From NCBI GenBank assembly GCA_018823045.1, contig JAHJIX010000002.1, positions 64,846 to 128,845 of the forward strand: a stretch of 64,000 bases of DNA, read 5' to 3'. The stretch comes from Patescibacteria group bacterium. GTDB taxonomy: Bacteria > Patescibacteriota > Patescibacteriia > Magasanikbacterales > UBA922. A program made the translations under genes and the position numbers. The notes under the pieces are model-generated. The model was given only the letters and a program-made list of their open reading frames with translations. It made no database searches and was not told where the DNA came from. Positions 1 through 64,000 of the stretch are shown piece by piece (position 1 is the first letter of the stretch; each line of letters begins with the position of its first letter).

Positions 1-35
1 ACTTTATTTACCGTGTATTATTAATTCATATTTCT

Positions 36-2072
36 ATGGAAACAATACCAGAAAGACAACCCTCTTCCCCACCGGCAGATCAAGCACCTCTAGAACCTCC
101 TCAAAAAGCAGGGACACTTGATCAAACAAACAGACCAAACTATATACCCAATAATGAAAAAACCACTCCTCCACCTATTCCAGAAGCAGCATTAGAAAGT
201 GATTTAGATATTGATAATATTGAAGAGCTTCCATCAGATTTTCTTATTCGAGAAGAAGAACAAAAAAATACCCGTGAACAAACTCGAGCCGCAAAAGCTT
301 TACTCGACCAAATAAAAAAAGAAGGTATTCCTGTTAACGAAAAATATGTGCAAGCTTTAGGGCCTATTATGGCCCGAACCCGATCTGAACAAGAGGCTGC
401 TGCTATTTTAGATACTGCCGAACAAGCGCTTATTCAATATAGACGAGAGCAATCAAAAACCCAATTAATTAGAGAAATTTTTACTTCTAATTTATCTGCA
501 GAACAAAGTAAATATTATCAGGATCTTCTGCAAAATCCAGATAATTTTGAATTTGTGCAACAACAATTTGCATACGAACAATCTGTCGAAGGACAACTTG
601 AAAAGAGTAAGCGCCAATTATCTTACTTATTGAAACTTTTAGAAACAAAACATCTATCAGAAGATAATCTTGTTGTATTTCATACAAATTTAGAATCTAC
701 ATTATCAAAATTAAAAGATATTGATGGAGCGGAAGAAGAGGTCCACCAATATATTACAGGACAAAATCAATTGATTGAACAATGGAGCCACCAAATAGAA
801 AATTTACCTCAAAAACCTACAAGCATGCAAGAACTAGCTGTTCTTTATAATCTTGCCTTGGGTGTAGATGGTACTGTAGTAAAAGACAGTGCAAACAAAA
901 AACTGTTTAAAAAATTCATGAAAGATCCTACATTTGTAGGGGCATATGAGCGCTTACGTACACAAGCGTCACCATTGGTAGAAGAACCAAAAACATTTTT
1001 AGGGCGTATAAAAAAATCCAAAATTGGTCGTGGACTTCAAGCACTTGGACTATTGGGTGCATTAGCTGGTACAGCAAGACAAGTAGATCAAAGCTTTACA
1101 GATCTTGGCAGAGATATGGCAAAAGCGGCCGCAACAAGACAAGCCCGTGAAAACACTCCTCGCCCTGATTTAGATCAAGGAGTCACAACCTCTGGTGTTG
1201 ATTTTGAAGACATTACAGAAGAAGGCGTTCCTATGACATCTGTGGAAGGACCAGAAATCAATATCGATGCAGTTAACCTCCCGTACCCTCGAGAAGGTGA
1301 AAACTACCCTATCCGAAATGTATTTGGGAGTAGTAATAGTCGTATTGAACCAGATGAACATTCTGTAACATCTTTGAGATTATTAGACTATGGTCCTTTC
1401 GGGAGTATTGTCACTGAGACAGTAACTCCTACAAAAGTAGGAACAAATATCACACCAGAAAAAACAGCATGGCTTCTAGATCCTAATGGCCAGGTTCTTG
1501 ATAGAGTGGACAATTTAAGTCCAGATGGCAAGTTACCAACTAACTTTGAAGCAGCGCTTAGACAAATGCGCTTTCAAGCAACTCGTGCGAGAAATGCGGC
1601 AGATATTCGAGCAGTAGGTGACCTATTGGAAGATGCAATTCCAGGAGATACAGATTTTGAGGAAGCATTTGAAGGAGTAAATCCTGATGCAGATCCACGT
1701 ACATCAACGCCAGAAAGTCGTCTCTCTACAGAAGTTGATACACCAACATCAACAGCAGATATTGATACCACCACCCCAACTACGCTTAGACAAAAAGCTG
1801 TTTCTAGTGGACAAAAGATATCTACTCCAGCAGTATCTAGTGGACAAAAACCAGAAGTAGCCCCTAATTTCCCAGAGACTCGTCGTCAAAAAGGTGATCG
1901 ACTACCAACTATTCACTTTGTGCGATCAGGTGATGGTACACCACTAAGAAAAGCTGAATTAAACGCAATGAAAAAAAAAGCAGTTAAAGAATTACGAGAA
2001 AAACATCCAGATTTAACTGATGATGAGGTTCAAACAATTCTTGACAAAGCAGAACAAGAATATAATCAGTAA
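36..2072 (+). CDS. hypothetical large hydrophilic Pro/Glu/Gln-rich protein (orphan)
   Basis: 678-aa uninterrupted ORF, low complexity, no signal peptide or TM. Followed directly by a hairpin terminator. Confidence 0.5.
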   Translation: METIPERQPSSPPADQAPLEPPQKAGTLDQTNRPNYIPNNEKTTPPPIPEAALESDLDIDNIEELPSDFLIREEEQKNTREQTRAAKALLDQIKKEGIPVNEKYVQALGPIMARTRSEQEAAAILDTAEQALIQYRREQSKTQLIREIFTSNLSAEQSKYYQDLLQNPDNFEFVQQQFAYEQSVEGQLEKSKRQLSYLLKLLETKHLSEDNLVVFHTNLESTLSKLKDIDGAEEEVHQYITGQNQLIEQWSHQIENLPQKPTSMQELAVLYNLALGVDGTVVKDSANKKLFKKFMKDPTFVGAYERLRTQASPLVEEPKTFLGRIKKSKIGRGLQALGLLGALAGTARQVDQSFTDLGRDMAKAAATRQARENTPRPDLDQGVTTSGVDFEDITEEGVPMTSVEGPEINIDAVNLPYPREGENYPIRNVFGSSNSRIEPDEHSVTSLRLLDYGPFGSIVTETVTPTKVGTNITPEKTAWLLDPNGQVLDRVDNLSPDGKLPTNFEAALRQMRFQATRARNAADIRAVGDLLEDAIPGDTDFEEAFEGVNPDADPRTSTPESRLSTEVDTPTSTADIDTTTPTTLRQKAVSSGQKISTPAVSSGQKPEVAPNFPETRRQKGDRLPTIHFVRSGDGTPLRKAELNAMKKKAVKELREKHPDLTDDEVQTILDKAEQEYNQ

Positions 2073-2083
2073 GATCTTAAAAA

Positions 2084-2106
2084 AGACGCCACCCGCGTCT
2101 TTTTTG
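2084..2106 (+). terminator. rho-independent terminator
   Basis: AGACGC-caccc-GCGTCT hairpin followed by TTTTTG. Confidence 0.6.
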
Positions 2107-2179
2107 TTTGCTTCCTTTTTTCGTAGTATTAGTATAATTATATTTTTTTTGGTATACTACCTATACTAATTATATCTCT

Positions 2180-3913
2180 ATGTCTCACCTATTTGATAGA
2201 TACCCAATTTCATTGGCTCCTCAAGAAACACTAACTGAAAAGCTTCACCCAGAAGATCGACGTTTTTTGATCTCTCAACTCCCTGCGATGATCGAAAAAG
2301 GACGAGTACAATTAAACGAAACACAACAACACGTTTGGGACGATATTGAAGCACAAAAAAATGCATACAAAATAGAAGAAAATGAAGATAAAAAATTAGA
2401 GCTAAAAAAAGCCATCTTGTTAGCAATGAAGGCATTTATTAATTCATTAGATGAATCTGTTGTGCTACCAATTATTAAAAGTAGAGAAGTGACAGATAGC
2501 CAAACAGAAATGCCAGCAGTGACTGCACCAAGTTCCACAAAAAATCCTTCTACGGGACCACTTCCCTCTGACAGCCGAGGATCTTCCCTTCACTTTTCTA
2601 CACACGGTCACGGTATTGATACACCCACCCCAACAGGAGAACCTGATCCAAATGACACAATAGAAGATCCCCCAAGACAGCCCGAGCATGTTGTTGTTGA
2701 ACCTATTCCAGAAGAAATACAGCAGCAAATAGAAGAACTTCGTCAAGCGATTAACAAAAGAAAAGAAGAAGGATATCGTCCAACAACGAGACAAAAAGAA
2801 TTAATCCAACAAATGAAGGCATTAAGAAGTTTGTTGTTGAATAAAAATAATCCACTTGTAGATACAAAAGAGAATCTTTCACGTACACAAACGATTGATC
2901 AGCTTAAAAGTGTCATAAATACATTACTCTATGAACTGTATTTACCAAATGACAACAGAGATAGTCAGACAACACAGACAGGAGATACATCTCCTGGCAT
3001 GCCAATTCCACCTCAGGTAAACATGCCAAATGAATCATTATTAAGACCAGAAGAAACACCACCGATAAGATTCCCTACCACTGCAGAAATTGATGCCGAA
3101 GCTATACAAGAAGAAATGGAACGTAGAGGTGTTGAATATAAGGAATATTCTGTAATTCAACCATCTTCAGCACCAGCACCAAGAGAAAATGTATCTACTC
3201 CCGAAGTAGATAATACCTTACCAGAAACAACAAAGAAAATAAAAGAATATTTGCAAGAATTAGCAATGCGCTATCCCTTATTTGGAGATATAAACGCTCT
3301 TCCTTTTATCCAACAAGAAATAGATCTTGCGCACACAAAAACGCCAGGGTTCTTTGCTCGATTACGAGGACATGATGCTACATCATATCGTCTTTTGGTC
3401 TTAGAAAAATCTCTTGAAAAAAAGATGAAAGATACCATGAATATGGTTGGGCGTATCCAAAAATTAGGTGTGTCGAGCTTTATTGCAGGTCGTGTAACAC
3501 TTGCGTTGCTTCAAACAGAAAACCCTTCTGCAGAAAAAGAATTTTTTACTTATGTAAAAAAAGGGAAAAAAGAATTAGCCCAATTCCCTATTGAGCACAT
3601 TATTCAAAGAGCCATTAAGAAAACAACAGGACAGGAAATTAATTTTGAAATTCCACAACCCCAACCAGTAATTTCAGCAATTCAAAATCCTCCTAGAGAA
3701 CAATTGCAACAAGCAAATCCTGAAAATAAAAATTTGTTTAAAGATGGAGACATTGTTAAATATACAACAAAACAAAACAAGACAGGAGAGTATATTTTTG
3801 TTGGGATAGAACCATCTACAGGAAAAGCAATCCTTCAACATAAAGAACGAGGACTCCAATTTACCGTACCAAAAGATCGTCTTGATCAGATAAAACCAGT
3901 AGCCACAGCTTAA
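2180..3913 (+). CDS. hypothetical Pro/Thr/Glu-rich protein (orphan)
   Basis: 577-aa ORF. The upstream region shares the 10-nt motif ACTACCTATA with the next gene. Confidence 0.5.
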   Translation: MSHLFDRYPISLAPQETLTEKLHPEDRRFLISQLPAMIEKGRVQLNETQQHVWDDIEAQKNAYKIEENEDKKLELKKAILLAMKAFINSLDESVVLPIIKSREVTDSQTEMPAVTAPSSTKNPSTGPLPSDSRGSSLHFSTHGHGIDTPTPTGEPDPNDTIEDPPRQPEHVVVEPIPEEIQQQIEELRQAINKRKEEGYRPTTRQKELIQQMKALRSLLLNKNNPLVDTKENLSRTQTIDQLKSVINTLLYELYLPNDNRDSQTTQTGDTSPGMPIPPQVNMPNESLLRPEETPPIRFPTTAEIDAEAIQEEMERRGVEYKEYSVIQPSSAPAPRENVSTPEVDNTLPETTKKIKEYLQELAMRYPLFGDINALPFIQQEIDLAHTKTPGFFARLRGHDATSYRLLVLEKSLEKKMKDTMNMVGRIQKLGVSSFIAGRVTLALLQTENPSAEKEFFTYVKKGKKELAQFPIEHIIQRAIKKTTGQEINFEIPQPQPVISAIQNPPREQLQQANPENKNLFKDGDIVKYTTKQNKTGEYIFVGIEPSTGKAILQHKERGLQFTVPKDRLDQIKPVATA

Positions 3914-3979
3914 TACTCCGTTGCTTTTTATTACAAACTATCCTACACTACCTATATAGACTTTTGATATATTAATTAT

Positions 3980-5401
3980 ATGGTTAACCACAGAGACATA
4001 CCGCCCCCTACTCCTCCCCAACCTTCTTCTGAAATTGGACGTCCAGCAACTGATTTAGCACTTGGTAGAATGGGAGGAGCCATCCCAGATATCACAAAAC
4101 CTCCACAAAATACGACTGATCAAGGATGGGCAGCTCAAAAAGCAAGAGCAGCTGCAGTACGAGAACAGGCTGCTCAAGTGACAGCAAAAGATACCGGTAG
4201 AGGAAGAGAGGCTACATACGGTGGAAAGATACATGTAGAGACCGGTTTACGACATGAGATTGCGGGGACGGGGTCTGCTGAATCAGAAAAGAGAACACAA
4301 GCAGCTGAAATCCTTGCAGAACTTGATCAACAAATTAAAAAATTACAACAAAATACTGAAGGACCAGATCCGAATATTGTTGGACCTATTATTAATGAGC
4401 TCATATCAAAAATCACAAAACTTCAAACAGATTCGTCTGTTGGTTTCACAATGCAAGAACTTCAACAACTTAGAGCAAAAAGAAATCTCCTTATAAAGCT
4501 AAACAAATCAAATTCTGCATATACATATTCAGATACTCAGACTGTAGGTGGTGAATATATTGTTATTCCACCAGCCTATTCCCAATCAGGTGTTGTTTCT
4601 TGGCCAGAACCGGGCGTATTAACCCCAGCAAGAGGTACAAAAATAGAAGATCTTATCCCAGATGAAGGAACTATAGATTTAGTTGAAGAAATTTCCCCTG
4701 AAGAGGGTATATCCTTAGATGAGCAACCTACACCAAAAAGACCACCGCTTTCTCCTGTACAAACAGCTCCCAGCCAAGAACTCCCTCAAATAATCCAATC
4801 TACACTACCACCTCAGCCAAAAATGACCAGGATTATGAATCAAGATATTAATCCGACAGAAGGCAGAAGAAATGCACTATTAAAAGAACTTGGTAAAATG
4901 GGATACAAATTTGATGAAGCTGGGAATATTAAAAGAAGACCACTACGACCCTGGAAGAGAAAAGAAAAAGATCCGTTCTTTATAGCCATGCATGATGAAC
5001 TAAAGATGTTAAGTCCTGAGTATAGACAAAAGCATCCACTACCTCGTCCAATACATACAACAGAGCTACCTCAAGTAACGAAAAAGGATATTAGACGACT
5101 TGATCCACAACAACAACGTACTAGAGAAACTCACTTAAAAAATATATCTGATAAAAAAATTGAAAATGAATTTGGAAAATTAGAACATAAAACAGTTCCT
5201 GAACTTCGTAATCTATTCCATGCTAAATACCCAGGATTTAAAATAGATTCAAAAGGATTTGTTATTAAAGAACCTCGAATGCCTTGGAATAAAACTGTTA
5301 AAAAAGAACCTCTATTTAATAATCTCTTAATGATAATTGGCAAAAAGCATGATGAGTTGGCGCAAAGACTCCAACAAGAAAATTTAAAGAGATATACATA
5401 A
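3980..5401 (+). CDS. hypothetical Pro-rich protein (orphan)
   Basis: 473-aa ORF, upstream ACTACCTATA motif, followed by a strong terminator. Confidence 0.5.
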   Translation: MVNHRDIPPPTPPQPSSEIGRPATDLALGRMGGAIPDITKPPQNTTDQGWAAQKARAAAVREQAAQVTAKDTGRGREATYGGKIHVETGLRHEIAGTGSAESEKRTQAAEILAELDQQIKKLQQNTEGPDPNIVGPIINELISKITKLQTDSSVGFTMQELQQLRAKRNLLIKLNKSNSAYTYSDTQTVGGEYIVIPPAYSQSGVVSWPEPGVLTPARGTKIEDLIPDEGTIDLVEEISPEEGISLDEQPTPKRPPLSPVQTAPSQELPQIIQSTLPPQPKMTRIMNQDINPTEGRRNALLKELGKMGYKFDEAGNIKRRPLRPWKRKEKDPFFIAMHDELKMLSPEYRQKHPLPRPIHTTELPQVTKKDIRRLDPQQQRTRETHLKNISDKKIENEFGKLEHKTVPELRNLFHAKYPGFKIDSKGFVIKEPRMPWNKTVKKEPLFNNLLMIIGKKHDELAQRLQQENLKRYT

Positions 5402-5410
5402 CCTATCCCA

Positions 5411-5448
5411 AAAAAACAGTAACCCTTCATAGGGTTACTGTTTTTTTC
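5411..5448. terminator. bidirectional rho-independent terminator
   Basis: 10-bp stem CAGTAACCCT/AGGGTTACTG with loop TCAT, flanked by an A-run on the 5' side and a T-run on the 3' side. Serves the plus-strand gene ending at 5401 and minus-strand thrS ending at 5521. Confidence 0.7.
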
Positions 5449-5520
5449 GTTCTAACAGGGGATCCTTCGAGTTTCTCCCGTACTCTGTCGGGACTCATTT
5501 CACTCGCTCAGGATGACATT

Positions 5521-7302
5521 TTATTTTCGCTCTCTAATCTCTTCTTCAATCCGTGCAATAAAATCCTCAAAATTAATGGTCTCTTGTTTTTCTTGTCCAC
5601 GTACACGCACCATGACATCACTTCCTTCAAGTTCGTTATCTCCTACTACCAACATATATGGGACCTTTTGTTGACTTGCTTTGCGAATTTTTTTCCCAAC
5701 AGTTTCATCAGCCTCATCAATACTCACACGAATACCAGCCTCTTTCATTTTTTGAGCAATTTGTTTTGCTCCGTCTAAATGATTTTCTGTTGAAACAGGA
5801 ATAACATGTACTTGTACCGGACTCATCCAAACTGGAAATGCTCCGGCGTAGTGCTCGATTAAAATACCAATAAATCGTTCAAATGATCCAAGAATTGCTC
5901 GGTGAATCATAATTGGCGTTTGCTCTTGATTATGATTATCTGTATATGTTGCACCAAAACGAGCAGGCATAGAGTAATCTACTTGAATTGTGCCACATTG
6001 CCACATTCTTCCGATCGAGTCTTTGATATTAAACTCAATCTTAGGGCCATAGAAGGCTCCCTCGCCGTCTTTTATCTCATACGCGAGTCCTTTATCCTCT
6101 AATGCTTTTTTCAATGCCTCAGTGGCATTTTCCCAATCCTCATCTGATCCAATATACTTCTCTGGTCGTGTTGCAATGTAGATGGTATATTCGGTAAAAC
6201 CAAAAGCGGTATAAATATCTTGTGCATACTCTACCATGTCGACAATTTCTTGCTGCAATTGCTCTGCACGACAAAATGAATGCGCATCATCTTGGGTAAA
6301 GGCACGCACACGAAATAATCCATGGAGCACCCCAGATTTTTCATGACGATGGACTAAGCCAAATTCCCCATTTCGAATTGGAAGCTCTTTGTATGAATGT
6401 GGTCGTGCTTTATAAATCATAAGCCCACCCGGACAATTCATTGGTTTCACGGCATATTCTGCTTCGTCAATTTCTGTAAAATACATGTTGTCACCAAATT
6501 TATCCCAGTGTCCACTGGTTACCCACAAATCTTTGTTTAAGATAATTGGTGTTTTTACTTCTGAATACCCACGTTTGCGATTTTCCATGCGGATAAATTG
6601 CTCCAGTTCTGAGTAGACCACCATCCCATTTGGATGCCAAAATGGAAAACCAGGGCCAGACTCTTGGATAGAAAATAAATCTAATTCTTTCCCTAATTTT
6701 CGGTGATCCCGTTTTTCTGCTTCTTCAAGCATGTGGAGGTATGCGTCCAACTCTTCTTGTGTAGAAAATGCAATCCCATAAATACGTTGAAGTTGCGCCT
6801 TGTTTTCGTCTCCTCGCCAATATGCTCCCGCAAGTTTTGTTAATTTAAACGCACCCAACTGACCAGTGGATTCTAAATGTGGCCCAGCACACAAATTAAC
6901 GCTGAGTGCTTTATCTAATTCTTCACCAATATAATAAAAACTAATGTCTTCTCCTCGTGCAATAATTCCTTCGACCAATTCCAATTTATATGGATCATCT
7001 TTACAAATAGCACGTGCTTCTTCTGCACCAACAACTGCTTTTTTAATTGGCAAATCTTTGTTCACAATCCAACGCATTTTCTTTTCAACGGCTTTAAATT
7101 CCTTTTCTGAAAATTGAACATCACCAAAATCGAAATCTTGGTAAAATCCATCATCCGTCCAAGGTCCTACCCCCAAACCAACCTTATGCATCATTTCAAC
7201 AGCAGCCGTCATAATATGACTGGCACTATGTTTTCTTCGAATTTCTAAATCACTTTTTTCCATATATGCTATATTAAATAAGTTACGATTAATATTATTC
7301 AT
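5521..7302 (-). CDS. thrS: threonine--tRNA ligase (class II; editing domain present, N-terminal TGS domain apparently absent)
   Basis: HSASH editing-domain motif. Class II motifs include FRVRAFTQDDAHSFC and the anticodon-binding C-terminal region. 593 aa. Confidence 0.9.
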   Translation of the reverse strand: MNNINRNLFNIAYMEKSDLEIRRKHSASHIMTAAVEMMHKVGLGVGPWTDDGFYQDFDFGDVQFSEKEFKAVEKKMRWIVNKDLPIKKAVVGAEEARAICKDDPYKLELVEGIIARGEDISFYYIGEELDKALSVNLCAGPHLESTGQLGAFKLTKLAGAYWRGDENKAQLQRIYGIAFSTQEELDAYLHMLEEAEKRDHRKLGKELDLFSIQESGPGFPFWHPNGMVVYSELEQFIRMENRKRGYSEVKTPIILNKDLWVTSGHWDKFGDNMYFTEIDEAEYAVKPMNCPGGLMIYKARPHSYKELPIRNGEFGLVHRHEKSGVLHGLFRVRAFTQDDAHSFCRAEQLQQEIVDMVEYAQDIYTAFGFTEYTIYIATRPEKYIGSDEDWENATEALKKALEDKGLAYEIKDGEGAFYGPKIEFNIKDSIGRMWQCGTIQVDYSMPARFGATYTDNHNQEQTPIMIHRAILGSFERFIGILIEHYAGAFPVWMSPVQVHVIPVSTENHLDGAKQIAQKMKEAGIRVSIDEADETVGKKIRKASQQKVPYMLVVGDNELEGSDVMVRVRGQEKQETINFEDFIARIEEEIRERK

Positions 7303-7697
7303 CTACATCATTTATGTAAATGCAATGTTCTTATTTTTTCTTTGATAAGCTCCTGCCTAAGGGTGGCTGAGAGTGACTCTACAGCCATTTTTGAAAAGAA
7401 AACATAAGAATATTGCATGACTTTATAAACCTATACAATTTAAAAACCCCAGTGCAACATGTCCAACTCATATTAGACACATCGCACCGGGGTCATTATA
7501 CTTTTGTATAAAGACGGTTCCACCCGAACGTTTTACTTTACTCTATTTTTACATCTTCCAATAGGAGTACCATAAAAACAATGATCGAGAAGACTCTCAG
7601 CAATATGTCTTCTTCTCTGTCGACCAATACATTTCCTGGGCTGACTATTGTACGTATATAGTAAGACTACTAAAAAACATCACTTTTGTCAATAATA

Positions 7698-8903
7698 TTA
7701 CTCCACCTCTTGCACAAACACCGTCAAATGCTCATTAATATGAGGAACACTTCTCATCCACGCTGGATGAAACTCAACCTCAACTTTATGAACATGATCA
7801 AGTGATAATAGATACCGCCTTACTTCATCTTTTGTTTTTCCAAAAAACATCGCTTTTTCAATTTGATCACTTTCTGGATTTAAACTTACTGTTCCATCAT
7901 AAAACACATGAAGAACTACCTCTTTTGTCAACTCATTATATGAATCAAAGGTCACGGTTGGTGTTGTGTCTGCAGGATGAACCATTTCACCACCATCAAT
8001 TGCTCTCTTCATTAATTGATCTTTTGACCACTCTCCCATTTGCTCTTCATTATAAAAAATTCCCATCACAAGTGCCGTTCCTTTTACATGAAACTCACTC
8101 ACCTCTTTGCCTGGTTCAGTATCTGCCTCAATAGTAATGTCGCCAACATCATAAATACCAGCCATACCACGACCAACTGATTGACTAAATTGCTCTTCAG
8201 ATTTTACCCGAAATGTATTTTTCATTGTCTCAGTTGCGGCATCAATATCTTTTTGAGATAACACACCAAGTGTTCTCACTCCACCTTTCATTGAGCTGTC
8301 ACTTGTCGCATACACATCTTTTTGTCTTGTTGGATTAAGACCCGGAATAACAAATGTAGATGGTCCAATGTCATTTGCGGCTCCCTCCGTATCTGAATAG
8401 ACTTCTACATTGTCTACTGTTCCATTTGCAGGCACGGTTACCCCTGATTTTAAACGAAATAAAACGTTATCACCACTCAGTAAACGAGTTGTCGCAACTA
8501 ATGGCTGTGCTGCCGCTGATGTATTGTGCAATGTAACATACCCTGTTGCTTGCCCTGGTTCTTCTTTTGTTCCTGTAGGGAAAAAAACATCATTTAATAC
8601 AATCTCTGTACTGGTGACCATGTACCCCACCCCATGTAACTCTTCTTCATCGAGTACAAGAGTAAAATCAGTACGTAAGTCAACAGGGGTCTTTTTTGTA
8701 AAAATAGTCACAACTGCTCGTTTTGAAGACATGAAAATAATAATTCCAAGCAGCACTACTGTGATGAGGAGAAATGTTAAAGCGATAAATTTATAAAAAC
8801 GGACAGGCTGCTCTGTAGGAAGCGTGCCCAATTGGCGTGAGGGTCCCATAGACAAATAAATAAATGATCTAATAAATAAAGTAAATATCTTATTCAATAA
8901 CAC
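7698..8903 (-). CDS. hypothetical membrane-anchored protein downstream of pilB
   Basis: N-terminal TM helix, then a soluble domain. Its start overlaps the pilB stop by about 14 bp, so it is co-operonic. Confidence 0.45.
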   Translation of the reverse strand: MLLNKIFTLFIRSFIYLSMGPSRQLGTLPTEQPVRFYKFIALTFLLITVVLLGIIIFMSSKRAVVTIFTKKTPVDLRTDFTLVLDEEELHGVGYMVTSTEIVLNDVFFPTGTKEEPGQATGYVTLHNTSAAAQPLVATTRLLSGDNVLFRLKSGVTVPANGTVDNVEVYSDTEGAANDIGPSTFVIPGLNPTRQKDVYATSDSSMKGGVRTLGVLSQKDIDAATETMKNTFRVKSEEQFSQSVGRGMAGIYDVGDITIEADTEPGKEVSEFHVKGTALVMGIFYNEEQMGEWSKDQLMKRAIDGGEMVHPADTTPTVTFDSYNELTKEVVLHVFYDGTVSLNPESDQIEKAMFFGKTKDEVRRYLLSLDHVHKVEVEFHPAWMRSVPHINEHLTVFVQEVE

Positions 8904-10611
8904 GGAAGACTTCTTCTACTGAAGTCATTCCTTCTAGTGCTTTTAACAATCCATCTTGCACCATCGTTACTGTCCCATGCTCAACGGCAATATGTTTAAT
9001 ATCATACTCAGCAACCTTCCCCGTTAAAATAGATTGCTCAATTTCTTCACTAATAACAAATATTTCATAAATACCTAAACGCCCTTTATATCCAATCCCA
9101 TTACACTCCACACATCCCTCTGCCCCATAATACACTTTTGGGATTTCGGCAACTTCCTTTTTTTCTTGTTCTGGTAATACATCAAATATTTTTTGGATTG
9201 ATTCTTGTGTTTCTGCATCAAGTGTTATTTCTTTTTTACATGCAGGACAAAGCCGTCTCACCAAACGCTGACCAATCACACAATTTAGGGCAGGGGCTAA
9301 TAAAAATGGTTGCACTCCCATAGATAAAAATCTAGGAATTGCCCCAAAGGCATCATTCGTATGGATTGTAGACAACATCAAATGCCCGGTAAGCGCCGCT
9401 TGAATTGCAATTTCTGCTGTTTCTAAATCACGGATCTCCCCCACCATCGCAATATCTGGATCTTGCCGAAGCATTGAGCGCAAACCACTTGCAAATGTAT
9501 ACTCACGACTTCTGTCAATTTGACTTTGATTGACCCCGTCCATTTTATATTCAACAGGATCTTCTAAAGTAATGATTTTAACATCTGAATTGTTGAGCAA
9601 CTTCATGATCGCATATAATGTGGTCGTTTTACCACTTCCTGTTGGCCCAGTCGTAATAATCATGCCATTTGGACGATCAATTTCTTGTTGTAATTTTTTC
9701 AGTGCTCGTCCACGTAAACCAAGATCTCCAAGAGACTGAATCGATTTATTTTGAACAAGTAAACGCATAACAACACTTTCTCCGTATACAGTTGGAATTG
9801 TTGATACACGAATGTCCACAGCTCCCTCTTCAAGACGAATGCCAAAACGTCCATCTTGCGGTGTGTTTGTTACATTAATTTTTAAAGAAGACAATAATTT
9901 CAAACGAGAAATTAATTGCTTATAACTTGTTTTTGGTAATTCAGCGGCATCATGCAAAATTCCATCTAAACGAAACCTCACCATAACTCCACTGTCTTCC
10001 GCTTCAATATGCACATCAGAAGCCCCTAACTTTAATCCAGCTCCCATGATAAATGTTACCAAATCTGTCGTTGTCTTTTTTTTAAGCAATGTTGCAAAAG
10101 AGCTAAAATCTGTTACGGACGCTTGCACTTGAAGCAAATCTTCAGGAGCAATACTAATATCTTTTTTAATCGCTGTCACAATTGGCAGTCGTTTATACAG
10201 TTCAATCACATGATCAAAACTTTGTAGAGAAATCGCATAAATTTCTCCATGTGCATGCATTCGTTCTTCGACTTGATACAACAATTCTTTTACTGCAGGG
10301 TCTTCCGGATTTACTGCCCCAATGCGCACTTCTTCTTGCGTTACAAAAAAACAAATCGCTTGCAACTCTTTTGCTTGCTTTTCAGGTACTTGACGCAATG
10401 CTTCATGCCCAATCGGAAAATGTTCTAAATCAATATAAGAAAATCCACTATGCTTTGCATACTGCTTTACCTCTCGTTCTTTTTCTTTTAAAGAAACATC
10501 TTCCATTTTTTTTGAAAATGCCTCTGATACCTCTGTTGTTGCAATATGCAATACAGGCTTTCCTGTTCCTGACGGATCTGACATATACTTACCCTTTTTT
10601 AAATAATCCAA
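8890..10611 (-). CDS. pilB: type IV pilus assembly / type II secretion ATPase (PilB/GspE family)
   Basis: Walker A motif GPTGSGKTT, Asp/His boxes, and a C-terminal tetracysteine CPACKKE...CVECNGIGYKGR. Confidence 0.85.
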   Translation of the reverse strand: MDYLKKGKYMSDPSGTGKPVLHIATTEVSEAFSKKMEDVSLKEKEREVKQYAKHSGFSYIDLEHFPIGHEALRQVPEKQAKELQAICFFVTQEEVRIGAVNPEDPAVKELLYQVEERMHAHGEIYAISLQSFDHVIELYKRLPIVTAIKKDISIAPEDLLQVQASVTDFSSFATLLKKKTTTDLVTFIMGAGLKLGASDVHIEAEDSGVMVRFRLDGILHDAAELPKTSYKQLISRLKLLSSLKINVTNTPQDGRFGIRLEEGAVDIRVSTIPTVYGESVVMRLLVQNKSIQSLGDLGLRGRALKKLQQEIDRPNGMIITTGPTGSGKTTTLYAIMKLLNNSDVKIITLEDPVEYKMDGVNQSQIDRSREYTFASGLRSMLRQDPDIAMVGEIRDLETAEIAIQAALTGHLMLSTIHTNDAFGAIPRFLSMGVQPFLLAPALNCVIGQRLVRRLCPACKKEITLDAETQESIQKIFDVLPEQEKKEVAEIPKVYYGAEGCVECNGIGYKGRLGIYEIFVISEEIEQSILTGKVAEYDIKHIAVEHGTVTMVQDGLLKALEGMTSVEEVFRVIE

Positions 10612-11575
10612 GCAATCGACTCTTTAACCCTTTTTTATGCATGACCAAAAATAAATACGTCCAAATAGCCGTGCTATATACACTAAACAAACTACCAATT
10701 GCAGCAAATAATATCATGAGAATCATGGTTGATAAAAACAACCCAACTTCCCAAAATACCGCACTGCCTAACATAAAACTAATTGCCCAAATAAATGACA
10801 TTTCTACCACAAATAAACCAACCAACACAAGAGCGGCTGCCAAAATACCAAGATTTAACAATACGACAATAAGACCAACCTCAAGTGATACCACCCAATG
10901 ATCTTTTAATAATTTCCACGCAGATTTAATTGATTTTATATATGAATATTCTTCTACCACAACATAACCTGCCGCATAGACAAGTAATACTGACACCAAT
11001 AAACCAAGCGCAACACTAACAATAAATAAAGCACCCAAACCGACACCTGCAAAGACATTATTTGTTACGGCAAGCATATAGGCAAAAGCAGCAAGCAGTA
11101 CTGATAATAGAACCGTAACAACTTTTTTACTTACATTTAGTGCAAGCAATCGCCAAAAATGTGAAACACCTTTATACCACGCTTTATCTACTTTTACATG
11201 ATGAAATTTTCCAAGTTTCAGTGATTGAATAATGCCATCAATCAGTGCTCCTTGAGATGACACTGAAACAAACAACAGTCCCAAACCAGCAGAGATAAAA
11301 AAGAGTATTAACCATACCACCCAAATCCATCCATCAGCCCCTATATTGAGCGATGTAAACAACTGTACAATTGCATGCCACCAAGAAGAAGCATCACCTA
11401 CGACAGAATAAAATACTAATCGATCATCAGCAACAGAAATACTTGAAAGAAAATCAAGCAAACCCATTTGTCCTAAAAACAGACTAAATAATCCAAATAT
11501 CCATAATGCTGGATGATACCGCACCACACGCCATGCATGTGAAAGTGCTTTACGATATGTTGGATCCTTTTTCAT
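10589..11575 (-). CDS. hypothetical polytopic membrane protein
   Basis: 328 aa with at least 7 predicted TM helices. No recognisable motif. Overlaps the pilB start. Confidence 0.4.
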   Translation of the reverse strand: MKKDPTYRKALSHAWRVVRYHPALWIFGLFSLFLGQMGLLDFLSSISVADDRLVFYSVVGDASSWWHAIVQLFTSLNIGADGWIWVVWLILFFISAGLGLLFVSVSSQGALIDGIIQSLKLGKFHHVKVDKAWYKGVSHFWRLLALNVSKKVVTVLLSVLLAAFAYMLAVTNNVFAGVGLGALFIVSVALGLLVSVLLVYAAGYVVVEEYSYIKSIKSAWKLLKDHWVVSLEVGLIVVLLNLGILAAALVLVGLFVVEMSFIWAISFMLGSAVFWEVGLFLSTMILMILFAAIGSLFSVYSTAIWTYLFLVMHKKGLKSRLLGLFKKG

Positions 11576-11833
11576 AAAAAATACGTTAATAGATATTCCA
11601 CGCGTTTATATTAGTATACCATAAAATCAAAAAAGAGTGTATATACTACTATCCTCTTATATAAAATCATGCTACAATATACATATCTATAATCAATTAT
11701 TTCAATAAACAATTTTTCAAAAATACTTAGCAATCACAAAAAAAGCAACATAGACCTCTACTCAAAAAAATTTTATATATCCATACAATTATTCGACACA
11801 CTTTTTCTCGAACATAATTTTTAATTACACTCT

Positions 11834-12895
11834 ATGCTTCGTAAAACAAGTTTTCAAAAAATGCGCTCCATTTTCTTTTTTTCCTTACTTATCCTGTTGG
11901 GGGTACTTTCTCTTGTTATCATGCAACCATTTGCCTACCCAATTTTTTGGGCAGCAGTTATTGCGATTATGTTTCACCCTGTGTACAAATGGATTGATAA
12001 ACACATTAAACTCCCAGGCATTAGCTCTTCTATTACCGTTATTATTGTTGTGCTTGTCATATTCCTTCCACTAGTCCTCTTATCTGCATTACTTATTCGT
12101 CAATCGACAGACATTTACCAACAAGTCACAGCAGGTGACCTTACTCTTACGATAGAGCATGTTATGACACAATTATCAGAAAGTAAACTTGCGCCACTCT
12201 TTACTTTTTTTCAAAATGATTGGGCAAACTATGCAACAGAAGGAGCAAAACAAATTTCTTTGTTTATCTTTAATAATCTCAAAGTCATTACCCAAAATTC
12301 TTTCATGTTTCTCTTTCTCTCAGCAGCCATGCTCTATACCTTGTATTTTTTCTTAAAAGATGGAGAAAAAGTCTTACAAAAAATCATGTATTACTCCCCT
12401 CTTGGAAATGAATATGAACACATGCTCTACGAAAGATTTACATCAACATCCAGAGCTACACTAAAAAGCACCCTCATTCTAGGTGGTATACAAGGAACAC
12501 TTGGAGGACTACTTTTTTTAGTCACCGGAGTTGAAGGAGCCTTCATCTGGGGGGTTATCATGACCGTCCTTTCTGTTATCCCGGCACTTGGCTCTGTCAT
12601 TGTATGGCTCCCAGCAGGTATCATTATGCTTGCACTCGGCAATACTGCAGAAGGTCTGATTATTTTACTCTTTGGCTCAATTGTTATTAGCAATATCGAC
12701 AATGTCCTTCGTCCAATCATGGTCGGAAAAGATACACAACTACATCCACTCCTTGTACTCTTTTCAACCTTAGGAGGAATTTTCTTCTTTGGTGTTTCTG
12801 GATTTATTATCGGACCAATTGTTGTCTCTCTTTTCCTTGCAATCCTATCAATTTACGATCACCACTACGCAAAAGATCTTAAAAAGAATGTGTAA
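11834..12895 (+). CDS. putative AI-2E family (PerM/UPF0118-like) membrane transporter
   Basis: 353 aa, about 8 TM helices, glycine-rich middle region. The architecture is typical of AI-2E permeases. Confidence 0.45.
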   Translation: MLRKTSFQKMRSIFFFSLLILLGVLSLVIMQPFAYPIFWAAVIAIMFHPVYKWIDKHIKLPGISSSITVIIVVLVIFLPLVLLSALLIRQSTDIYQQVTAGDLTLTIEHVMTQLSESKLAPLFTFFQNDWANYATEGAKQISLFIFNNLKVITQNSFMFLFLSAAMLYTLYFFLKDGEKVLQKIMYYSPLGNEYEHMLYERFTSTSRATLKSTLILGGIQGTLGGLLFLVTGVEGAFIWGVIMTVLSVIPALGSVIVWLPAGIIMLALGNTAEGLIILLFGSIVISNIDNVLRPIMVGKDTQLHPLLVLFSTLGGIFFFGVSGFIIGPIVVSLFLAILSIYDHHYAKDLKKNV

Positions 12896-12901
12896 AATAA
12901 A

Positions 12902-12941
12902 AAAGTATCGGATAGCTCATGTTTTACTACTATCCGATATT
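12902..12941. repeat. hairpin repeat copy 1 (AAAGTATCGGATAG-loop-CTATCCGATATT)
   Basis: 10-11 bp perfect stem TATCGGATAG/CTATCCGATA. A near-identical unit recurs at 13942..13981. Also acts as a terminator-like structure after the AI-2E gene. Confidence 0.6.
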
Positions 12942-12977
12942 TTAAAGTAACGATAAACAAAAAGAGATGATGTATTA

Positions 12978-13961
12978 TCATCTCTTTTTACTTTTTTGAT
13001 CAATATATTTTTCCACAGCCTCTTTTGTACTTAACCAATTTCTTTCCTTTTTTATGGCATGTAATATTCCTTTTCTGGCAAGTAAACTTAAATATTCTTG
13101 TGAATAAGGAACCATCTTACTTAATTCACTTAATGTTATATATTCATTTTTCATATAAGCCGTCTTTGGATCAACATGTTCTACAGCCTCTAAATATAAA
13201 CCAAGAGAACGATCTATTGCCTGTGCCACAAATAATACAAACGGCGCTAAATCTCCCTTATTTGCTTTGTTTAATACATCATAATATTTTTTTCTATCTT
13301 GTTTTAAAATTATTGCTGGTGGATACCCCATCTGCATTAAAATTAAATTCATAAAAAGTCGAGCTGTACGTCCATTTCCATCTACAAAAGGATGAATAGC
13401 CACTAACTTATAATGTGCCAAAGCAGAAAACTCTATAACACTCATGTTATTTTTTGATGTATTTAACCACTCAAAATACTCACTCATTAGTTTGGGTACC
13501 GAAATTGGATTTGGAAGTACAATATTTGCACCAAGTATTCTTACTCTGTGAATTCTATACCTCCCGGCAAACTCATCTTCTATATCTGAAAGAATAATAC
13601 CATGCAATGCCAATAATTGTTTTTCTGAAAACATTGCCTTTTTTAATACAAATTTTTCAAGTAATTCAATTGCTTTTTTATGATTTGTCGTCTCAATATG
13701 CTCTCTCAAAGTTTTTCCTTTCACGGTAATTCCTTCACGTAAAACAAGAGCTGTTTCTTTTAATGTTAACGTATTTCCCTCTATAGCATTGGAATTATAT
13801 GTCCATTCTATAATAAATTGCTCACGTAATTTACGTAAAATATCTTTTTGTAAGGGTCGAAAACTATCTAAATTCTTTTTTTTTTCTTCTATCCTGTTTA
13901 ATATTTTTTGATCTAATAACATATAATAAATGATTTTTTTTAAAGTATCGGATAGGGCCAT
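12978..13961 (-). CDS. Fic family protein (class II Fic with N-terminal inhibitory SxxxEG motif and C-terminal wHTH-like tail)
   Basis: Canonical Fic motif HPFVDGNGRTAR. Upstream inhibitory-helix motif SNAIEGN. Confidence 0.85.
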   Translation of the reverse strand: MALSDTLKKIIYYMLLDQKILNRIEEKKKNLDSFRPLQKDILRKLREQFIIEWTYNSNAIEGNTLTLKETALVLREGITVKGKTLREHIETTNHKKAIELLEKFVLKKAMFSEKQLLALHGIILSDIEDEFAGRYRIHRVRILGANIVLPNPISVPKLMSEYFEWLNTSKNNMSVIEFSALAHYKLVAIHPFVDGNGRTARLFMNLILMQMGYPPAIILKQDRKKYYDVLNKANKGDLAPFVLFVAQAIDRSLGLYLEAVEHVDPKTAYMKNEYITLSELSKMVPYSQEYLSLLARKGILHAIKKERNWLSTKEAVEKYIDQKSKKR

Positions 13962-13981
13962 TATAGCACCTATCCGATATT
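13942..13981. repeat. hairpin repeat copy 2, overlapping the Fic start codon
   Basis: GTATCGGATAGG-loop-CCTATCCGATAT. The Fic ATG (13959..13961) lies in the loop. Confidence 0.6.
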
Positions 13982-14181
13982 AAGTAAAGTATTTATAACA
14001 ATATAGAGTACATACACAAATTATTACAACAAAAAAGGCGACTTTAGGTCGTCTTTTTCATAACATTGCTAAACTCACGGCTTGCCACGAGATGGCGCTA
14101 CTGTTTTTATACTTAACTACGTAAAATCCACCATTCAGTCAAATTACATAGTATGTCATATATGGCTTGCGCCATTTTACG

Positions 14182-14268
14182 TGGTGCCGCGGGCGGGATT
14201 TGAACCCGCGCGGTATTTCTACCAAGGGATTTTAAGTCCCTCGTGTCTACCAACTCCACCACCGCGGC
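14182..14268 (-). tRNA. tRNA-Leu (anticodon UAA), type II with long variable arm, CCA encoded
   Basis: Manual fold: acceptor GCCGCGG/CCGCGGC, anticodon loop CUUAAAA, variable-arm stem GGTA/TACC, T-loop TTCAAAT. Confidence 0.8.
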
Positions 14269-14423
14269 GTATATCTACTAAATTACGGAGATAATATATC
14301 ATATACACAAAATAAAATCAAGTGCATATATATACAATACAACACCAATACGCACATGAAAAAAAACAAATATGGAATAGTAAAGTGCTGTTCTCACGTA
14401 TATGAGAGCAGCACTTTTTTGTG

Positions 14424-14675
14424 TCAATATACATGAATAAGCCACCCGTAAATACGTAATTTCAATACTGCTTCTAATATGTTTAATCGTTTCACAGGAT
14501 GACCAACCCAAAAATTTTTTTTATACTCTGGGATATCAATACAACTATAAAAAGACAAATACCCATGAAAGACATATGGGTCACACACAGTACAACCATA
14601 ATATGTTAAATATTCAATAAGCTGATCAATACAAGGCTGTTCCATGTATGGATATCGGTAAATGAAAATATCCAT
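14424..14675 (-). CDS. small hypothetical protein (83 aa), paralog A of a tandem pair
   Basis: Strong RBS AAGGAGGTG 7 nt upstream of the ATG. About 45% identity to the ORF at 14862..15113 (shared MDIF.Y, YL.YY.C, GYL.F, DIP, IL.L.LRI.GW.I.VY). Confidence 0.6.
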   Translation of the reverse strand: MDIFIYRYPYMEQPCIDQLIEYLTYYGCTVCDPYVFHGYLSFYSCIDIPEYKKNFWVGHPVKRLNILEAVLKLRIYGWLIHVY

Positions 14676-14761
14676 GTACACCTCCTTTCTATTACCGTAG
14701 CATATTTTACTAGATTTGACAAAATATCTCTTTTTTCTCTTTAGTATTTTCAATCACTTAT

Positions 14762-14820
14762 TTTTACCAATCCAACGTCCCCCCAACCTGATACTCCGTT
14801 ACTCTCGTCTCAAAAAAATC
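14762..14820. repeat. direct repeat: duplicated copy of the nrdB 3' end (last 13 codons plus stop plus downstream)
   Basis: About 60 bp near-identical to 17937..17996. Reverse-translates to RVTEYQVGGTLDW*. Confidence 0.75.
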
Positions 14821-14861
14821 ATACAGTGCTGGATTCTCATGTGGAATCCAGCACTTTTTGC

Positions 14862-15113
14862 TTAATATACATAAATACGCCACCCTTGAATTCGTAATTG
14901 TAAAATAATCTCTAATATTGTTACTCGTATTGCTCCACTTTTCCCCAGATACATTGAATGATGTACGGGAATATCCACTGGAACATGAAATGTTAAATAG
15001 CCCTCAAAAATATCAGGATTTAACACATCGCAATTATAATATTTCAAATATTGAATCAAGACCCTCCTATACTGTTTTGATGTGTATCCATGCACATAGA
15101 CAAATATATCCAT
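14862..15113 (-). CDS. small hypothetical protein (83 aa), paralog B
   Basis: RBS AAGGAGGTG. Paralogous to 14424..14675. Confidence 0.6.
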   Translation of the reverse strand: MDIFVYVHGYTSKQYRRVLIQYLKYYNCDVLNPDIFEGYLTFHVPVDIPVHHSMYLGKSGAIRVTILEIILQLRIQGWRIYVY

Positions 15114-15354
15114 GCAGCACCTCCTTTTTATTACCGTATCATATTATATGATTTTCCCCAAATATTCTATTGACAAATTTCAATATATGTGATTAACTAC
15201 GCTGTTGTCCTATTATCTATACTATTGAATCTATTTTACACTGTAGAATATACTCAATAGTGTAGATGCCCATAACAGGGCTCTACGCTTTTCTTTGCTG
15301 AGGTCACATGACCTTAGCATGGTTTCTTTAAGCACATCACGATGGAGGAAAATC

Positions 15355-16050
15355 GTGAAATACGCCTTTGCCATCTTTTTGATGGCTCTCAACATTGGAT
15401 ATGCTCAGGCGCAACAGCCAACGAGCATACCCAAAGACAATCCTGAGCTTCTAGATAAGCTCATGAACATCCACAATGAATTGCTTAATCAACCCCCCAT
15501 TGGGAACAATTATGTTCCTCAAGACTTCCCGTCGCCGTTTTGTCGGCAATTCCATAGGATGTTCATGTCCTACATGGAGACCCGAACAAGCAAACTGCCA
15601 CAGGAGACCCAACTCCGTAACCGCGCGATGGGAGCGCGACGGATCCCTGCACCATTCACGGTCCCAGCAGATATATGGGAGCAATACATTGAGTGCCTTC
15701 CATATAAGAGCGCCCCACTTAAAATCAAGAATACCAAAATGGCAGGAGAAGGATCTAAAGAAAATAAACTTAGAATCCACCTCCGTGCACAACAAGTAGA
15801 AATAGTAAAAACTTTCCGCCATGTTCTTGATGATGCCTGGAGCTATCCAGAAATCAAATACCCCTCTGAAGAATGCAGAAATGTGATAATCCTACTCAGG
15901 ACAAACGCAAAATTGACTGCATATATAGCAGAGAACTTAGAGTCAAAAGTCACTTCTGACCCAAGAAAAATCCCACCATTACCACTGACACTATTGTCTC
16001 CGAAACAATGGGAAGTGTATATTAGCTGTCTGCCCCAAATTAAGCAGTAG
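15355..16050 (+). CDS. secreted hypothetical protein with two W-E-x-Y-I-x-C-L-P motifs
   Basis: GTG start preceded by GGAGG. Signal peptide VKYAFAIFLMALNIGYAQA. GC content clearly above the genome background. The ORF track extends the frame back to 15295. Confidence 0.5.
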   Translation: MKYAFAIFLMALNIGYAQAQQPTSIPKDNPELLDKLMNIHNELLNQPPIGNNYVPQDFPSPFCRQFHRMFMSYMETRTSKLPQETQLRNRAMGARRIPAPFTVPADIWEQYIECLPYKSAPLKIKNTKMAGEGSKENKLRIHLRAQQVEIVKTFRHVLDDAWSYPEIKYPSEECRNVIILLRTNAKLTAYIAENLESKVTSDPRKIPPLPLTLLSPKQWEVYISCLPQIKQ

Positions 16051-16109
16051 CAATCCCCTCCTAAATAGCCCACCACGACAAACCCTCCAAAAGAAACCGC
16101 GCCCACCCA

Positions 16110-16137
16110 GAGCAACGCCCCGCGTTGCTCTTTTCAA
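16110..16137 (+). terminator. rho-independent terminator
   Basis: GAGCAACGC-ccc-GCGTTGCTC perfect 9-bp stem followed by TTTTCAATTTT. Confidence 0.7.
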
Positions 16138-16190
16138 TTTTAAAATTTGGCTTAATCTAGCAAAATATTAAATATTAGTGGGTAGGGGGC

Positions 16191-16219
16191 TTGACAAAAT
16201 GGTCAAAACGTGCTATAAT
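16191..16219 (+). promoter_or_regulatory. perfect sigma70 consensus promoter (TTGACA-17 nt-TATAAT)
   Basis: ttgacaaaatggtcaaaacgtgctataat read directly from the sequence. Confidence 0.7.
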
Positions 16220-16365
16220 GAATCGTTTTTTAAAATAAAGAGATATGCACATTGCTGCATCTGTACTGAAAAAGACAATACAGATGCAGTAGCGTGGATT
16301 CCATGCTCGACAACTGGGGCAACTTTGCCCCCACCAATTCCCCATTATGGGGAAGGAGAAAAGGT

Positions 16366-16803
16366 ATGCGTTTCATCGCTATCCTCATCCTCACCGCCAT
16401 CATCCCCGCCATCGCCGCCATCGCCGCGCCCGCCACCCCCGTCCTCGCCGCGCCCGCCACCCCCGTGGCGCCCGCGCCCGCCACCCCCGTGGTGGTCACG
16501 ACCGAGAAGGAGGTCAACTTCATCACCCCGATGAACCTGTCCCGCCGCTCGGTTATGGAAGAGAGGCAGCACTGTCACAAGGTGCTGACCTCACTCACCG
16601 CCCTCGAACGGGCTGAAAAGCACGGAGCCAGGGCCTACACCTTGGCCCGTGCCAAGACCCGAAAGGCCCTCTGCCCCGAGAGGAAGAGGGAGTGCATTGA
16701 GGAGCACCAATTGATCCTCACCCGCAAGTGGTATCCCCACTGGGACCACACGGCACCAATCAAGGATTGGTGCCAGAAGGTGCTGAGGATCAACCGGGGA
16801 TAA
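16366..16803 (+). CDS. small secreted protein with PATPV repeats and a C-terminal 4-Cys domain, in a strongly GC-rich segment
   Basis: RBS AAGGAG 8 nt upstream. Signal peptide MRFIAILILTAIIPAIAAIAA, then (A)PATPV x3. About 60-65% GC versus about 35% background. Alternative overlapping frames on both strands appear to be GC artefacts. Confidence 0.55.
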   Translation: MRFIAILILTAIIPAIAAIAAPATPVLAAPATPVAPAPATPVVVTTEKEVNFITPMNLSRRSVMEERQHCHKVLTSLTALERAEKHGARAYTLARAKTRKALCPERKRECIEEHQLILTRKWYPHWDHTAPIKDWCQKVLRINRG

Positions 16804-16921
16804 GTACTGCTCATTTGCGGTACCTTTCCCCACACACCCGGCGAGCGAATGCCTGAAAAACTTTCGCTCGCCCACTTTACTATCATTTTAAACTTCATTA
16901 AAGTGACAGAAGAGTCGCAAC

Positions 16922-16956
16922 AAAAAACATCCCGACTAAGTCGGGATGTTTTTTTG
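16922..16956. terminator. bidirectional terminator
   Basis: CATCCCGAC-taa-GTCGGGATG flanked by A6 and T7 runs. Confidence 0.7.
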
Positions 16957-16964
16957 TACGATTA

Positions 16965-17897
16965 TTATTCACTATCAATCAGCGCGTACCCTTCAATCAC
17001 AGCATCAAGAAAAAATTCTTCAAGTGCTAAATAATCTCCTTTTATTTGCGCCTTTTTTAAATATTCATAATATTTCCTTTTCTTTTCTTGACGAATAATC
17101 GCTGGAGGAAAATCGGCTTCAAGCAACATACCAACCATCAATAAACGACCAATTCTGCCATTTCCATCTGAAAAAGGATGGATCTTTTCAAAATCAGCGT
17201 GAAAACGAGGAATAAATGACAAAATATCTTTTTTCTTTTCCTTAAACAAACCCTTTATTAATTCTGGAACTTTCAAATAATTTGCTGTTACCACCCCAGA
17301 ACCAACAATCCTTACACCATGATTTCGATAACACCCTGCATTATCGAGTATACTATTCATAAGAATTTGATGTAATGACAACATTGTTTTTTCATTTATT
17401 TTTTCCTTTTTACTCACATGTTCAAATACCCTCAAAAAAGCAGCCTGATGATTTTTGGCTTCCATGTGCTCACGCATACTTTTGTTTTTCACCGTTACTC
17501 CATCAAACAAAATTTGAGCAGTATCCTTTACTGTCAGTGTTGACCCTTCAATACTATTACTATTGTATGTCAAAGATAAAACAAATTCATCAAATAAATC
17601 TTTTCTCTTCTTGAGTAATGGGACTATTCCCTTATGCTGTTTTTGCTTTTCCAAAACAATATTTCTTTTCTCTTCTAAAAGATTTTTTCCACTTTTCTTG
17701 ACTCCTGTATATTTTGTATACAATTCATTAATAATTTTTTTATTTGATTCTCTTGGCTCTTTTTTGCGATAAAGCCAATTATTAAGAGTAACAAAAGATA
17801 CTCCAAGCTCACGCGCAAGTGATTCTTGAGTTTTATTAAAATTTTTGAGAAGAATTGTTAATTTTTTATCATAACTCATATATTCAAAGCATATCAA
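16965..17897 (-). CDS. HTH-Fic protein (N-terminal XRE-type HTH plus Fic domain)
   Basis: Fic motif HPFSDGNGRIGR. Inhibitory motif SNSIEGS. N-terminal LARELGVSFVTLNNWL helix-turn-helix. Confidence 0.85.
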   Translation of the reverse strand: MICFEYMSYDKKLTILLKNFNKTQESLARELGVSFVTLNNWLYRKKEPRESNKKIINELYTKYTGVKKSGKNLLEEKRNIVLEKQKQHKGIVPLLKKRKDLFDEFVLSLTYNSNSIEGSTLTVKDTAQILFDGVTVKNKSMREHMEAKNHQAAFLRVFEHVSKKEKINEKTMLSLHQILMNSILDNAGCYRNHGVRIVGSGVVTANYLKVPELIKGLFKEKKKDILSFIPRFHADFEKIHPFSDGNGRIGRLLMVGMLLEADFPPAIIRQEKKRKYYEYLKKAQIKGDYLALEEFFLDAVIEGYALIDSE

Positions 17898-17940
17898 AGT
17901 TTATAAACTTTGTCAATAGAGCAGCAGTTTATAAACTTTT
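17893..17940. promoter_or_regulatory. two palindromic operator-like sites upstream of HTH-Fic
   Basis: CAAAGTTTATAAACTTTG (18-bp perfect palindrome) and AGTTTATAAACT 16 nt apart, lying between the fic start and the nrdB stop. Confidence 0.45.
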
Positions 17941-17996
17941 ACCAATCCAACGTCCCCCCAACCTGATACTCCGTTACTCTTGTTTCAAAGAAATTC
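17937..17996. repeat. direct repeat copy at the authentic nrdB 3' end
   Basis: Matches 14762..14820. Confidence 0.75.
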
Positions 17997-18973
17997 TTTT
18001 CTTTATTTAAATCAATAGCTTCACTCATCCATGGGAATGGATTTGATACCCCAAACTGTTCCGGGAGACCAACACGAGTTAAACGACGATCAGCAATATA
18101 CTCAATATATTGTTTAAATCCTTCTGCATTCATGCCAAAAATTCCTTTTGGAAATACTGTTTGTGCAAAGGTATATTCTAAGCGAGTCCCCTCTTTTACC
18201 AAATCAACAATATGTTGTTGAAACTCAGGAGTCCACAATTCTGGTTGTTCTTCTTTAATAGAATTAATTATATTGATACCAAAATTCAGATGTTGTGACT
18301 CATCGCGCATAATATACTGAATTTGCTCAGCTGACCCAATCATTTTATTTTGACGCTGAAAACCAAACATAACAGCAAAAGCAGAATAGAAAAATATTCC
18401 TTCTAAGATAAGCGCAAAGACAGCAATATTTTCTAAAAACTTTTGGTCAGCTTCAAAAGTACCTGTTTTGAAATTTGGATCAAAGATTCCTTCATTAAAA
18501 CTCAAGATAAAAGAAGCTTTTTCGTAAATTGCATCTACTTCTCTATACATATTGTAAATTTCACCCTCATCGAGCCCTAAACTTTCTACAATATATTGGT
18601 ATGCATGTGTGTGAATTGCCTCTTCATAGCCTTGGCGCAACATATACATACGACACTCTGGAGAGGTTACGTGTTTATATGAAGCAAGTACAATATTGTT
18701 CGCTGCAATAGAATCAGCAGTAGTAAAAAACCCTAGTACGGTTTTAAATGCCTTTCGTTCATCTGCTGTCAGTACTGAGTCAGATTTCCACTGCTCAATA
18801 TCATTTTGCATGGTAATCTCTGTTGGCAACCAATGATTTGCATTCCCAGCAAGATACGCTTCCCACGCAAATTTATGTTTCATAGGAGACAATTGCATGA
18901 CATCAGCATCTGCTCCATTAATAATACGCCGCTGATTGATATCAACTCGTTTTTCTGTTTTTGTGATAGGCAT
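17939..18973 (-). CDS. nrdB: ribonucleoside-diphosphate reductase beta subunit (class Ia R2)
   Basis: Di-iron ligand motifs EEAIHTHAY and RDESQHL. SNPFPWM. About 340 aa. Confidence 0.9.
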   Translation of the reverse strand: MPITKTEKRVDINQRRIINGADADVMQLSPMKHKFAWEAYLAGNANHWLPTEITMQNDIEQWKSDSVLTADERKAFKTVLGFFTTADSIAANNIVLASYKHVTSPECRMYMLRQGYEEAIHTHAYQYIVESLGLDEGEIYNMYREVDAIYEKASFILSFNEGIFDPNFKTGTFEADQKFLENIAVFALILEGIFFYSAFAVMFGFQRQNKMIGSAEQIQYIMRDESQHLNFGINIINSIKEEQPELWTPEFQQHIVDLVKEGTRLEYTFAQTVFPKGIFGMNAEGFKQYIEYIADRRLTRVGLPEQFGVSNPFPWMSEAIDLNKEKNFFETRVTEYQVGGTLDW

Positions 18974-19015
18974 AAAAAATAAATTATAGAATAAGTAGCA
19001 TGTAAGAACTTGTGT

Positions 19016-21784
19016 TTATTGACAAGCCTCACAATCAGGATCTTCAATTTTGCACAATTTGACCTCTGCTTTTGGTGCAACAGTTGTATTTGCTACTTTC
19101 GCGGTTTCTTGACGTAAATGGGTTGAACCAAAATTTTGTGTTTGTACGGTTGATTTTTCTACTTGAGAAATACCAAGCGTTCGTAAATAGTAGGTTGTTT
19201 TTAGTCCCATTTCCCATGCATAGGTATACACATCATGCAATTCTTTTCCTGATGTTCCTCTAAAATACATATTAAGTGATTGACTTTGATCGATCCATTT
19301 TGCACGGTGAGCCGCAATCTTAATCAACCATCGCATATCAATTTCAAATACCTCTTTATACATATCTTTTACTTCTTGATCGATGCCCGCAATTTGCGCA
19401 ATACTTCCGTCTTGATATTTTAATTGATTAAGCATTTCTGCATCCCACAAACCTTTTTTCTTTAATGTATCAACTAAAAATGAATTCACAATCGTAAAAT
19501 CTCCTGCTTGATTTGATTTTACAAAAATATTTTTGTAAATTGGCTCAATCGTAGGACTCGTAACAGAAATATTTGAAATTGTCGCTGTTGGCGCTACTGC
19601 CATACAATTAGAATTTCTCATGCCATACTTTTTAATTGATTCACGCACAGGTGCCCAATCCATTGACGATGAACGAGAGACTGGAATTTTTACCCCACGT
19701 TCTTCTTCTAACAAATCAAGTGTATCAAATGGAAGCATTCCTCGTTGCCATTTTGATCCTTTGTATGATGTATATGATCCACGCTCTTCAGCCAATGTAC
19801 TTGAACCCAAAATTGCATGGTAAGACACCAACTCCATTGACTCATCGGCAAACTTCACAGCTTCTTCTGAGTCAAAACGAATGCCTAATTTATATAAAGC
19901 ATATTGAAATCCCATAACACCTAAACCAACTGGACGATGTCGTAAATTTGATTGTTTTGCTTCTTTTGTTGGATAGAAATTTAAATCAACGACATTATCA
20001 AGCATGCGCATTGCAATACGAACAACCTTTGCCAATTTTTCTTTATCAAATATCCCATCAACAATAAACCGTTCAATATTCAGTGATCCTAAATTACATA
20101 CCGCTGTCTCATCAGCTGATGTATTAAGGGTAATTTCTGTACACAAATTTGAATTATGAACCACTCCCACATGATCTTGTGGTGAGCGCACATTTGATGG
20201 ATCTTTCCAAGTAATCCACGGGTGACCCGTTTCAAATAACATCACGAGCATTTTTTTCCACAAATCTTTTGCTTTTATTTTTTTATATAATGACAATTCA
20301 CCAGCGGCTCCTTTTTGCTCATACATGACATATCTTTCTTCAAATTCTTTTCCAAAAATATGATGCAAATCTGGCGTTTCATCTGGAGAAAAAAGACTCC
20401 AATCGCCATCTTCTTTTACCCGTTTCATAAACAAATCAGGAATCCAATTTGATGTATTCATGTCATGTGTTCGTCTGCGATCATCTCCTGTGTTTTTTCT
20501 GAGTTCTAAAAAGTCTTCAATATCCCAATGCCATGTTTCTAAATAAGCACACGTTGCACCACGACGACGGCCACTGCGATTAATAGCAACCGTCGTATCG
20601 TTTGCAATCTTTAAAAATGGTACAATCCCTTGACTCTCAACACCAGTTCCTTGAATTAAGGCTCCCGTTCCTCGAAGATTAGTCCAATCATTCCCAATAC
20701 CACCAGACCATTTTGATAATTGTGCATTATCTGAAATTGATTTAAAAATATGATCAAGTGAATCTTCAACAGTAGTTAAATAACATGAGCTCATTTGTGC
20801 GTGCGTTGTCCCAGAGTGAAATAATGTTGGTGTCGACGGCACATATAAACGCTCTGACATAACGTGATAAAATTCAATAGCTCGTTCTTCTCTATTTTTT
20901 TCAAGTAATGATAATCCCATTGCAACACGCATCCAAAACATTTGAATATTCTCATATGGAATTTTTGTTTCTGGATTTCTATTAAAATACCTATCAGTTA
21001 ACGTTTGTGTAGATAAATAATCATGAGCATTATCTCGAGAAAAATCTAACTCTTTACTTAAACGATCAATATCAAAGACAAGCATGCGTGGGTCAAGACG
21101 TGCATCAGCCACTGCTTGCATGATATTTTTCTTAAATGACATGCGTAATGCTTCGGCCATTTTTTGCTCATCTTTCACCTGCGTTCTTCCTACCAATGCT
21201 CGATTAGTTTGCATTATTACCAAACGCGCAGCAACATATGAATATGCAGGATCACGCTCAATCATCGTACGAACCACCATGACAAGTGCACGCTCAATAT
21301 CAGCGGTGCTCATCCCTTCATACACTTCAAGCTGTAATTGATGAAGAATATCATCAATATGAATAATATCTTCATACCCCTTAACAACAAAAGACAAGCG
21401 CCTCTTAATCTTATCAAGTGAAAACAATTCAGTACTTCCATCATGTTTAGTAACAGTAAGTCCCCCACTTACTGCTTTTTGAATCGTTTCAACCTGCTTT
21501 TGCTCACGTGTCTTTGCATGCTCATAGCGATAAATAATATATGCTTTTGCTACCTCAAAATAATCTCGGTCCATAAGCGCACGCTCTGCCATATTTTGTA
21601 CTTCTTCTACTGTTGGCACACGATCTTTTACCAATTCAGCAACATATGTAACTATACTATCTGTAATTTCTTGTAATGTTTGTTCATCTTTATTAATACC
21701 AACAGCCCCAAATGCACGAACAATAGCTGTATGAATTTTTGTTAAATCAAATGGAACAAGATCATTATTTCTTTTTTTAATCAT
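19016..21784 (-). CDS. nrdA: ribonucleoside-diphosphate reductase alpha subunit (class Ia R1) with N-terminal ATP-cone
   Basis: ATP-cone at MIKKRNNDLVPFDLTKI. C-terminal CxxC tail CKIEDPDCEACQ. About 920 aa. The ORF track extends to 21865; the likely start is the ATG at 21784. Confidence 0.9.
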   Translation of the reverse strand: MIKKRNNDLVPFDLTKIHTAIVRAFGAVGINKDEQTLQEITDSIVTYVAELVKDRVPTVEEVQNMAERALMDRDYFEVAKAYIIYRYEHAKTREQKQVETIQKAVSGGLTVTKHDGSTELFSLDKIKRRLSFVVKGYEDIIHIDDILHQLQLEVYEGMSTADIERALVMVVRTMIERDPAYSYVAARLVIMQTNRALVGRTQVKDEQKMAEALRMSFKKNIMQAVADARLDPRMLVFDIDRLSKELDFSRDNAHDYLSTQTLTDRYFNRNPETKIPYENIQMFWMRVAMGLSLLEKNREERAIEFYHVMSERLYVPSTPTLFHSGTTHAQMSSCYLTTVEDSLDHIFKSISDNAQLSKWSGGIGNDWTNLRGTGALIQGTGVESQGIVPFLKIANDTTVAINRSGRRRGATCAYLETWHWDIEDFLELRKNTGDDRRRTHDMNTSNWIPDLFMKRVKEDGDWSLFSPDETPDLHHIFGKEFEERYVMYEQKGAAGELSLYKKIKAKDLWKKMLVMLFETGHPWITWKDPSNVRSPQDHVGVVHNSNLCTEITLNTSADETAVCNLGSLNIERFIVDGIFDKEKLAKVVRIAMRMLDNVVDLNFYPTKEAKQSNLRHRPVGLGVMGFQYALYKLGIRFDSEEAVKFADESMELVSYHAILGSSTLAEERGSYTSYKGSKWQRGMLPFDTLDLLEEERGVKIPVSRSSSMDWAPVRESIKKYGMRNSNCMAVAPTATISNISVTSPTIEPIYKNIFVKSNQAGDFTIVNSFLVDTLKKKGLWDAEMLNQLKYQDGSIAQIAGIDQEVKDMYKEVFEIDMRWLIKIAAHRAKWIDQSQSLNMYFRGTSGKELHDVYTYAWEMGLKTTYYLRTLGISQVEKSTVQTQNFGSTHLRQETAKVANTTVAPKAEVKLCKIEDPDCEACQ

Positions 21785-21986
21785 GGTAAATGTATGTGTA
21801 CTAGACATAACGTGTAATATTATTGAATAAACAACATATAGTGTATGTACAAGCATTGCAAACACAATATGTTGTGCTTAGACATTATAGCACAGACAAA
21901 GAACTCATACAAAAAACGTATGAAAAAGACTTAGTTGTGCAAAATTTTAAGAATTTAAAGAAAAAAATAGTCCCCTATTTAATATA

Positions 21987-22007
21987 TTGTGGATAAGTTA
22001 TCCACAA
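21987..22007. promoter_or_regulatory. inverted pair of perfect DnaA boxes (TTGTGGATAA-g-TTATCCACAA)
   Basis: TTATCCACA consensus on both strands, in the divergent nrdA / ruvB intergenic region. Confidence 0.5.
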
Positions 22008-22165
22008 AAAATACACTCTATCTAACCTACGCAAATAAGTTGGTGTTTCCCTCTAGTAATGGTACAATACACATAGGAACATATATAAAATAAACATCCA
22101 AGTAAACAATAGATCATCTTTATCTATTTTTTTGCAAACCTCCCTACACTTAACACCTATTATTT

Positions 22166-23194
22166 TTGGCTATGATTAATGCATACGAAACGACCACAGA
22201 GAAAGAACGCCCAATATCCCCAGATATGCAACAAGAAGATACGGCCGTTGATGTCTCACTACGCCCGACAACATTAGAACATTTTATTGGACAGTCTCAT
22301 ATTAAAAATCCTTTACGTATTTCTATTACGGCAGCACAAAAGAGAGAAGAGCCAATAGACCATGTACTCCTCTATGGCAACCCAGGACTTGGGAAAACAA
22401 CTCTTGCAAATATTATTGCTAAAGAAATGCACGCCTCTATTAAAATTACTGCAGGACCAGCACTTGAACGAGTTGGTGACCTTGCTGCAATTTTATCTAA
22501 TTTACAATCAGGAGATATTTTATTCATCGATGAAATCCACCGCATGAATAAAACAATTGAAGAAATTTTATACACAGCAATGGAAGATTTTGCAATTGAT
22601 ATTATTGTAGGGAAAGGGCCTACAGCAAGAACTTTACGTATGCCCCTCGAACCATTTACTCTCATTGGAGCAACAACAAAACTCAACCTCCTTTCAAGCC
22701 CTTTACGTGATCGCTTTGGTCACGTATACCACTTAGAATTTTATGAACATACTGATATTGAATCGATTATTAAAAGAAACGCAACTATTTTAGACATACA
22801 AATGGATGATGATGCAGCGACCCTCATTAGCACCCGCGCAAGAAGAACACCACGTATTGCCAACAGGCTACTAAAACGTAGTCGTGATTATTCACAAGTC
22901 AAACACAATGGTATAATGAGCAAAGAAGCCGCAGAAGCTGCATTAGTGATGCTCCGTGTTGATCATCACGGGCTAGACGATGTTGACCGAAAACTCCTTA
23001 AAATGATTATAGATAATTTTTCTGGCGGCCCAGTCGGATTAAATACCCTTGCTGCAGCAACAGGAGAAGACATGGAAACAATTGAAACTATTTATGAACC
23101 ATACCTCCTCCAAATGGGCCTTCTTGAAAGAACCCCACGCGGAAGAAAAGCAACAGCAAAAGCATATACCCATCTTCAAAAATCTATTCATTAA
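22166..23194 (+). CDS. ruvB: Holliday junction branch migration ATPase RuvB
   Basis: Walker A GNPGLGKTTLA, Walker B ILFIDEIHR, RuvB C-terminal wHTH. Confidence 0.9.
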   Translation: MAMINAYETTTEKERPISPDMQQEDTAVDVSLRPTTLEHFIGQSHIKNPLRISITAAQKREEPIDHVLLYGNPGLGKTTLANIIAKEMHASIKITAGPALERVGDLAAILSNLQSGDILFIDEIHRMNKTIEEILYTAMEDFAIDIIVGKGPTARTLRMPLEPFTLIGATTKLNLLSSPLRDRFGHVYHLEFYEHTDIESIIKRNATILDIQMDDDAATLISTRARRTPRIANRLLKRSRDYSQVKHNGIMSKEAAEAALVMLRVDHHGLDDVDRKLLKMIIDNFSGGPVGLNTLAAATGEDMETIETIYEPYLLQMGLLERTPRGRKATAKAYTHLQKSIH

Positions 23195-23202
23195 TACTCT
23201 TT

Positions 23203-23472
23203 ATGATTGACATACCACTCTACATGTTTCTCTTTCTCTACTTTTTATTTCTTGCGGTTATCTCTGTTTTTTTACTTATCAACTTATATCATATTATTGT
23301 GAGTGGTTCCATGACACTCACCAGCTTCTTTTTAACCTTTTTAATCTTTGGCGGGCTTGGTTTTACGCTCTACATGACCCTTCAATTAACGGCACAAGTA
23401 CACTGGGGAAACACGCTTACTGTTTTTGACCCAGCATGGATTAGTAATATATTTACCCCTTCTAATTTTTAA
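23203..23472 (+). CDS. small membrane protein (2-3 TM)
   Basis: Hydrophobic 89-aa ORF immediately downstream of ruvB. Confidence 0.4.
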   Translation: MIDIPLYMFLFLYFLFLAVISVFLLINLYHIIVSGSMTLTSFFLTFLIFGGLGFTLYMTLQLTAQVHWGNTLTVFDPAWISNIFTPSNF

Positions 23473-23475
23473 ACT

Positions 23476-24033
23476 ATGTCTGTTGATAATCTTATACAAA
23501 AAAAAGACTACGAAAAAGTCCTTTATGTGCTCAGACGCCACCCACTAACCTTTGTACCAACACTGATCCTTACCGTTGTCCTTGCGGCAATGCCACCAAT
23601 TGTTTATTGGATGATTAGTACGCTCTTTCCCCTTCTATTTCAAAAAGAAGCACTCTATGCACTCACAATTCTTGGTGGCAGTATTTATTATGTAAGTTTA
23701 TTGCTTTTTTTCTATACACAATTCGTTGTCTTTTATTTAGATATTTGGATTGTCACAAATGATCGTATTATTGACATAGAACAAATTGGTCTTTTTAGTC
23801 GTACAGTATCTGAACTTGAACTCTTTCGTATTCAAGATATTACGACAGATATTAATGGAATGATCCCCACATTTTTTCGCTATGGAAATGTCATGATTAA
23901 AACAGCTTCTGATAATATCAATATAGTATTTTATGATGTTCCTCATGCAAATCGTATACGAGAAGAATTAATTACTCTTTCTCATGAAGATAGAAAGTAT
24001 CATTATGGGATTACTATGAATGAAGATTCTTAA
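23476..24033 (+). CDS. membrane protein with bacterial PH (bPH_2/YdbT-like) domain
   Basis: Two N-terminal TM helices plus about 80 aa of soluble domain. The pattern matches bPH_2 proteins. Confidence 0.4.
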   Translation: MSVDNLIQKKDYEKVLYVLRRHPLTFVPTLILTVVLAAMPPIVYWMISTLFPLLFQKEALYALTILGGSIYYVSLLLFFYTQFVVFYLDIWIVTNDRIIDIEQIGLFSRTVSELELFRIQDITTDINGMIPTFFRYGNVMIKTASDNINIVFYDVPHANRIREELITLSHEDRKYHYGITMNEDS

Positions 24034-24038
24034 AACGT

Positions 24039-24332
24039 ATGATTAAATGGTTTTCACAACTTCCCCTATTTACTCAAATACTTATATCATATATTTTAGC
24101 CATAAATATTATTACTTTTTTCTTTTTTGGATTAGATAAATTAAAATCTCAGTGGAACAAACGACGAATATCTGAAAAACAACTTTGGCTCCTTTGTTTA
24201 TTTGGTGGATCTCCCGCAGGACTTCTTGCCATGAATTACTTTCGACACAAAACAAAAAAAGGAAGCTTCCAAACAGTCCTTATTTTAATTATTGCTGTAC
24301 AAATTACCGCACTGATTCTTTTATTTGTATAA
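24039..24332 (+). CDS. DUF1294-like small membrane protein
   Basis: RISEKQLWLLCLFGGSPAGLLAMNYFRHKTKK resembles the DUF1294 signature. Confidence 0.45.
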   Translation: MIKWFSQLPLFTQILISYILAINIITFFFFGLDKLKSQWNKRRISEKQLWLLCLFGGSPAGLLAMNYFRHKTKKGSFQTVLILIIAVQITALILLFV

Positions 24333-24681
24333 TGAGACTATGAACAACATTACATTTTATCACAACCCACGTTGTAGCAAAAGCAGAGAGGCTCTTGAAC
24401 TTATTCGAGAAAAAAAAGGAGAGCCAACTATTGTTGAATACATCAAAGAACCACTCAATGCAGAAGATTTGCAAAATCTTTTATCTCTTCTTAATATGCA
24501 AGCAATGGATTTAATTCGAAAAAAAGAAACACTCTATAAAGAAATTAATCCACAAACACAAGAAGAAGCACTCAACGCAATGATACAACACCCAAAGTTA
24601 ATTGAACGCCCAATTGTTGTCTCTGGGAAAAAAGCTGTTATCGGAAGACCCAAAGAAGCGGTTCTTACCTTATTTAAATAA
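24325..24681 (+). CDS. ArsC/Spx family protein (thioredoxin-fold arsenate reductase-like)
   Basis: ITFYHNPRCSKSR N-terminal Cys motif. About 115 aa. The start is probably the Met at 24343. Confidence 0.65.
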   Translation: MYNETMNNITFYHNPRCSKSREALELIREKKGEPTIVEYIKEPLNAEDLQNLLSLLNMQAMDLIRKKETLYKEINPQTQEEALNAMIQHPKLIERPIVVSGKKAVIGRPKEAVLTLFK

Positions 24682-24688
24682 TACATCT

Positions 24689-26572
24689 ATGAATACAGAG
24701 CTGTCACCACAATCAGAACAGTTGGTCTCTATTTTTGCCAAAGCGTGCAGAGGCAGTATTGTCTCTATGGTAACAAATGCCCAAAGTGGTCACCCTGGTG
24801 GATCACTCAGTTGTATTGATTACCTCTCACTACTCTACACACAAATTATTGTAGAAACTAAAGAAACTGTTGTCATATCTAACGGACACGTCTCTCCTGC
24901 CGTATATGCAACACTTGCAGAAATGGGCACTCTTAATAAACAAGAAGTCATTGAAGGGTTTAGACAATTTGGCTCAATATACGAAGGGCACGTGACACGA
25001 CATGTTCCAGGAATTTCATATGGGACAGGTCCACTTGCTATAGGAGCTTCAGCAGCAACAGGTTTTGCACTTGCAGCAAAGAAAAATAGAAGTAACAAAC
25101 GTGTCTTTGTGCTTATTGGTGATGGAGAAGCACAGGAAGGGCAAATGTATGAGATGATGAATTTTGCAAGCAAGCAACACTTGAATAATTTGATTGTCTT
25201 TATGGACTATAATCAAGTCCAACTTTCTGGCGCACTCGCAGACATTATTCCTATTGATTATGCTGGATTATTTAACAATGCAGGCTGGCATGTACTTGAA
25301 GTTAATGGACATAATTATCAAGAGATGTGGCAAGCACTCGAAACAAGCACAACATCGACAGACAAACCAACCATTATTATAGGACACACCATTATGGGAA
25401 AAGGAGTAGAATTAATGGAAAAAGATGGAAATGCACACAAATCAAATTGGCATGGTAAAGCTCCTACTCCTGACCAAGCAAAAGAAATGCTTAAAGCACT
25501 CACACTTAGTAATGAAGAACAAAAAATTCTTTCTGCGTGGAAAGAAACAATACCATACAAACCAAGTAAAACAGAAAAAATAACTGTCGACGTTGGTACC
25601 GCGCAAAACTATCCTGTTGGAGAAATGGTAGATTGCCGGAGTGCTTATGGCAATGCCCTCCTTGATCTTGCACAAAAAAATAAACATATTATTGCGCTCA
25701 CTGCCGATGTAGCTTCTTCTGTAAAAACAAAATCGGTGCAAGATGCTCTACCAGAGCAACATATTGATTGCGGTATTGCAGAGCAACATATGATTTCTTG
25801 CGCAGGTGGACTGAGTCTTGATGGATACATTCCATTTTGTTCTACATTTGGCGTGTTTATGACAAGCCGAGCAAAAGATCAGGCACGAGTAAATGATATC
25901 AATAATACAAATGTAAAAATGGTCGCAACCCACTGTGGGCTATCTGTTGGAGAAGACGGACCAACTCATCAAGCCATTGATGACGTTACCTCATTTTTAG
26001 GATTGTATAATACAAAAATTATTGAGCCCGCAGATGCAAATCACTGTGACCGTATTATACGCTACATAGCACAGACGCCCGGGAATATATACGTACGTAT
26101 GGGCAGACATACATTACCAATACTTCAAAAAGAAGATGGCAGCCCATATTTTGATTCAAAGTACCAATATACCTATGGAGCATGCGAGCTCCTTCGTACA
26201 GGATCAGACATCACTATTGCAGCCACAGGATCAACTGTCGCCGAAGCAATGCTGGCATATGAATTATTAAAAAAAGAAAGAATATCTGCTGAAATTATTA
26301 TTGTCAGTGCTCCAAAAGTTTTTGATAACACACTCTATAATTCTGTAAAGAAAACAAAAAAAATCATTACTGTTGAAGATCACAACGCACTTGCTGGTTA
26401 TGGAACACAAATTATGCAAGCACTTCGTCAACAAAACATTTCAATAACAGCTTCGCACATTCTCGGGACAAAAACCTATGCCCTATCTGGAACTCAAGAA
26501 GAGCTATACAAAGAAGCTGAAATTGATGCATCAGGCATTGTAGCAACCGTAAAAAAATTAATTATATCATAG
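24689..26572 (+). CDS. tkt: transketolase
   Basis: GHPGGSLS thiamine-diphosphate motif, GDGE, C-terminal domain. The ORF track's 5' extension (from 24602) overlaps arsC in another frame, so the start is placed at ATG 24689. Confidence 0.85.
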   Translation: MNTELSPQSEQLVSIFAKACRGSIVSMVTNAQSGHPGGSLSCIDYLSLLYTQIIVETKETVVISNGHVSPAVYATLAEMGTLNKQEVIEGFRQFGSIYEGHVTRHVPGISYGTGPLAIGASAATGFALAAKKNRSNKRVFVLIGDGEAQEGQMYEMMNFASKQHLNNLIVFMDYNQVQLSGALADIIPIDYAGLFNNAGWHVLEVNGHNYQEMWQALETSTTSTDKPTIIIGHTIMGKGVELMEKDGNAHKSNWHGKAPTPDQAKEMLKALTLSNEEQKILSAWKETIPYKPSKTEKITVDVGTAQNYPVGEMVDCRSAYGNALLDLAQKNKHIIALTADVASSVKTKSVQDALPEQHIDCGIAEQHMISCAGGLSLDGYIPFCSTFGVFMTSRAKDQARVNDINNTNVKMVATHCGLSVGEDGPTHQAIDDVTSFLGLYNTKIIEPADANHCDRIIRYIAQTPGNIYVRMGRHTLPILQKEDGSPYFDSKYQYTYGACELLRTGSDITIAATGSTVAEAMLAYELLKKERISAEIIIVSAPKVFDNTLYNSVKKTKKIITVEDHNALAGYGTQIMQALRQQNISITASHILGTKTYALSGTQEELYKEAEIDASGIVATVKKLIIS

Positions 26573-26597
26573 ATGTACGCTTTTACGTACATAACAA

Positions 26598-26630
26598 AAT
26601 AATCCCGACTAAATCGGGATTATTTTTTCT
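26598..26630. terminator. bidirectional terminator (hairpin core CCCGAcTAAATCGGG, similar to the one at 16922)
   Basis: 11-bp stem plus T-run. Lies between tkt and the efp 3' end. Confidence 0.65.
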
Positions 26631-26640
26631 TTAAAAAAGA

Positions 26641-27207
26641 TTATTCATTTACTCGTCCACCATATTCTCCCGTTTCAGTATTTACCAAAATGTCAGTCCC
26701 CTCTTTAATAAAAATTGGTGCTTGAATTTCTAACCCATTATCAAGTACCACCTCTTTAGTAACATTACCACTTGCCGTATCTCCTTTAACCGCAGGAGGT
26801 GCAGTCACAACGGTATATTGCACTTTCTTTGGTAACTGAATTGAAACTAACTTTCCTTCATGAAAAGAACCCACCACGTCTAATCCTTCTTTTAAATATT
26901 TTCCATCATCACCAATAATATCAGCATCAACTTCAATGGTTTCATAACTTTCTTTATTCATAAAAGAAAAACTGTTTCCATCATTATATAGATACTGCAC
27001 CGTTTGACGATCAACACGAACAACATCAATAGTTTCACCACTTTTATATGTTACTTCAGCTCCTTTTCCTGAGGTAATACTTTTCATTTTTGTTTTTGTA
27101 AACGCACACCCTTTTCCTGGGTTGACAAAATGAAAATCTGTCACCACATATAAATCTCGTTGATGACGAATTACTGTTCCTTTTTTAATATCAGTTGTAT
27201 CTCCCAT
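26641..27207 (-). CDS. efp: elongation factor P
   Basis: 188 aa. Conserved loop NPGKGCA carries the modifiable Lys. Confidence 0.9.
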   Translation of the reverse strand: MGDTTDIKKGTVIRHQRDLYVVTDFHFVNPGKGCAFTKTKMKSITSGKGAEVTYKSGETIDVVRVDRQTVQYLYNDGNSFSFMNKESYETIEVDADIIGDDGKYLKEGLDVVGSFHEGKLVSIQLPKKVQYTVVTAPPAVKGDTASGNVTKEVVLDNGLEIQAPIFIKEGTDILVNTETGEYGGRVNE

Positions 27208-27241
27208 ATATAAAATAATTATAAATTTATTAAACAGATTC

Positions 27242-28252
27242 TTACATGTACTTCATAGGTAAGACTAACACATCATTTATGTTTTTGCAATTAAGCAATA
27301 CCTGCACTAAACGATCAAAACCAAGGGCAATGCCTGCAGAGGGAGGCATTCCTTTTACTGCGGCCAAAAATTCATAATCTATCCCAAAAACCTCTTGCCC
27401 CTGGTCCTTACGATATGACTGTTCTTTCTCTAAACGCTTCTTTTGTTCTCGTTCATCAGTTAATTCTGTAAAAGCATTTGCTAATTCAATACCATCAATA
27501 TATAACTCAAAACGCTCGGCATAACGTGTATCTGTTTGTGATAATTGAGAAAGAGACGCCATTTGCGCTGGATAATGATGAACAATCACTGCTCCCATCT
27601 TTTCTAAAGCGGGTTCAATTTCATGTAAAAAAATATGATAAAACAAATTTTCATATTGTTCATCTGCAGAAACAAAATATCCCCGCTCTTTACACAAATG
27701 AAACAAAGATGTTTGATCTAAATACTGTTCTAATGAAACACCTAACACGTCCTGCCACAAATCATTCATGTGCATTCGTCTGATATTTATCTTTTTTAAT
27801 TGATATTTTTCTCCTAACTGTTCATAAACATAATCAAAAAAATCCTCAACTCTTTGCATAATTGTAAACATGTTTGATTCTGTTTCATACCATTCAAGCA
27901 TAGTAAATTCAGGATTATGCAATCCCCCAAAACTTTCATTATTTCTAAAACATTTTCCTAAGCTAAAAATACGACTATATCCTGCTGCCAACATCTTTTT
28001 CATGCTATATTCAGGCGAGGTATGTAGATAATATTTTTTTTGCTCTCCATGTTCATTTGCCACGGATACTCCCATAGGAGTCAAATATGGATCTTGACCT
28101 GGAAAAGCAAGTAATTGAGGTGTTTCTACCTCAAAAAAATTTTGCTTCCAAAAAAATTCTCGAGTAGCACGAAGCAAGGCCCATCTGATATCGAGAACTT
28201 TTTTTTGCTTTGCAATGTGCATTATTTGCTCCATATGGTCAAAATGTACCAT
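27242..28252 (-). CDS. epmA: EF-P--(R)-beta-lysine ligase (EpmA/PoxA, LysRS paralog)
   Basis: Class II aaRS core HNPEFTMLEWY, TSPEY. No anticodon-binding domain. Adjacent to efp. Confidence 0.8.
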   Translation of the reverse strand: MVHFDHMEQIMHIAKQKKVLDIRWALLRATREFFWKQNFFEVETPQLLAFPGQDPYLTPMGVSVANEHGEQKKYYLHTSPEYSMKKMLAAGYSRIFSLGKCFRNNESFGGLHNPEFTMLEWYETESNMFTIMQRVEDFFDYVYEQLGEKYQLKKINIRRMHMNDLWQDVLGVSLEQYLDQTSLFHLCKERGYFVSADEQYENLFYHIFLHEIEPALEKMGAVIVHHYPAQMASLSQLSQTDTRYAERFELYIDGIELANAFTELTDEREQKKRLEKEQSYRKDQGQEVFGIDYEFLAAVKGMPPSAGIALGFDRLVQVLLNCKNINDVLVLPMKYM

Positions 28253-28280
28253 ATTATGAACAATTTTTCAAGACAGTTAT

Positions 28281-28309
28281 TGACAAACGTTTTGTTTTTA
28301 GCTATACTA
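28281..28309 (+). promoter_or_regulatory. sigma70-like promoter for the tRNA operon (TTGACA-17-TATACT)
   Basis: Read from the sequence, about 20 nt upstream of the first tRNA. Confidence 0.55.
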
Positions 28310-28331
28310 TACATCGTAATAGCTTCTCTAT

Positions 28332-28407
28332 GCGGATGTCGTATAATGGTTCATTATCTCGGCCTTCCAAGCCGATGATGCCGGTTCGATTCCGGTCATC
28401 CGCTCCA
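28332..28407 (+). tRNA. tRNA-Gly (anticodon UCC), CCA encoded
   Basis: Acceptor GCGGATG/CATCCGC. Anticodon loop CUUCCAA. Confidence 0.8.
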
Positions 28408-28449
28408 CGAAAGATATATCTTTTATCTTAGTGAACAAACAATTCATAC

Positions 28450-28523
28450 AGCGGGATAGAGCAGTCAGGCAGCTCGTCGGGCCCATAACCCGAAGGTCGC
28501 TGGTTCAAATCCAGCTCCCGCAA
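28450..28523 (+). tRNA. initiator tRNA-fMet (anticodon CAU)
   Basis: Three consecutive G-C pairs closing the anticodon stem (GGG/CCC). Position 1:72 mismatch (A.A). A73 discriminator. Confidence 0.7.
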
Positions 28524-28777
28524 CTGGGCTCCAGTAGCTCAAAGCTACTTGCGCCCAGCAAGCCAATATATTTTCTATATGCATCACAATGGAGAGAGTA
28601 AAAGTACTTCTCACCGATTGCCAGTAAAACTTATCTGGTTTGGGGCTTTTATTGATAAAATAACTGCAGCAAAGTTTGAAACTTATCTGAAATCACACTC
28701 AGGCAGAAGATTTAGAGAACGTTTCATATTATAACAAGTTTACACGGCGCAACCTGCCGAAGGACAGGTAAAGACGT

Positions 28778-28851
28778 GCGGTAATAGCTCAGTTGGCTAG
28801 AGCGCTTCCTTGCCAAGGAAGAGGTCGCCAGTTCGAATCTGGTTTACCGCT
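28778..28851 (+). tRNA. tRNA-Gly (anticodon GCC)
   Basis: Acceptor GCGGTAA/TTACCGC. Anticodon loop UUGCCAA. Followed by a hairpin plus T-run. Confidence 0.8.
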
Positions 28852-29093
28852 CAGAAAAAAAAACACCCCAGTATCGTGGTGTTTTTTTATATTATCATAA
28901 AATATTCTCTAAAAATATATTTTTTATTCACAAAAAAATAATCCACAATCATGTGGAAAAACCCTTGTAAATTTTCATAAATCTATGATATAATTTCTAT
29001 ATACATATTGGTATTTCCCCTAATACCGTATGGCAAACAAAAAACATTCGCTTTACACGGATGTTTTTTGTTTGCCCTCTTTTTAATTTCCCT

Positions 29094-29609
29094 TTACGGA
29101 AGATAGTAGGTTCGCTCATTAAGTGGATCTGTATTATCTCTATACTGGCGCTGTTCTCGATCTACTTCATCATATAAATCTCTTTCTGCATCCATATATT
29201 CACTTTGATCTCTATTGATATCATCCTCCACTAATATATTTATAACAAATGTCGTAATAGCATATGATGTTAAAATAATGACAATCCCCATTATACCACG
29301 TACCATTGTTTTTTTTCCTATTTCAATCTTTCCTTCATCTCCAGCAGCAGTCATAATCATAAATCCAGCATAAATGGTGTAAGCAAAAAATACCGTCCCG
29401 ACAAGCCCTAGGCTCGTACGGACAAGTAATGCAATTATAACACGAGGATCAGTCGCTTCACCCAAATTACCTCCATCTTTACCAGCGGTAGCCTCTAGTT
29501 GTTCTTGTAGCTCTTCCGTATATGTCGGTCCCTGCGCAACGACCTGCATTGGTTGAAACATTATTCCCAAACAAAGAATCGCAAATACACCAAACAAGAA
29601 AAAACGCAT
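29094..29609 (-). CDS. TrbC/VirB2-like pilin-family paralog A (core plus acidic C-terminal tail)
   Basis: Signal peptide; core YAGFMIMTAAGDEGK...IMGIVIILTSYAITTFV. Confidence 0.5.
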   Translation of the reverse strand: MRFFLFGVFAILCLGIMFQPMQVVAQGPTYTEELQEQLEATAGKDGGNLGEATDPRVIIALLVRTSLGLVGTVFFAYTIYAGFMIMTAAGDEGKIEIGKKTMVRGIMGIVIILTSYAITTFVINILVEDDINRDQSEYMDAERDLYDEVDREQRQYRDNTDPLNERTYYLP

Positions 29610-29613
29610 ATAA

Positions 29614-30087
29614 TTAATTTTTATATTTTAACTGACAATTAAAGTCTCCATTTCGAACCATACTCCAAAGTCCACAATCTACTTGCATATCTGTTGTTCG
29701 GTATACTTTCCCTGCAATATTGCTACTGAGTGATCGTGCAACAAATGTGGTAATGCTGTATGCCACCATAATAACAAATAATCCAATAATAGCTCGTTTT
29801 ATTGTGTCTCGTGCTTTCGATACTTTTTCTTCATTATCTCGTGCAGTGAGCAACCAATATCCAGACATAAGAACAAGTACAAAAAATATTGTGCCAATAA
29901 ATCCAAGCATCAAACGAATAAGCTCTGCAACAAATAATTGTGGTGGCACAGGAACTCCCATACCAGCAGCTCCCGCCGCAGCGCTAATTTGCTCATTTAT
30001 TTGACCAACCAATCCTTGTGCTGAAACAGTTGCTGTGATAAACAAACCCGCAAGAAGACTAAAGAAAAAAAATCGTTTCATAAACAT
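29614..30087 (-). CDS. pilin-like paralog B (core plus short 2-Cys C-terminal tail)
   Basis: Signal peptide; core SGYWLLTARDNEEK...IIGLFVIMVAYSITTFV. Confidence 0.5.
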   Translation of the reverse strand: MFMKRFFFFSLLAGLFITATVSAQGLVGQINEQISAAAGAAGMGVPVPPQLFVAELIRLMLGFIGTIFFVLVLMSGYWLLTARDNEEKVSKARDTIKRAIIGLFVIMVAYSITTFVARSLSSNIAGKVYRTTDMQVDCGLWSMVRNGDFNCQLKYKN

Positions 30088-30100
30088 AATTAAATAGATT

Positions 30101-30508
30101 TTACGGATTCAACTGAGGTGTCTGTGACGCATTAGACGATGCTGCGCTACGAGCAACAATTTTTGGCACGACAAATGCTGTAATGCTGTACGCACCCACG
30201 GTGATAATTAAACCAATAATTGCAGCTTTAATGATATCCATCGCTTTGTCTACTTTTCCTTCATCTCCTCGTGCTGTCATCCACAAATATCCTGCATAGA
30301 CCATCAACACAAGAAAGATAGTCCCCACGAAAGAAAGAAGCAAACGAATCATATATCCAACATTTTCAGCCAAAGAAATATCATTCACATTTTCATACCC
30401 TGCTTTTTCTGCCGTATCAGCTACCAGTCCAGCTCCTAGATCAATTGCATAAACAGGTAGTGCGACAAAACAGCAAAATAATGCAAGAAACACAAATATT
30501 TTTTTCAT
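30101..30508 (-). CDS. pilin-like paralog C (core only)
   Basis: YAGYLWMTARGDEGKVDKA...IIGLIITVGAYSITAFV. Confidence 0.5.
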   Translation of the reverse strand: MKKIFVFLALFCCFVALPVYAIDLGAGLVADTAEKAGYENVNDISLAENVGYMIRLLLSFVGTIFLVLMVYAGYLWMTARGDEGKVDKAMDIIKAAIIGLIITVGAYSITAFVVPKIVARSAASSNASQTPQLNP

Positions 30509-30529
30509 ACAGTTACATATAAATATTAT

Positions 30530-30898
30530 TTATTGAGGTAAAAATCGAAACAACACAAACGCATTAATTGCGTAGGCACTCATAATAATAATTAACCCAA
30601 TAATTGATGTTTTAATAATTTCCATTGCTTTTTCTACTTGCCCCTCATCTCCTCTTGCTGTCATCCATAAATATCCGGCATAGATCATCAGCACCAAAAA
30701 TATTAACCCAACCATGCTTAAAGCTAGATTAATAAATGTTCCAACCACGTTTGCCACATTTTCTTCTGCAACACCAGCTGTACCACCAGTTGTCTTTACT
30801 TTGTTTACGGCATCACCCAGTGTTGCAGTATACACTGTAGAAAATAACAAAAAGAAAGAAAAAAAACTTACAATGGCAATGCTGAATATTTTTTTCAT
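30530..30898 (-). CDS. pilin-like paralog D (core only)
   Basis: YAGYLWMTARGDEGQVEKA...IIGLIIIMSAYAINAFV. Confidence 0.5.
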   Translation of the reverse strand: MKKIFSIAIVSFFSFFLLFSTVYTATLGDAVNKVKTTGGTAGVAEENVANVVGTFINLALSMVGLIFLVLMIYAGYLWMTARGDEGQVEKAMEIIKTSIIGLIIIMSAYAINAFVLFRFLPQ

Positions 30899-30933
30899 AT
30901 ACGTATATTTAAAAAACTAGATAACACACAATA

Positions 30934-31542
30934 TTATTCTGTTGGTCCTTTTGCACAAAGTGCCTCACACTCTGGATAAGTTTTAATACCCCCATTCCAT
31001 CCCCATTCAGTATATGGATCTACGGCAGTTATTGTTTCTCCTATTAATTGACAACGCTCATAGGAATCCATACGAGCAGCCCAACTCGTTGCATATTGTC
31101 CTGTTCTATCACAGCAACAGCCCACAGGTGCACCATCAATTTGCCCTGCACTACTACCAGATGTTCCTTGTACACCAGCAACTAAACGACCAAGCACCAA
31201 ATCAACAACACCATATGATGCAATAATAACAAGCATGCCAATCGTTGCTGCAATAATAGTTTCACGTGCTTTTTCTGCTTTTCCTTCATCTCCTCTTGCA
31301 GTAATCCAACGAAAACCTGCATAAAACATGAGACCAAAAAATACCAGACCTACTAAAGTCAAAGCCCATTTAATAATTTTTCCTGTTTCTGTTTCAATAT
31401 TTGTTTGTGGAATGCCGGTTCTGCCTGATAATACTTTTACATTTGTAAATGCGTCACCAATGTCTTGTGCAGATACATCAAAAAACCAAAAAGAACCAAT
31501 ACTAATGGCAATAAGAGTTCCGTATATTGCTATTTTTTTCAT
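30934..31542 (-). CDS. pilin-like paralog E (core plus C-terminal Cys-rich ectodomain with a CCC motif)
   Basis: YAGFRWITARGDEGKAEKA...TIGMLVIIASYGV. C-terminal segment has 7 Cys. Confidence 0.5.
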   Translation of the reverse strand: MKKIAIYGTLIAISIGSFWFFDVSAQDIGDAFTNVKVLSGRTGIPQTNIETETGKIIKWALTLVGLVFFGLMFYAGFRWITARGDEGKAEKARETIIAATIGMLVIIASYGVVDLVLGRLVAGVQGTSGSSAGQIDGAPVGCCCDRTGQYATSWAARMDSYERCQLIGETITAVDPYTEWGWNGGIKTYPECEALCAKGPTE

Positions 31543-31549
31543 AGTTTTC

Positions 31550-31882
31550 TTATACTAATCCACTAAATACAAAGACAGTAATTGCATATGACGCAAGCAC
31601 AATAGCCATCCCGATAATTGCCGCGATAATAGTATCTTTTCCTTTTTCTACTTGCCCTTCATCTCCTCGTGCAGTCATCCACAAAAATCCTCCGTACACC
31701 ATAAGGATAAAAAAAAGAATCCCTATGATAGACAAAATACTTCCGACGATGCCACCGGCAAGAAGTTCAACTGTTTTACTATTTTTTAATCCTGTGCCAC
31801 CAGCTGTTTCGTTTAGTCCATACTGTGCATACACAGTAGCTGGAATAAGAAAAAAACTAAAGACACTTATAATATATTTCAT
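31550..31882 (-). CDS. pilin-like paralog F (minimal core, 110 aa)
   Basis: YGGFLWMTARGDEGQVEKG...IIGMAIVLASYAITVFV. Confidence 0.5.
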   Translation of the reverse strand: MKYIISVFSFFLIPATVYAQYGLNETAGGTGLKNSKTVELLAGGIVGSILSIIGILFFILMVYGGFLWMTARGDEGQVEKGKDTIIAAIIGMAIVLASYAITVFVFSGLV

Positions 31883-31908
31883 ATAGCTTAAACTGTATTT
31901 AAAAACTA

Positions 31909-32490
31909 CTATTCTATACCTGCATCACAACACACTATTTCATTTCCACCAGGACACAACCCTATATAACATTCATTTCCTGGAGTACAATTCTTTATTC
32001 TTTCGACTTCTGTGTCTCCAAAAACAAATGTACAATTTGCAATATTTTGACAGGCATATTTTTCATTTTGAGCAACACATTTGGCATCAGCAGCTACTGT
32101 TGGCCCCCCCGTATTATTTGTCACACTCTCAAAAATAAACTGCGTTATGGCATAAGAACTCAGCACAATGACAAGCCCAATCACGGCCGAAATGATAGTT
32201 TCTTTTCCTTTGGTGATACGTCCTTCGTCTCCTCTTGCGGTCATCCAAAGAAATCCACCATAGAGCATCAGGCCAAAAAATAATATACCCACAAAAGAAA
32301 GAGCGCCACCAATAACATCACCCACAAGTACACGAGCATCTGTGGTCTTTTTTAATTGTGTTTTTCCGACAGTTTCTCCTAAACCATAATCTTTGGGAAT
32401 AGTAATTGCTGACACAACAATAACAGACGTAAACAGTACAATAGCTGCTACTATACTTCCACATAATAAAGCAAAGTACTTTTTACGCAT
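31909..32490 (-). CDS. pilin-like paralog G (core plus C-terminal Cys-rich ectodomain ending GLCPGGNEIVCCD)
   Basis: Core identical in parts to paralog H, with about 150 bp of near-identical DNA. Confidence 0.5.
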   Translation of the reverse strand: MRKKYFALLCGSIVAAIVLFTSVIVVSAITIPKDYGLGETVGKTQLKKTTDARVLVGDVIGGALSFVGILFFGLMLYGGFLWMTARGDEGRITKGKETIISAVIGLVIVLSSYAITQFIFESVTNNTGGPTVAADAKCVAQNEKYACQNIANCTFVFGDTEVERIKNCTPGNECYIGLCPGGNEIVCCDAGIE

Positions 32491-32517
32491 ATAAAACGCA
32501 ATTATACATAGTATTAT

Positions 32518-33090
32518 TTAATCACAACACACTATTTCATTTCCACCAGAACACAACCCCCTTTGACACTGCCAATCAAATTGACCACAAGCATTTAAAA
32601 ACTCACTTATAGGAAGAGTTGGATCACTCATTTCTGCTCCTAGCGTAGAACATTGTTTAATATTTTTACAACTCCAACCAGGATTTACCTGTTCACAAGT
32701 TGCGGTAGGTCCCTCCTGTTGCTGATTGCCAGAAACACTCTCAAAAATGAACTGAGTAATAGCATAAGAACTGAGCACAATGACAAGCCCAATCACGGCC
32801 GAAATGATAGTATCTTTTCCTTTTGTGACATGTCCTTCGTCTCCTCTTGCGGTCATCCAAAGAAAACCACCATAGAGCATCAGGCCAAAAAACAATACAC
32901 CCATAAAAGATAAGGCGCCACCAACAACATCACCAACAAGTATACGCACGTCTGTTGATTTGTTTAATTTTGCTGTACTTGCAGCTTCACCTAAACCATA
33001 ATCAGCAGCTGAAACGATGAGGACAGACGTAAACAATACAATAGCGACTGCTACACTTCCGAGTAAGAGCTGAGAGTACTGTTTACGCAT
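32518..33090 (-). CDS. pilin-like paralog H (core plus C-terminal Cys-rich ectodomain ending GLCSGGNEIVCCD)
   Basis: YGGFLWMTARGDEGHVTKG...VIGLVIVLSSYAITQFI. Confidence 0.5.
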   Translation of the reverse strand: MRKQYSQLLLGSVAVAIVLFTSVLIVSAADYGLGEAASTAKLNKSTDVRILVGDVVGGALSFMGVLFFGLMLYGGFLWMTARGDEGHVTKGKDTIISAVIGLVIVLSSYAITQFIFESVSGNQQQEGPTATCEQVNPGWSCKNIKQCSTLGAEMSDPTLPISEFLNACGQFDWQCQRGLCSGGNEIVCCD

Positions 33091-33107
33091 ATAAGCAATA
33101 GTTATAA

Positions 33108-33521
33108 TTATGATTGTGGTGGATTAACGATAACATAATCATCTGCACCTGTTGAAGCTTTGTATAACTCTTTAATAACAAATGTACTAATTGAGTACGC
33201 GGTAAGAATAATCACTAACCCAACTACAGCTGCCGAAAGAATTCCTTTTGCAGTACCAATTTGATCTTCTTTCCCTGCAGCTGTCATCCATAAAAATCCA
33301 GCATAGATAACAAGAACTAACATGATTGTTCCTAAAATTCCAAGCCCTGCATTAATAATCTTTGCAACAGTAATACGTACGTCTGTATTTGTTAATCCAC
33401 TTTGACCAGCATACCCAACCCCAAGCAAATCATCATCTGCTGCTTGTGCAAGTGCAGGTGCTGCAGTAAATAAACCAAATGCGAGAACCAAGCCCAATAG
33501 GGCGCTTAACATGTATTTCAT
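33108..33521 (-). CDS. pilin-like paralog I (core)
   Basis: YAGFLWMTAAGKEDQ...VVGLVIILTAYSISTFV. Confidence 0.5.
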   Translation of the reverse strand: MKYMLSALLGLVLAFGLFTAAPALAQAADDDLLGVGYAGQSGLTNTDVRITVAKIINAGLGILGTIMLVLVIYAGFLWMTAAGKEDQIGTAKGILSAAVVGLVIILTAYSISTFVIKELYKASTGADDYVIVNPPQS

Positions 33522-33636
33522 ATGTGTAAATAAAATATAATATAATTATGAATACGCGTTGACAGTGAGAGCCTACGCCTACTCATAATGATAAGATCTG
33601 GGAAGAACTAATTTCTCCCCAGATACATAATCATAA

Positions 33637-34095
33637 TTAGATTTCGTAATCTGCGCCTGTCACACCAGTTTTTACTGCTAAATTTACAAGTACAAAACGA
33701 GCAATTGCCCATGCACTCATAATAATAGCCAAACCGATAACACCAGCAAAAATTAATTTTCTTGCTTCAGCTGTTTTTTCTTCACTTCCACCTGCTGTCA
33801 TCCATTTGAAACCACCAGCAAGTACGATTACAACAGCAATAATACCAAGTAAGCTTAACGCTACATTGATAATACTTGCTACAGTCTCTGGCAAACTATT
33901 TTTACCGAGAGCTAGAGTACTATTATCAATTCTATCGATTCCAATAGGGTCAGTTTCACTACCACTAACAGCTCCTCCTGCTGGAGGTTGTGCTTGTGCG
34001 CTCGCAATTACTGGGGCAAGCACCACTGTTAATACAATCGCAACGATTATACCAAAAGCTTTGTTATATTTTCGTAATAAATTCACATGTCTCAC
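33637..34095 (-). CDS. pilin-like paralog J (core)
   Basis: AGGFKWMTAGGSEEKTAEA...VIGLAIIMSAWAIARFV. Confidence 0.5.
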   Translation of the reverse strand: MRHVNLLRKYNKAFGIIVAIVLTVVLAPVIASAQAQPPAGGAVSGSETDPIGIDRIDNSTLALGKNSLPETVASIINVALSLLGIIAVVIVLAGGFKWMTAGGSEEKTAEARKLIFAGVIGLAIIMSAWAIARFVLVNLAVKTGVTGADYEI

Positions 34096-34118
34096 CCCCT
34101 TTCTTTTGTAGGATCATA

Positions 34119-34784
34119 TTATTTACTAATAGTCTTTAAGAATGCCTGTAGTATACCATATGCAGAAAAAATAACAAAGAGACCAATCACTGCATAAAGC
34201 ATTGTCTTTGTTCCTTTGGAAACTTTTTCTTGATTACCGGCCGAAGTCATCCACATCACGCCACCAGCAAAAAATACAGCAAATACAACTGCTCCAATAA
34301 CAGCTAACATATACTGAATAATTCTTCCAGCAAAGGCAGGGATAGATATTGGTTTTTTAGGATCACCACCTAATGGGTTTTGGAGTGTCACCACGTTTGG
34401 GTCTTTGTAGTTTGATGATGTTGGAGTTTCAACGATAGAACATGTAAGTCTATAGTGTTCCTGAACATTATTTTCTCTTAATACCGTATATTGAGTACCA
34501 GTAAATTTTGCACAACTATCCTTTGTTATTTTTTTATCTGGGATAGGAGTAGCTACTGTTGCCAATTCAGTTCTTACCAATTCATCTTTTAATTTTTTAT
34601 CAAAATAAAGCGTAACACTTTTTTCCTTTCTTTCAGCAGCAATTCCTATAGTATATGAAGCTGTACATGTACAAGCATTTGTTGTTGCAATCTGTGCAGA
34701 AACAACTGCAGGCATAATCAAAAATGCACATAATACAAACACACCCACACAGAAATACACAAGTTTTTTATATCTATCTATCAT
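34119..34784 (-). CDS. pilin-like paralog K (N-terminal Cys-containing ectodomain plus C-terminal core)
   Basis: The core AGGVMWMTSAGNQEKVSKG...VIGLFVIFSAYGILQAF sits at the C-terminus, an inverted domain order. Confidence 0.5.
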   Translation of the reverse strand: MIDRYKKLVYFCVGVFVLCAFLIMPAVVSAQIATTNACTCTASYTIGIAAERKEKSVTLYFDKKLKDELVRTELATVATPIPDKKITKDSCAKFTGTQYTVLRENNVQEHYRLTCSIVETPTSSNYKDPNVVTLQNPLGGDPKKPISIPAFAGRIIQYMLAVIGAVVFAVFFAGGVMWMTSAGNQEKVSKGTKTMLYAVIGLFVIFSAYGILQAFLKTISK

Positions 34785-34792
34785 AAAATTTC

Positions 34793-35758
34793 TTACTTAA
34801 TGACTCGAAAATCAGAAGCAACACCCAAAGCATCTAACAGGGTATCTACTAATAAATAAGCACCCAGAGCAATAATAATACCAACAACAGCTGCAATTAA
34901 AATTTGCTGCCCTTGTTTAAACTTTTCTGCATTGCCAAAAGAGGTGATCATCACTACACCGCCATACATAAACATGAGAAATGCAACAGTACCAATAATT
35001 GATAGTAATAATTGAGCGGCATTAATACCCAGTAATAGCAAATCATTAATATCTCGACACCCTCCATAAGTAAATGCACAATCTGGAATAACGCCGTCAT
35101 AACCAGCCGGTTTTGATCTTGTTGGGTCAACAGCATCTCCTGTATTAGTAAAAGCAGCAGATCCTTTGCCTATACAATTTTGATATTCAGGTTCACAAAC
35201 ATTTTTCATCTGTAATTTTTCTCCAGCTGTTAAAGGATACGGAATTCCTTTTTTATCTCCATCATCAATCAGTGCCCAAATTTCTGCACATTTTGGCTGC
35301 TTTATTTTAACTGCATCATAACAAGCAAGACTTTCTTTTTTTTCTTGCGCTGCATTAGCTTGTGCTTGTTGAGGAGTCATTGTAGGTGTACAACGCACTT
35401 CATATCCTGCCGTAACTACTCCAGCTGCCTTTACAGTTATAATCCAATCATTCGATAATTGAACACGATACCCAACACCAGCAACAGTACCATTACTTGG
35501 TGTAGATTTTAGTGCTATAGATAAAGCCTGCCCCATATTTCTATCAACACTGACAATCTTTTCTATATCTACTCCTGTATCTGCTAAAGGTATTGAAACA
35601 CAAACATTCTTTGTTACATTATAACCCTGTGTTTTTTTTATGCACTCTATCATTTTTTCGCCACTATTTGGCGGTGCACCACAAGCAGCAAAAACACTCT
35701 CAGGCACTACAAGCCCTACCATCAATACAGCAAATAAACATATTAAATATTTTTTCAT
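34793..35758 (-). CDS. pilin-like paralog L (large N-terminal Cys-rich ectodomain plus C-terminal core)
   Basis: Likely start MKKYLICLFAVLMVG (signal peptide). C-terminal core YGGVVMITSFGNAEK...VVGIIIALGAYLLV. The ORF track extends to 35791. Confidence 0.5.
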   Translation of the reverse strand: MKKYLICLFAVLMVGLVVPESVFAACGAPPNSGEKMIECIKKTQGYNVTKNVCVSIPLADTGVDIEKIVSVDRNMGQALSIALKSTPSNGTVAGVGYRVQLSNDWIITVKAAGVVTAGYEVRCTPTMTPQQAQANAAQEKKESLACYDAVKIKQPKCAEIWALIDDGDKKGIPYPLTAGEKLQMKNVCEPEYQNCIGKGSAAFTNTGDAVDPTRSKPAGYDGVIPDCAFTYGGCRDINDLLLLGINAAQLLLSIIGTVAFLMFMYGGVVMITSFGNAEKFKQGQQILIAAVVGIIIALGAYLLVDTLLDALGVASDFRVIK

Positions 35759-35759
35759 A

Positions 35760-37133
35760 TTACATGCTTTGTTGAATGCGGGCAGCCGCACTATTAATTA
35801 ATGTTTCATCTCGCTCTTGCTGATCAATATCAAGTGGGACAGGTCGTCTATATGCATCAATAAGTTCACGAAGTGCCTCATCTGCTTTTGCACTATCTCG
35901 TCCATAATACCAGTTTGTTGCAGTCAAAATTTGAGAAACAAATGGTGCAATTAACGGATCTTCTGCTTGATCTGCTAACTGACTTCTAAGCGGTGAAGGT
36001 AAACCAACAGCTGTTGTATATGATTTGATATTATTTGGTGTTGAAATAAAACGCACAAAATCCCATGCAATATCTTGATGTTTTGATTTAGCCACGACTG
36101 ACTCAACCCAATAATTTGCAACATTTATGGCTTCCTTCCCCTGTAGTTGTGGCACTGGCACAATACTTAGATTCATTTGTGGTGCTTTTGCTTTTATGCG
36201 GGCTTTGTCATATGCAAATCCAAAGTAAAAGACACTTTGCTGATTGGCAAAGACATCAAGTGCAGTATCAAAATTATCATTCCAAGTATATACATCTCGA
36301 GTAGAGCGAGCAAAATCAGTATAAAAACGCAAAGCCTGAAGTGTTGGGTGTGTTTCTCTTAAACGCTTAATATCTTGCGCAAAAGTCACATAACCAGGTT
36401 GTGTAATATTGACTTCATTTTGAAGCATTAAGAGCGCCAAAATATCTGTTGCATTATCTATATTATATGCTGTCCCCATAGAAGCACCTGCTTGCAAAAT
36501 AGTACCATTAATATCTTTCTTGGTTGTTTTTACAATCGTCTCCATAAACTCATCCCACGTTGTTGGGGGCACAGCAACTCCTGCACGATCAAGCAAATCT
36601 GTATTGTAATACAGCGCAAGCGTATCTACAGCAAGCGGCAAACCATATATTTGATTGTCAATAACAACGTCTCCTGCAACAGTACCCACAAAACTTGTTT
36701 TTAATGTATTGACCGTAGGCAATGCATGTGTTTCAAAATTGACCACCTGCTCCTGTGCATATTTTCCTTCAATCGTCATACGCGCCATCTGTACCTGTGC
36801 TGGCATCGGAGATAATCGTGGCTGATATGTTCGCACTGCACGATTATGCACAGAAATAATATCTGGGGCGATATCATCAGCTAGTGCGTTTACAAACAAA
36901 TCATCAAATTCTTCATAACGTACTTGACGGATATTAACTGTCACATGTGGATAGCGTGCATTATATTCTGCAGCAAAAGCACGTAATTGTGCTACATTAT
37001 TAAAAACGGTCCAATAATTAATCGTTACTGGTCGAACAGCAATACGCTCTGCGTCAGTTAGGCCCTTACACCCAACACCCGTACTCAACAAGACTATTGG
37101 AATAAGGAAAAATGTCATGAATTTTTTAAACAT
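35760..37133 (-). CDS. ABC transporter substrate-binding protein (sugar-binding, MalE-like family 1), orphan
   Basis: Lipoprotein-like signal ending GVGC. YGLPLAVDTLALYYNTDLL and WDEF motifs. No permease or ATPase genes adjacent. Confidence 0.6.
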   Translation of the reverse strand: MFKKFMTFFLIPIVLLSTGVGCKGLTDAERIAVRPVTINYWTVFNNVAQLRAFAAEYNARYPHVTVNIRQVRYEEFDDLFVNALADDIAPDIISVHNRAVRTYQPRLSPMPAQVQMARMTIEGKYAQEQVVNFETHALPTVNTLKTSFVGTVAGDVVIDNQIYGLPLAVDTLALYYNTDLLDRAGVAVPPTTWDEFMETIVKTTKKDINGTILQAGASMGTAYNIDNATDILALLMLQNEVNITQPGYVTFAQDIKRLRETHPTLQALRFYTDFARSTRDVYTWNDNFDTALDVFANQQSVFYFGFAYDKARIKAKAPQMNLSIVPVPQLQGKEAINVANYWVESVVAKSKHQDIAWDFVRFISTPNNIKSYTTAVGLPSPLRSQLADQAEDPLIAPFVSQILTATNWYYGRDSAKADEALRELIDAYRRPVPLDIDQQERDETLINSAAARIQQSM

Positions 37134-37167
37134 ATATGCTGATTACATTAAAAAGTTCATCTAAATA

Positions 37168-38166
37168 TTACACCCCAAGTGACCCAAAAATAAATTTCAC
37201 AATGGCATATGCACTAAACACAACCACTAAACCAAGCGCTGTCCACACCATAATCTCTTGTGCTTTTTTTTCTTTGTCAGCGTGTCCTGCCGCAGTCATC
37301 CAAAGTACACCTGCATAAATCATAAGCGCAAGTGCCACAGTACCAAGCATGCCTGTTGCCCATAAAATCATTTGCCCAATAGCTTGTGGTAAACTTTTGG
37401 CACTTAAACGATTTAATTGTTGTAATCCAGAGGCAACTTCAGAAGAAATCCCTGCAGCTTGCCCTTCTGTTGTTGGTTTTGTCGGTGTTGCTGACTCTGG
37501 TGCTTTTGTTAGCCACTCACAATTAAATAATTTTTGACCCGCTATTGATTGTCCTGTACTACTTTTACAAGTGTTTTTATGCTCTAATGTTAAAGACAAA
37601 CTTGGTATTTTACGTTTATCTGCTTTTTCTGTAGCAATGCTACAATAACATCCTTCTGCTGCACTATATGATCCGACTTCTTTTGGTGCAGTCCAACTAG
37701 AAGAATCTCTCAAACATTCAATACTTTTTATATTACAAGCCTCATAATTCCAAGTATTAGCTGTAGGTACTTCTGAATAGTTCCATACGCATAACTTTAG
37801 CGAAGGAAGCTCTATGACACTAGACATATCTTTCTTACATTTTTCATTAATAACACAATCATCATGAGTGCGTTTGCAATCTGCAGTATTCCAATTTTTT
37901 GTTTGAAAATTAAATTCACAAGGATTCAAACTATCTACATATACCACACAAATAGATTGCCCGCTATACTTCGCCAGACAACTATTCATTGCATCTTCAC
38001 ACAATTGCATATTCCAAGAACCAACCGCTGTGAGAGTGCAACCATTAATACCTAACACTGTTTTTTTACAAATATCATTATTATACTGTGCTTTCACAAC
38101 CCCAACTACCCCCATCTGCACGACAATGAGAAAAAGAAATATTGTGAGGCGGGTAGTCAGTTTCAT
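37168..38166 (-). CDS. pilin-like paralog M (large N-terminal Cys-rich ectodomain with about 22 Cys, plus C-terminal core)
   Basis: C-terminal core YAGVLWMTAAGHADKEKKA...ALGLVVVFSAYAIVKFI. Confidence 0.5.
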   Translation of the reverse strand: MKLTTRLTIFLFLIVVQMGVVGVVKAQYNNDICKKTVLGINGCTLTAVGSWNMQLCEDAMNSCLAKYSGQSICVVYVDSLNPCEFNFQTKNWNTADCKRTHDDCVINEKCKKDMSSVIELPSLKLCVWNYSEVPTANTWNYEACNIKSIECLRDSSSWTAPKEVGSYSAAEGCYCSIATEKADKRKIPSLSLTLEHKNTCKSSTGQSIAGQKLFNCEWLTKAPESATPTKPTTEGQAAGISSEVASGLQQLNRLSAKSLPQAIGQMILWATGMLGTVALALMIYAGVLWMTAAGHADKEKKAQEIMVWTALGLVVVFSAYAIVKFIFGSLGV

Positions 38167-38169
38167 AGA

Positions 38170-39042
38170 TTAAAATAAATGTGAAATTTGGTTTTTAATA
38201 TCTTTGTCTTTCATTGCAAAGTGCAATGTTGTTTTGAGCAAAGCAATTTTATTTCCGGTATCAAAATATGTTCCTTCATATTCATATGCAAGGAACTTTT
38301 TCTTTTTTGCCAGATCATCAGCAGCATCTGCCACCCAAATTTCTCCATCTTTCCCTTGCCCCTGTTTTTCTAACAGTGGCCAAATATCTTTCGTAAAAAT
38401 ATAGCGCATACCGCCAACAATTAATCCGTGAGGAGACACTTTTTTTACTGATGGTTTTTCTTTAAATTCTGTCACACGAAATGTTCTATCTTGTCTGAGT
38501 GGTTTCCCATACACATTTCCGTATTTTGTCATGGCTTCTTTATCTTCTAAACGCTGTACACCAATGACCGGGCTCCCTTGTTTTTTATATACAGAAATCA
38601 ATTGCTTAATGACAGGTGTCTTTGCGTCAATAATACTATCCCCATCTGAAAAAGCAAATGGCTCATCTCCTATAAACTCTTTTGCACAAAGCATCGCGTG
38701 ACCATTCCCAAGTGGCTGAGATTGTCTCGTATAAAAAAAACGAACTTTTTTAGATAACTCAATCAATGAATCTAGACGATCCAACTTTCCTTTTTCTTCT
38801 AATGTTTTTTCAAAATCAAAATCACGATCAAAATGATTTTCAATCGCATCTTTTTGTGCACTGGTGACAAAAATAATTTCTTTAATACCACTTGCCGCCA
38901 TTTCTTCAACAATATATTGCACTACCGGTTTATCGAGCACAGGCAACATTTCTTTTGGCATAGCTTTTGTTGCAGGTAAAAAACGAGTCCCCATTCCTGC
39001 TACAAGAATAATCCCCTTTCGTACCGGACGAGTCTTTGCCAT
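38170..39042 (-). CDS. galU: UTP--glucose-1-phosphate uridylyltransferase
   Basis: LVAGMGTRFLPATKAMPKEMLPV signature. About 290 aa. Confidence 0.85.
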   Translation of the reverse strand: MAKTRPVRKGIILVAGMGTRFLPATKAMPKEMLPVLDKPVVQYIVEEMAASGIKEIIFVTSAQKDAIENHFDRDFDFEKTLEEKGKLDRLDSLIELSKKVRFFYTRQSQPLGNGHAMLCAKEFIGDEPFAFSDGDSIIDAKTPVIKQLISVYKKQGSPVIGVQRLEDKEAMTKYGNVYGKPLRQDRTFRVTEFKEKPSVKKVSPHGLIVGGMRYIFTKDIWPLLEKQGQGKDGEIWVADAADDLAKKKKFLAYEYEGTYFDTGNKIALLKTTLHFAMKDKDIKNQISHLF

Positions 39043-39114
39043 ATGTCTATGCAATTTAAAAATATAGATAATCTAATATCAGTATACCATTTACGAACAA
39101 AAAAACCAATATAT

Positions 39115-39570
39115 TTATATACTTTCAAGCAATGCTTCTACTTTTTTTTCTGCCTCTGCTTGAATCTCTTTCGTCATAACACCTCCATGCATCTTTGCTA
39201 ACTCTTGTGCATGTGCCGCAACGAGCTCCCCTCGCATAAGTATTAATTCTTTTTTATGTGTTGCAATTTGTTTTTTTAAAGCATCTGCTCGTGCTTGATC
39301 TTGCACAGAAGCGGTATCATCATCTCCGTCAACCAACTGTAATTGCTGACGAATCTTTCTAATCACCTGCCGCACTTGCGCTATGTGAATAAGAATACTT
39401 TGCATCTGCTTTGTACCTGTTTGCACTTCTTTTACGAGATATTCTGCCCGTTCACGCATGGCAGCTGCTCGTGCTTCTGGATCAAGCTCTCCTGATTTTT
39501 CTGTTTCTTTTACTTCATAACTTCTTTCTTTTTCTGTTGTAGAAATTTTAAATTCTTGATTTTCAGCCAT
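39115..39570 (-). CDS. hypothetical coiled-coil protein
   Basis: 151 aa, charged, heptad-like. No motif recognised. Confidence 0.4.
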   Translation of the reverse strand: MAENQEFKISTTEKERSYEVKETEKSGELDPEARAAAMRERAEYLVKEVQTGTKQMQSILIHIAQVRQVIRKIRQQLQLVDGDDDTASVQDQARADALKKQIATHKKELILMRGELVAAHAQELAKMHGGVMTKEIQAEAEKKVEALLESI

Positions 39571-39653
39571 ATAATTTTTCTATTAACATTACTCCTCATA
39601 CTATAACAAAAAAACACTCACGATGAAAGTGAGTGTTTTTTATATGTTGTTTG

Positions 39654-39875
39654 TTATTTTGGAATGAATGCGATAAGTCCAGCAATACGTGCTTGTTTAA
39701 TTGCTCGTGATGCTTGACGTTGATGTTTCGCACAGAGTCCTGAACGACGACGTGGTGCAATCTTCAAAAATGAAGAAATGAATTGACGAAGTGTCTTTAC
39801 ATCTTTATAATCAACCGTTTTAATGTTGTTAGAACAAAGGCGGCACACACGTGCTTTATTTATTTTTTTTGCCAT
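39654..39875 (-). CDS. rpsR: 30S ribosomal protein S18
   Basis: CRLC...RRRSGLCAKHQRQ...ARIAGL. 73 aa. Confidence 0.85.
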   Translation of the reverse strand: MAKKINKARVCRLCSNNIKTVDYKDVKTLRQFISSFLKIAPRRRSGLCAKHQRQASRAIKQARIAGLIAFIPK

Positions 39876-39881
39876 AGAATT

Positions 39882-40325
39882 TTAGAATGGAATATCTTCT
39901 ACTTTTATCTCATCATCACTAACTGGCGCTGGAGGTGCTTGTGGCATTGGTGCGGCATTATTTCCACCAGCTTGTGGTGCTTCTGCTCCAAGAGGACCAT
40001 CAAGCATAATCAGGTTATCCACAACGATTTCTGTCCGATATCGTTTTACACCATCTTGCCCAACCCAATCACGTGTTTCAATACGTCCTTCAACGTATAC
40101 GCGTCTTCCTTTTGAAAGATACTGAGAAGCTATATCTGCAAGTTTTGCCCATAATACACAATTATGGAATTCTCCTCGCTCTTGCTTCACACCATTTTGG
40201 TCTTTCCACACACGATTTGTCACCACTGTAAGTGATGCAACATTTTGTCCTGAAGTCGTTGTTCGAACTTCTGGATCACGGGTAAGTCTCCCCAAGAGGG
40301 TCGCTCGATTTAAGTCCATTGCCAT
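39882..40325 (-). CDS. ssb: single-stranded DNA-binding protein
   Basis: OB-fold N-terminus LLGRLTRDPEVR. Gly/Pro-rich linker. Acidic tail DDEIKVEDIPF. Confidence 0.85.
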   Translation of the reverse strand: MAMDLNRATLLGRLTRDPEVRTTTSGQNVASLTVVTNRVWKDQNGVKQERGEFHNCVLWAKLADIASQYLSKGRRVYVEGRIETRDWVGQDGVKRYRTEIVVDNLIMLDGPLGAEAPQAGGNNAAPMPQAPPAPVSDDEIKVEDIPF

Positions 40326-40345
40326 AGTGATTTGATAAAATTAAA

Positions 40346-40969
40346 TTAAATGTTTGCAATACTTTGATCAAGTATTTCATCAAGTTTTTTATCAATGTCG
40401 TCCATGTCTATCTTTCCTCTTGCTTCTTCAACTTTTTCAGTTTTTTCAGCTTTTTTAACAGGAACAACTTCTTCCTTTTCTTCTTTTGGTGCTTCTTCAA
40501 CTTTTTTCTCTGAAGCAGGTGCAGCAACTTCTTTTACTACTTCCTTTTTTACTTCAGAAACTTTTTTTTCTTTTTTTATTGGTGCAACAACTGCTTGAAC
40601 ATGATCACTTTTATGTTGTACCGCTTGTTCTTGCTGTTCTTTCATTTCTGATTGTCTTTCTTCTAAAGTTACTTTTGTTCGTGGATTATACAAACGAACA
40701 ATAGCACGAAGAAGATCAGGAATAATACGTAATTTTCCTTGAATACCTGAAACTGCTTTCGGTTCAACGCTAAATGTAACAAGATAGAAATATCCATAAC
40801 GGATATGTTTCATTGGGTAAGCAAGACGGCTTTTCCCCATATCTTCTACTTTGATACCTGTTGCACCAGCACCAAGAACAACTTGCTCTACTGATGCTAT
40901 TTTCCCTGGTAACTCGTCTTCTCCGAGTGTCCCTGGAAAAATGCAGAGTAATTCATAATGCTTACTCAT
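40346..40969 (-). CDS. rpsF: 30S ribosomal protein S6 with a long Lys/Glu/Val-rich C-terminal extension
   Basis: MSKHYELLCIFPG...RLAYPMKHIRYGYFYL core, then about 110 aa of KE-rich tail. The ORF track extends to 41047; the start is chosen at MSKHYEL. Confidence 0.8.
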   Translation of the reverse strand: MSKHYELLCIFPGTLGEDELPGKIASVEQVVLGAGATGIKVEDMGKSRLAYPMKHIRYGYFYLVTFSVEPKAVSGIQGKLRIIPDLLRAIVRLYNPRTKVTLEERQSEMKEQQEQAVQHKSDHVQAVVAPIKKEKKVSEVKKEVVKEVAAPASEKKVEEAPKEEKEEVVPVKKAEKTEKVEEARGKIDMDDIDKKLDEILDQSIANI

Positions 40970-41139
40970 AACAATATATACTAAATTATATAAATAAGGA
41001 TCGACTAAGAGCCTGTTTCTCGCTATAAAAAAAGCTCTCAAATCCAAAGGCGATTATATGCGCTTACTATAGCAATTTTTTTTTAAATTGTCAAGGAATA
41101 ACCTTTCCTATTTATTCTATTCCCTATTCACCCTAAATT

Positions 41140-41829
41140 ATGCTATACTATGAAGGATTATTTATCCTCTTTATGTCAAAAATATTTTATCCGCTTATTT
41201 GCCTTATTTGTAGCATTATTCCTCTGCAACTCCATGCAGCAATGACTGGCGGTGATTTTGAAATCTATGCGGATGTCTTTTCTACCATAGAAGAGCATGT
41301 TGTCAGTGGTGGAGATTATGACTTATATGGAACATCGGGTGAATTTGGCACAGAAATGCCTTCTGGTGGTGATTATGTCTTACGTGCAGGATTTCAAGCT
41401 ATGGAAAGAGAATCTTTATCACTCACACTTGATAAAAATGCCATTGATTTAGGCGCACTAACTTCTGATGCTATTTCTTCAGATACATTGACCTGCACAG
41501 TCACTACTGATGCTATTTCTGGCTATAACATTACTATTTCTGAAGACACTGATCTACAAACAGGCACAGGCCTTGAAATTGATGATGTTATTGATGGTGA
41601 AGTAACAGCAGGTTCAGAAGAATATGGTATAAAAACAGCAGGCACCGCAGGACAATATAATGCCGCTGACACAGCGATATTAAGCACAACAAAAATTATT
41701 GCGCAACAAGTTGGTGCCGTTTCAAGCCAAGACACCGGAGTCATCTTCCGTGCTGCAGCTGATGCTGCTGCAACAGAGGCAGGAAACTATAGTCACACGG
41801 TCACATTTACTGCGACCATTAATTTATAG
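41140..41829 (+). CDS. hypothetical secreted protein
   Basis: Signal-peptide-like N-terminus. Internal GGDY(D/V)L repeats. Confidence 0.4.
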   Translation: MLYYEGLFILFMSKIFYPLICLICSIIPLQLHAAMTGGDFEIYADVFSTIEEHVVSGGDYDLYGTSGEFGTEMPSGGDYVLRAGFQAMERESLSLTLDKNAIDLGALTSDAISSDTLTCTVTTDAISGYNITISEDTDLQTGTGLEIDDVIDGEVTAGSEEYGIKTAGTAGQYNAADTAILSTTKIIAQQVGAVSSQDTGVIFRAAADAAATEAGNYSHTVTFTATINL

Positions 41830-41832
41830 GCT

Positions 41833-42699
41833 ATGAAACATTTATCACCTCTTTATCAACTATCTCTTGGCTTGCTTTGTGTATTAGCCTGTTTTTTTTA
41901 TCCACAGGATACCCAAGCACTCAGTATTACACCTGCCAGACAAACAGCGATTGTTGATGCCAGCGGAGCAACAATTGTTCCACTTTTCATTACAAATAAC
42001 ACAACAAAAAGTATTGTTGTTCTGCCAACAGTAGAAGCTTTTACCATCGAAGATACCACCCAAACTATTTTATGGAATAAAACAGACCCTGCAATTTCTT
42101 GGGTGACAACACCGGTAAAAAAAAGTCAACTTGATCCAGGAGAAAGCATTCAAGTAAATTTTACAGTAACAATACCCAGCAGTACACCACCAGGTGCACA
42201 CTATTTAGGTCTTTTTGCACAAGAGTTTAGCTATGATGGCCAAGTAGCGGTAAACTCTCGTGTTGCTTCTCTTTTTTTCTTACATGTCGCAGGCCCAGTA
42301 TATGAAACAGTGCAACTTGAAGAAATAAACACTCCACATATTTCTTTTACAAAAAATACCCAACTCAACATCCGCCTAAACAATATCGGTAACATGCATG
42401 TCTTCCCTACTATAGATATTAAACAACGCTCTCTCGGATCAAAACAAGAACTTGTTTTTGAAGAAACACATATTCCTTTTTTAGCAAAGACACAAAAAAA
42501 TAGCATATACACTATTCCACTCACCTGGAAAGACATTGGTAAAAATACTCTTGCATTAGATATCGAATATGGAGCAACAAACAAGCATATCACCAGAAAC
42601 ATATCTCTTTGGTATCTTCCCATTCCTTTTATTAGCGTATTCATTATTATTTTTATCAGTATATTGCTTTTCTTTATAAAAAAGACTCGTTCATCCTAA
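41833..42699 (+). CDS. hypothetical cell-surface protein with C-terminal TM anchor
   Basis: Signal peptide. C-terminal LPIPFISVFIIIFISILLFFIKK. Confidence 0.4.
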   Translation: MKHLSPLYQLSLGLLCVLACFFYPQDTQALSITPARQTAIVDASGATIVPLFITNNTTKSIVVLPTVEAFTIEDTTQTILWNKTDPAISWVTTPVKKSQLDPGESIQVNFTVTIPSSTPPGAHYLGLFAQEFSYDGQVAVNSRVASLFFLHVAGPVYETVQLEEINTPHISFTKNTQLNIRLNNIGNMHVFPTIDIKQRSLGSKQELVFEETHIPFLAKTQKNSIYTIPLTWKDIGKNTLALDIEYGATNKHITRNISLWYLPIPFISVFIIIFISILLFFIKKTRSS

Positions 42700-42709
42700 T
42701 TTTTTCTCT

Positions 42710-45700
42710 ATGAGATTTTCTCGCATATCTATTTTTCTTTTAGGTGTTATTGTCAGCTCACTGTGTTTTTTGGGCATGCAATATGCTCTAGCAGAAGATA
42801 TTAACGTTACTGTTACAGTCGAAACAGCAATACTCTGCGGAAATGGAACAATCGATGGAGGGGAAACCTGTGATGGAACGAACTTTGGTGCCGAGACCTG
42901 TGTCACACAAGGGTTTGATACCGGCAGTCTTACTTGTTCAGCAGGCTGTCTTATCGAAACAACATCTTGTTCAAATAATACTGGTGGAGGAGGCGGTGAC
43001 TATATTGCTCCAGTTGTCATTATTACAAGTACAGCAACCACACAAACAACCGCTAACGTCGACTGGACAGCCACCGATAATAGTGGGGTTATCCAAGCAT
43101 GTAGCTTTGAGTATGGCACAACTATTGCCCTTGGAACCATTGCTCCTCAGGTTGATCGTGTATTAAATGTATTTGATACTGCTCTTGGCGGTCTCACACC
43201 AGATACAACATACTTTTTTGAAATTGATTGTGTTGATCCTTCAGGAAACCACGGCACTGCACAAGGAACATTCTTAACAACACCGACTGTCTCCCCCGCC
43301 TGCGGAGATGGAATACATGATAGCTTTTCAGAAGAATGTGACGATGGAAATCTTATAAATGGTGATGGTTGCTCTGCAACCTGTACTATTGAAGGACGCA
43401 TTCCTATCTGTGGAGATGGAATTATTGATGGTGTCATTTTTGGAATAGAAGAATGTGATGATGGAAATGTTCAAGATGGTGATGGCTGTTCTGCAATTTG
43501 TCTTCTAGAAGGAGCAGGACCAATCTGTGGAAATGCCATTTTAGAAATAGGAGAAACCTGTGATGATGGAAACCTTATAGATGGTGACGGATGCACTGCC
43601 ACCTGTTTAGCTGAAATTGGCCCAGGAGAAGAAGGATGTGGAGATGGTATTATTCAACTCGGAGAAACCTGCGACGATGGAAATATACTAAATGGAGATG
43701 GGTGTTCTGCAATTTGTCTTCTAGAAGGAGCAGGACCAATCTGTGGAAATGCCATTTTAGAAATAGGAGAAACCTGTGATGATGGAAACCTTATAAATGG
43801 TGACGGATGTACTGCCACCTGTTTAGCTGAAAGTGGCCCACCTGGCGGTGGAGATAGCATCTGTGGAAACGCCGTACTTGAAGCAGGTGAGATGTGTGAC
43901 GATGGAAACACAAACAACGGAGATGGATGCTCTGCTACTTGTTTAAATGAGCAAGGCCCACCCGGTGGTGGAAATAACAATTGTGGAAACACACTCCTTG
44001 AAGGCGGCGAAGAATGTGATGATGGAAATACACTAAATGGAGATGGGTGTTCTGCCATGTGTCTTCTTGAAGGAATACTTCCTCCAGCCCCTGGAGAAGA
44101 ACTCGAACTGAGAGACTTTGCCTTTTGGCTTTCTCAAAGAACAATTGGGACAACACTTACTCCTGAAGATGAATTAGTGAGTCTTGCAGGAGATATTGTT
44201 ACTATTAGTGTTGCCGAACAAGATCTTTCATTTCGTGTCATTGAAGACATGCATTTAACAGTTGATGGTGCGTCATATCCATTCTTTTATCAAGAGGCAG
44301 ATGGACGCTACTATGCTGATGCATTTATGCCAATTATACCAAATTCATACCCAACAGTTATTGTCGTTGACTATGAAGGTGGTGTCCGTGATATTGTTCG
44401 CTTAACGTTTGACAGTCTTCCATTTGGACAAACAACGGATCAAGTAACTGGAAATATTTTGCCACAAGTACAGATTGAAATATATGAAGAAGCTCAACAA
44501 AACCTTTGGCAAGCCCCAATTTTTAAACAAATCAATCCTGTACAAGTACGAAATGATGGAACGTATGGATTTGTTGTTCCAAATGGAACATATAAAATTG
44601 TCGCCTTACGTGACGGATATAATAAAAAAGAAACACCCTTTTTCCAAGTAAATAATCATGTTATTAATGAACAATTAACACTCCTTGAACTTCTCCCCGA
44701 AGACGCAACAGCAGTAGAACGTATTGGACATAGCTTTGAACAAGGAAAAGAATTAGTAGCAAATACCTTATTTGCAATTGAAAACATTACAAATAACCCT
44801 ACAGTTGAACAAGTTGCTGAACAAATTGTTCCTCCAGTATCAACCGCTCTTGTTGCCGTAGCACTCCTTCCTTCACTTTGGAATTTACTTGGAACAATAT
44901 TCCGTTTTCTCTTTTTGCAACCGTTTCTCTTCTTTGGAAAAAAGAAAAGAAAAGCATGGGGATTGGTGTATAATAGTTTAAATAAACTTCCAATTGATTT
45001 AGCAACCGTTCGTTTGCTTGACGCAAAAACACAACATATTATTCAATCACGAGTCACTGATGAAGATGGTCGTTTCTTATTTGTTGTTCCAGCAGGAGTG
45101 TATCGTATTGAAGTACGCAAACCTGGATTTGTATGTCCTTCCAAACTAGTTACCGTAGAAACAGATGGAGATTTACTTGATATTTACCACGGAGAACAAA
45201 TTACCGTTGAAGAAGAAACACGTATCACCCCAAACATTCCAATTGATCCTGAAGATGCCAAAGAAACTCCATCAAGAATTGCATGGAATAAGCGATTTTT
45301 GATACTACAATACACACTCTCTATTATTGGAATTTTAGGATCAATTATTGCCTTTTATATAGCACCAGGTATGCTCACTGCAATATTTATTCTCATTCAC
45401 ATTCTCTTGTTCTTAATATTCCTTCGATTTATTTATCCACCAAAACCAGAAAGTTGGGGAATTGTATACGATCAAGACAATCATAAACCAGTCGGAAAAG
45501 CAGTCCTTCGACTATTTAATCATGAATATAACCGTTTAGTATCAACACGAATGACCGATTCAAGAGGAAGGTATTCTATGCTCTTAGGAGCAAGTACCTA
45601 TCACTTTACCGTAGAAAAAGATGGGTATACTGTTTACACCAGTGATCCGATTAAAGTAAATACTGTTGATAAAGAAGGTATACTTACGCAACATGTTCCA

Positions 45701-45718
45701 CTAAAAAAAAATAACTAA
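42710..45718 (+). CDS. large surface protein with about 7 Cys-rich repeats (CGxGxxxxGExCDDGNxxxGDGCSxxC, Myxococcus-type), about 3 carboxypeptidase-regulatory-like beta-sandwich domains and C-terminal TM helices
   Basis: Signal peptide MRFSRISIFLLGVIVSSLCFLGMQYALA. Repeat motif read directly. GRFLFVVPAGVYRIEV-type beta-sandwich signatures. Confidence 0.65.
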   Translation: MRFSRISIFLLGVIVSSLCFLGMQYALAEDINVTVTVETAILCGNGTIDGGETCDGTNFGAETCVTQGFDTGSLTCSAGCLIETTSCSNNTGGGGGDYIAPVVIITSTATTQTTANVDWTATDNSGVIQACSFEYGTTIALGTIAPQVDRVLNVFDTALGGLTPDTTYFFEIDCVDPSGNHGTAQGTFLTTPTVSPACGDGIHDSFSEECDDGNLINGDGCSATCTIEGRIPICGDGIIDGVIFGIEECDDGNVQDGDGCSAICLLEGAGPICGNAILEIGETCDDGNLIDGDGCTATCLAEIGPGEEGCGDGIIQLGETCDDGNILNGDGCSAICLLEGAGPICGNAILEIGETCDDGNLINGDGCTATCLAESGPPGGGDSICGNAVLEAGEMCDDGNTNNGDGCSATCLNEQGPPGGGNNNCGNTLLEGGEECDDGNTLNGDGCSAMCLLEGILPPAPGEELELRDFAFWLSQRTIGTTLTPEDELVSLAGDIVTISVAEQDLSFRVIEDMHLTVDGASYPFFYQEADGRYYADAFMPIIPNSYPTVIVVDYEGGVRDIVRLTFDSLPFGQTTDQVTGNILPQVQIEIYEEAQQNLWQAPIFKQINPVQVRNDGTYGFVVPNGTYKIVALRDGYNKKETPFFQVNNHVINEQLTLLELLPEDATAVERIGHSFEQGKELVANTLFAIENITNNPTVEQVAEQIVPPVSTALVAVALLPSLWNLLGTIFRFLFLQPFLFFGKKKRKAWGLVYNSLNKLPIDLATVRLLDAKTQHIIQSRVTDEDGRFLFVVPAGVYRIEVRKPGFVCPSKLVTVETDGDLLDIYHGEQITVEEETRITPNIPIDPEDAKETPSRIAWNKRFLILQYTLSIIGILGSIIAFYIAPGMLTAIFILIHILLFLIFLRFIYPPKPESWGIVYDQDNHKPVGKAVLRLFNHEYNRLVSTRMTDSRGRYSMLLGASTYHFTVEKDGYTVYTSDPIKVNTVDKEGILTQHVPLKKNN
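43487..43832 (+). repeat. intragenic tandem duplication (two about 130-bp near-identical units, period 216 bp)
   Basis: 43487..43616 versus 43703..43832 differ at about 4 positions. Confidence 0.7.
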
Positions 45719-45774
45719 CAAAGAAAAAGAAGTAGCAATATGCTACTTCTTTTTTAAACAACAAAACAGTCCCC

Positions 45775-46104
45775 TTAACGAATGGTTTGTTGATATGCGT
45801 AAAAACCACCTGTTAAATTAGAGGCTTTTGTATAACCTAACTGACGTAATATCTGTACAGCTACACGAGATCGTCCGCCTGTTGCACAACAAAGTACAAC
45901 GGGCATACCTTTATTTGGAACAACCTTACTAATACGCTCTTGAATATTTGCAAGTGGAATATTAATAGATCCATCAATATGTCCCGCATTCCACTCTCCT
46001 GTTTCTCGTACATCAACAATAACAGGAGCTTCCTGTTTACTATTCATTGCTTCTTGCAATTCTTGACAAGAAATAACAGGCGTTCGTGATAAAAAAGAAA
46101 ACAT
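45775..46104 (-). CDS. rhodanese-domain sulfurtransferase
   Basis: Active-site loop CCATGGRS. 109 aa. Confidence 0.7.
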   Translation of the reverse strand: MFSFLSRTPVISCQELQEAMNSKQEAPVIVDVRETGEWNAGHIDGSINIPLANIQERISKVVPNKGMPVVLCCATGGRSRVAVQILRQLGYTKASNLTGGFYAYQQTIR

Positions 46105-46232
46105 ACTACTGACATAAAAATAATATATATAGTATACGTGATTTTAACTCCTGTGTACAAGTTTTGTTGGTAAAAATAATGGATGTACGCTATAATGTAC
46201 ATATGTACAATTTAACTTCTAAGGAGGAACAT

Positions 46233-46940
46233 ATGACCATACAATACCGTATATACAATAGTACAAATAAAACAATTGTTGTACAAGACAAACAGAATCT
46301 ACTCTACATTCAACAAGAAAAAAAATGTCCATTTCAAAAAATTGTTGACCCAAACAAAAGAAACTTTTTGCCAGAAATATTAGACAAAAACATTTCTTCT
46401 CTTCATAAAGAAAATCAATTTTTACATTTGGCTTCTCTTATGAACTACAACACCCCACTTGAACAAATACCAGAATTTATCTATAGCAAACAATCAACAA
46501 ATATTTGGCAGCAATTACACGAAATAGGGATTGCTTCATTAGCAGGGCCAAATAGGCATGAAATTACTCACATCCTTCTTTACTACAGCCAAATTACTAA
46601 ACGAGCATTTTTTGATATTTCTGAACTACGAAAAAAAATAAAAGAAACACTAGTTTCTGTAGAACTTCCTGATGGAAAAATGTTGATTGTATCAAATATA
46701 TTACTCACGGCACTGGTTCACACTCATGCTCTTATTTTTATTGCACAAAAAGATACACTTTCTTCAGATGAGCTACTCCTCATTCAAGCAATATATCTTC
46801 AATTATACCCACTACACATTAATAAACAACTCTTTGACTATGTAGAGCACCCACGTATCTGTCGCTATATTTATACACAAACGACTCATTCTCCATCTAC
46901 ATCCTGGCAAGACAATATGAGTTCTATTATTTACTTTTAA
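46233..46940 (+). CDS. hypothetical protein
   Basis: RBS AGGAGG before ATG 46233. No motif. The ORF track begins at 46164. Confidence 0.4.
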   Translation: MTIQYRIYNSTNKTIVVQDKQNLLYIQQEKKCPFQKIVDPNKRNFLPEILDKNISSLHKENQFLHLASLMNYNTPLEQIPEFIYSKQSTNIWQQLHEIGIASLAGPNRHEITHILLYYSQITKRAFFDISELRKKIKETLVSVELPDGKMLIVSNILLTALVHTHALIFIAQKDTLSSDELLLIQAIYLQLYPLHINKQLFDYVEHPRICRYIYTQTTHSPSTSWQDNMSSIIYF

Positions 46941-46945
46941 TCGCT

Positions 46946-47641
46946 ATGGCTAAAAAAACACCTGCCATTAAAGACATCCCCCATGTTGACCGACCAAGAG
47001 AAAAAATAATGCGCTATGGACCGGATAAATTATCTAATACTGAACTACTTGCAATATTATTACGCACTGGACAACAAGGAGAAAATGTACTTGCTCTCTC
47101 ACATCGTGTACTCAAACAATTTCATAGTGGAAACTTAGCAAAAGCCAGCATCAAACAACTCACAGATATTCATGGTATTGGACCTGCAACAGCCTGTCAG
47201 CTGGTCGCAACGTTTGAACTCGGAAAACGATTACTGAAAGGAAAAACTGCACGACTCTATCTTTCTCCAGAAGATGTGTGGAAAGCAACACAAGACATCC
47301 GATCAAACAAAAAAGAACATACGCTTATCTTTTATTTAAATAGTCGCCAACAAGAAATCACAAAAGAGCATATTTCTGTCGGAACACTCACACAAAATTT
47401 AGTTCATCCACGAGAAGTATTTGAACCTGCCATTCGCCATAATGCAGCACAAATTATTGTAGCCCACAATCATCCTTCAGGAGATTGTGAACCCTCAGAA
47501 GAAGATATAATTGTTACAGAACGCTTAGTGCACGCTGGCATGATACTTGGAATTGATGTCATTGATCATGTTATAGTCACACAAAAATATTTTGTGAGTC
47601 TTCGAGAACGTGGTATGATACCATCACCAAGCTATGTATAA
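46946..47641 (+). CDS. RadC-like JAB/MPN domain protein
   Basis: HNHPSGDCEPSEED JAMM motif. HhH-like N-terminus. Confidence 0.8.
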   Translation: MAKKTPAIKDIPHVDRPREKIMRYGPDKLSNTELLAILLRTGQQGENVLALSHRVLKQFHSGNLAKASIKQLTDIHGIGPATACQLVATFELGKRLLKGKTARLYLSPEDVWKATQDIRSNKKEHTLIFYLNSRQQEITKEHISVGTLTQNLVHPREVFEPAIRHNAAQIIVAHNHPSGDCEPSEEDIIVTERLVHAGMILGIDVIDHVIVTQKYFVSLRERGMIPSPSYV

Positions 47642-47652
47642 TCATTTATTAT

Positions 47653-47991
47653 ATGGAAACAATATCAATTACCCATGCAAGAAAAAATATTTTTGATATA
47701 ACCGATATGATCTGTGAACAACAAACACAGGTAACCCTCACAGAATATGGAAAAGCAAAAGTAGTGATGATGTCAGCCGATGAATTTCATTCTTGGCAGC
47801 AAACAATGAAACTAGTAAAAAAAGACTTAGCATTTATGGCACACACAAAAAACTATACTAAAGCCATTCGTGCAAAAACATATATTGATCTTGAAGAAGC
47901 ATTGCAACAACAAGGCTTTGTTGTTGCAGATAAAACAAAACAAGCATATGCCACAAATAAAACTCCTCCAAAACGTAAAAAAAGATCTTAA
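47653..47991 (+). CDS. Phd/YefM family type II antitoxin (C-terminally extended)
   Basis: ISITHARKNIFDITDMI...VTLTEYGKAKVVMMSADEFHSWQQTMKL matches the Phd/YefM fold pattern. Confidence 0.6.
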   Translation: METISITHARKNIFDITDMICEQQTQVTLTEYGKAKVVMMSADEFHSWQQTMKLVKKDLAFMAHTKNYTKAIRAKTYIDLEEALQQQGFVVADKTKQAYATNKTPPKRKKRS

Positions 47992-48178
47992 ACAAATTAG
48001 TCCATTTGCACATGCACATGTCACATTGGCGATTCTTTCTCTTCGACAAAAAAAAACAGAGGGAATTGCCCTCTGTGGAATATACCATGGATTTTATGCA
48101 CTTACTGCAGCAAATTATATGATTATCTATCGCCCGTATGGCAAAGGAGATACTCGCTATATCGTTCGCATTACTTAA
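47948..48178 (+). CDS. putative RelE/ParE-family toxin overlapping the antitoxin 3' end
   Basis: MPQIKLLQNVKKDLKQI...GFYALTAANYMIIYRPYGKGDTRYIVRI resembles the RelE/ParE N-terminal KKDLKKL and C-terminal YRIIY...I.I.RI pattern. It is the internal Met of track ORF 47870..48178 and overlaps yefM by 44 bp in frame +1. Confidence 0.45.
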   Translation: MPQIKLLQNVKKDLKQISPFAHAHVTLAILSLRQKKTEGIALCGIYHGFYALTAANYMIIYRPYGKGDTRYIVRIT

Positions 48179-49028
48179 ATTTAACAGTAATAGCAACCTG
48201 CTCATCATATTCAGGCAACCCACTCGGGTTGTCTTTTGAAAATACCAATGTCCCTGTTGCTGTTGTGGCTGGATTAAATGTTAAACTACCTACAAACGGC
48301 ACAAACTCATAACTCATCCAGTCATCTTGCGCTGTAGCATATGAGCGACCAAGCACAACCCCTTCAGCATCATATAGTGTCACAGGAAAGTCTCCCTCAA
48401 AATACCAAGCCACAGCTTCACCCGCATAATATACAGGACTTTCTATATACGCATATTCTTCTGGACTCGTTAAACGAAAACTTGCTTTTTTTTGTCCTAA
48501 TTCAAATTGAATTACTTCACGATATGTTAAAGTACTTCCACTACTTTCTTGAATTTTTTGTATCACAATATACCCAGGAATTTCATTAGGTTTTTCAAAA
48601 GAAAATTGGATAGAAAAACGCGTGTTTTTCCCCTCAACTAATGGATGTGCAATATCAAGTATTCCTGTTGCAATATGTTTTCCTGTATCACTTTCAAGCA
48701 CGACTTGAGGAGGAACACCAAAAAACCAGTCACTATCTGCTCGTCCAACTAACACTACCCCACTCTGTAAAGTCTTTGGTAAATAATCAAACTCAATAAA
48801 TGGAAGTTCATCTTCTTCTACTGGTAATATTATTTTTGCTACGGGATCTACTCGTTCTACTATTTCTACTTGATCAGCATAATCAACTCCATTCTTTGTT
48901 GATGAGGTATGATTAATATTATTTTCTACAATACTATCTGAAAAAAACAATGAACGCACTGTAGAAAACGCAAGAATAAGTGTTGCAAAAAACACTAAAA
49001 CAAAAAAAGTAATGATGGTATGTTTCAT
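48171..49028 (-). CDS. hypothetical secreted/membrane-anchored protein
   Basis: N-terminal signal anchor. 285 aa. Confidence 0.4.
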   Translation of the reverse strand: MKHTIITFFVLVFFATLILAFSTVRSLFFSDSIVENNINHTSSTKNGVDYADQVEIVERVDPVAKIILPVEEDELPFIEFDYLPKTLQSGVVLVGRADSDWFFGVPPQVVLESDTGKHIATGILDIAHPLVEGKNTRFSIQFSFEKPNEIPGYIVIQKIQESSGSTLTYREVIQFELGQKKASFRLTSPEEYAYIESPVYYAGEAVAWYFEGDFPVTLYDAEGVVLGRSYATAQDDWMSYEFVPFVGSLTFNPATTATGTLVFSKDNPSGLPEYDEQVAITVKFK

Positions 49029-49122
49029 AGCATCTCTAATATTAATACAAAATCAGTAACTTGACAAGAGTGTAAATATTTTATATTATCTTTTTGGAAT
49101 ACATTACAACAGGAGGCTGACC

Positions 49123-49500
49123 ATGAACTTAAGAAAAATATACGTTCAATGTGGCTTAATCTTTGGAATATGCATTGCGTTTGATCAAAAAATGCTTTCA
49201 TTAGAAGAAATCCGCAACATTATTCAACATTTTTCTCCAAAACAATTATTAGAACTCATCAACACAACACCCAACACAACACTCAAATATGTTGTAGCTG
49301 AAATACTAAAACAACAACACCAAATACAAGTAACCCTCCCCAAAAAAACAAAAATACCTCAAACAGCTAGACAACAAATAGCTCTCCTTGATAAGGCGCC
49401 TCTCACGTTATCTGAGCTCATACGCATATACCAATTGTGTTCCGACAGAGCATTCAAAACATTGCTCTTCTATCGCATCACACACAAAGCCCTCCAATAA
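49123..49500 (+). CDS. hypothetical protein
   Basis: RBS GGAGG before the ATG. 125 aa. Confidence 0.35.
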   Translation: MNLRKIYVQCGLIFGICIAFDQKMLSLEEIRNIIQHFSPKQLLELINTTPNTTLKYVVAEILKQQHQIQVTLPKKTKIPQTARQQIALLDKAPLTLSELIRIYQLCSDRAFKTLLFYRITHKALQ

Positions 49501-49619
49501 AAAAAAGACCAGCATGTCTATAAACTGTTTTTTTTATACGCATCATCGCAAATATTAAAAATAATTTTACCTACTATTTATTTTTTCAAACAAATCATAT
49601 ATACTAGCCATATAGATTA

Positions 49620-50207
49620 ATGTATCTAAATATGGATCTACTCCAAATTGCAAATGCTCTCGTTGTCATGCTTGGAATACCAACAATACTCGGAGCATTT
49701 TTAGTTATTGGGAAAAAATTTCAAAAACTAGATGATTTATCTAATACAATAAACAATCGTGCTATTCCTGATTTGGCAGATGTACGAGAACGCATGTCTG
49801 GAATAGAGCAACGAGTTACTGGAATAGAAAAACAAATTGAAGTACTTTGGGGAGACCGCTTGGCTCCTGCAAAATCACCGAGACAATTAAATGAAAAAGG
49901 GATGTCCATTTTACAAGAAAGCGGAATTAAACAAATAGTAGACAAAAAAAGAAATGAGCTTTTAAAAACAATTAAAGAAAAAAAGTTGGATAATGCATAC
50001 GACACAGAACAAGCAATTTTTGACATACTTCGTGCACTCCCAGAGACACACCCTGAGTTAATAAACGAGCTCAAACAAGGAGCATTTACTGTCGGAGAAG
50101 ACATTAATGCAATATTGTTTGTTGGCGGAATTTATTTAAGAAATATTATATTTGATGATCTTGGTTTTCATCTCAAACATACTAAAAAAGAAAAAGTAAT
50201 GTTATAA
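49620..50207 (+). CDS. hypothetical protein with N-terminal TM
   Basis: 195 aa. Confidence 0.35.
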   Translation: MYLNMDLLQIANALVVMLGIPTILGAFLVIGKKFQKLDDLSNTINNRAIPDLADVRERMSGIEQRVTGIEKQIEVLWGDRLAPAKSPRQLNEKGMSILQESGIKQIVDKKRNELLKTIKEKKLDNAYDTEQAIFDILRALPETHPELINELKQGAFTVGEDINAILFVGGIYLRNIIFDDLGFHLKHTKKEKVML

Positions 50208-50282
50208 ATGAAGACAAGTGAGTATGTTCCTATACTATTTTTTTCATATAAATATCATATAGCAAATGCTATAAAGAAATTT

Positions 50283-50327
50283 TGACAAATAGAAAAAGTT
50301 CGCCTTAAGGCGAACTTTTTCTATTTG
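50283..50327. terminator. perfect 21-bp-arm palindrome (GACAAATAGAAAAAGTTCGCC-TTAA-GGCGAACTTTTTCTATTTGTC), bidirectional terminator-like
   Basis: Read directly. Abuts the 3' end of tRNA-Pro. Confidence 0.6.
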
Positions 50328-50401
50328 TCGGGCTAGTGGGACTCGAACCCACGACCTCCTGGTCCCAAACCAGGCGCTCTAGCCAACTGAGCTACAGCCC
50401 G
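50328..50401 (-). tRNA. tRNA-Pro (anticodon UGG)
   Basis: Acceptor CGGGCTG. Anticodon loop UUUGGGA. Confidence 0.8.
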
Positions 50402-50418
50402 ATATATACATTTTCACG

Positions 50419-50490
50419 TGCCGAGGGGGAGAGTTGAACTCCCGACACGAGGATTTTCAGTCCACTGCTCTACCACTGAGCTACCTCGGC
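50419..50490 (-). tRNA. tRNA-Phe (anticodon GAA)
   Basis: Acceptor GCCGAGG/CCTCGGC. Anticodon loop CUGAAAA. One U.U mismatch in the anticodon stem. Confidence 0.7.
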
Positions 50491-50584
50491 TTAAGCACGC
50501 CTTAGGACTTCGCCTAGTAAGGCTATTTAAGAATAGTTTACTAGGCGAAGCCCCGCCCTTTTATAGGGACGGGGCGTAGACTAG

Positions 50585-50657
50585 TGGACCAGAGAGGACT
50601 TGAACCCCCTACCTCCTCGGTGCAAACGAGGCGCTCTACCAGATGAGCTACTGGCCC
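50585..50657 (-). tRNA. tRNA-Ala (anticodon UGC)
   Basis: G3.U70 identity pair. Anticodon loop UUUGCAC. Confidence 0.8.
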
Positions 50658-50730
50658 TTCACAAGAACAATAAAACACGTCCTTGATTAACGAAAACAAT
50701 TATACCAAGTATGAAAAAATCTGTCAAGTT

Positions 50731-52422
50731 TTATTTATGTGTTCCGACAGTATAACGTAAATGCATTTCTTTCTTCTGTAATTTTTGCAAATCCGTAAAA
50801 GTTTTCTTTGTCCACGGCTTATCTTTTAATACTCCTGCAATCCAGTTGCCCCCAAGTAAATGGGGCATCATGACATAGTCAGCTCCCGCATTATAAAGTT
50901 CATGTAAACTCTCAATTTTGTATAAATTAGCAATAATTTTAATTTGTTTTGATACTTGACGAATATGTTTAATGAGTGTGACTTGATCATCCACTTCAGG
51001 CAAAGTAGAAACAACCATTTTTACTTTTGCAAATGGAAGTTGTTCTAAAAACTCAACATCAGCAGCATCGCCAAAGTATGCTGGAATTCCTATACGTTTT
51101 AGCTTTTGAACTGCATCTGGATTAAAATCAATAACCGCAAATGTTTGCCCTTTTTCTGCTAAAGCTTCACACACTTTCCAACCAATACGATGATATCCAA
51201 ACACAAGTACATCATATACTGGAATTTTTTCATCTTTTTGACGATGGCGATCTTTTCCAAATAAATCAAAAAATGGAATAAAAAATTTATAAATCTGTTC
51301 ATTGTAAGTAATCAGATATGAAGAAATAATAATCGTCACCAAAGCAATAAAGGTAAATATTTCAAGCTCAACACTTTGAATATGACCAAGTTGCTTTCCC
51401 GTAAAAAGCAAAATCAATCCAAACTCACTCACTTGTGCAGCAGTTGTTCCCGCAAGGAATGCATTTCTTCGTGTAAATTTTTGCATACGAAATGCAAGAT
51501 ATAAAATGAGTGGATTTCCAATTAAAATAAATATAGCGATGGTTAATCCTGGTAATAAAATATGATTTAAATTTGACAGGCTTAATTCACTTCCTAAAAT
51601 AATAAAAAATATGACAATAAAAAAATCACGGAGCGGTCGTATACGGCTACTAATTTGTTGTTGATATGAAGATGACCCTAAAGTTAAACCAGCAATGACT
51701 GCACCAAGTTCCACAGAAAATCCTAATTTATATAATAAACTAGCAACACCAAAACACCAAGCAAGAGTAAAAATAAATAAAAATTCAGATGATTTTGCAA
51801 TATTATGTAATAATTTTGGCACAACATAACGAGCAAGCAACAAAATAAGCGCACCCACCACAACCATCTTTATCAACACATCGATGAGCAATTCTCCAAC
51901 AGTTCCCTGACCCATAGAGGTCAATACCATCATCACAATTAAAGCAATCAGATCTTGAACAATCATGAGACCTAACATATATCGTCCATACACAGACTCC
52001 ATGTCTTTTTTGTCGGTCAACAATTTTATAATCACAATAGTGCTTGAAAATGTAATACCGATCCCTAGATATAATGCAGACAAAAATCCCATACCTAGGG
52101 CGCGAACAATAATATAACCAATACTCGCAGTTAATGTTACTTGTAATATACCTGTTGTCACTGCAACGCGCCCGATTTTTTTTATATGCTCAACATTTAA
52201 ACTTAACCCCACAACGAATAACAGCAAGACCACCCCAAATTGTGATAGCGCATCAAATAATTCCCTGTCTCCTCCAATTAAATTTAAAAAAAATGGACCA
52301 GCAACTATTCCTGCAATTAAATATGCCGTAATCAATGGTTGGCGAAGCCAACGCATAACAAAAGCAACCGTAACGGTTATTCCAAGTAAAATACTAATCT
52401 GAGAAAAAACAGTATCAAGCAT
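50731..52422 (-). CDS. monovalent cation:proton antiporter (CPA2/Kef-type) with C-terminal RCK/TrkA-N domain
   Basis: About 12 TM helices plus a Rossmann VLVFGYHRIGWKVCEAL. Confidence 0.75.
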   Translation of the reverse strand: MLDTVFSQISILLGITVTVAFVMRWLRQPLITAYLIAGIVAGPFFLNLIGGDRELFDALSQFGVVLLLFVVGLSLNVEHIKKIGRVAVTTGILQVTLTASIGYIIVRALGMGFLSALYLGIGITFSSTIVIIKLLTDKKDMESVYGRYMLGLMIVQDLIALIVMMVLTSMGQGTVGELLIDVLIKMVVVGALILLLARYVVPKLLHNIAKSSEFLFIFTLAWCFGVASLLYKLGFSVELGAVIAGLTLGSSSYQQQISSRIRPLRDFFIVIFFIILGSELSLSNLNHILLPGLTIAIFILIGNPLILYLAFRMQKFTRRNAFLAGTTAAQVSEFGLILLFTGKQLGHIQSVELEIFTFIALVTIIISSYLITYNEQIYKFFIPFFDLFGKDRHRQKDEKIPVYDVLVFGYHRIGWKVCEALAEKGQTFAVIDFNPDAVQKLKRIGIPAYFGDAADVEFLEQLPFAKVKMVVSTLPEVDDQVTLIKHIRQVSKQIKIIANLYKIESLHELYNAGADYVMMPHLLGGNWIAGVLKDKPWTKKTFTDLQKLQKKEMHLRYTVGTHK

Positions 52423-52465
52423 ACAGGCAAGAAGTCTAATAAATATATTTGTATTATACCATACT

Positions 52466-55400
52466 TTATCTTTTCTTTCGTAATTGATATATAGATCCAG
52501 TTAATTTTGTTACAAAACGCCAAGCCGTGCTTCCATGTGTTTTTGCCAATAGCGCAAATAACAAAGAAGTTAAACCGCCAGCTGTTGCTGTTAAATATTT
52601 TTCTGCGACTTCCTTATCTTTCTGTGCCTCACTTTCAATTTGCTTATCTTGGATGATTGTTTTAGCAACTCCTGTTTTAACAACATCAAAATTTCCCCGT
52701 GGTAATAATTGAAATACACCCTTTTTCTCAGATACAATACCTGAAATATTAACAAGATCACCTTCTGTAATACCTGCTAAATCAATCCCTGCACCACGTT
52801 TCATATATACTTTTATTTCTTCAGTTCCGTCATCAACATATAGATATGATGATTTTACTTCAGTCACTTCTCCACTTATACGAACCAATTGCCCCTCAAG
52901 TAATTCACCAATATCGGCAATATCAGCTAATACAACTTCTGGATCTCCGGGATGATCAATTTTTTGAATGTCTCCTTGCTCTTTTGTTTTTATACGTACT
53001 TCTCCATATGCCTCAGATAGTTCTCCTTGAATTTCAACCCGATCACCCACAGAAAATGCAGGAAAATCTTTACTATACATATACACTTGTATTCCACCTG
53101 AATTTTCTCCATTTGGTGCAACAATATAAAAAAATTGACCACCAAGTACTCCTGGCAAAACACTTACAATACCACGCACTGACACACGATCACCTATATC
53201 TTCATGACGAACAACATCAAGTGTAGTATAAATAAGTGCAGTAGCTTGTTTTTTTTGTATTGTCTTTTTTTCAGATTGAATAATAGCTGGCACCCATATA
53301 TTTTCAGCGCCCGGTGTTTGCACAAGACTTCTTTTCCATTCACCTTCAAACAAAATTGCACTAACCGCTTCTTGTGTATCTTCATAATGTACCTCTTGTA
53401 TTACTTGTTTTTGCTCATCAAGTATACGTACAGCATCCACCGTATTATTTAATGCAATTTTTGTATCTTCACGATCAAATACAAGATATGACTCTGCTGG
53501 AATAACAGTATTTTCAATAAATTTATATGGCCGAGACCCTCCTTCCATATCATCAAGATAAAATCCCGCAAGAGAAATATCATTTGGAGTTGGATTATAC
53601 AATTCAATAAATTCTTGTGTATCTGATCCTTCTGGGTCAGATACATATTCTGTAATAAATATATCTCTAATATCCCCAGCATCTTCGGTTTCTAACATAA
53701 AAAATGGATCTTCTACTGTAAGAGAAAATGTTGTTTGAGCAACGGCACCCGAATCAGAACGAACAATTAATGTCATTTTCTGTTCTCCTATTATATTAAA
53801 TGCATAACGACAAACATCTTCAGTGCAAATAGTTTTATCAAATAATCTCCATTCAAAAAAAAGAGCACTTCCCTGGTCATCAAAAGAATCAGAAGCATCA
53901 AAAATAACCTCACGATGTTTTGCAACTTGCAATGGTGCAGTAAATAAAATATGCGGTATTGAATCAGCCAAAACGACTATGTTTTCTTTTCCTTTACTTG
54001 ACTCCATACTCCATTTCCACACACCATCTACTAAAACAAAACTTTCGCCTTCAAGCACCTTATGCGTATAAACAACACTATCAACAACTTGTTCTTCTGG
54101 TGTATAAATTGTTACTATTTCTTCTCCACTATTGTTTAACGCAATATGTGTTTCTGAACGAGAAAATGCATGATATTCTCCCGGTTCAAGTACAAGCTGA
54201 CCAATTGTATAACGCCTTGATGACGCATCTCCTAATATAAACCCCTCTAATTGTTGAGTTGTCTCTCCGGCATTATATATTTCAATAAACTCGTCATCAC
54301 TATCGCTCCCAACTGGATTTGGAAATACTTCTGACAACAAAATATGACCACTATCAAAATCAACAACCTCTTCTGTTGTATCTAATGTGCTGATAATATT
54401 TTTTGCCCCCTTGGTAATAGTTGCTGTTAATGTAAAATCACGTGCATCAATTTGCGAATCTTTTCCATCTTCCCTTCGAGCAACACTATATGGGTCAGAA
54501 GCAAGCGGTGCATTATTTTCTAGCTCTCCATTTTGCCACGACCCATAAGTCACATCATCAATTAACACGCCACGTTCTGAAAATAATGCAATATAATCAC
54601 CACTATTATTTAACTTTCCTTTTGGTGTATCTACCACTAAAAAGTTTTTCGCCTGAATACTTCCAGATACATTTGTTTTTGTCTCACTCCCATCTTCAAT
54701 CCACCAACCATCAAGAAAAATAGTTTTAGTACTCTTATTATACAATTCAATAAACTCATCATAATTATCAGCAGGATCGCTGACAAACTCGTTGATAAGC
54801 ACGTCCCCCACAGCAACTGTTTGCACTGGTATACTTGGTATGCTTGCTCCACTACCACTTGAGGGGTTTGACGCAGGTGGTGGATCAGGATCTTCTACTA
54901 CTCTTGGAACAAATATATTTTCTGCTTCCTTTGTAATTACGGTTGTTAAGTTCCACCCATTATGATAAATAAAACTTTCTTCTTTTGTTGATAACAACTC
55001 CACACAAGACAACCCATCTAAACTGCCATAACACATGTCATCGATAAGCACTCCTTCAAAAAATAAACGCACATGATCGCCATCATTATTTAACTTTGGT
55101 TGTGGAAGTTCAATAACTACAAAAGACTCTGGCCCAATAGTACTAGTAGGGGCGGCTACTTCTCCCACACTATCAGCAATCGTATAGCCCTCTAAAGAAA
55201 CAGAACTTGTTGCGCTATTATATAATTCAACCCATTCAAGTCCATCGGCATTTGGATATATTTCAGATAATATAATAGAAGGTGTACTTGTTGGTACATC
55301 TGGTACTGGTTCAGGAATAATTTCAGTACTATGACTAAACTGAAATATACTTGAAGTACTGTGTTCTAAACCGGTGGCATCACTCACAAGCAGTTCAACT

Positions 55401-56149
55401 GTGGACGATACCACAGAAAATTTATGCGTACTCGTTAGACCGCTCGCTTGTGCACTATCTCCAAAATTCCACTGAAACAATATCATATCTTCATCTGGAT
55501 CAACACTGGTACTCGCATCAAAAAATACATCAGTGCTTGTTGCAAATGGAATAATGGAATACGAAAAATGTGCTTCTGGAGGTGATGGTTCAGGATCTGA
55601 AATTATTTGCCCCGCCCAATAATTTGCAATACCTAACGTATGACTATCTGGATGCTCTACCCAATTTGTTTCATCATAAATATCGTCCATTATACCTTTT
55701 CGCTCTAAAGAAAAATCAGAAGCAACAACATAAGTAAACTGCTCAACAAATTCACCCAAATTATTTTTTAATCCTATTCTTTCCCCTCCTTCACTTAAGG
55801 TTCCCCAAGAACTATCAAAAACACTTACTGAAATAATATATTTCTCCATTAACTGCTCGGCATCTTGTGCAATAATAGCATACTTCCCAGATTGAAGTGT
55901 GCTAGTTCCTGAAATAAGATTAAGCCCATGGTTCGTATCTGCTTCCCAAAATTTCCACCCACTTAAATCAATCGCTTCATCTCCTCTATTTACAATTTCT
56001 ATCCACTCAAGTCCCCCTGTTTCAAATGCACCAATCTCTGTAATAACAATTGATGAAAATTCAGATCGTGCAATAAGTGCGTATAAAAAAAAGCCACATA
56101 TGGCAAAACAAAACATGGCAATTCGAATTGTTGATCTATATTGTTGCAT
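52466..56149 (-). CDS. giant surface protein with at least 5 lamin-tail-like domains (LTD) and a C-terminal TM anchor
   Basis: Repeated I.L.E.....G.DEFIELYN......L.G..L.D units (e.g. VLINEFVSDPADNYDEFIELYNKS...LDGWWIED). N-terminal signal anchor. C-terminal hydrophobic helix. Confidence 0.55.
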   Translation of the reverse strand: MQQYRSTIRIAMFCFAICGFFLYALIARSEFSSIVITEIGAFETGGLEWIEIVNRGDEAIDLSGWKFWEADTNHGLNLISGTSTLQSGKYAIIAQDAEQLMEKYIISVSVFDSSWGTLSEGGERIGLKNNLGEFVEQFTYVVASDFSLERKGIMDDIYDETNWVEHPDSHTLGIANYWAGQIISDPEPSPPEAHFSYSIIPFATSTDVFFDASTSVDPDEDMILFQWNFGDSAQASGLTSTHKFSVVSSTVELLVSDATGLEHSTSSIFQFSHSTEIIPEPVPDVPTSTPSIILSEIYPNADGLEWVELYNSATSSVSLEGYTIADSVGEVAAPTSTIGPESFVVIELPQPKLNNDGDHVRLFFEGVLIDDMCYGSLDGLSCVELLSTKEESFIYHNGWNLTTVITKEAENIFVPRVVEDPDPPPASNPSSGSGASIPSIPVQTVAVGDVLINEFVSDPADNYDEFIELYNKSTKTIFLDGWWIEDGSETKTNVSGSIQAKNFLVVDTPKGKLNNSGDYIALFSERGVLIDDVTYGSWQNGELENNAPLASDPYSVARREDGKDSQIDARDFTLTATITKGAKNIISTLDTTEEVVDFDSGHILLSEVFPNPVGSDSDDEFIEIYNAGETTQQLEGFILGDASSRRYTIGQLVLEPGEYHAFSRSETHIALNNSGEEIVTIYTPEEQVVDSVVYTHKVLEGESFVLVDGVWKWSMESSKGKENIVVLADSIPHILFTAPLQVAKHREVIFDASDSFDDQGSALFFEWRLFDKTICTEDVCRYAFNIIGEQKMTLIVRSDSGAVAQTTFSLTVEDPFFMLETEDAGDIRDIFITEYVSDPEGSDTQEFIELYNPTPNDISLAGFYLDDMEGGSRPYKFIENTVIPAESYLVFDREDTKIALNNTVDAVRILDEQKQVIQEVHYEDTQEAVSAILFEGEWKRSLVQTPGAENIWVPAIIQSEKKTIQKKQATALIYTTLDVVRHEDIGDRVSVRGIVSVLPGVLGGQFFYIVAPNGENSGGIQVYMYSKDFPAFSVGDRVEIQGELSEAYGEVRIKTKEQGDIQKIDHPGDPEVVLADIADIGELLEGQLVRISGEVTEVKSSYLYVDDGTEEIKVYMKRGAGIDLAGITEGDLVNISGIVSEKKGVFQLLPRGNFDVVKTGVAKTIIQDKQIESEAQKDKEVAEKYLTATAGGLTSLLFALLAKTHGSTAWRFVTKLTGSIYQLRKKR

Positions 56150-56610
56150 ATCCCCCCAATAAACATAAATATAATAATCACTGTATATTGTATCACAAAA
56201 AAATAAAAATTTCTAAACAAATGCTTGTGTATTTTCAACATAAAATGCTATACTGGAACTATTCTATAATTACTCTTCTTATGCTCCTCGAAACATTTTT
56301 TCCAACACTTCCAACAACTGGTTTTACCTGGTTTGTCCACATTATTGCACTTGCAGGAGCCATTTGTCTTGCCTACGCAGTGTTTATTGAAAAAGAATAC
56401 CGACAAGATATTATTCGTGGCTTAGGAGCATTTGCACTACTCGGATATGCCATTTTTATAAAAAATGGTCTCTTTGCATTTGCAATGGGAATTCTTGCAC
56501 TAGCATCTCTTGTTGAATTTATTGAAATTATGCTTGGCCTTCATCAAACAGAAAAAGATCATATGAAAAAATATAAACATATGTGGCGCACGCGCGCAAA
56601 AAAACAATAA
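56077..56610 (+). CDS. hypothetical membrane protein
   Basis: 4 TM helices. The true start is probably the Met near 56215. Confidence 0.35.
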   Translation: MRIKKSHIWQNKTWQFELLIYIVAYPPNKHKYNNHCILYHKKIKISKQMLVYFQHKMLYWNYSIITLLMLLETFFPTLPTTGFTWFVHIIALAGAICLAYAVFIEKEYRQDIIRGLGAFALLGYAIFIKNGLFAFAMGILALASLVEFIEIMLGLHQTEKDHMKKYKHMWRTRAKKQ

Positions 56611-56614
56611 ATAT

Positions 56615-57583
56615 ATGTTTCATCTTATTACCGTCGGAGACACAACCCTTGATACCTTTATTATTATTGATGATACATCAAAACAAGTATCTCTTAATGC
56701 TGCCAAAAAATTATTATGTTTTAATTTTGCAGATAAAATTCCACTCAACCATATTGCACAATCAACTGGTGGAAATGCCGCAAATGTTGCCGTTGGCGCC
56801 AAAAAATTAGGGTTGCGCACTGCGCTTGTTACTGAATTAGGTGATGATATAAATGGCTATACCATTCATCAAGATTTAGAAGATTCTGGAATAGACACCT
56901 CATATATTAATATAAGAAAAAACAAAGAAACTCGTTTTTCTATTGTACTTAATTGTCAAAGTGAACGAACTATTTTATCATATCATGCACCGCGCACATA
57001 TACACTGCCAAAATTACCAAAAACAGAATGGGTATATTATACATCCCTAGGAAAAGGATTTGAAAAAATACAAGATCATATTAAAATATATTTGAAAAAA
57101 AATCCAAAAACAAAATTAGCAATCAATCCTGGTTCTTATCAAATGAATCATGGTCAAAAATATATAAAAGAAATTATTCCCCTTACAGATATCCTCTTTA
57201 TCAACAAAGAAGAAGCTGCACTACTCATTGGTAAAAACATGACTATCAAAAAAAGTATACGCCAATTACACACACTCGGCGCAAAAACAGTAGTCATTAC
57301 TGATGGAACAAATGGAGCACACGCCTCTGATGGTCAACAAATTTTTTTTATGCCTGTTTATCCGATTATTGCTCAAGCAAAAACAGGAGCAGGCGATGCT
57401 TTCACTAGTGGGTTTCTCTCGGCAACTATTTTAAAAAAAGATATTGAAACAGCCCTCCGTTGGGGAACGGCCAACGCTGGCGGAGTTATCCAAAAAATAG
57501 GCGCACAAAAAGGACTTCTCAACATATCAGGGATTAACCGTATTTGTAAAAAATATAAAACAATTATTCCAAGTAAACGATAA
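56615..57583 (+). CDS. PfkB-family carbohydrate kinase (ribokinase-like)
   Basis: GAGDAFTSGFL signature. GG N-terminal motif. Confidence 0.75.
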   Translation: MFHLITVGDTTLDTFIIIDDTSKQVSLNAAKKLLCFNFADKIPLNHIAQSTGGNAANVAVGAKKLGLRTALVTELGDDINGYTIHQDLEDSGIDTSYINIRKNKETRFSIVLNCQSERTILSYHAPRTYTLPKLPKTEWVYYTSLGKGFEKIQDHIKIYLKKNPKTKLAINPGSYQMNHGQKYIKEIIPLTDILFINKEEAALLIGKNMTIKKSIRQLHTLGAKTVVITDGTNGAHASDGQQIFFMPVYPIIAQAKTGAGDAFTSGFLSATILKKDIETALRWGTANAGGVIQKIGAQKGLLNISGINRICKKYKTIIPSKR

Positions 57584-57700
57584 ATATATAAAAACTTATT
57601 CAACAAAATAACATTGACTTTTTTGTGTTTTTAAGCTATACTCATAGCGCTTTATTTAGGCACCTTTTAACTGATAATCCATACATTATTTTTTAATTAC

Positions 57701-58987
57701 ATGGCCACAAAAAAAGAGCCACAAAATATTATCCTCTATGTTGGAGCGATATATGGCCACATGATTGACGCAATACGCGATTATCAAAAAAAGAATAAAC
57801 AATTATATCGTATTGGTCTTATTTATCATACAAAAAATCAATTAGACTCATTTACTTCTTCACATTTGAAAAAATTAGATGTTATTATCCCTTGTAATTT
57901 AGATGATGATTTAGCTATAAAAAAAGCACTTGCCCCCTATGATAGGCAAATATTGACGCTTACTTGCCGCCCAGAATCGTCAATTCCTGATCTTATAAAG
58001 ATTATTCCACATATTCCCTATATACATCACCCAACAGTTCGCTCACTTGAGCTTGCCACTGATAAAATAAAAATGCGTGAATGTCTACAAAAAAATTGCC
58101 CAAAATTAAACCCCAAATATACTGTTATTACTGACCAAAATAAACAGTCTATAAAACAAATTAAAGAAATAGTTGGTTTTCCCCTTATTGTAAAACCATC
58201 AGGGCTTGCCGCCAGTCGATTAGTCAGTATATGTTTCCACCAAGAAGAGTTAGAACAAGTACTTAAGAAAATCTTCAAAAAAATAGAATCGGTCTATAAA
58301 GAAACCCACGGAACAGGCACGCCCCAGGTACTGATAGAACAATTTATGGAGGGAAAAATGTATTCAATTGACGCGTATGTTAATCAAAAAGGAGAATCGG
58401 CATTTTGTCCAATGGTTTATGTAAAAACAGGAAGAGAAATAGGATTTGATGACTTTTTTGGATATGAACAACGAACACCAACCATTTTAAGTAAAGATAA
58501 TGAAGAAACGGCTAAAATACTTGCCAAAAAGGCCATAAAAGCAATTGGTCTTAAAAATACGACCGTGCACATTGAGCTTATGAGAGAGGAGCAGGGTTGG
58601 AAAATGATTGAAATGGGGCCTCGCACAGGAGGATTTAGACACATGATGTATGAACACGCCTTTGGCATTAATCATACCATGAACGATGTCCTTACTCGTA
58701 TTGGGAAAAAACCTATACTCCCCAAAGAACAAAAAGGGTATGCCGTTGCTATGAAATTCTTTGCCAAAAAAGAAGGGCGACTACATAAAATGACGGGCAT
58801 TAAAAAATTACAATTTCTTAACTCATTTAAACGTCTGTACACCAATAAAAAAATTGGTGACCTCTGCCGCTTTGCTAAGCATGGTGGGAGCAGTGTATTT
58901 AATATCATTATGTTTAATCCCGATCGATCTGTATTACTTGCAGATATCCGTCGTCTTGAGCAAATGATTTCTATAGAAGTAAAATAA
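57701..58987 (+). CDS. ATP-grasp domain protein
   Basis: GFPLIVKPSGLAASRLVSIC and other ATP-grasp motifs. 428 aa. Confidence 0.55.
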   Translation: MATKKEPQNIILYVGAIYGHMIDAIRDYQKKNKQLYRIGLIYHTKNQLDSFTSSHLKKLDVIIPCNLDDDLAIKKALAPYDRQILTLTCRPESSIPDLIKIIPHIPYIHHPTVRSLELATDKIKMRECLQKNCPKLNPKYTVITDQNKQSIKQIKEIVGFPLIVKPSGLAASRLVSICFHQEELEQVLKKIFKKIESVYKETHGTGTPQVLIEQFMEGKMYSIDAYVNQKGESAFCPMVYVKTGREIGFDDFFGYEQRTPTILSKDNEETAKILAKKAIKAIGLKNTTVHIELMREEQGWKMIEMGPRTGGFRHMMYEHAFGINHTMNDVLTRIGKKPILPKEQKGYAVAMKFFAKKEGRLHKMTGIKKLQFLNSFKRLYTNKKIGDLCRFAKHGGSSVFNIIMFNPDRSVLLADIRRLEQMISIEVK

Positions 58988-58988
58988 T

Positions 58989-59957
58989 ATGAACATTTAT
59001 AGTCTTACATTTTCTAGCAAAAAAAAGATGAGTAATGTAACAAAAAAAGATTTTGAGTTACTCGAAGAAGCTGCTGAAAAAAGAGGTCATAAGCTTAAAC
59101 TTATTTTTGCAAACGATTGCCAGCTTCAATTTTCAAAAAAAACTCTTGGAATTAAAGTTGATGGAAAAAAACCAAAAGATTTATATGCACTTCTTATTCG
59201 AGCCAATTTTCTTGGAACTGATTTAGATTTTCATTCAAGCATCATTAAACAATTTGAACTGACCGGTATTGATGTGATCAACAAACATAGTGCCGTTATT
59301 CGTGCTAAAAATAAAGTAAAAACTCTCCAGGTTCTTAAACAAAATAAAATTCCTATTCCACACACTTATGTTGTGCGATCAGCAGAACACATCGATCAAG
59401 TAGTAAAAGATATTGGAAAATACCCTGTTATTATGAAATCTTTCTCTGGTTCTCACGGATTAGGTGTTGCTATTGTAGAATCAAAACGAGGACTAAAATC
59501 AATGATAGAACTCATTATTGAGGATGAAAGTACACCACCGCTCACTATTCAAGAATATATTGAAGAGTCCTCAGGAAAAGATATCCGTGTATTTATTGTT
59601 GGTGGTAAAATTATAGCAGCCATGGAACGTATTGCTCTTGCTCGAGATGAATTTAGATCAAACTTTCATTTAGGTGGAGAAGTAAAGCGTGTCCAACTTA
59701 CTCCAAAAGAAAAAAAAGTTGCTCTTGCTGCCACAAAAGCCTGTGAGCTTGATATGGCAGGTGTTGATATTTTAAGATCAAACAAGGGCCCTAGAATTTT
59801 AGAAGTGAACGCAAACCCAGGATTAGAAGGAATTACAAAAGCAACTGGTATTGATGTCGCAGGAGCAATTATTGATTATACAATAGAAAGGACAGAAAAA
59901 GAGCGCCGAAAAAAACTTCGCAAAAAGAAAATAAAAAAAGCACTCCATATTTCATAA
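58989..59957 (+). CDS. RimK-like ATP-grasp ligase with Lys/Arg-rich C-terminal tail
   Basis: YPVIMKSFSGSHGLGV, ILEVNANPGLEGI, and tail EKERRKKLRKKKIKK. Confidence 0.65.
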   Translation: MNIYSLTFSSKKKMSNVTKKDFELLEEAAEKRGHKLKLIFANDCQLQFSKKTLGIKVDGKKPKDLYALLIRANFLGTDLDFHSSIIKQFELTGIDVINKHSAVIRAKNKVKTLQVLKQNKIPIPHTYVVRSAEHIDQVVKDIGKYPVIMKSFSGSHGLGVAIVESKRGLKSMIELIIEDESTPPLTIQEYIEESSGKDIRVFIVGGKIIAAMERIALARDEFRSNFHLGGEVKRVQLTPKEKKVALAATKACELDMAGVDILRSNKGPRILEVNANPGLEGITKATGIDVAGAIIDYTIERTEKERRKKLRKKKIKKALHIS

Positions 59958-59961
59958 ATAA

Positions 59962-59992
59962 AAAAATCGCATAGTATGCGATTTTTTTATTT
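59962..59992 (+). terminator. rho-independent terminator
   Basis: AAAAATCGCATA-gta-TGCGATTTTTTT. Confidence 0.7.
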
Positions 59993-60004
59993 TCTTTTTA
60001 ATTG

Positions 60005-60673
60005 CTACACATTTCCACTGTCAATTTGCCCTTGAAACCAAGCACGTTTTTCTTTTATGTCTTCAACATGAGGAAGCACTTCTAGTTTTGCAAAGCCACG
60101 CTTTACAAAAGCAACATACTCATCAATTTCTGTGTTCCACTTATTTTGATCGTTTTTAAGTGCCTGTATATCGTGGAGTAATTGCAATATAATATTACGC
60201 CTCTCTTCAAACTGTCGTACTAACGTTTGGTAATCAGCATACGCACTCTCAGCAATTAAATTACGTACATAACTTTTTGCATGATCCTTTCCGGCAACAA
60301 ACGCCTCTTCTATCATAATATTTTCTTCTGCCGTAAACGCATCCTCAAACACTTTTCCATGACGAAAATCATGAATATTTCCGCCGGCACTTATAAAACT
60401 TTTCCATTTTTCTTGTAACTCAAAAGACAAATGTGTCACAAAAAACTCACGCTCTTTTTCTTCTCCGTGTTGCTCATAAAGCACAGCCTCAGCCTGAAGA
60501 TATGGCCAAATTTGTTTTGCAAAAGCAATCATTACCCGCTCAACATCATCATCTGTTGGGTGTGTGTCTGCTAATCGCTTATATGCATCTTGCGCTTGCT
60601 CAAATACTTCAGGAGTAACACCATACGGATATGTACGCAATAATTGTGAAAATAATACTAATGTTGGATTCAT
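60005..60673 (-). CDS. hypothetical protein, paralog 1 of a tandem pair
   Basis: Shares WPY, F..GG..F, T.E motifs with 60670..61374. Confidence 0.45.
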   Translation of the reverse strand: MNPTLVLFSQLLRTYPYGVTPEVFEQAQDAYKRLADTHPTDDDVERVMIAFAKQIWPYLQAEAVLYEQHGEEKEREFFVTHLSFELQEKWKSFISAGGNIHDFRHGKVFEDAFTAEENIMIEEAFVAGKDHAKSYVRNLIAESAYADYQTLVRQFEERRNIILQLLHDIQALKNDQNKWNTEIDEYVAFVKRGFAKLEVLPHVEDIKEKRAWFQGQIDSGNV

Positions 60674-61374
60674 AAAAGATGTCGATTATCATATTTATCT
60701 TTTTTGCGACCAATAAAATGGATTGGTGCTTCACACAGTGCTTCATAGCTCATTTTTGGCCCAAGTAAACTTACCCCATATTCAAATGAGCGAATATGTT
60801 CTCGTATCTCTCCGGCAAGCTCTGGGTGTTCTTGTTCATCTTCTGCCATGGCATGTAAACCAGAGACTAATTGTTCCATATCTGCAAATAGCAATGTAAA
60901 TTCTTCTATCTTCTTTTGATACGCAACTTCTTCTGTAGAAAGTAATCTCTGTACCGTGTAATTCCACAAATCCTTATCTACACCAACCAACTGTTCACAC
61001 AGTTGTTGGCGATCTTCAGGTGTAAGCACAGTATGTAAATCTGCACCACGATAAAATGATCGAAATGTTCCTCCTGATGCAAAAAATTCTTGTACGTGCT
61101 TTTTTGAAACACCGTGTAATTTTTGTAGAAGAAATCTTTCACCAAGCTCTCCTTCATATATCCGATAAAATTCAAAAAAGGCCTCCCGATAAGGCCACAA
61201 CTTTTTTCCAAAAACAATCATTGTTTCTTCTAAAGCCTCAACACTCAGCGTCATATTATTTGCCGCCTGCTCATATGCTGACTGCACATCGGCAACAAGC
61301 TCATCTGGCACCAAAGGTGGCATATGATCTACGAGCTGCTTAAAAATTTGTATAGTGTGTATGCTTGAAGACAT
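60670..61374 (-). CDS. hypothetical protein, paralog 2
   Basis: 4-bp overlap with its downstream paralog. Confidence 0.45.
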   Translation of the reverse strand: MSSSIHTIQIFKQLVDHMPPLVPDELVADVQSAYEQAANNMTLSVEALEETMIVFGKKLWPYREAFFEFYRIYEGELGERFLLQKLHGVSKKHVQEFFASGGTFRSFYRGADLHTVLTPEDRQQLCEQLVGVDKDLWNYTVQRLLSTEEVAYQKKIEEFTLLFADMEQLVSGLHAMAEDEQEHPELAGEIREHIRSFEYGVSLLGPKMSYEALCEAPIHFIGRKKDKYDNRHLL

Positions 61375-61578
61375 AAAAAAAATATCTTGAATAAGCTCTT
61401 AGAACCTATTTAATCTCTCTATGCGAGATCAAAGAGAGATCATTTTTTTCTATTTTTTTGAAAAATAATAAAGTGATGCGGTGTATCAGTAAATTATTTT
61501 GAGAAAAAATAGGAGAAAATTGGCATTTTTGAGTCTGTATAAGAGATGTTAGATGGGCTCTTATACTAGTATACAACA

Positions 61579-62040
61579 TTATGTCACTTGCGCCAACGCA
61601 TACATGGCAACACCTGCGGCAATGCTCACATTTAAACTTTCCTTTTTTCCTTGCATTGGAATATGTACAGTATAGTCCACCATTTGAAGAACCTCTTCAG
61701 ACACTCCATCTACCTCATTACCAACAATTAAAGCGATCTCTTTATCAGATATTTCAGCAGGTATTGATGAAATATTAATACTCTGATTATTTTTTTCGAG
61801 TGCAACAAGAAGCACCCCAATCTCTTGCAGTTCTTTTAATAATGGCAACAGCTCATCACGCGATTCCCAAGAAACCCACGTTTCTGCGCCCAAAGACACT
61901 TTATCAATTTGTGGTTTTGGTGGATGAGCAGTGTACCCCACAAGAAATAATTTTTTTATACCAAACGCATCAGCAGTACGAAACATTGCACCAACATTAT
62001 GACAAGACCGTATATTTGGTAATATTAAAGAAATACCCAT
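61579..62040 (-). CDS. SPOUT-class tRNA (cytidine/uridine-2'-O)-methyltransferase (TrmL/SpoU-like)
   Basis: 153 aa. LVGYTAHPP, GNEVDGVSEE motifs. Confidence 0.7.
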   Translation of the reverse strand: MGISLILPNIRSCHNVGAMFRTADAFGIKKLFLVGYTAHPPKPQIDKVSLGAETWVSWESRDELLPLLKELQEIGVLLVALEKNNQSINISSIPAEISDKEIALIVGNEVDGVSEEVLQMVDYTVHIPMQGKKESLNVSIAAGVAMYALAQVT

Positions 62041-62380
62041 GTGTTATTCTATTATCTTTACAAAATAAATATAATTAAAAACTCATATACCATAGTATAC
62101 GAGTTTTTCAAAATTTTATCCAATCGCGACTTGCGGTAATACGAGACATACCATGCCAAAAAGCACAATGCCTACCACTAAATACATGTACACAAACGAA
62201 CTTTCAGACAATTTTGGTGTGCCTGAAACACCAACACTTTGTTGTGTCATATGTTTCTATTTATATATATATTTGGCATAATGATTGCTATTTGATCATT
62301 ATACTATTATAGTAGTATAGCACAAAATTGACCTTTTGTCAATGGTGTCGTACAATAGAAGTACTGTTTAATATTTTTTT

Positions 62381-63352
62381 ATGTCTCTTGATTCATATAT
62401 CACTCAATTTTTAGAATATTTAGAAATTGAAAGAAACCGCTCACAAAAAACAATACAAAATTATTATTTTTACCTCCACCGATTTTTAGATTGGCACGGA
62501 AGCAAAAAAAAGCCATCCTCTATTAGTGCTGATAGTATTCGCGCCTATCGATTATGGCTCAACCGCCTGATTGACGCGCACGGAGAACCGCTCAAAAAAA
62601 ACACACAAAATTATCATCTTATTGCCTTACGCTCATTTTTAAAATACCTGGCAAAACAAGATGTTCCTACTCTTGCACCAGAAAAAATTGAACTCATGAA
62701 GATGCCCGATCGTGAAGTATCTTTTTTAGCAGGTGACGACCTTGAACGACTACTTGAAGCTCCACTACTCATTTGTTCAGCAAAAAAATTACTTGACCCA
62801 AATACAAAAAAAGGATCAAAAGCACTTATAGTATTACGAGATAAGTCATTTTTAGAATTATTATTTTCAACAGGATTACGTGTTTCTGAAATTGTACATA
62901 TCAAAAAAGAAGAATTAAACCTAACACAAGACGAATTTACCGTACTTGGTAAAGGAGGAAAACGTCGTATTGTCTTTTTGTCTGAACGAGCACGCTTCTG
63001 GATTGAACAATACCTACACAGTCGATCAGATATGAATCCCTATATATTTATTTCTCATGATAAGCGTACTGGAAAACAAGAAGACGAATTTACCCCGATC
63101 ACCCCAAGAACAGCGCAAAGACTCATTCAAAAATATGCAAAAATTGCAGGTATAACAAAACCTATTACACCGCATACCATTCGACACTCATATGCAACTG
63201 ATTTACTCCGCAATGGGGCCGATATCCGCAGCGTACAAGCTATGCTTGGTCACTCATCAATCACTACTACACAAATTTATACCCACATTACCGACAAAGA
63301 ACTTCGGGGGGTACATAAAAAATTTCATGGTAAAAAACGCAAAAATGATTGA
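62381..63352 (+). CDS. tyrosine recombinase (XerC/XerD family)
   Basis: R..HxxR..Y catalytic residues: GLRVSEI, HTIRHSYAT, LGHSSITTTQIYTHI. Confidence 0.8.
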   Translation: MSLDSYITQFLEYLEIERNRSQKTIQNYYFYLHRFLDWHGSKKKPSSISADSIRAYRLWLNRLIDAHGEPLKKNTQNYHLIALRSFLKYLAKQDVPTLAPEKIELMKMPDREVSFLAGDDLERLLEAPLLICSAKKLLDPNTKKGSKALIVLRDKSFLELLFSTGLRVSEIVHIKKEELNLTQDEFTVLGKGGKRRIVFLSERARFWIEQYLHSRSDMNPYIFISHDKRTGKQEDEFTPITPRTAQRLIQKYAKIAGITKPITPHTIRHSYATDLLRNGADIRSVQAMLGHSSITTTQIYTHITDKELRGVHKKFHGKKRKND

Positions 63353-63391
63353 CAAATCCGCTATTTTTAGATACTATAGCAGAGTATTGAA

Positions 63392-63463
63392 GCTCCTGTA
63401 GTTCAATGGATAGAACACCAGCCTTCTAAGCTGGCTATGTAGGTTCGATTCCTACCAGGGGTA
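63392..63463 (+). tRNA. tRNA-Arg (anticodon UCU)
   Basis: D-arm GTTCAATGGATAGAAC. Anticodon loop CUUCUAA. Two G.U wobble pairs in the acceptor stem. No CCA encoded. Followed by a hairpin terminator at 63468..63495. Confidence 0.7.
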
Positions 63464-63555
63464 CGATAAAAACGGCTTTAGCCGTTTTTATTTTTCCTCT
63501 ATCAGTCTTGTCTAAAACATGCTACACTATATATAAAAATAAACAAATCTATTAT

Positions 63556-64000
63556 ATGAATTACCTCTTTTTTTTAGGCAATCACCCCGATCTCTCCGAA
63601 GCAGAAATACGCTCAGTGTGTACAACAATTGGATTAAACCCATCATATACACGAGATGCTGAATATCTTCTTGTTGAGTCAAGCATTGAACTTCCTGTGG
63701 AAGAAATGATTGATGCACTGGGGGGAACAATTAAAATTGCACAACAAGTAGAAGAAAGGAGTAATGACTCTGATATTGTTTCCTATTTACAAACACAAAT
63801 TCCAGAAGGAAAAATTGTATTTTCCCTTAATGCATCACAAAAAAGAGGCATTACACTAAAAAAACAACTTAAAGAATCCGGGCGCTCTGTTCGTTTTATT
63901 GAGCCAAAAAATACAGCCACCATTTTGCACAATGGACTGATTAAGAAAAAAACAGACCTTACTGTTTACCATGGGGCACTCTATGCAAGTGTCGGATTAC
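63556..64000 (+). CDS. partial ORF (runs off the window), possibly the N-terminus of a THUMP-domain RNA methyltransferase
   Basis: MNYLFFLGNHPDLSEAEI resembles THUMP-protein N-termini. Truncated by the window edge. Confidence 0.3.
   Translation, partial: MNYLFFLGNHPDLSEAEIRSVCTTIGLNPSYTRDAEYLLVESSIELPVEEMIDALGGTIKIAQQVEERSNDSDIVSYLQTQIPEGKIVFSLNASQKRGITLKKQLKESGRSVRFIEPKNTATILHNGLIKKKTDLTVYHGALYASVGL

Follow-up and report, generated by a model that had tools for sequence, protein, structure and literature searches.

The locus described here is a chromosomal array whose 13 paralogous genes encode VirB2-like pilins of the T4SS_pilin family (PF18895); in the reading that we consider rather probable, it is an operon whose products would feed a VirB4-dependent pilus-like structure. 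Its host is an ultra-small bacterium of the Patescibacteria/CPR, kin to Uhrbacteria and Magasanikbacteria. The initial annotation knew of no described system of this architecture; loci of this kind have in fact been published in the phylum as "VirB2 pilin arrays" (PMC12102498, PMC10633639, PMC12857230), and the present one is an unusually large example. What is new is its size above the published range, the conserved cassette to which it belongs, the contrast between cores and ectodomains, the even numbers of cysteines and the mosaic divergence of the members G and H.

The 13 genes reported at the outset were all found at their coordinates, co-directional on the minus strand of the 64-kb window, that is, the whole stretch of DNA analysed (Table 1). 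Twelve are contiguous (29094-35758), with intergenic gaps of 4-35 bp except for one of 115 bp between J and I, and the thirteenth, M, lies past the embedded SBP gene, between it and the GalU-like gene already recognised at the head of the array. Since the genes are complete and 4-35 bp apart, their co-transcription is probable, and the hairpin that follows A is probably a bidirectional terminator ending the operon.

Table 1. Features of the pilin array and neighbouring genes, the array being listed from its upstream end
Feature	Position	Strand	Description
GalU-like nucleotidyltransferase	38170-39054	-	Pfam PF00483 NTP_transferase; 3 bp upstream of M
Pilin M	37168-38166	-	Signal peptide, then N-terminal ectodomain of 228 aa with 16 Cys; PF18895 core at the C-terminus
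Embedded SBP	35760-37133	-	SBP_bac_1/8, sugar/oligosaccharide type (Pfam, NCBIfam)
Pilin L	34793-35758	-	~211-aa N-terminal ectodomain, 10 Cys in mature protein, and core
Pilin K	34119-34784	-	114-aa N-terminal ectodomain, 4 Cys, and core; PF18895 36.0 bits
Pilin J	33637-34095	-	Core-only; start codon GTG; PF18895 43.4 bits
Pilin I	33108-33521	-	Core-only; PF18895 25.6 bits, slightly below gathering score 26.6
Pilin H	32518-33090	-	Core and 67-aa C-terminal tail, 8 Cys, terminal GLCSGGNEIVCCD; recent paralogue of G
Pilin G	31909-32490	-	Core and 66-aa C-terminal tail, 8 Cys; recent paralogue of H
Pilin F	31550-31882	-	Core-only
Pilin E	30934-31542	-	Core and 80-aa C-terminal tail, 6 Cys, GCCCD motif
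Pilin D	30530-30898	-	Core-only; mature form modelled as a helical hairpin
Pilin C	30101-30508	-	Core-only
Pilin B	29614-30087	-	Core and 34-aa tail with one Cys pair
Pilin A	29094-29609	-	Core and 42-aa acidic tail without Cys; final array gene
Hairpin	29032-29076	.	19-bp stem, T/A runs, immediately downstream of A
PilB	8890-10611		Separate gene in the window

As first proposed, a common module is present in all 13 proteins: a hydrophobic two-helix core of ~78 aa with the consensus Y.GFLWMTARGDEGK..KA..TI..A.IGL.II..AYAI..FV, each member being predicted to carry a Sec-type N-terminal signal peptide and two more hydrophobic/TM helices. Searched over the 64-kb window, an HMM built on the cores matches the 13 array ORFs and no others, with E-values of 1e-25 to 1e-36 that are far beyond chance. 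The AF2 model of mature D consists of two long antiparallel helices (H22-56 and H61-95; pLDDT 76.5).

The pilin-type nature of this core, suspected from the beginning, is borne out by the matching of all 13 members to PF18895 in Pfam. Nine of the 11 scored individually lie above the gathering score, at 29-43 bits, and A (23.8 bits) and I lie below it; L and M carry the precomputed PF18895 annotation. Both of the latter were looked up at NCBI, where L is identical to MBU1721257.1, annotated 'pilin', and M has 100% identity to MBU1721259.1, which carries PF18895, under the name 'pilin [Patescibacteria group bacterium]' in both cases. Of the two Pfam families put forward initially, only T4SS_pilin stands, PF04956 (TrbC) giving sub-threshold matches only (E 0.05-0.11). 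The comparison by hhalign of the core profile with eight authentic VirB2/TrbC pilins nevertheless returns a probability of 77.7% (E 1.9e-5, 65 columns); the alignment spans both helices and the W-M motif, and pairs the conserved loop with the W-M-F-G-R region of VirB2. The solved T4SS pilins were not matched by sequence.

The array proteins resemble TrbC/VirB2 pilins (PF04956; A. tumefaciens VirB2, RP4 TrbC) in their signal peptide, two helices, short loop and W-M motif closing helix 1, but differ from them by the multiplicity of paralogues where those are single, by their large ectodomains and by their monoderm host. Moreover, no VirB1, VirB3 or VirB4 gene adjoins the array, whereas the genuine virB2 genes fetched for comparison are all flanked by a VirB1-type transglycosylase gene on one side and by virB3 on the other. 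The pilin-like conjugal transfer protein of Mycoplasma ICEs (Mbov_0395/MMCAP2_0565, NF045849) comes likewise from wall-less/monoderm lineages with MPF_FATA-type systems, and 12 of the 13 members match the full 80-position model below threshold (best E 9.9e-8). With scores under the cut-off of 40 bits (the member shown reaches about 25), they do not belong to that family, which is single-copy and borne on a mobile element, in contrast to the chromosomal multi-gene array found here.

The closest known systems are the other patescibacterial arrays (Quinonero-Coronel et al. 2025, PMC12102498; Wang et al. 2023, PMC10633639), of the same PF18895 family and the same phylum, among which the TM7x 'Sec-secreted array' is also listed. 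VirB2-like pilin arrays of 2-11 genes, some with one non-pilin gene inside, have been reported from 383 Patescibacteria assemblies (PMC12102498). Like them, the present array is tandem, co-directional, highly diverged, composed of proteins with a signal peptide and two helices, and interrupted by one gene; it has 13 genes, however, and the mean identity of its cores is 34%, against a full-length average of 25% in the published arrays. The cores of G and H reach 78%, where the highest published identity, taken over full-length sequences and hence on a different basis, is 54%. In Southlakia epibionticum, a six-gene PF18895 array (SEML1_0014-0019), each paralogue of which is individually essential, lies within a T4SS cluster, beside virB4 and without an SBP gene (PMC10633639), whereas the array described here is away from virB4, inside its GalU-like/pilin/SBP/pilins cassette.

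In the model that we propose, each pilin would leave the cytoplasm through Sec and lose its signal peptide, and the two helices would form a membrane hairpin with the short charged loop (ARGDEGK..K) in the cytoplasm and both termini outward. A monoderm-type (MPF_FATA-like) VirB4 machinery, which would be encoded elsewhere in the genome, would extract the subunits and build from them a pilus-like filament or a conduit toward the host cell. The five core-only paralogues would provide the bulk subunits, and those with disulfide-bonded ectodomains, N- or C-terminal, would serve as minor, tip or decorating subunits in contact with host surfaces, while the sugar-type SBP lipoprotein and the GalU-like enzyme would be accessories of this surface structure. 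The major and minor pilins of type IV pili offer an analogy, with a shared hydrophobic assembly module, variable outer domains and specialised paralogues encoded together, some of which bear large tip-type domains; they have another fold and another machinery, their one helix is N-terminal and bears a prepilin-peptidase site, and they show no homology to the array.

The function as a T4SS pilus is inferred. Among the ORFs deemed likely genes in the window (about 110 aa upward), the Pfam scan, completed by NCBIfam for ORFs without a Pfam match, finds no PrgI and, in agreement with the initial annotation, no VirB4, VirB6 or VirD4; in six relatives, none of these four genes was found near the array, over as much as 10 kb to either side. 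T4SS genes being absent from these surroundings, we assume that the array works with a T4SS on the strength of its family name and of what other classes show. A PF18895 filament has never been visualised, and reviews deem it a possibility (PMC12857230).

Eight members carry extensions, C-terminal in A, B, E, G and H and N-terminal in K, L and M. The succession of a signal peptide and two TM helices predicts an extracellular position for both termini, as in the first description. Cysteine is absent from every core and confined to the extensions, and the mature Cys-bearing ectodomains all contain an even number (2, 4, 6, 8, 8, 10 and 16); the maximum is thus 16 in the array, not the 22 or so first announced, and 21 in one relative. 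The L subfamily combines a hypervariable N-terminal domain with a conserved PDCAFxxGxCRDINDLL motif ahead of the core. Among solved conjugative pili, no helical-hairpin subunit that bears an N-terminal domain of 200 aa is known to us, and extensions such as these, the longest of 228 aa and 16 Cys, go undiscussed in the cited literature on patescibacterial pilin arrays. CPR genomes do carry disulfide machinery of the MdbA/VKOR type (bioRxiv 10.1101/335083).

Such ectodomains, disulfide-rich, fast-evolving and predicted to face outward, could also belong to a surface display independent of any T4SS, in which the hairpin would anchor variable Cys-rich adhesin domains in the membrane without forming a filament. 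This alternative, which fits the lack of T4SS genes adjoining the array in the relatives examined, seems to us unlikely. The core-only members, which are five (C, D, F, I and J) and not six, have only ~14-30 residues ahead of the core and 0-15 behind it and hence nothing to display, yet they are the best conserved (58-73% full-length identity with their orthologues). In addition, the constraint on the core, with its conserved GFLWMTA.G..K loop, exceeds plain hydrophobicity, and the Southlakia family members are essential and located inside a T4SS cluster.

The array belongs to a conserved cassette (GalU-like gene/pilin/sugar-type SBP/11-12 pilins), with equivalents in the relatives L022, L024 and L025. 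With the relative contig L011 the orthology is positional and gene-for-gene, which indicates that the domain architectures are old and fixed. One-to-one positional orthologues share 41-73% identity; against L011, the cores are 59-82% identical and the ectodomains just 26-43%. Fast divergence is therefore limited to the ectodomain sequences, the cores evolving slowly, and the idea of a module shuffled to either end in a diversifying display system overstated the dynamics. The tail of B is 85% conserved in its orthologue, and the L011 orthologue of F, unlike F itself, bears a Cys-rich tail.

The SBP, probably a lipoprotein, has sugar-binding SBPs as its relatives by sequence in the PDB. Its gene adjoins pilin arrays in L001, L005, L006, L011, L022, L024 and L025, across lineages labelled Uhrbacteria, Magasanikbacteria, Brennerbacteria and Saccharibacteria, and the head position is held by GalU-like homologues in L001, L002 and L004 and by NTP_transferase genes in L022, L024 and L025. 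It is conceivable, if improbable, that the hairpin assembly serves this oligosaccharide-binding type of SBP and the GalU-like enzyme in carbohydrate capture or uptake and not in secretion, no ABC permease gene being found beside the SBP gene in the window. The adjacency may, however, be inherited synteny and nothing more. Within 10 kb of an SBP homologue in Falkowbacteria (L003) there is no array, the Southlakia cluster has no SBP gene, and no precedent for such an apparatus is known.

The signs of duplication or gene conversion noticed early between G and H are real. The two genes share a stretch of 269 nt with 87% identity, ~170 nt of it nearly identical, and a further 3' stretch of 48 nt with 90% identity; dS amounts to 0.31 for the core and 1.23 for the variable tail, and is 0 over the final 15 codons. 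The pair is a lineage-specific duplicate, and its mosaic synonymous divergence is compatible with gene conversion. Such a mosaic would also suit a repertoire for antigenic or phase variation, of the kind proposed for the VirB2 paralogues of Anaplasma and Bartonella or akin to pilE/pilS cassettes, with one pilin expressed and the others kept as a recombination reservoir, and the analogy with VirB2 paralogue clusters has been drawn (PMC12102498). The clusters of Rickettsiales and Bartonella, for which that paper cites a proposed role in wider host-surface interaction, are likewise tandem diverged copies in a host-dependent bacterium, but their pilins are PF04956 members from diderm MPF_T systems and lack fused Cys-rich domains, whereas paralogue order and identity are kept here between relatives. 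We regard a variation repertoire as quite improbable: all 13 genes are complete, with start codons and signal peptides, and probably transcribed together, neither silent truncated cassettes nor significant inverted repeats were found, the six Southlakia paralogues are each essential, and the strict one-to-one positional orthology indicates an ancient and stable set.

Finally, it is extremely improbable that the array consists of small holin-like or generic two-TM membrane proteins, unrelated to pilins, that match PF18895 only by hydrophobic composition, even though A and I fall just below the gathering score and the fold search, non-diagnostic (best match E 2.1; Aeropyrum conjugation pilus 8dfu at E 5.6), yields numerous generic helical hairpins, for all 13 match one model over one region, none matches a holin or other family at E<=0.01 bar scattered single transporter matches, the conserved loop aligns with that of VirB2, and the number of representative clusters that the core profile retrieves at E<=1e-10, 24,986, indicates a genuine family.

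The thirteen pilin genes of this locus, which we designate A to L in coordinate order and M on the far side of an embedded solute-binding protein (SBP) gene, constitute an unusually large case of the already known VirB2 array of Patescibacteria. In 383 Patescibacteria assemblies, Quinonero-Coronel et al. 2025 (PMC12102498) counted 441 'VirB2 arrays', each made up of 2-11 PF18895/PF04956 genes, so that the initial annotation was mistaken in seeing no described counterpart. The definition used in that survey (at least two PF18895/PF04956 genes, in tandem or one non-pilin gene apart, in Patescibacteria) covers the present 12 + 1 genes across the SBP gene. Beyond what we found in the literature stand the 13 genes, against 2-11 in the published arrays, the conserved cassette of a GalU-like gene (an NTP_transferase), a pilin, the SBP gene and further pilins, the positional orthology between relatives, and the ectodomains with even Cys numbers, which are found before or after the core.

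Positions of the array and of other features of the window
Feature	Position	Strand	Remarks
Three successive large ORFs	36-5401	+	678, 577 and 473 aa; no Pfam match
Two ORFs flanking PilB	7698-11575	-	401 and 328 aa; no family match
Type IV pilus ATPase PilB (T2SSE)	8890-10611	-	within 7698-11575
Fic/DOC-domain protein	12978-13961	-
Fic/DOC-domain protein	16965-17897	-
Strong hairpin	29032-29076		downstream of gene A
Pilin genes A to L	29094-35758	-	12 contiguous genes
12-bp-stem hairpin	33596-33624	-	inside the J-I gap
SBP gene	35760-37133	-	single gene parting M from A-L
Pilin gene M	37168-38166	-	thirteenth pilin gene
GalU-like gene	38170-39054	-	3 bp upstream of M
151-aa ORF	39115-39570	-	coiled-coil-like, no family match; between S18 and the GalU-like gene
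229-aa ORF	41140-41829	+	sub-threshold NCBIfam CPR_pilus_PamT and Pam_pilin_C (CPR Pam pilus), E 5e-10
288-aa ORF	41833-42699		after the 229-aa ORF
1002-aa protein	42710-45718		seven Cys-rich acidic repeats (DUF4215/myxo_disulf_rpt), CarboxypepD_reg domains
1227-aa protein	52466-56149	-	five lamin-tail domains, PKD domains, OB-fold, weak ExeM/NucH extracellular-nuclease similarity

The array itself, as the initial annotation had placed it, is real by ORF listing, alignment and core HMM; the six core-only members and the maximum of about 22 Cys it had counted are five (C, D, F, I and J) and 16 (in M) here. The intergenic gaps within the 12-gene run measure 4-35 bp, with the exception of the 115 bp between J and I. 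Because the genes are so tightly spaced, the layout suggests a single operon running from the GalU-like gene, or from the 151-aa ORF preceding it, through A. The hairpin in the J-I gap, the only long gap of the array, may act as an internal attenuator or terminator dividing the operon into a head (M-J) and a tail (I-A). In a promoter scan of the locus, sites are no commoner than in shuffled sequence. A Shine-Dalgarno motif is unrecognisable 5' of 12 of the 13 pilin genes, of the SBP gene and of the GalU-like gene (29094-39054); the regions upstream of these start codons are rich in A and T, and a GGGG run, perhaps a Shine-Dalgarno sequence, occurs ahead of J alone.

Architecture of the 13 pilins, PF18895 score and identity to the orthologue in the relative L011 (core-only members have about 14-30 aa before and 0-15 aa after the core; Cys of the mature protein; G and H are both compared with one gene)
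Gene	Architecture	Cys	PF18895 bits	Identity
M	N-terminal domain, 228 aa	16
L	N-terminal domain, ~211 aa	10		41%
K	N-terminal domain, 114 aa	4	36.0	41%
J	core-only	0	43.4	66%
I	core-only	0	25.6	65%
H	C-terminal extension, 67 aa	8	32.4	54%
G	C-terminal extension, 66 aa	8	34.1	50%
F	core-only	0	36.0	64%
E	C-terminal extension, 80 aa	6	35.3	49%
D	core-only	0	36.5	58%
C	core-only	0	29.3	73%
B	C-terminal extension, 34 aa	2	33.9	66%
A	C-terminal extension, 42 aa, acidic	0	23.8	51%

In the multiple alignment, the 13 proteins have in common some 78 residues (consensus Y.GFLWMTARGDEGK..KA..TI..A.IGL.II..AYAI..FV), among which certain Gly and Thr positions are invariant; out of the ORFs in all six frames of the 64-kb window, an HMM of this core recovers exactly these 13, with E values of 1e-25 to 1e-36. 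All 13 match PF18895 (T4SS_pilin) at E<=0.01: the scores of B to H, J and K lie above the gathering score of 26.6 bits, those of A and I slightly under it, and L and M are identical to the NCBI proteins MBU1721257.1 and MBU1721259.1, both of which carry a precomputed PF18895 assignment and the name 'pilin [Patescibacteria group bacterium]'. The pilin-like identity proposed by the initial annotation is thereby borne out. The TrbC/VirB2 model PF04956 (gathering score 27.9 bits) is matched by none of the 13 at E<=0.01 and gives only sub-threshold scores of 13-14 bits with D (E 0.11), I (E 0.089) and K (E 0.053). NF045849, the model of the Mycoplasma ICE pilin-like conjugal transfer protein Mbov_0395, is matched by 12 of the 13 (best E 9.9e-8) below its 40-bit cut-off, at about 25 bits for the one member whose score was displayed. 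No holin or other family was matched by the core proteins in the Pfam search.

The relationship of the core to VirB2/TrbC was weighed against a comparison profile built on eight authentic VirB2/TrbC genes of MPF_T plasmids, all of them located between a VirB1-type gene and virB3. The hhalign comparison of a 36-core profile with these eight gives a probability of 77.7% (E 1.9e-5, 65 columns), a kind of score that hydrophobic helices can inflate; the alignment spans both helices and pairs GFLWMTA with GISWMFGR. This result is suggestive but not conclusive of a remote homology. For mature D, AF2 predicts a helix-loop-helix hairpin (pLDDT 76.5), and the Foldseek search of the core model against the PDB returns nothing at E<=0.001, a two-helix hairpin being too simple to discriminate; the conjugation pilus of A. 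pernix (8dfu) ranks 39th (E 5.6, TM 0.54/0.61). The core sequence profile matches no pilin in the PDB, and its matches to designed 'Pizza' repeat proteins are spurious, arising via a short GxxWxT motif. The core family is very large: the profile finds 76,600 representative clusters at E<=1e-3, and tightening the limit to E<=1e-10 leaves 24,986. The top matches of the core profile, outside the window (P0011-P0160), are single ORFs with 2-17 tandem pilin cores; one of them, P0014 (1775 aa), comprises 17 hairpins joined by linkers that contain Cys, and lacks internal signal peptides. These multi-core ORFs, all singleton clusters among those inspected, may be true polyproteins or read-through array fusions.

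By hydropathy and the -3/-1 rule, each of the 13 proteins starts with a Sec-type signal peptide, after which come two hydrophobic, transmembrane helices. Since the signal peptide precedes two membrane helices, the mature N- and C-termini would both be outside the cell, whether the signal peptide is cleaved or not. The cores are devoid of Cys in all 13 proteins, and the Cys-bearing mature extensions always hold an even number (2, 4, 6, 8, 8, 10, 16). Extracytoplasmic disulfide machinery of the MdbA/VKOR type is reported to be enriched in CPR genomes (bioRxiv 10.1101/335083), and the three observations together fit disulfide-type extensions facing outwards. The ectodomains match no Pfam family. 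In 5.8 billion proteins, the homologue search with M recovers itself and one 46%-identical protein, so that its ectodomain is essentially an orphan, and the search with the C-terminal tail of G alone gives no candidates. The AF2 model of full-length L (8 homologues) has a mean pLDDT of 49.6, with values of about 25-30 over most of the ectodomain.

In several loci of Patescibacteria MAGs, pilin arrays lie beside SBP homologues: a GalU-like gene, the SBP gene and six pilins in Uhrbacteria (L001), the SBP gene and two pilins in Brennerbacteria (L005), and the SBP gene and three pilins in Saccharibacteria (L006). In L002 and L004, six pilins are found a few kb away from the SBP gene, and no array occurs at the SBP locus of Falkowbacteria (L003) nor at four SBP loci of Chloroflexi. 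The full cassette, in the order GalU-like gene, pilin, SBP gene, L-type pilin and more pilins, is present in the closer relatives L011, L022, L024 (Magasanikbacteria GCA_018647845.1) and L025; the relatives with this synteny carry the labels Uhrbacteria and Magasanikbacteria, and the source of the window is labelled 'Patescibacteria group bacterium' at NCBI. After the SBP gene, the complete arrays comprise 12 pilins in the window, 11 in L011, where, as in the window, EpmA marks the end of the array, and 11 in L022; six are seen in L024 and 3-4 in L025, whose contigs end inside the array. L011 and L022 share the architecture of the window: the array opens with pilins bearing N-terminal domains, continues with core-only members and has the C-terminal Cys tails further on. 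What is present of the truncated arrays of L024 and L025 agrees with this order.

The correspondence between the window and L011 is gene for gene, SBP and EpmA being 74% and 60% identical to their counterparts. By region, the cores are 59-82% identical to those of the orthologues and the ectodomains 26-43%, except for the short tail of B (85%); slowly evolving cores are thus joined to fast-evolving ectodomains. The orthologue of F bears a Cys-rich tail that F itself lacks. Because of this positional orthology, the comparison argues for specialised, non-redundant roles of the paralogues rather than for a variation repertoire.

Among the 13 paralogues, core identity averages 34% (range 18-78%), and the closest paralogues are neighbours (H-G-F, 59-78%; D-C, 60%), which we read as the signature of old tandem duplication. 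The near-identical DNA that the initial annotation had noticed in G and H is confirmed: 269 nt are 87% identical and include about 170 nt of near identity, and a further stretch of 48 nt at the 3' side is 90% identical. G and H are the sole recent pair in the array. Their synonymous divergence is mosaic, with a dS of 0.57 before the core (signal peptide and pre-core), 0.31 in the core and 1.23 in the variable tail (dN 0.83), and of 0 in the last 15 codons; this pattern fits patchy gene conversion or tail replacement. Neither silent cassettes nor meaningful inverted repeats were found in the array. A diversity-generating retroelement was set aside as the source of ectodomain variation, there being no reverse-transcriptase match among the scanned ORFs of the window (all but a few short ones; five of 328-678 aa lack any Pfam match).

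The pilins would be exported by Sec and inserted in the membrane as hairpins, from which a VirB4-type machine encoded elsewhere would extract and polymerise the subunits. In the solved conjugative pili (F- and T-pilus), the lumen is lined by the loop between the helices, and the termini point outwards. On the basis of this layout, the core-only paralogues would plausibly be the bulk subunits, and surface decoration would fall to the tailed paralogues; the three members with large N-terminal domains would more plausibly be tip or low-copy subunits contacting the host. The conserved SBP and GalU-like genes may be accessory, or merely syntenic. Could the Uhrbacteria/Magasanikbacteria-like cassette encode a heteropolymeric surface filament or conduit in which each paralogue has a fixed position, M, L and K form a host-recognising tip and the orphan SBP is an integral glycan-binding part, the whole serving the capture of nutrients or host glycans apart from, or loosely coupled to, a classical T4SS cluster? 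We consider so complete a scheme unlikely. The locus is a rich natural example for the role of T4SS pilin arrays: 13 paralogues in fixed order, slow assembly cores against fast, disulfide-bonded outer domains, and a sugar-type SBP partner offer concrete candidates for filament builders, host-contacting subunits and SBP participation. These features leave the picture of the kind of system unchanged.

Genuine virB2 genes lie between a VirB1-type gene and virB3; the pilins of the window are neighboured by the GalU-like gene, SBP, EpmA, EF-P and tRNAs, with no virB/trb operon setting and no virB3 or virB4 beside them. VirB4, VirB6, VirD4 and PrgI were not found in the 64-kb window (likely-gene ORFs searched in Pfam, Pfam-negative ones also in NCBIfam), no VirB4-containing, MPF_FATA-like T4SS occurs in the ~7.7 kb further upstream, which is all housekeeping, and no T4SS genes lie within up to 10 kb on each side of the relatives' arrays. 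An array far from a T4SS is not exceptional, since only 1135 of 1948 assemblies have pilin genes close to virB4 (PMC12102498). In S. epibionticum, Wang et al. 2023 (PMC10633639) showed the pilins SEML1_0014-0019, each of them a PF18895 member, to be essential; the series belongs to a Gram-positive-like T4SS cluster without relaxase or coupling protein. For the T4SS and pilin array, which are essential in the one Patescibacterium amenable to genetics, PMC11665869 describes the role as 'completely unknown', and in a 2025 review (PMC12857230) a pilus in these monoderms figures as an 'intriguing possibility'. A seventh, non-essential PF18895 pilin of Southlakia adjoins an STT3/PglB-like oligosaccharyltransferase (SEML1_0023-0024; PMC10633639 supplement); together with the GalU-like gene heading the present array, this hints that PF18895 pilins may be glycosylated. 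The CPR Pam pili (bioRxiv 2026) were rejected as an identity for the array, Pam pilins being Ig-like, assembled by donor-strand exchange and unrelated to the core.

The embedded gene encodes an SBP_bac_1/8 protein, a distant kin of oligosaccharide-binding proteins, for which an exact look-up gives no identical record. An SBP without adjacent ABC permease stands beside PF18895 arrays in the window, L001, L005, L006, L011, L022, L024 and L025, and this adjacency of a sugar-type SBP is kept across several Patescibacteria lineages; the T4SS survey (PMC12102498) makes no mention of it. The 151-aa ORF has a 42%-identical counterpart at the equivalent position in the Magasanikbacteria contig L024. 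In two relatives (L025, 5729-6100; L026, 705-1076), a small 23S_rRNA_IVP/bAvd-like gene lies directly upstream of the GalU-like gene and array; proteins of the bAvd type are accessory to diversity-generating retroelements.

The window, with a GC content of about 0.36, is housekeeping chromosome (ribonucleotide reductase, RuvB, ThrRS, transketolase); upstream of the array are S6, SSB and S18, and downstream EF-P and EpmA, then four tRNAs. Some 3 kb away from the array, the interval 41140-45718 may represent a second locus for a surface filament, and the 1227-aa protein is, from its domains, a candidate surface DNA-scavenging nuclease. The three large ORFs at the start of the window give one negligible NCBIfam match among them (E 0.0035). 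PilB is encoded in the window apart from the array; in the relative L022, type IV pilus genes (T2SSE, T2SSF, N_methyl pilins) directly adjoin the S6-SSB-S18 genes and the cassette of the array. Finally, the two Fic/DOC-domain proteins, one of them with an HTH domain, are encoded less than 4 kb apart.
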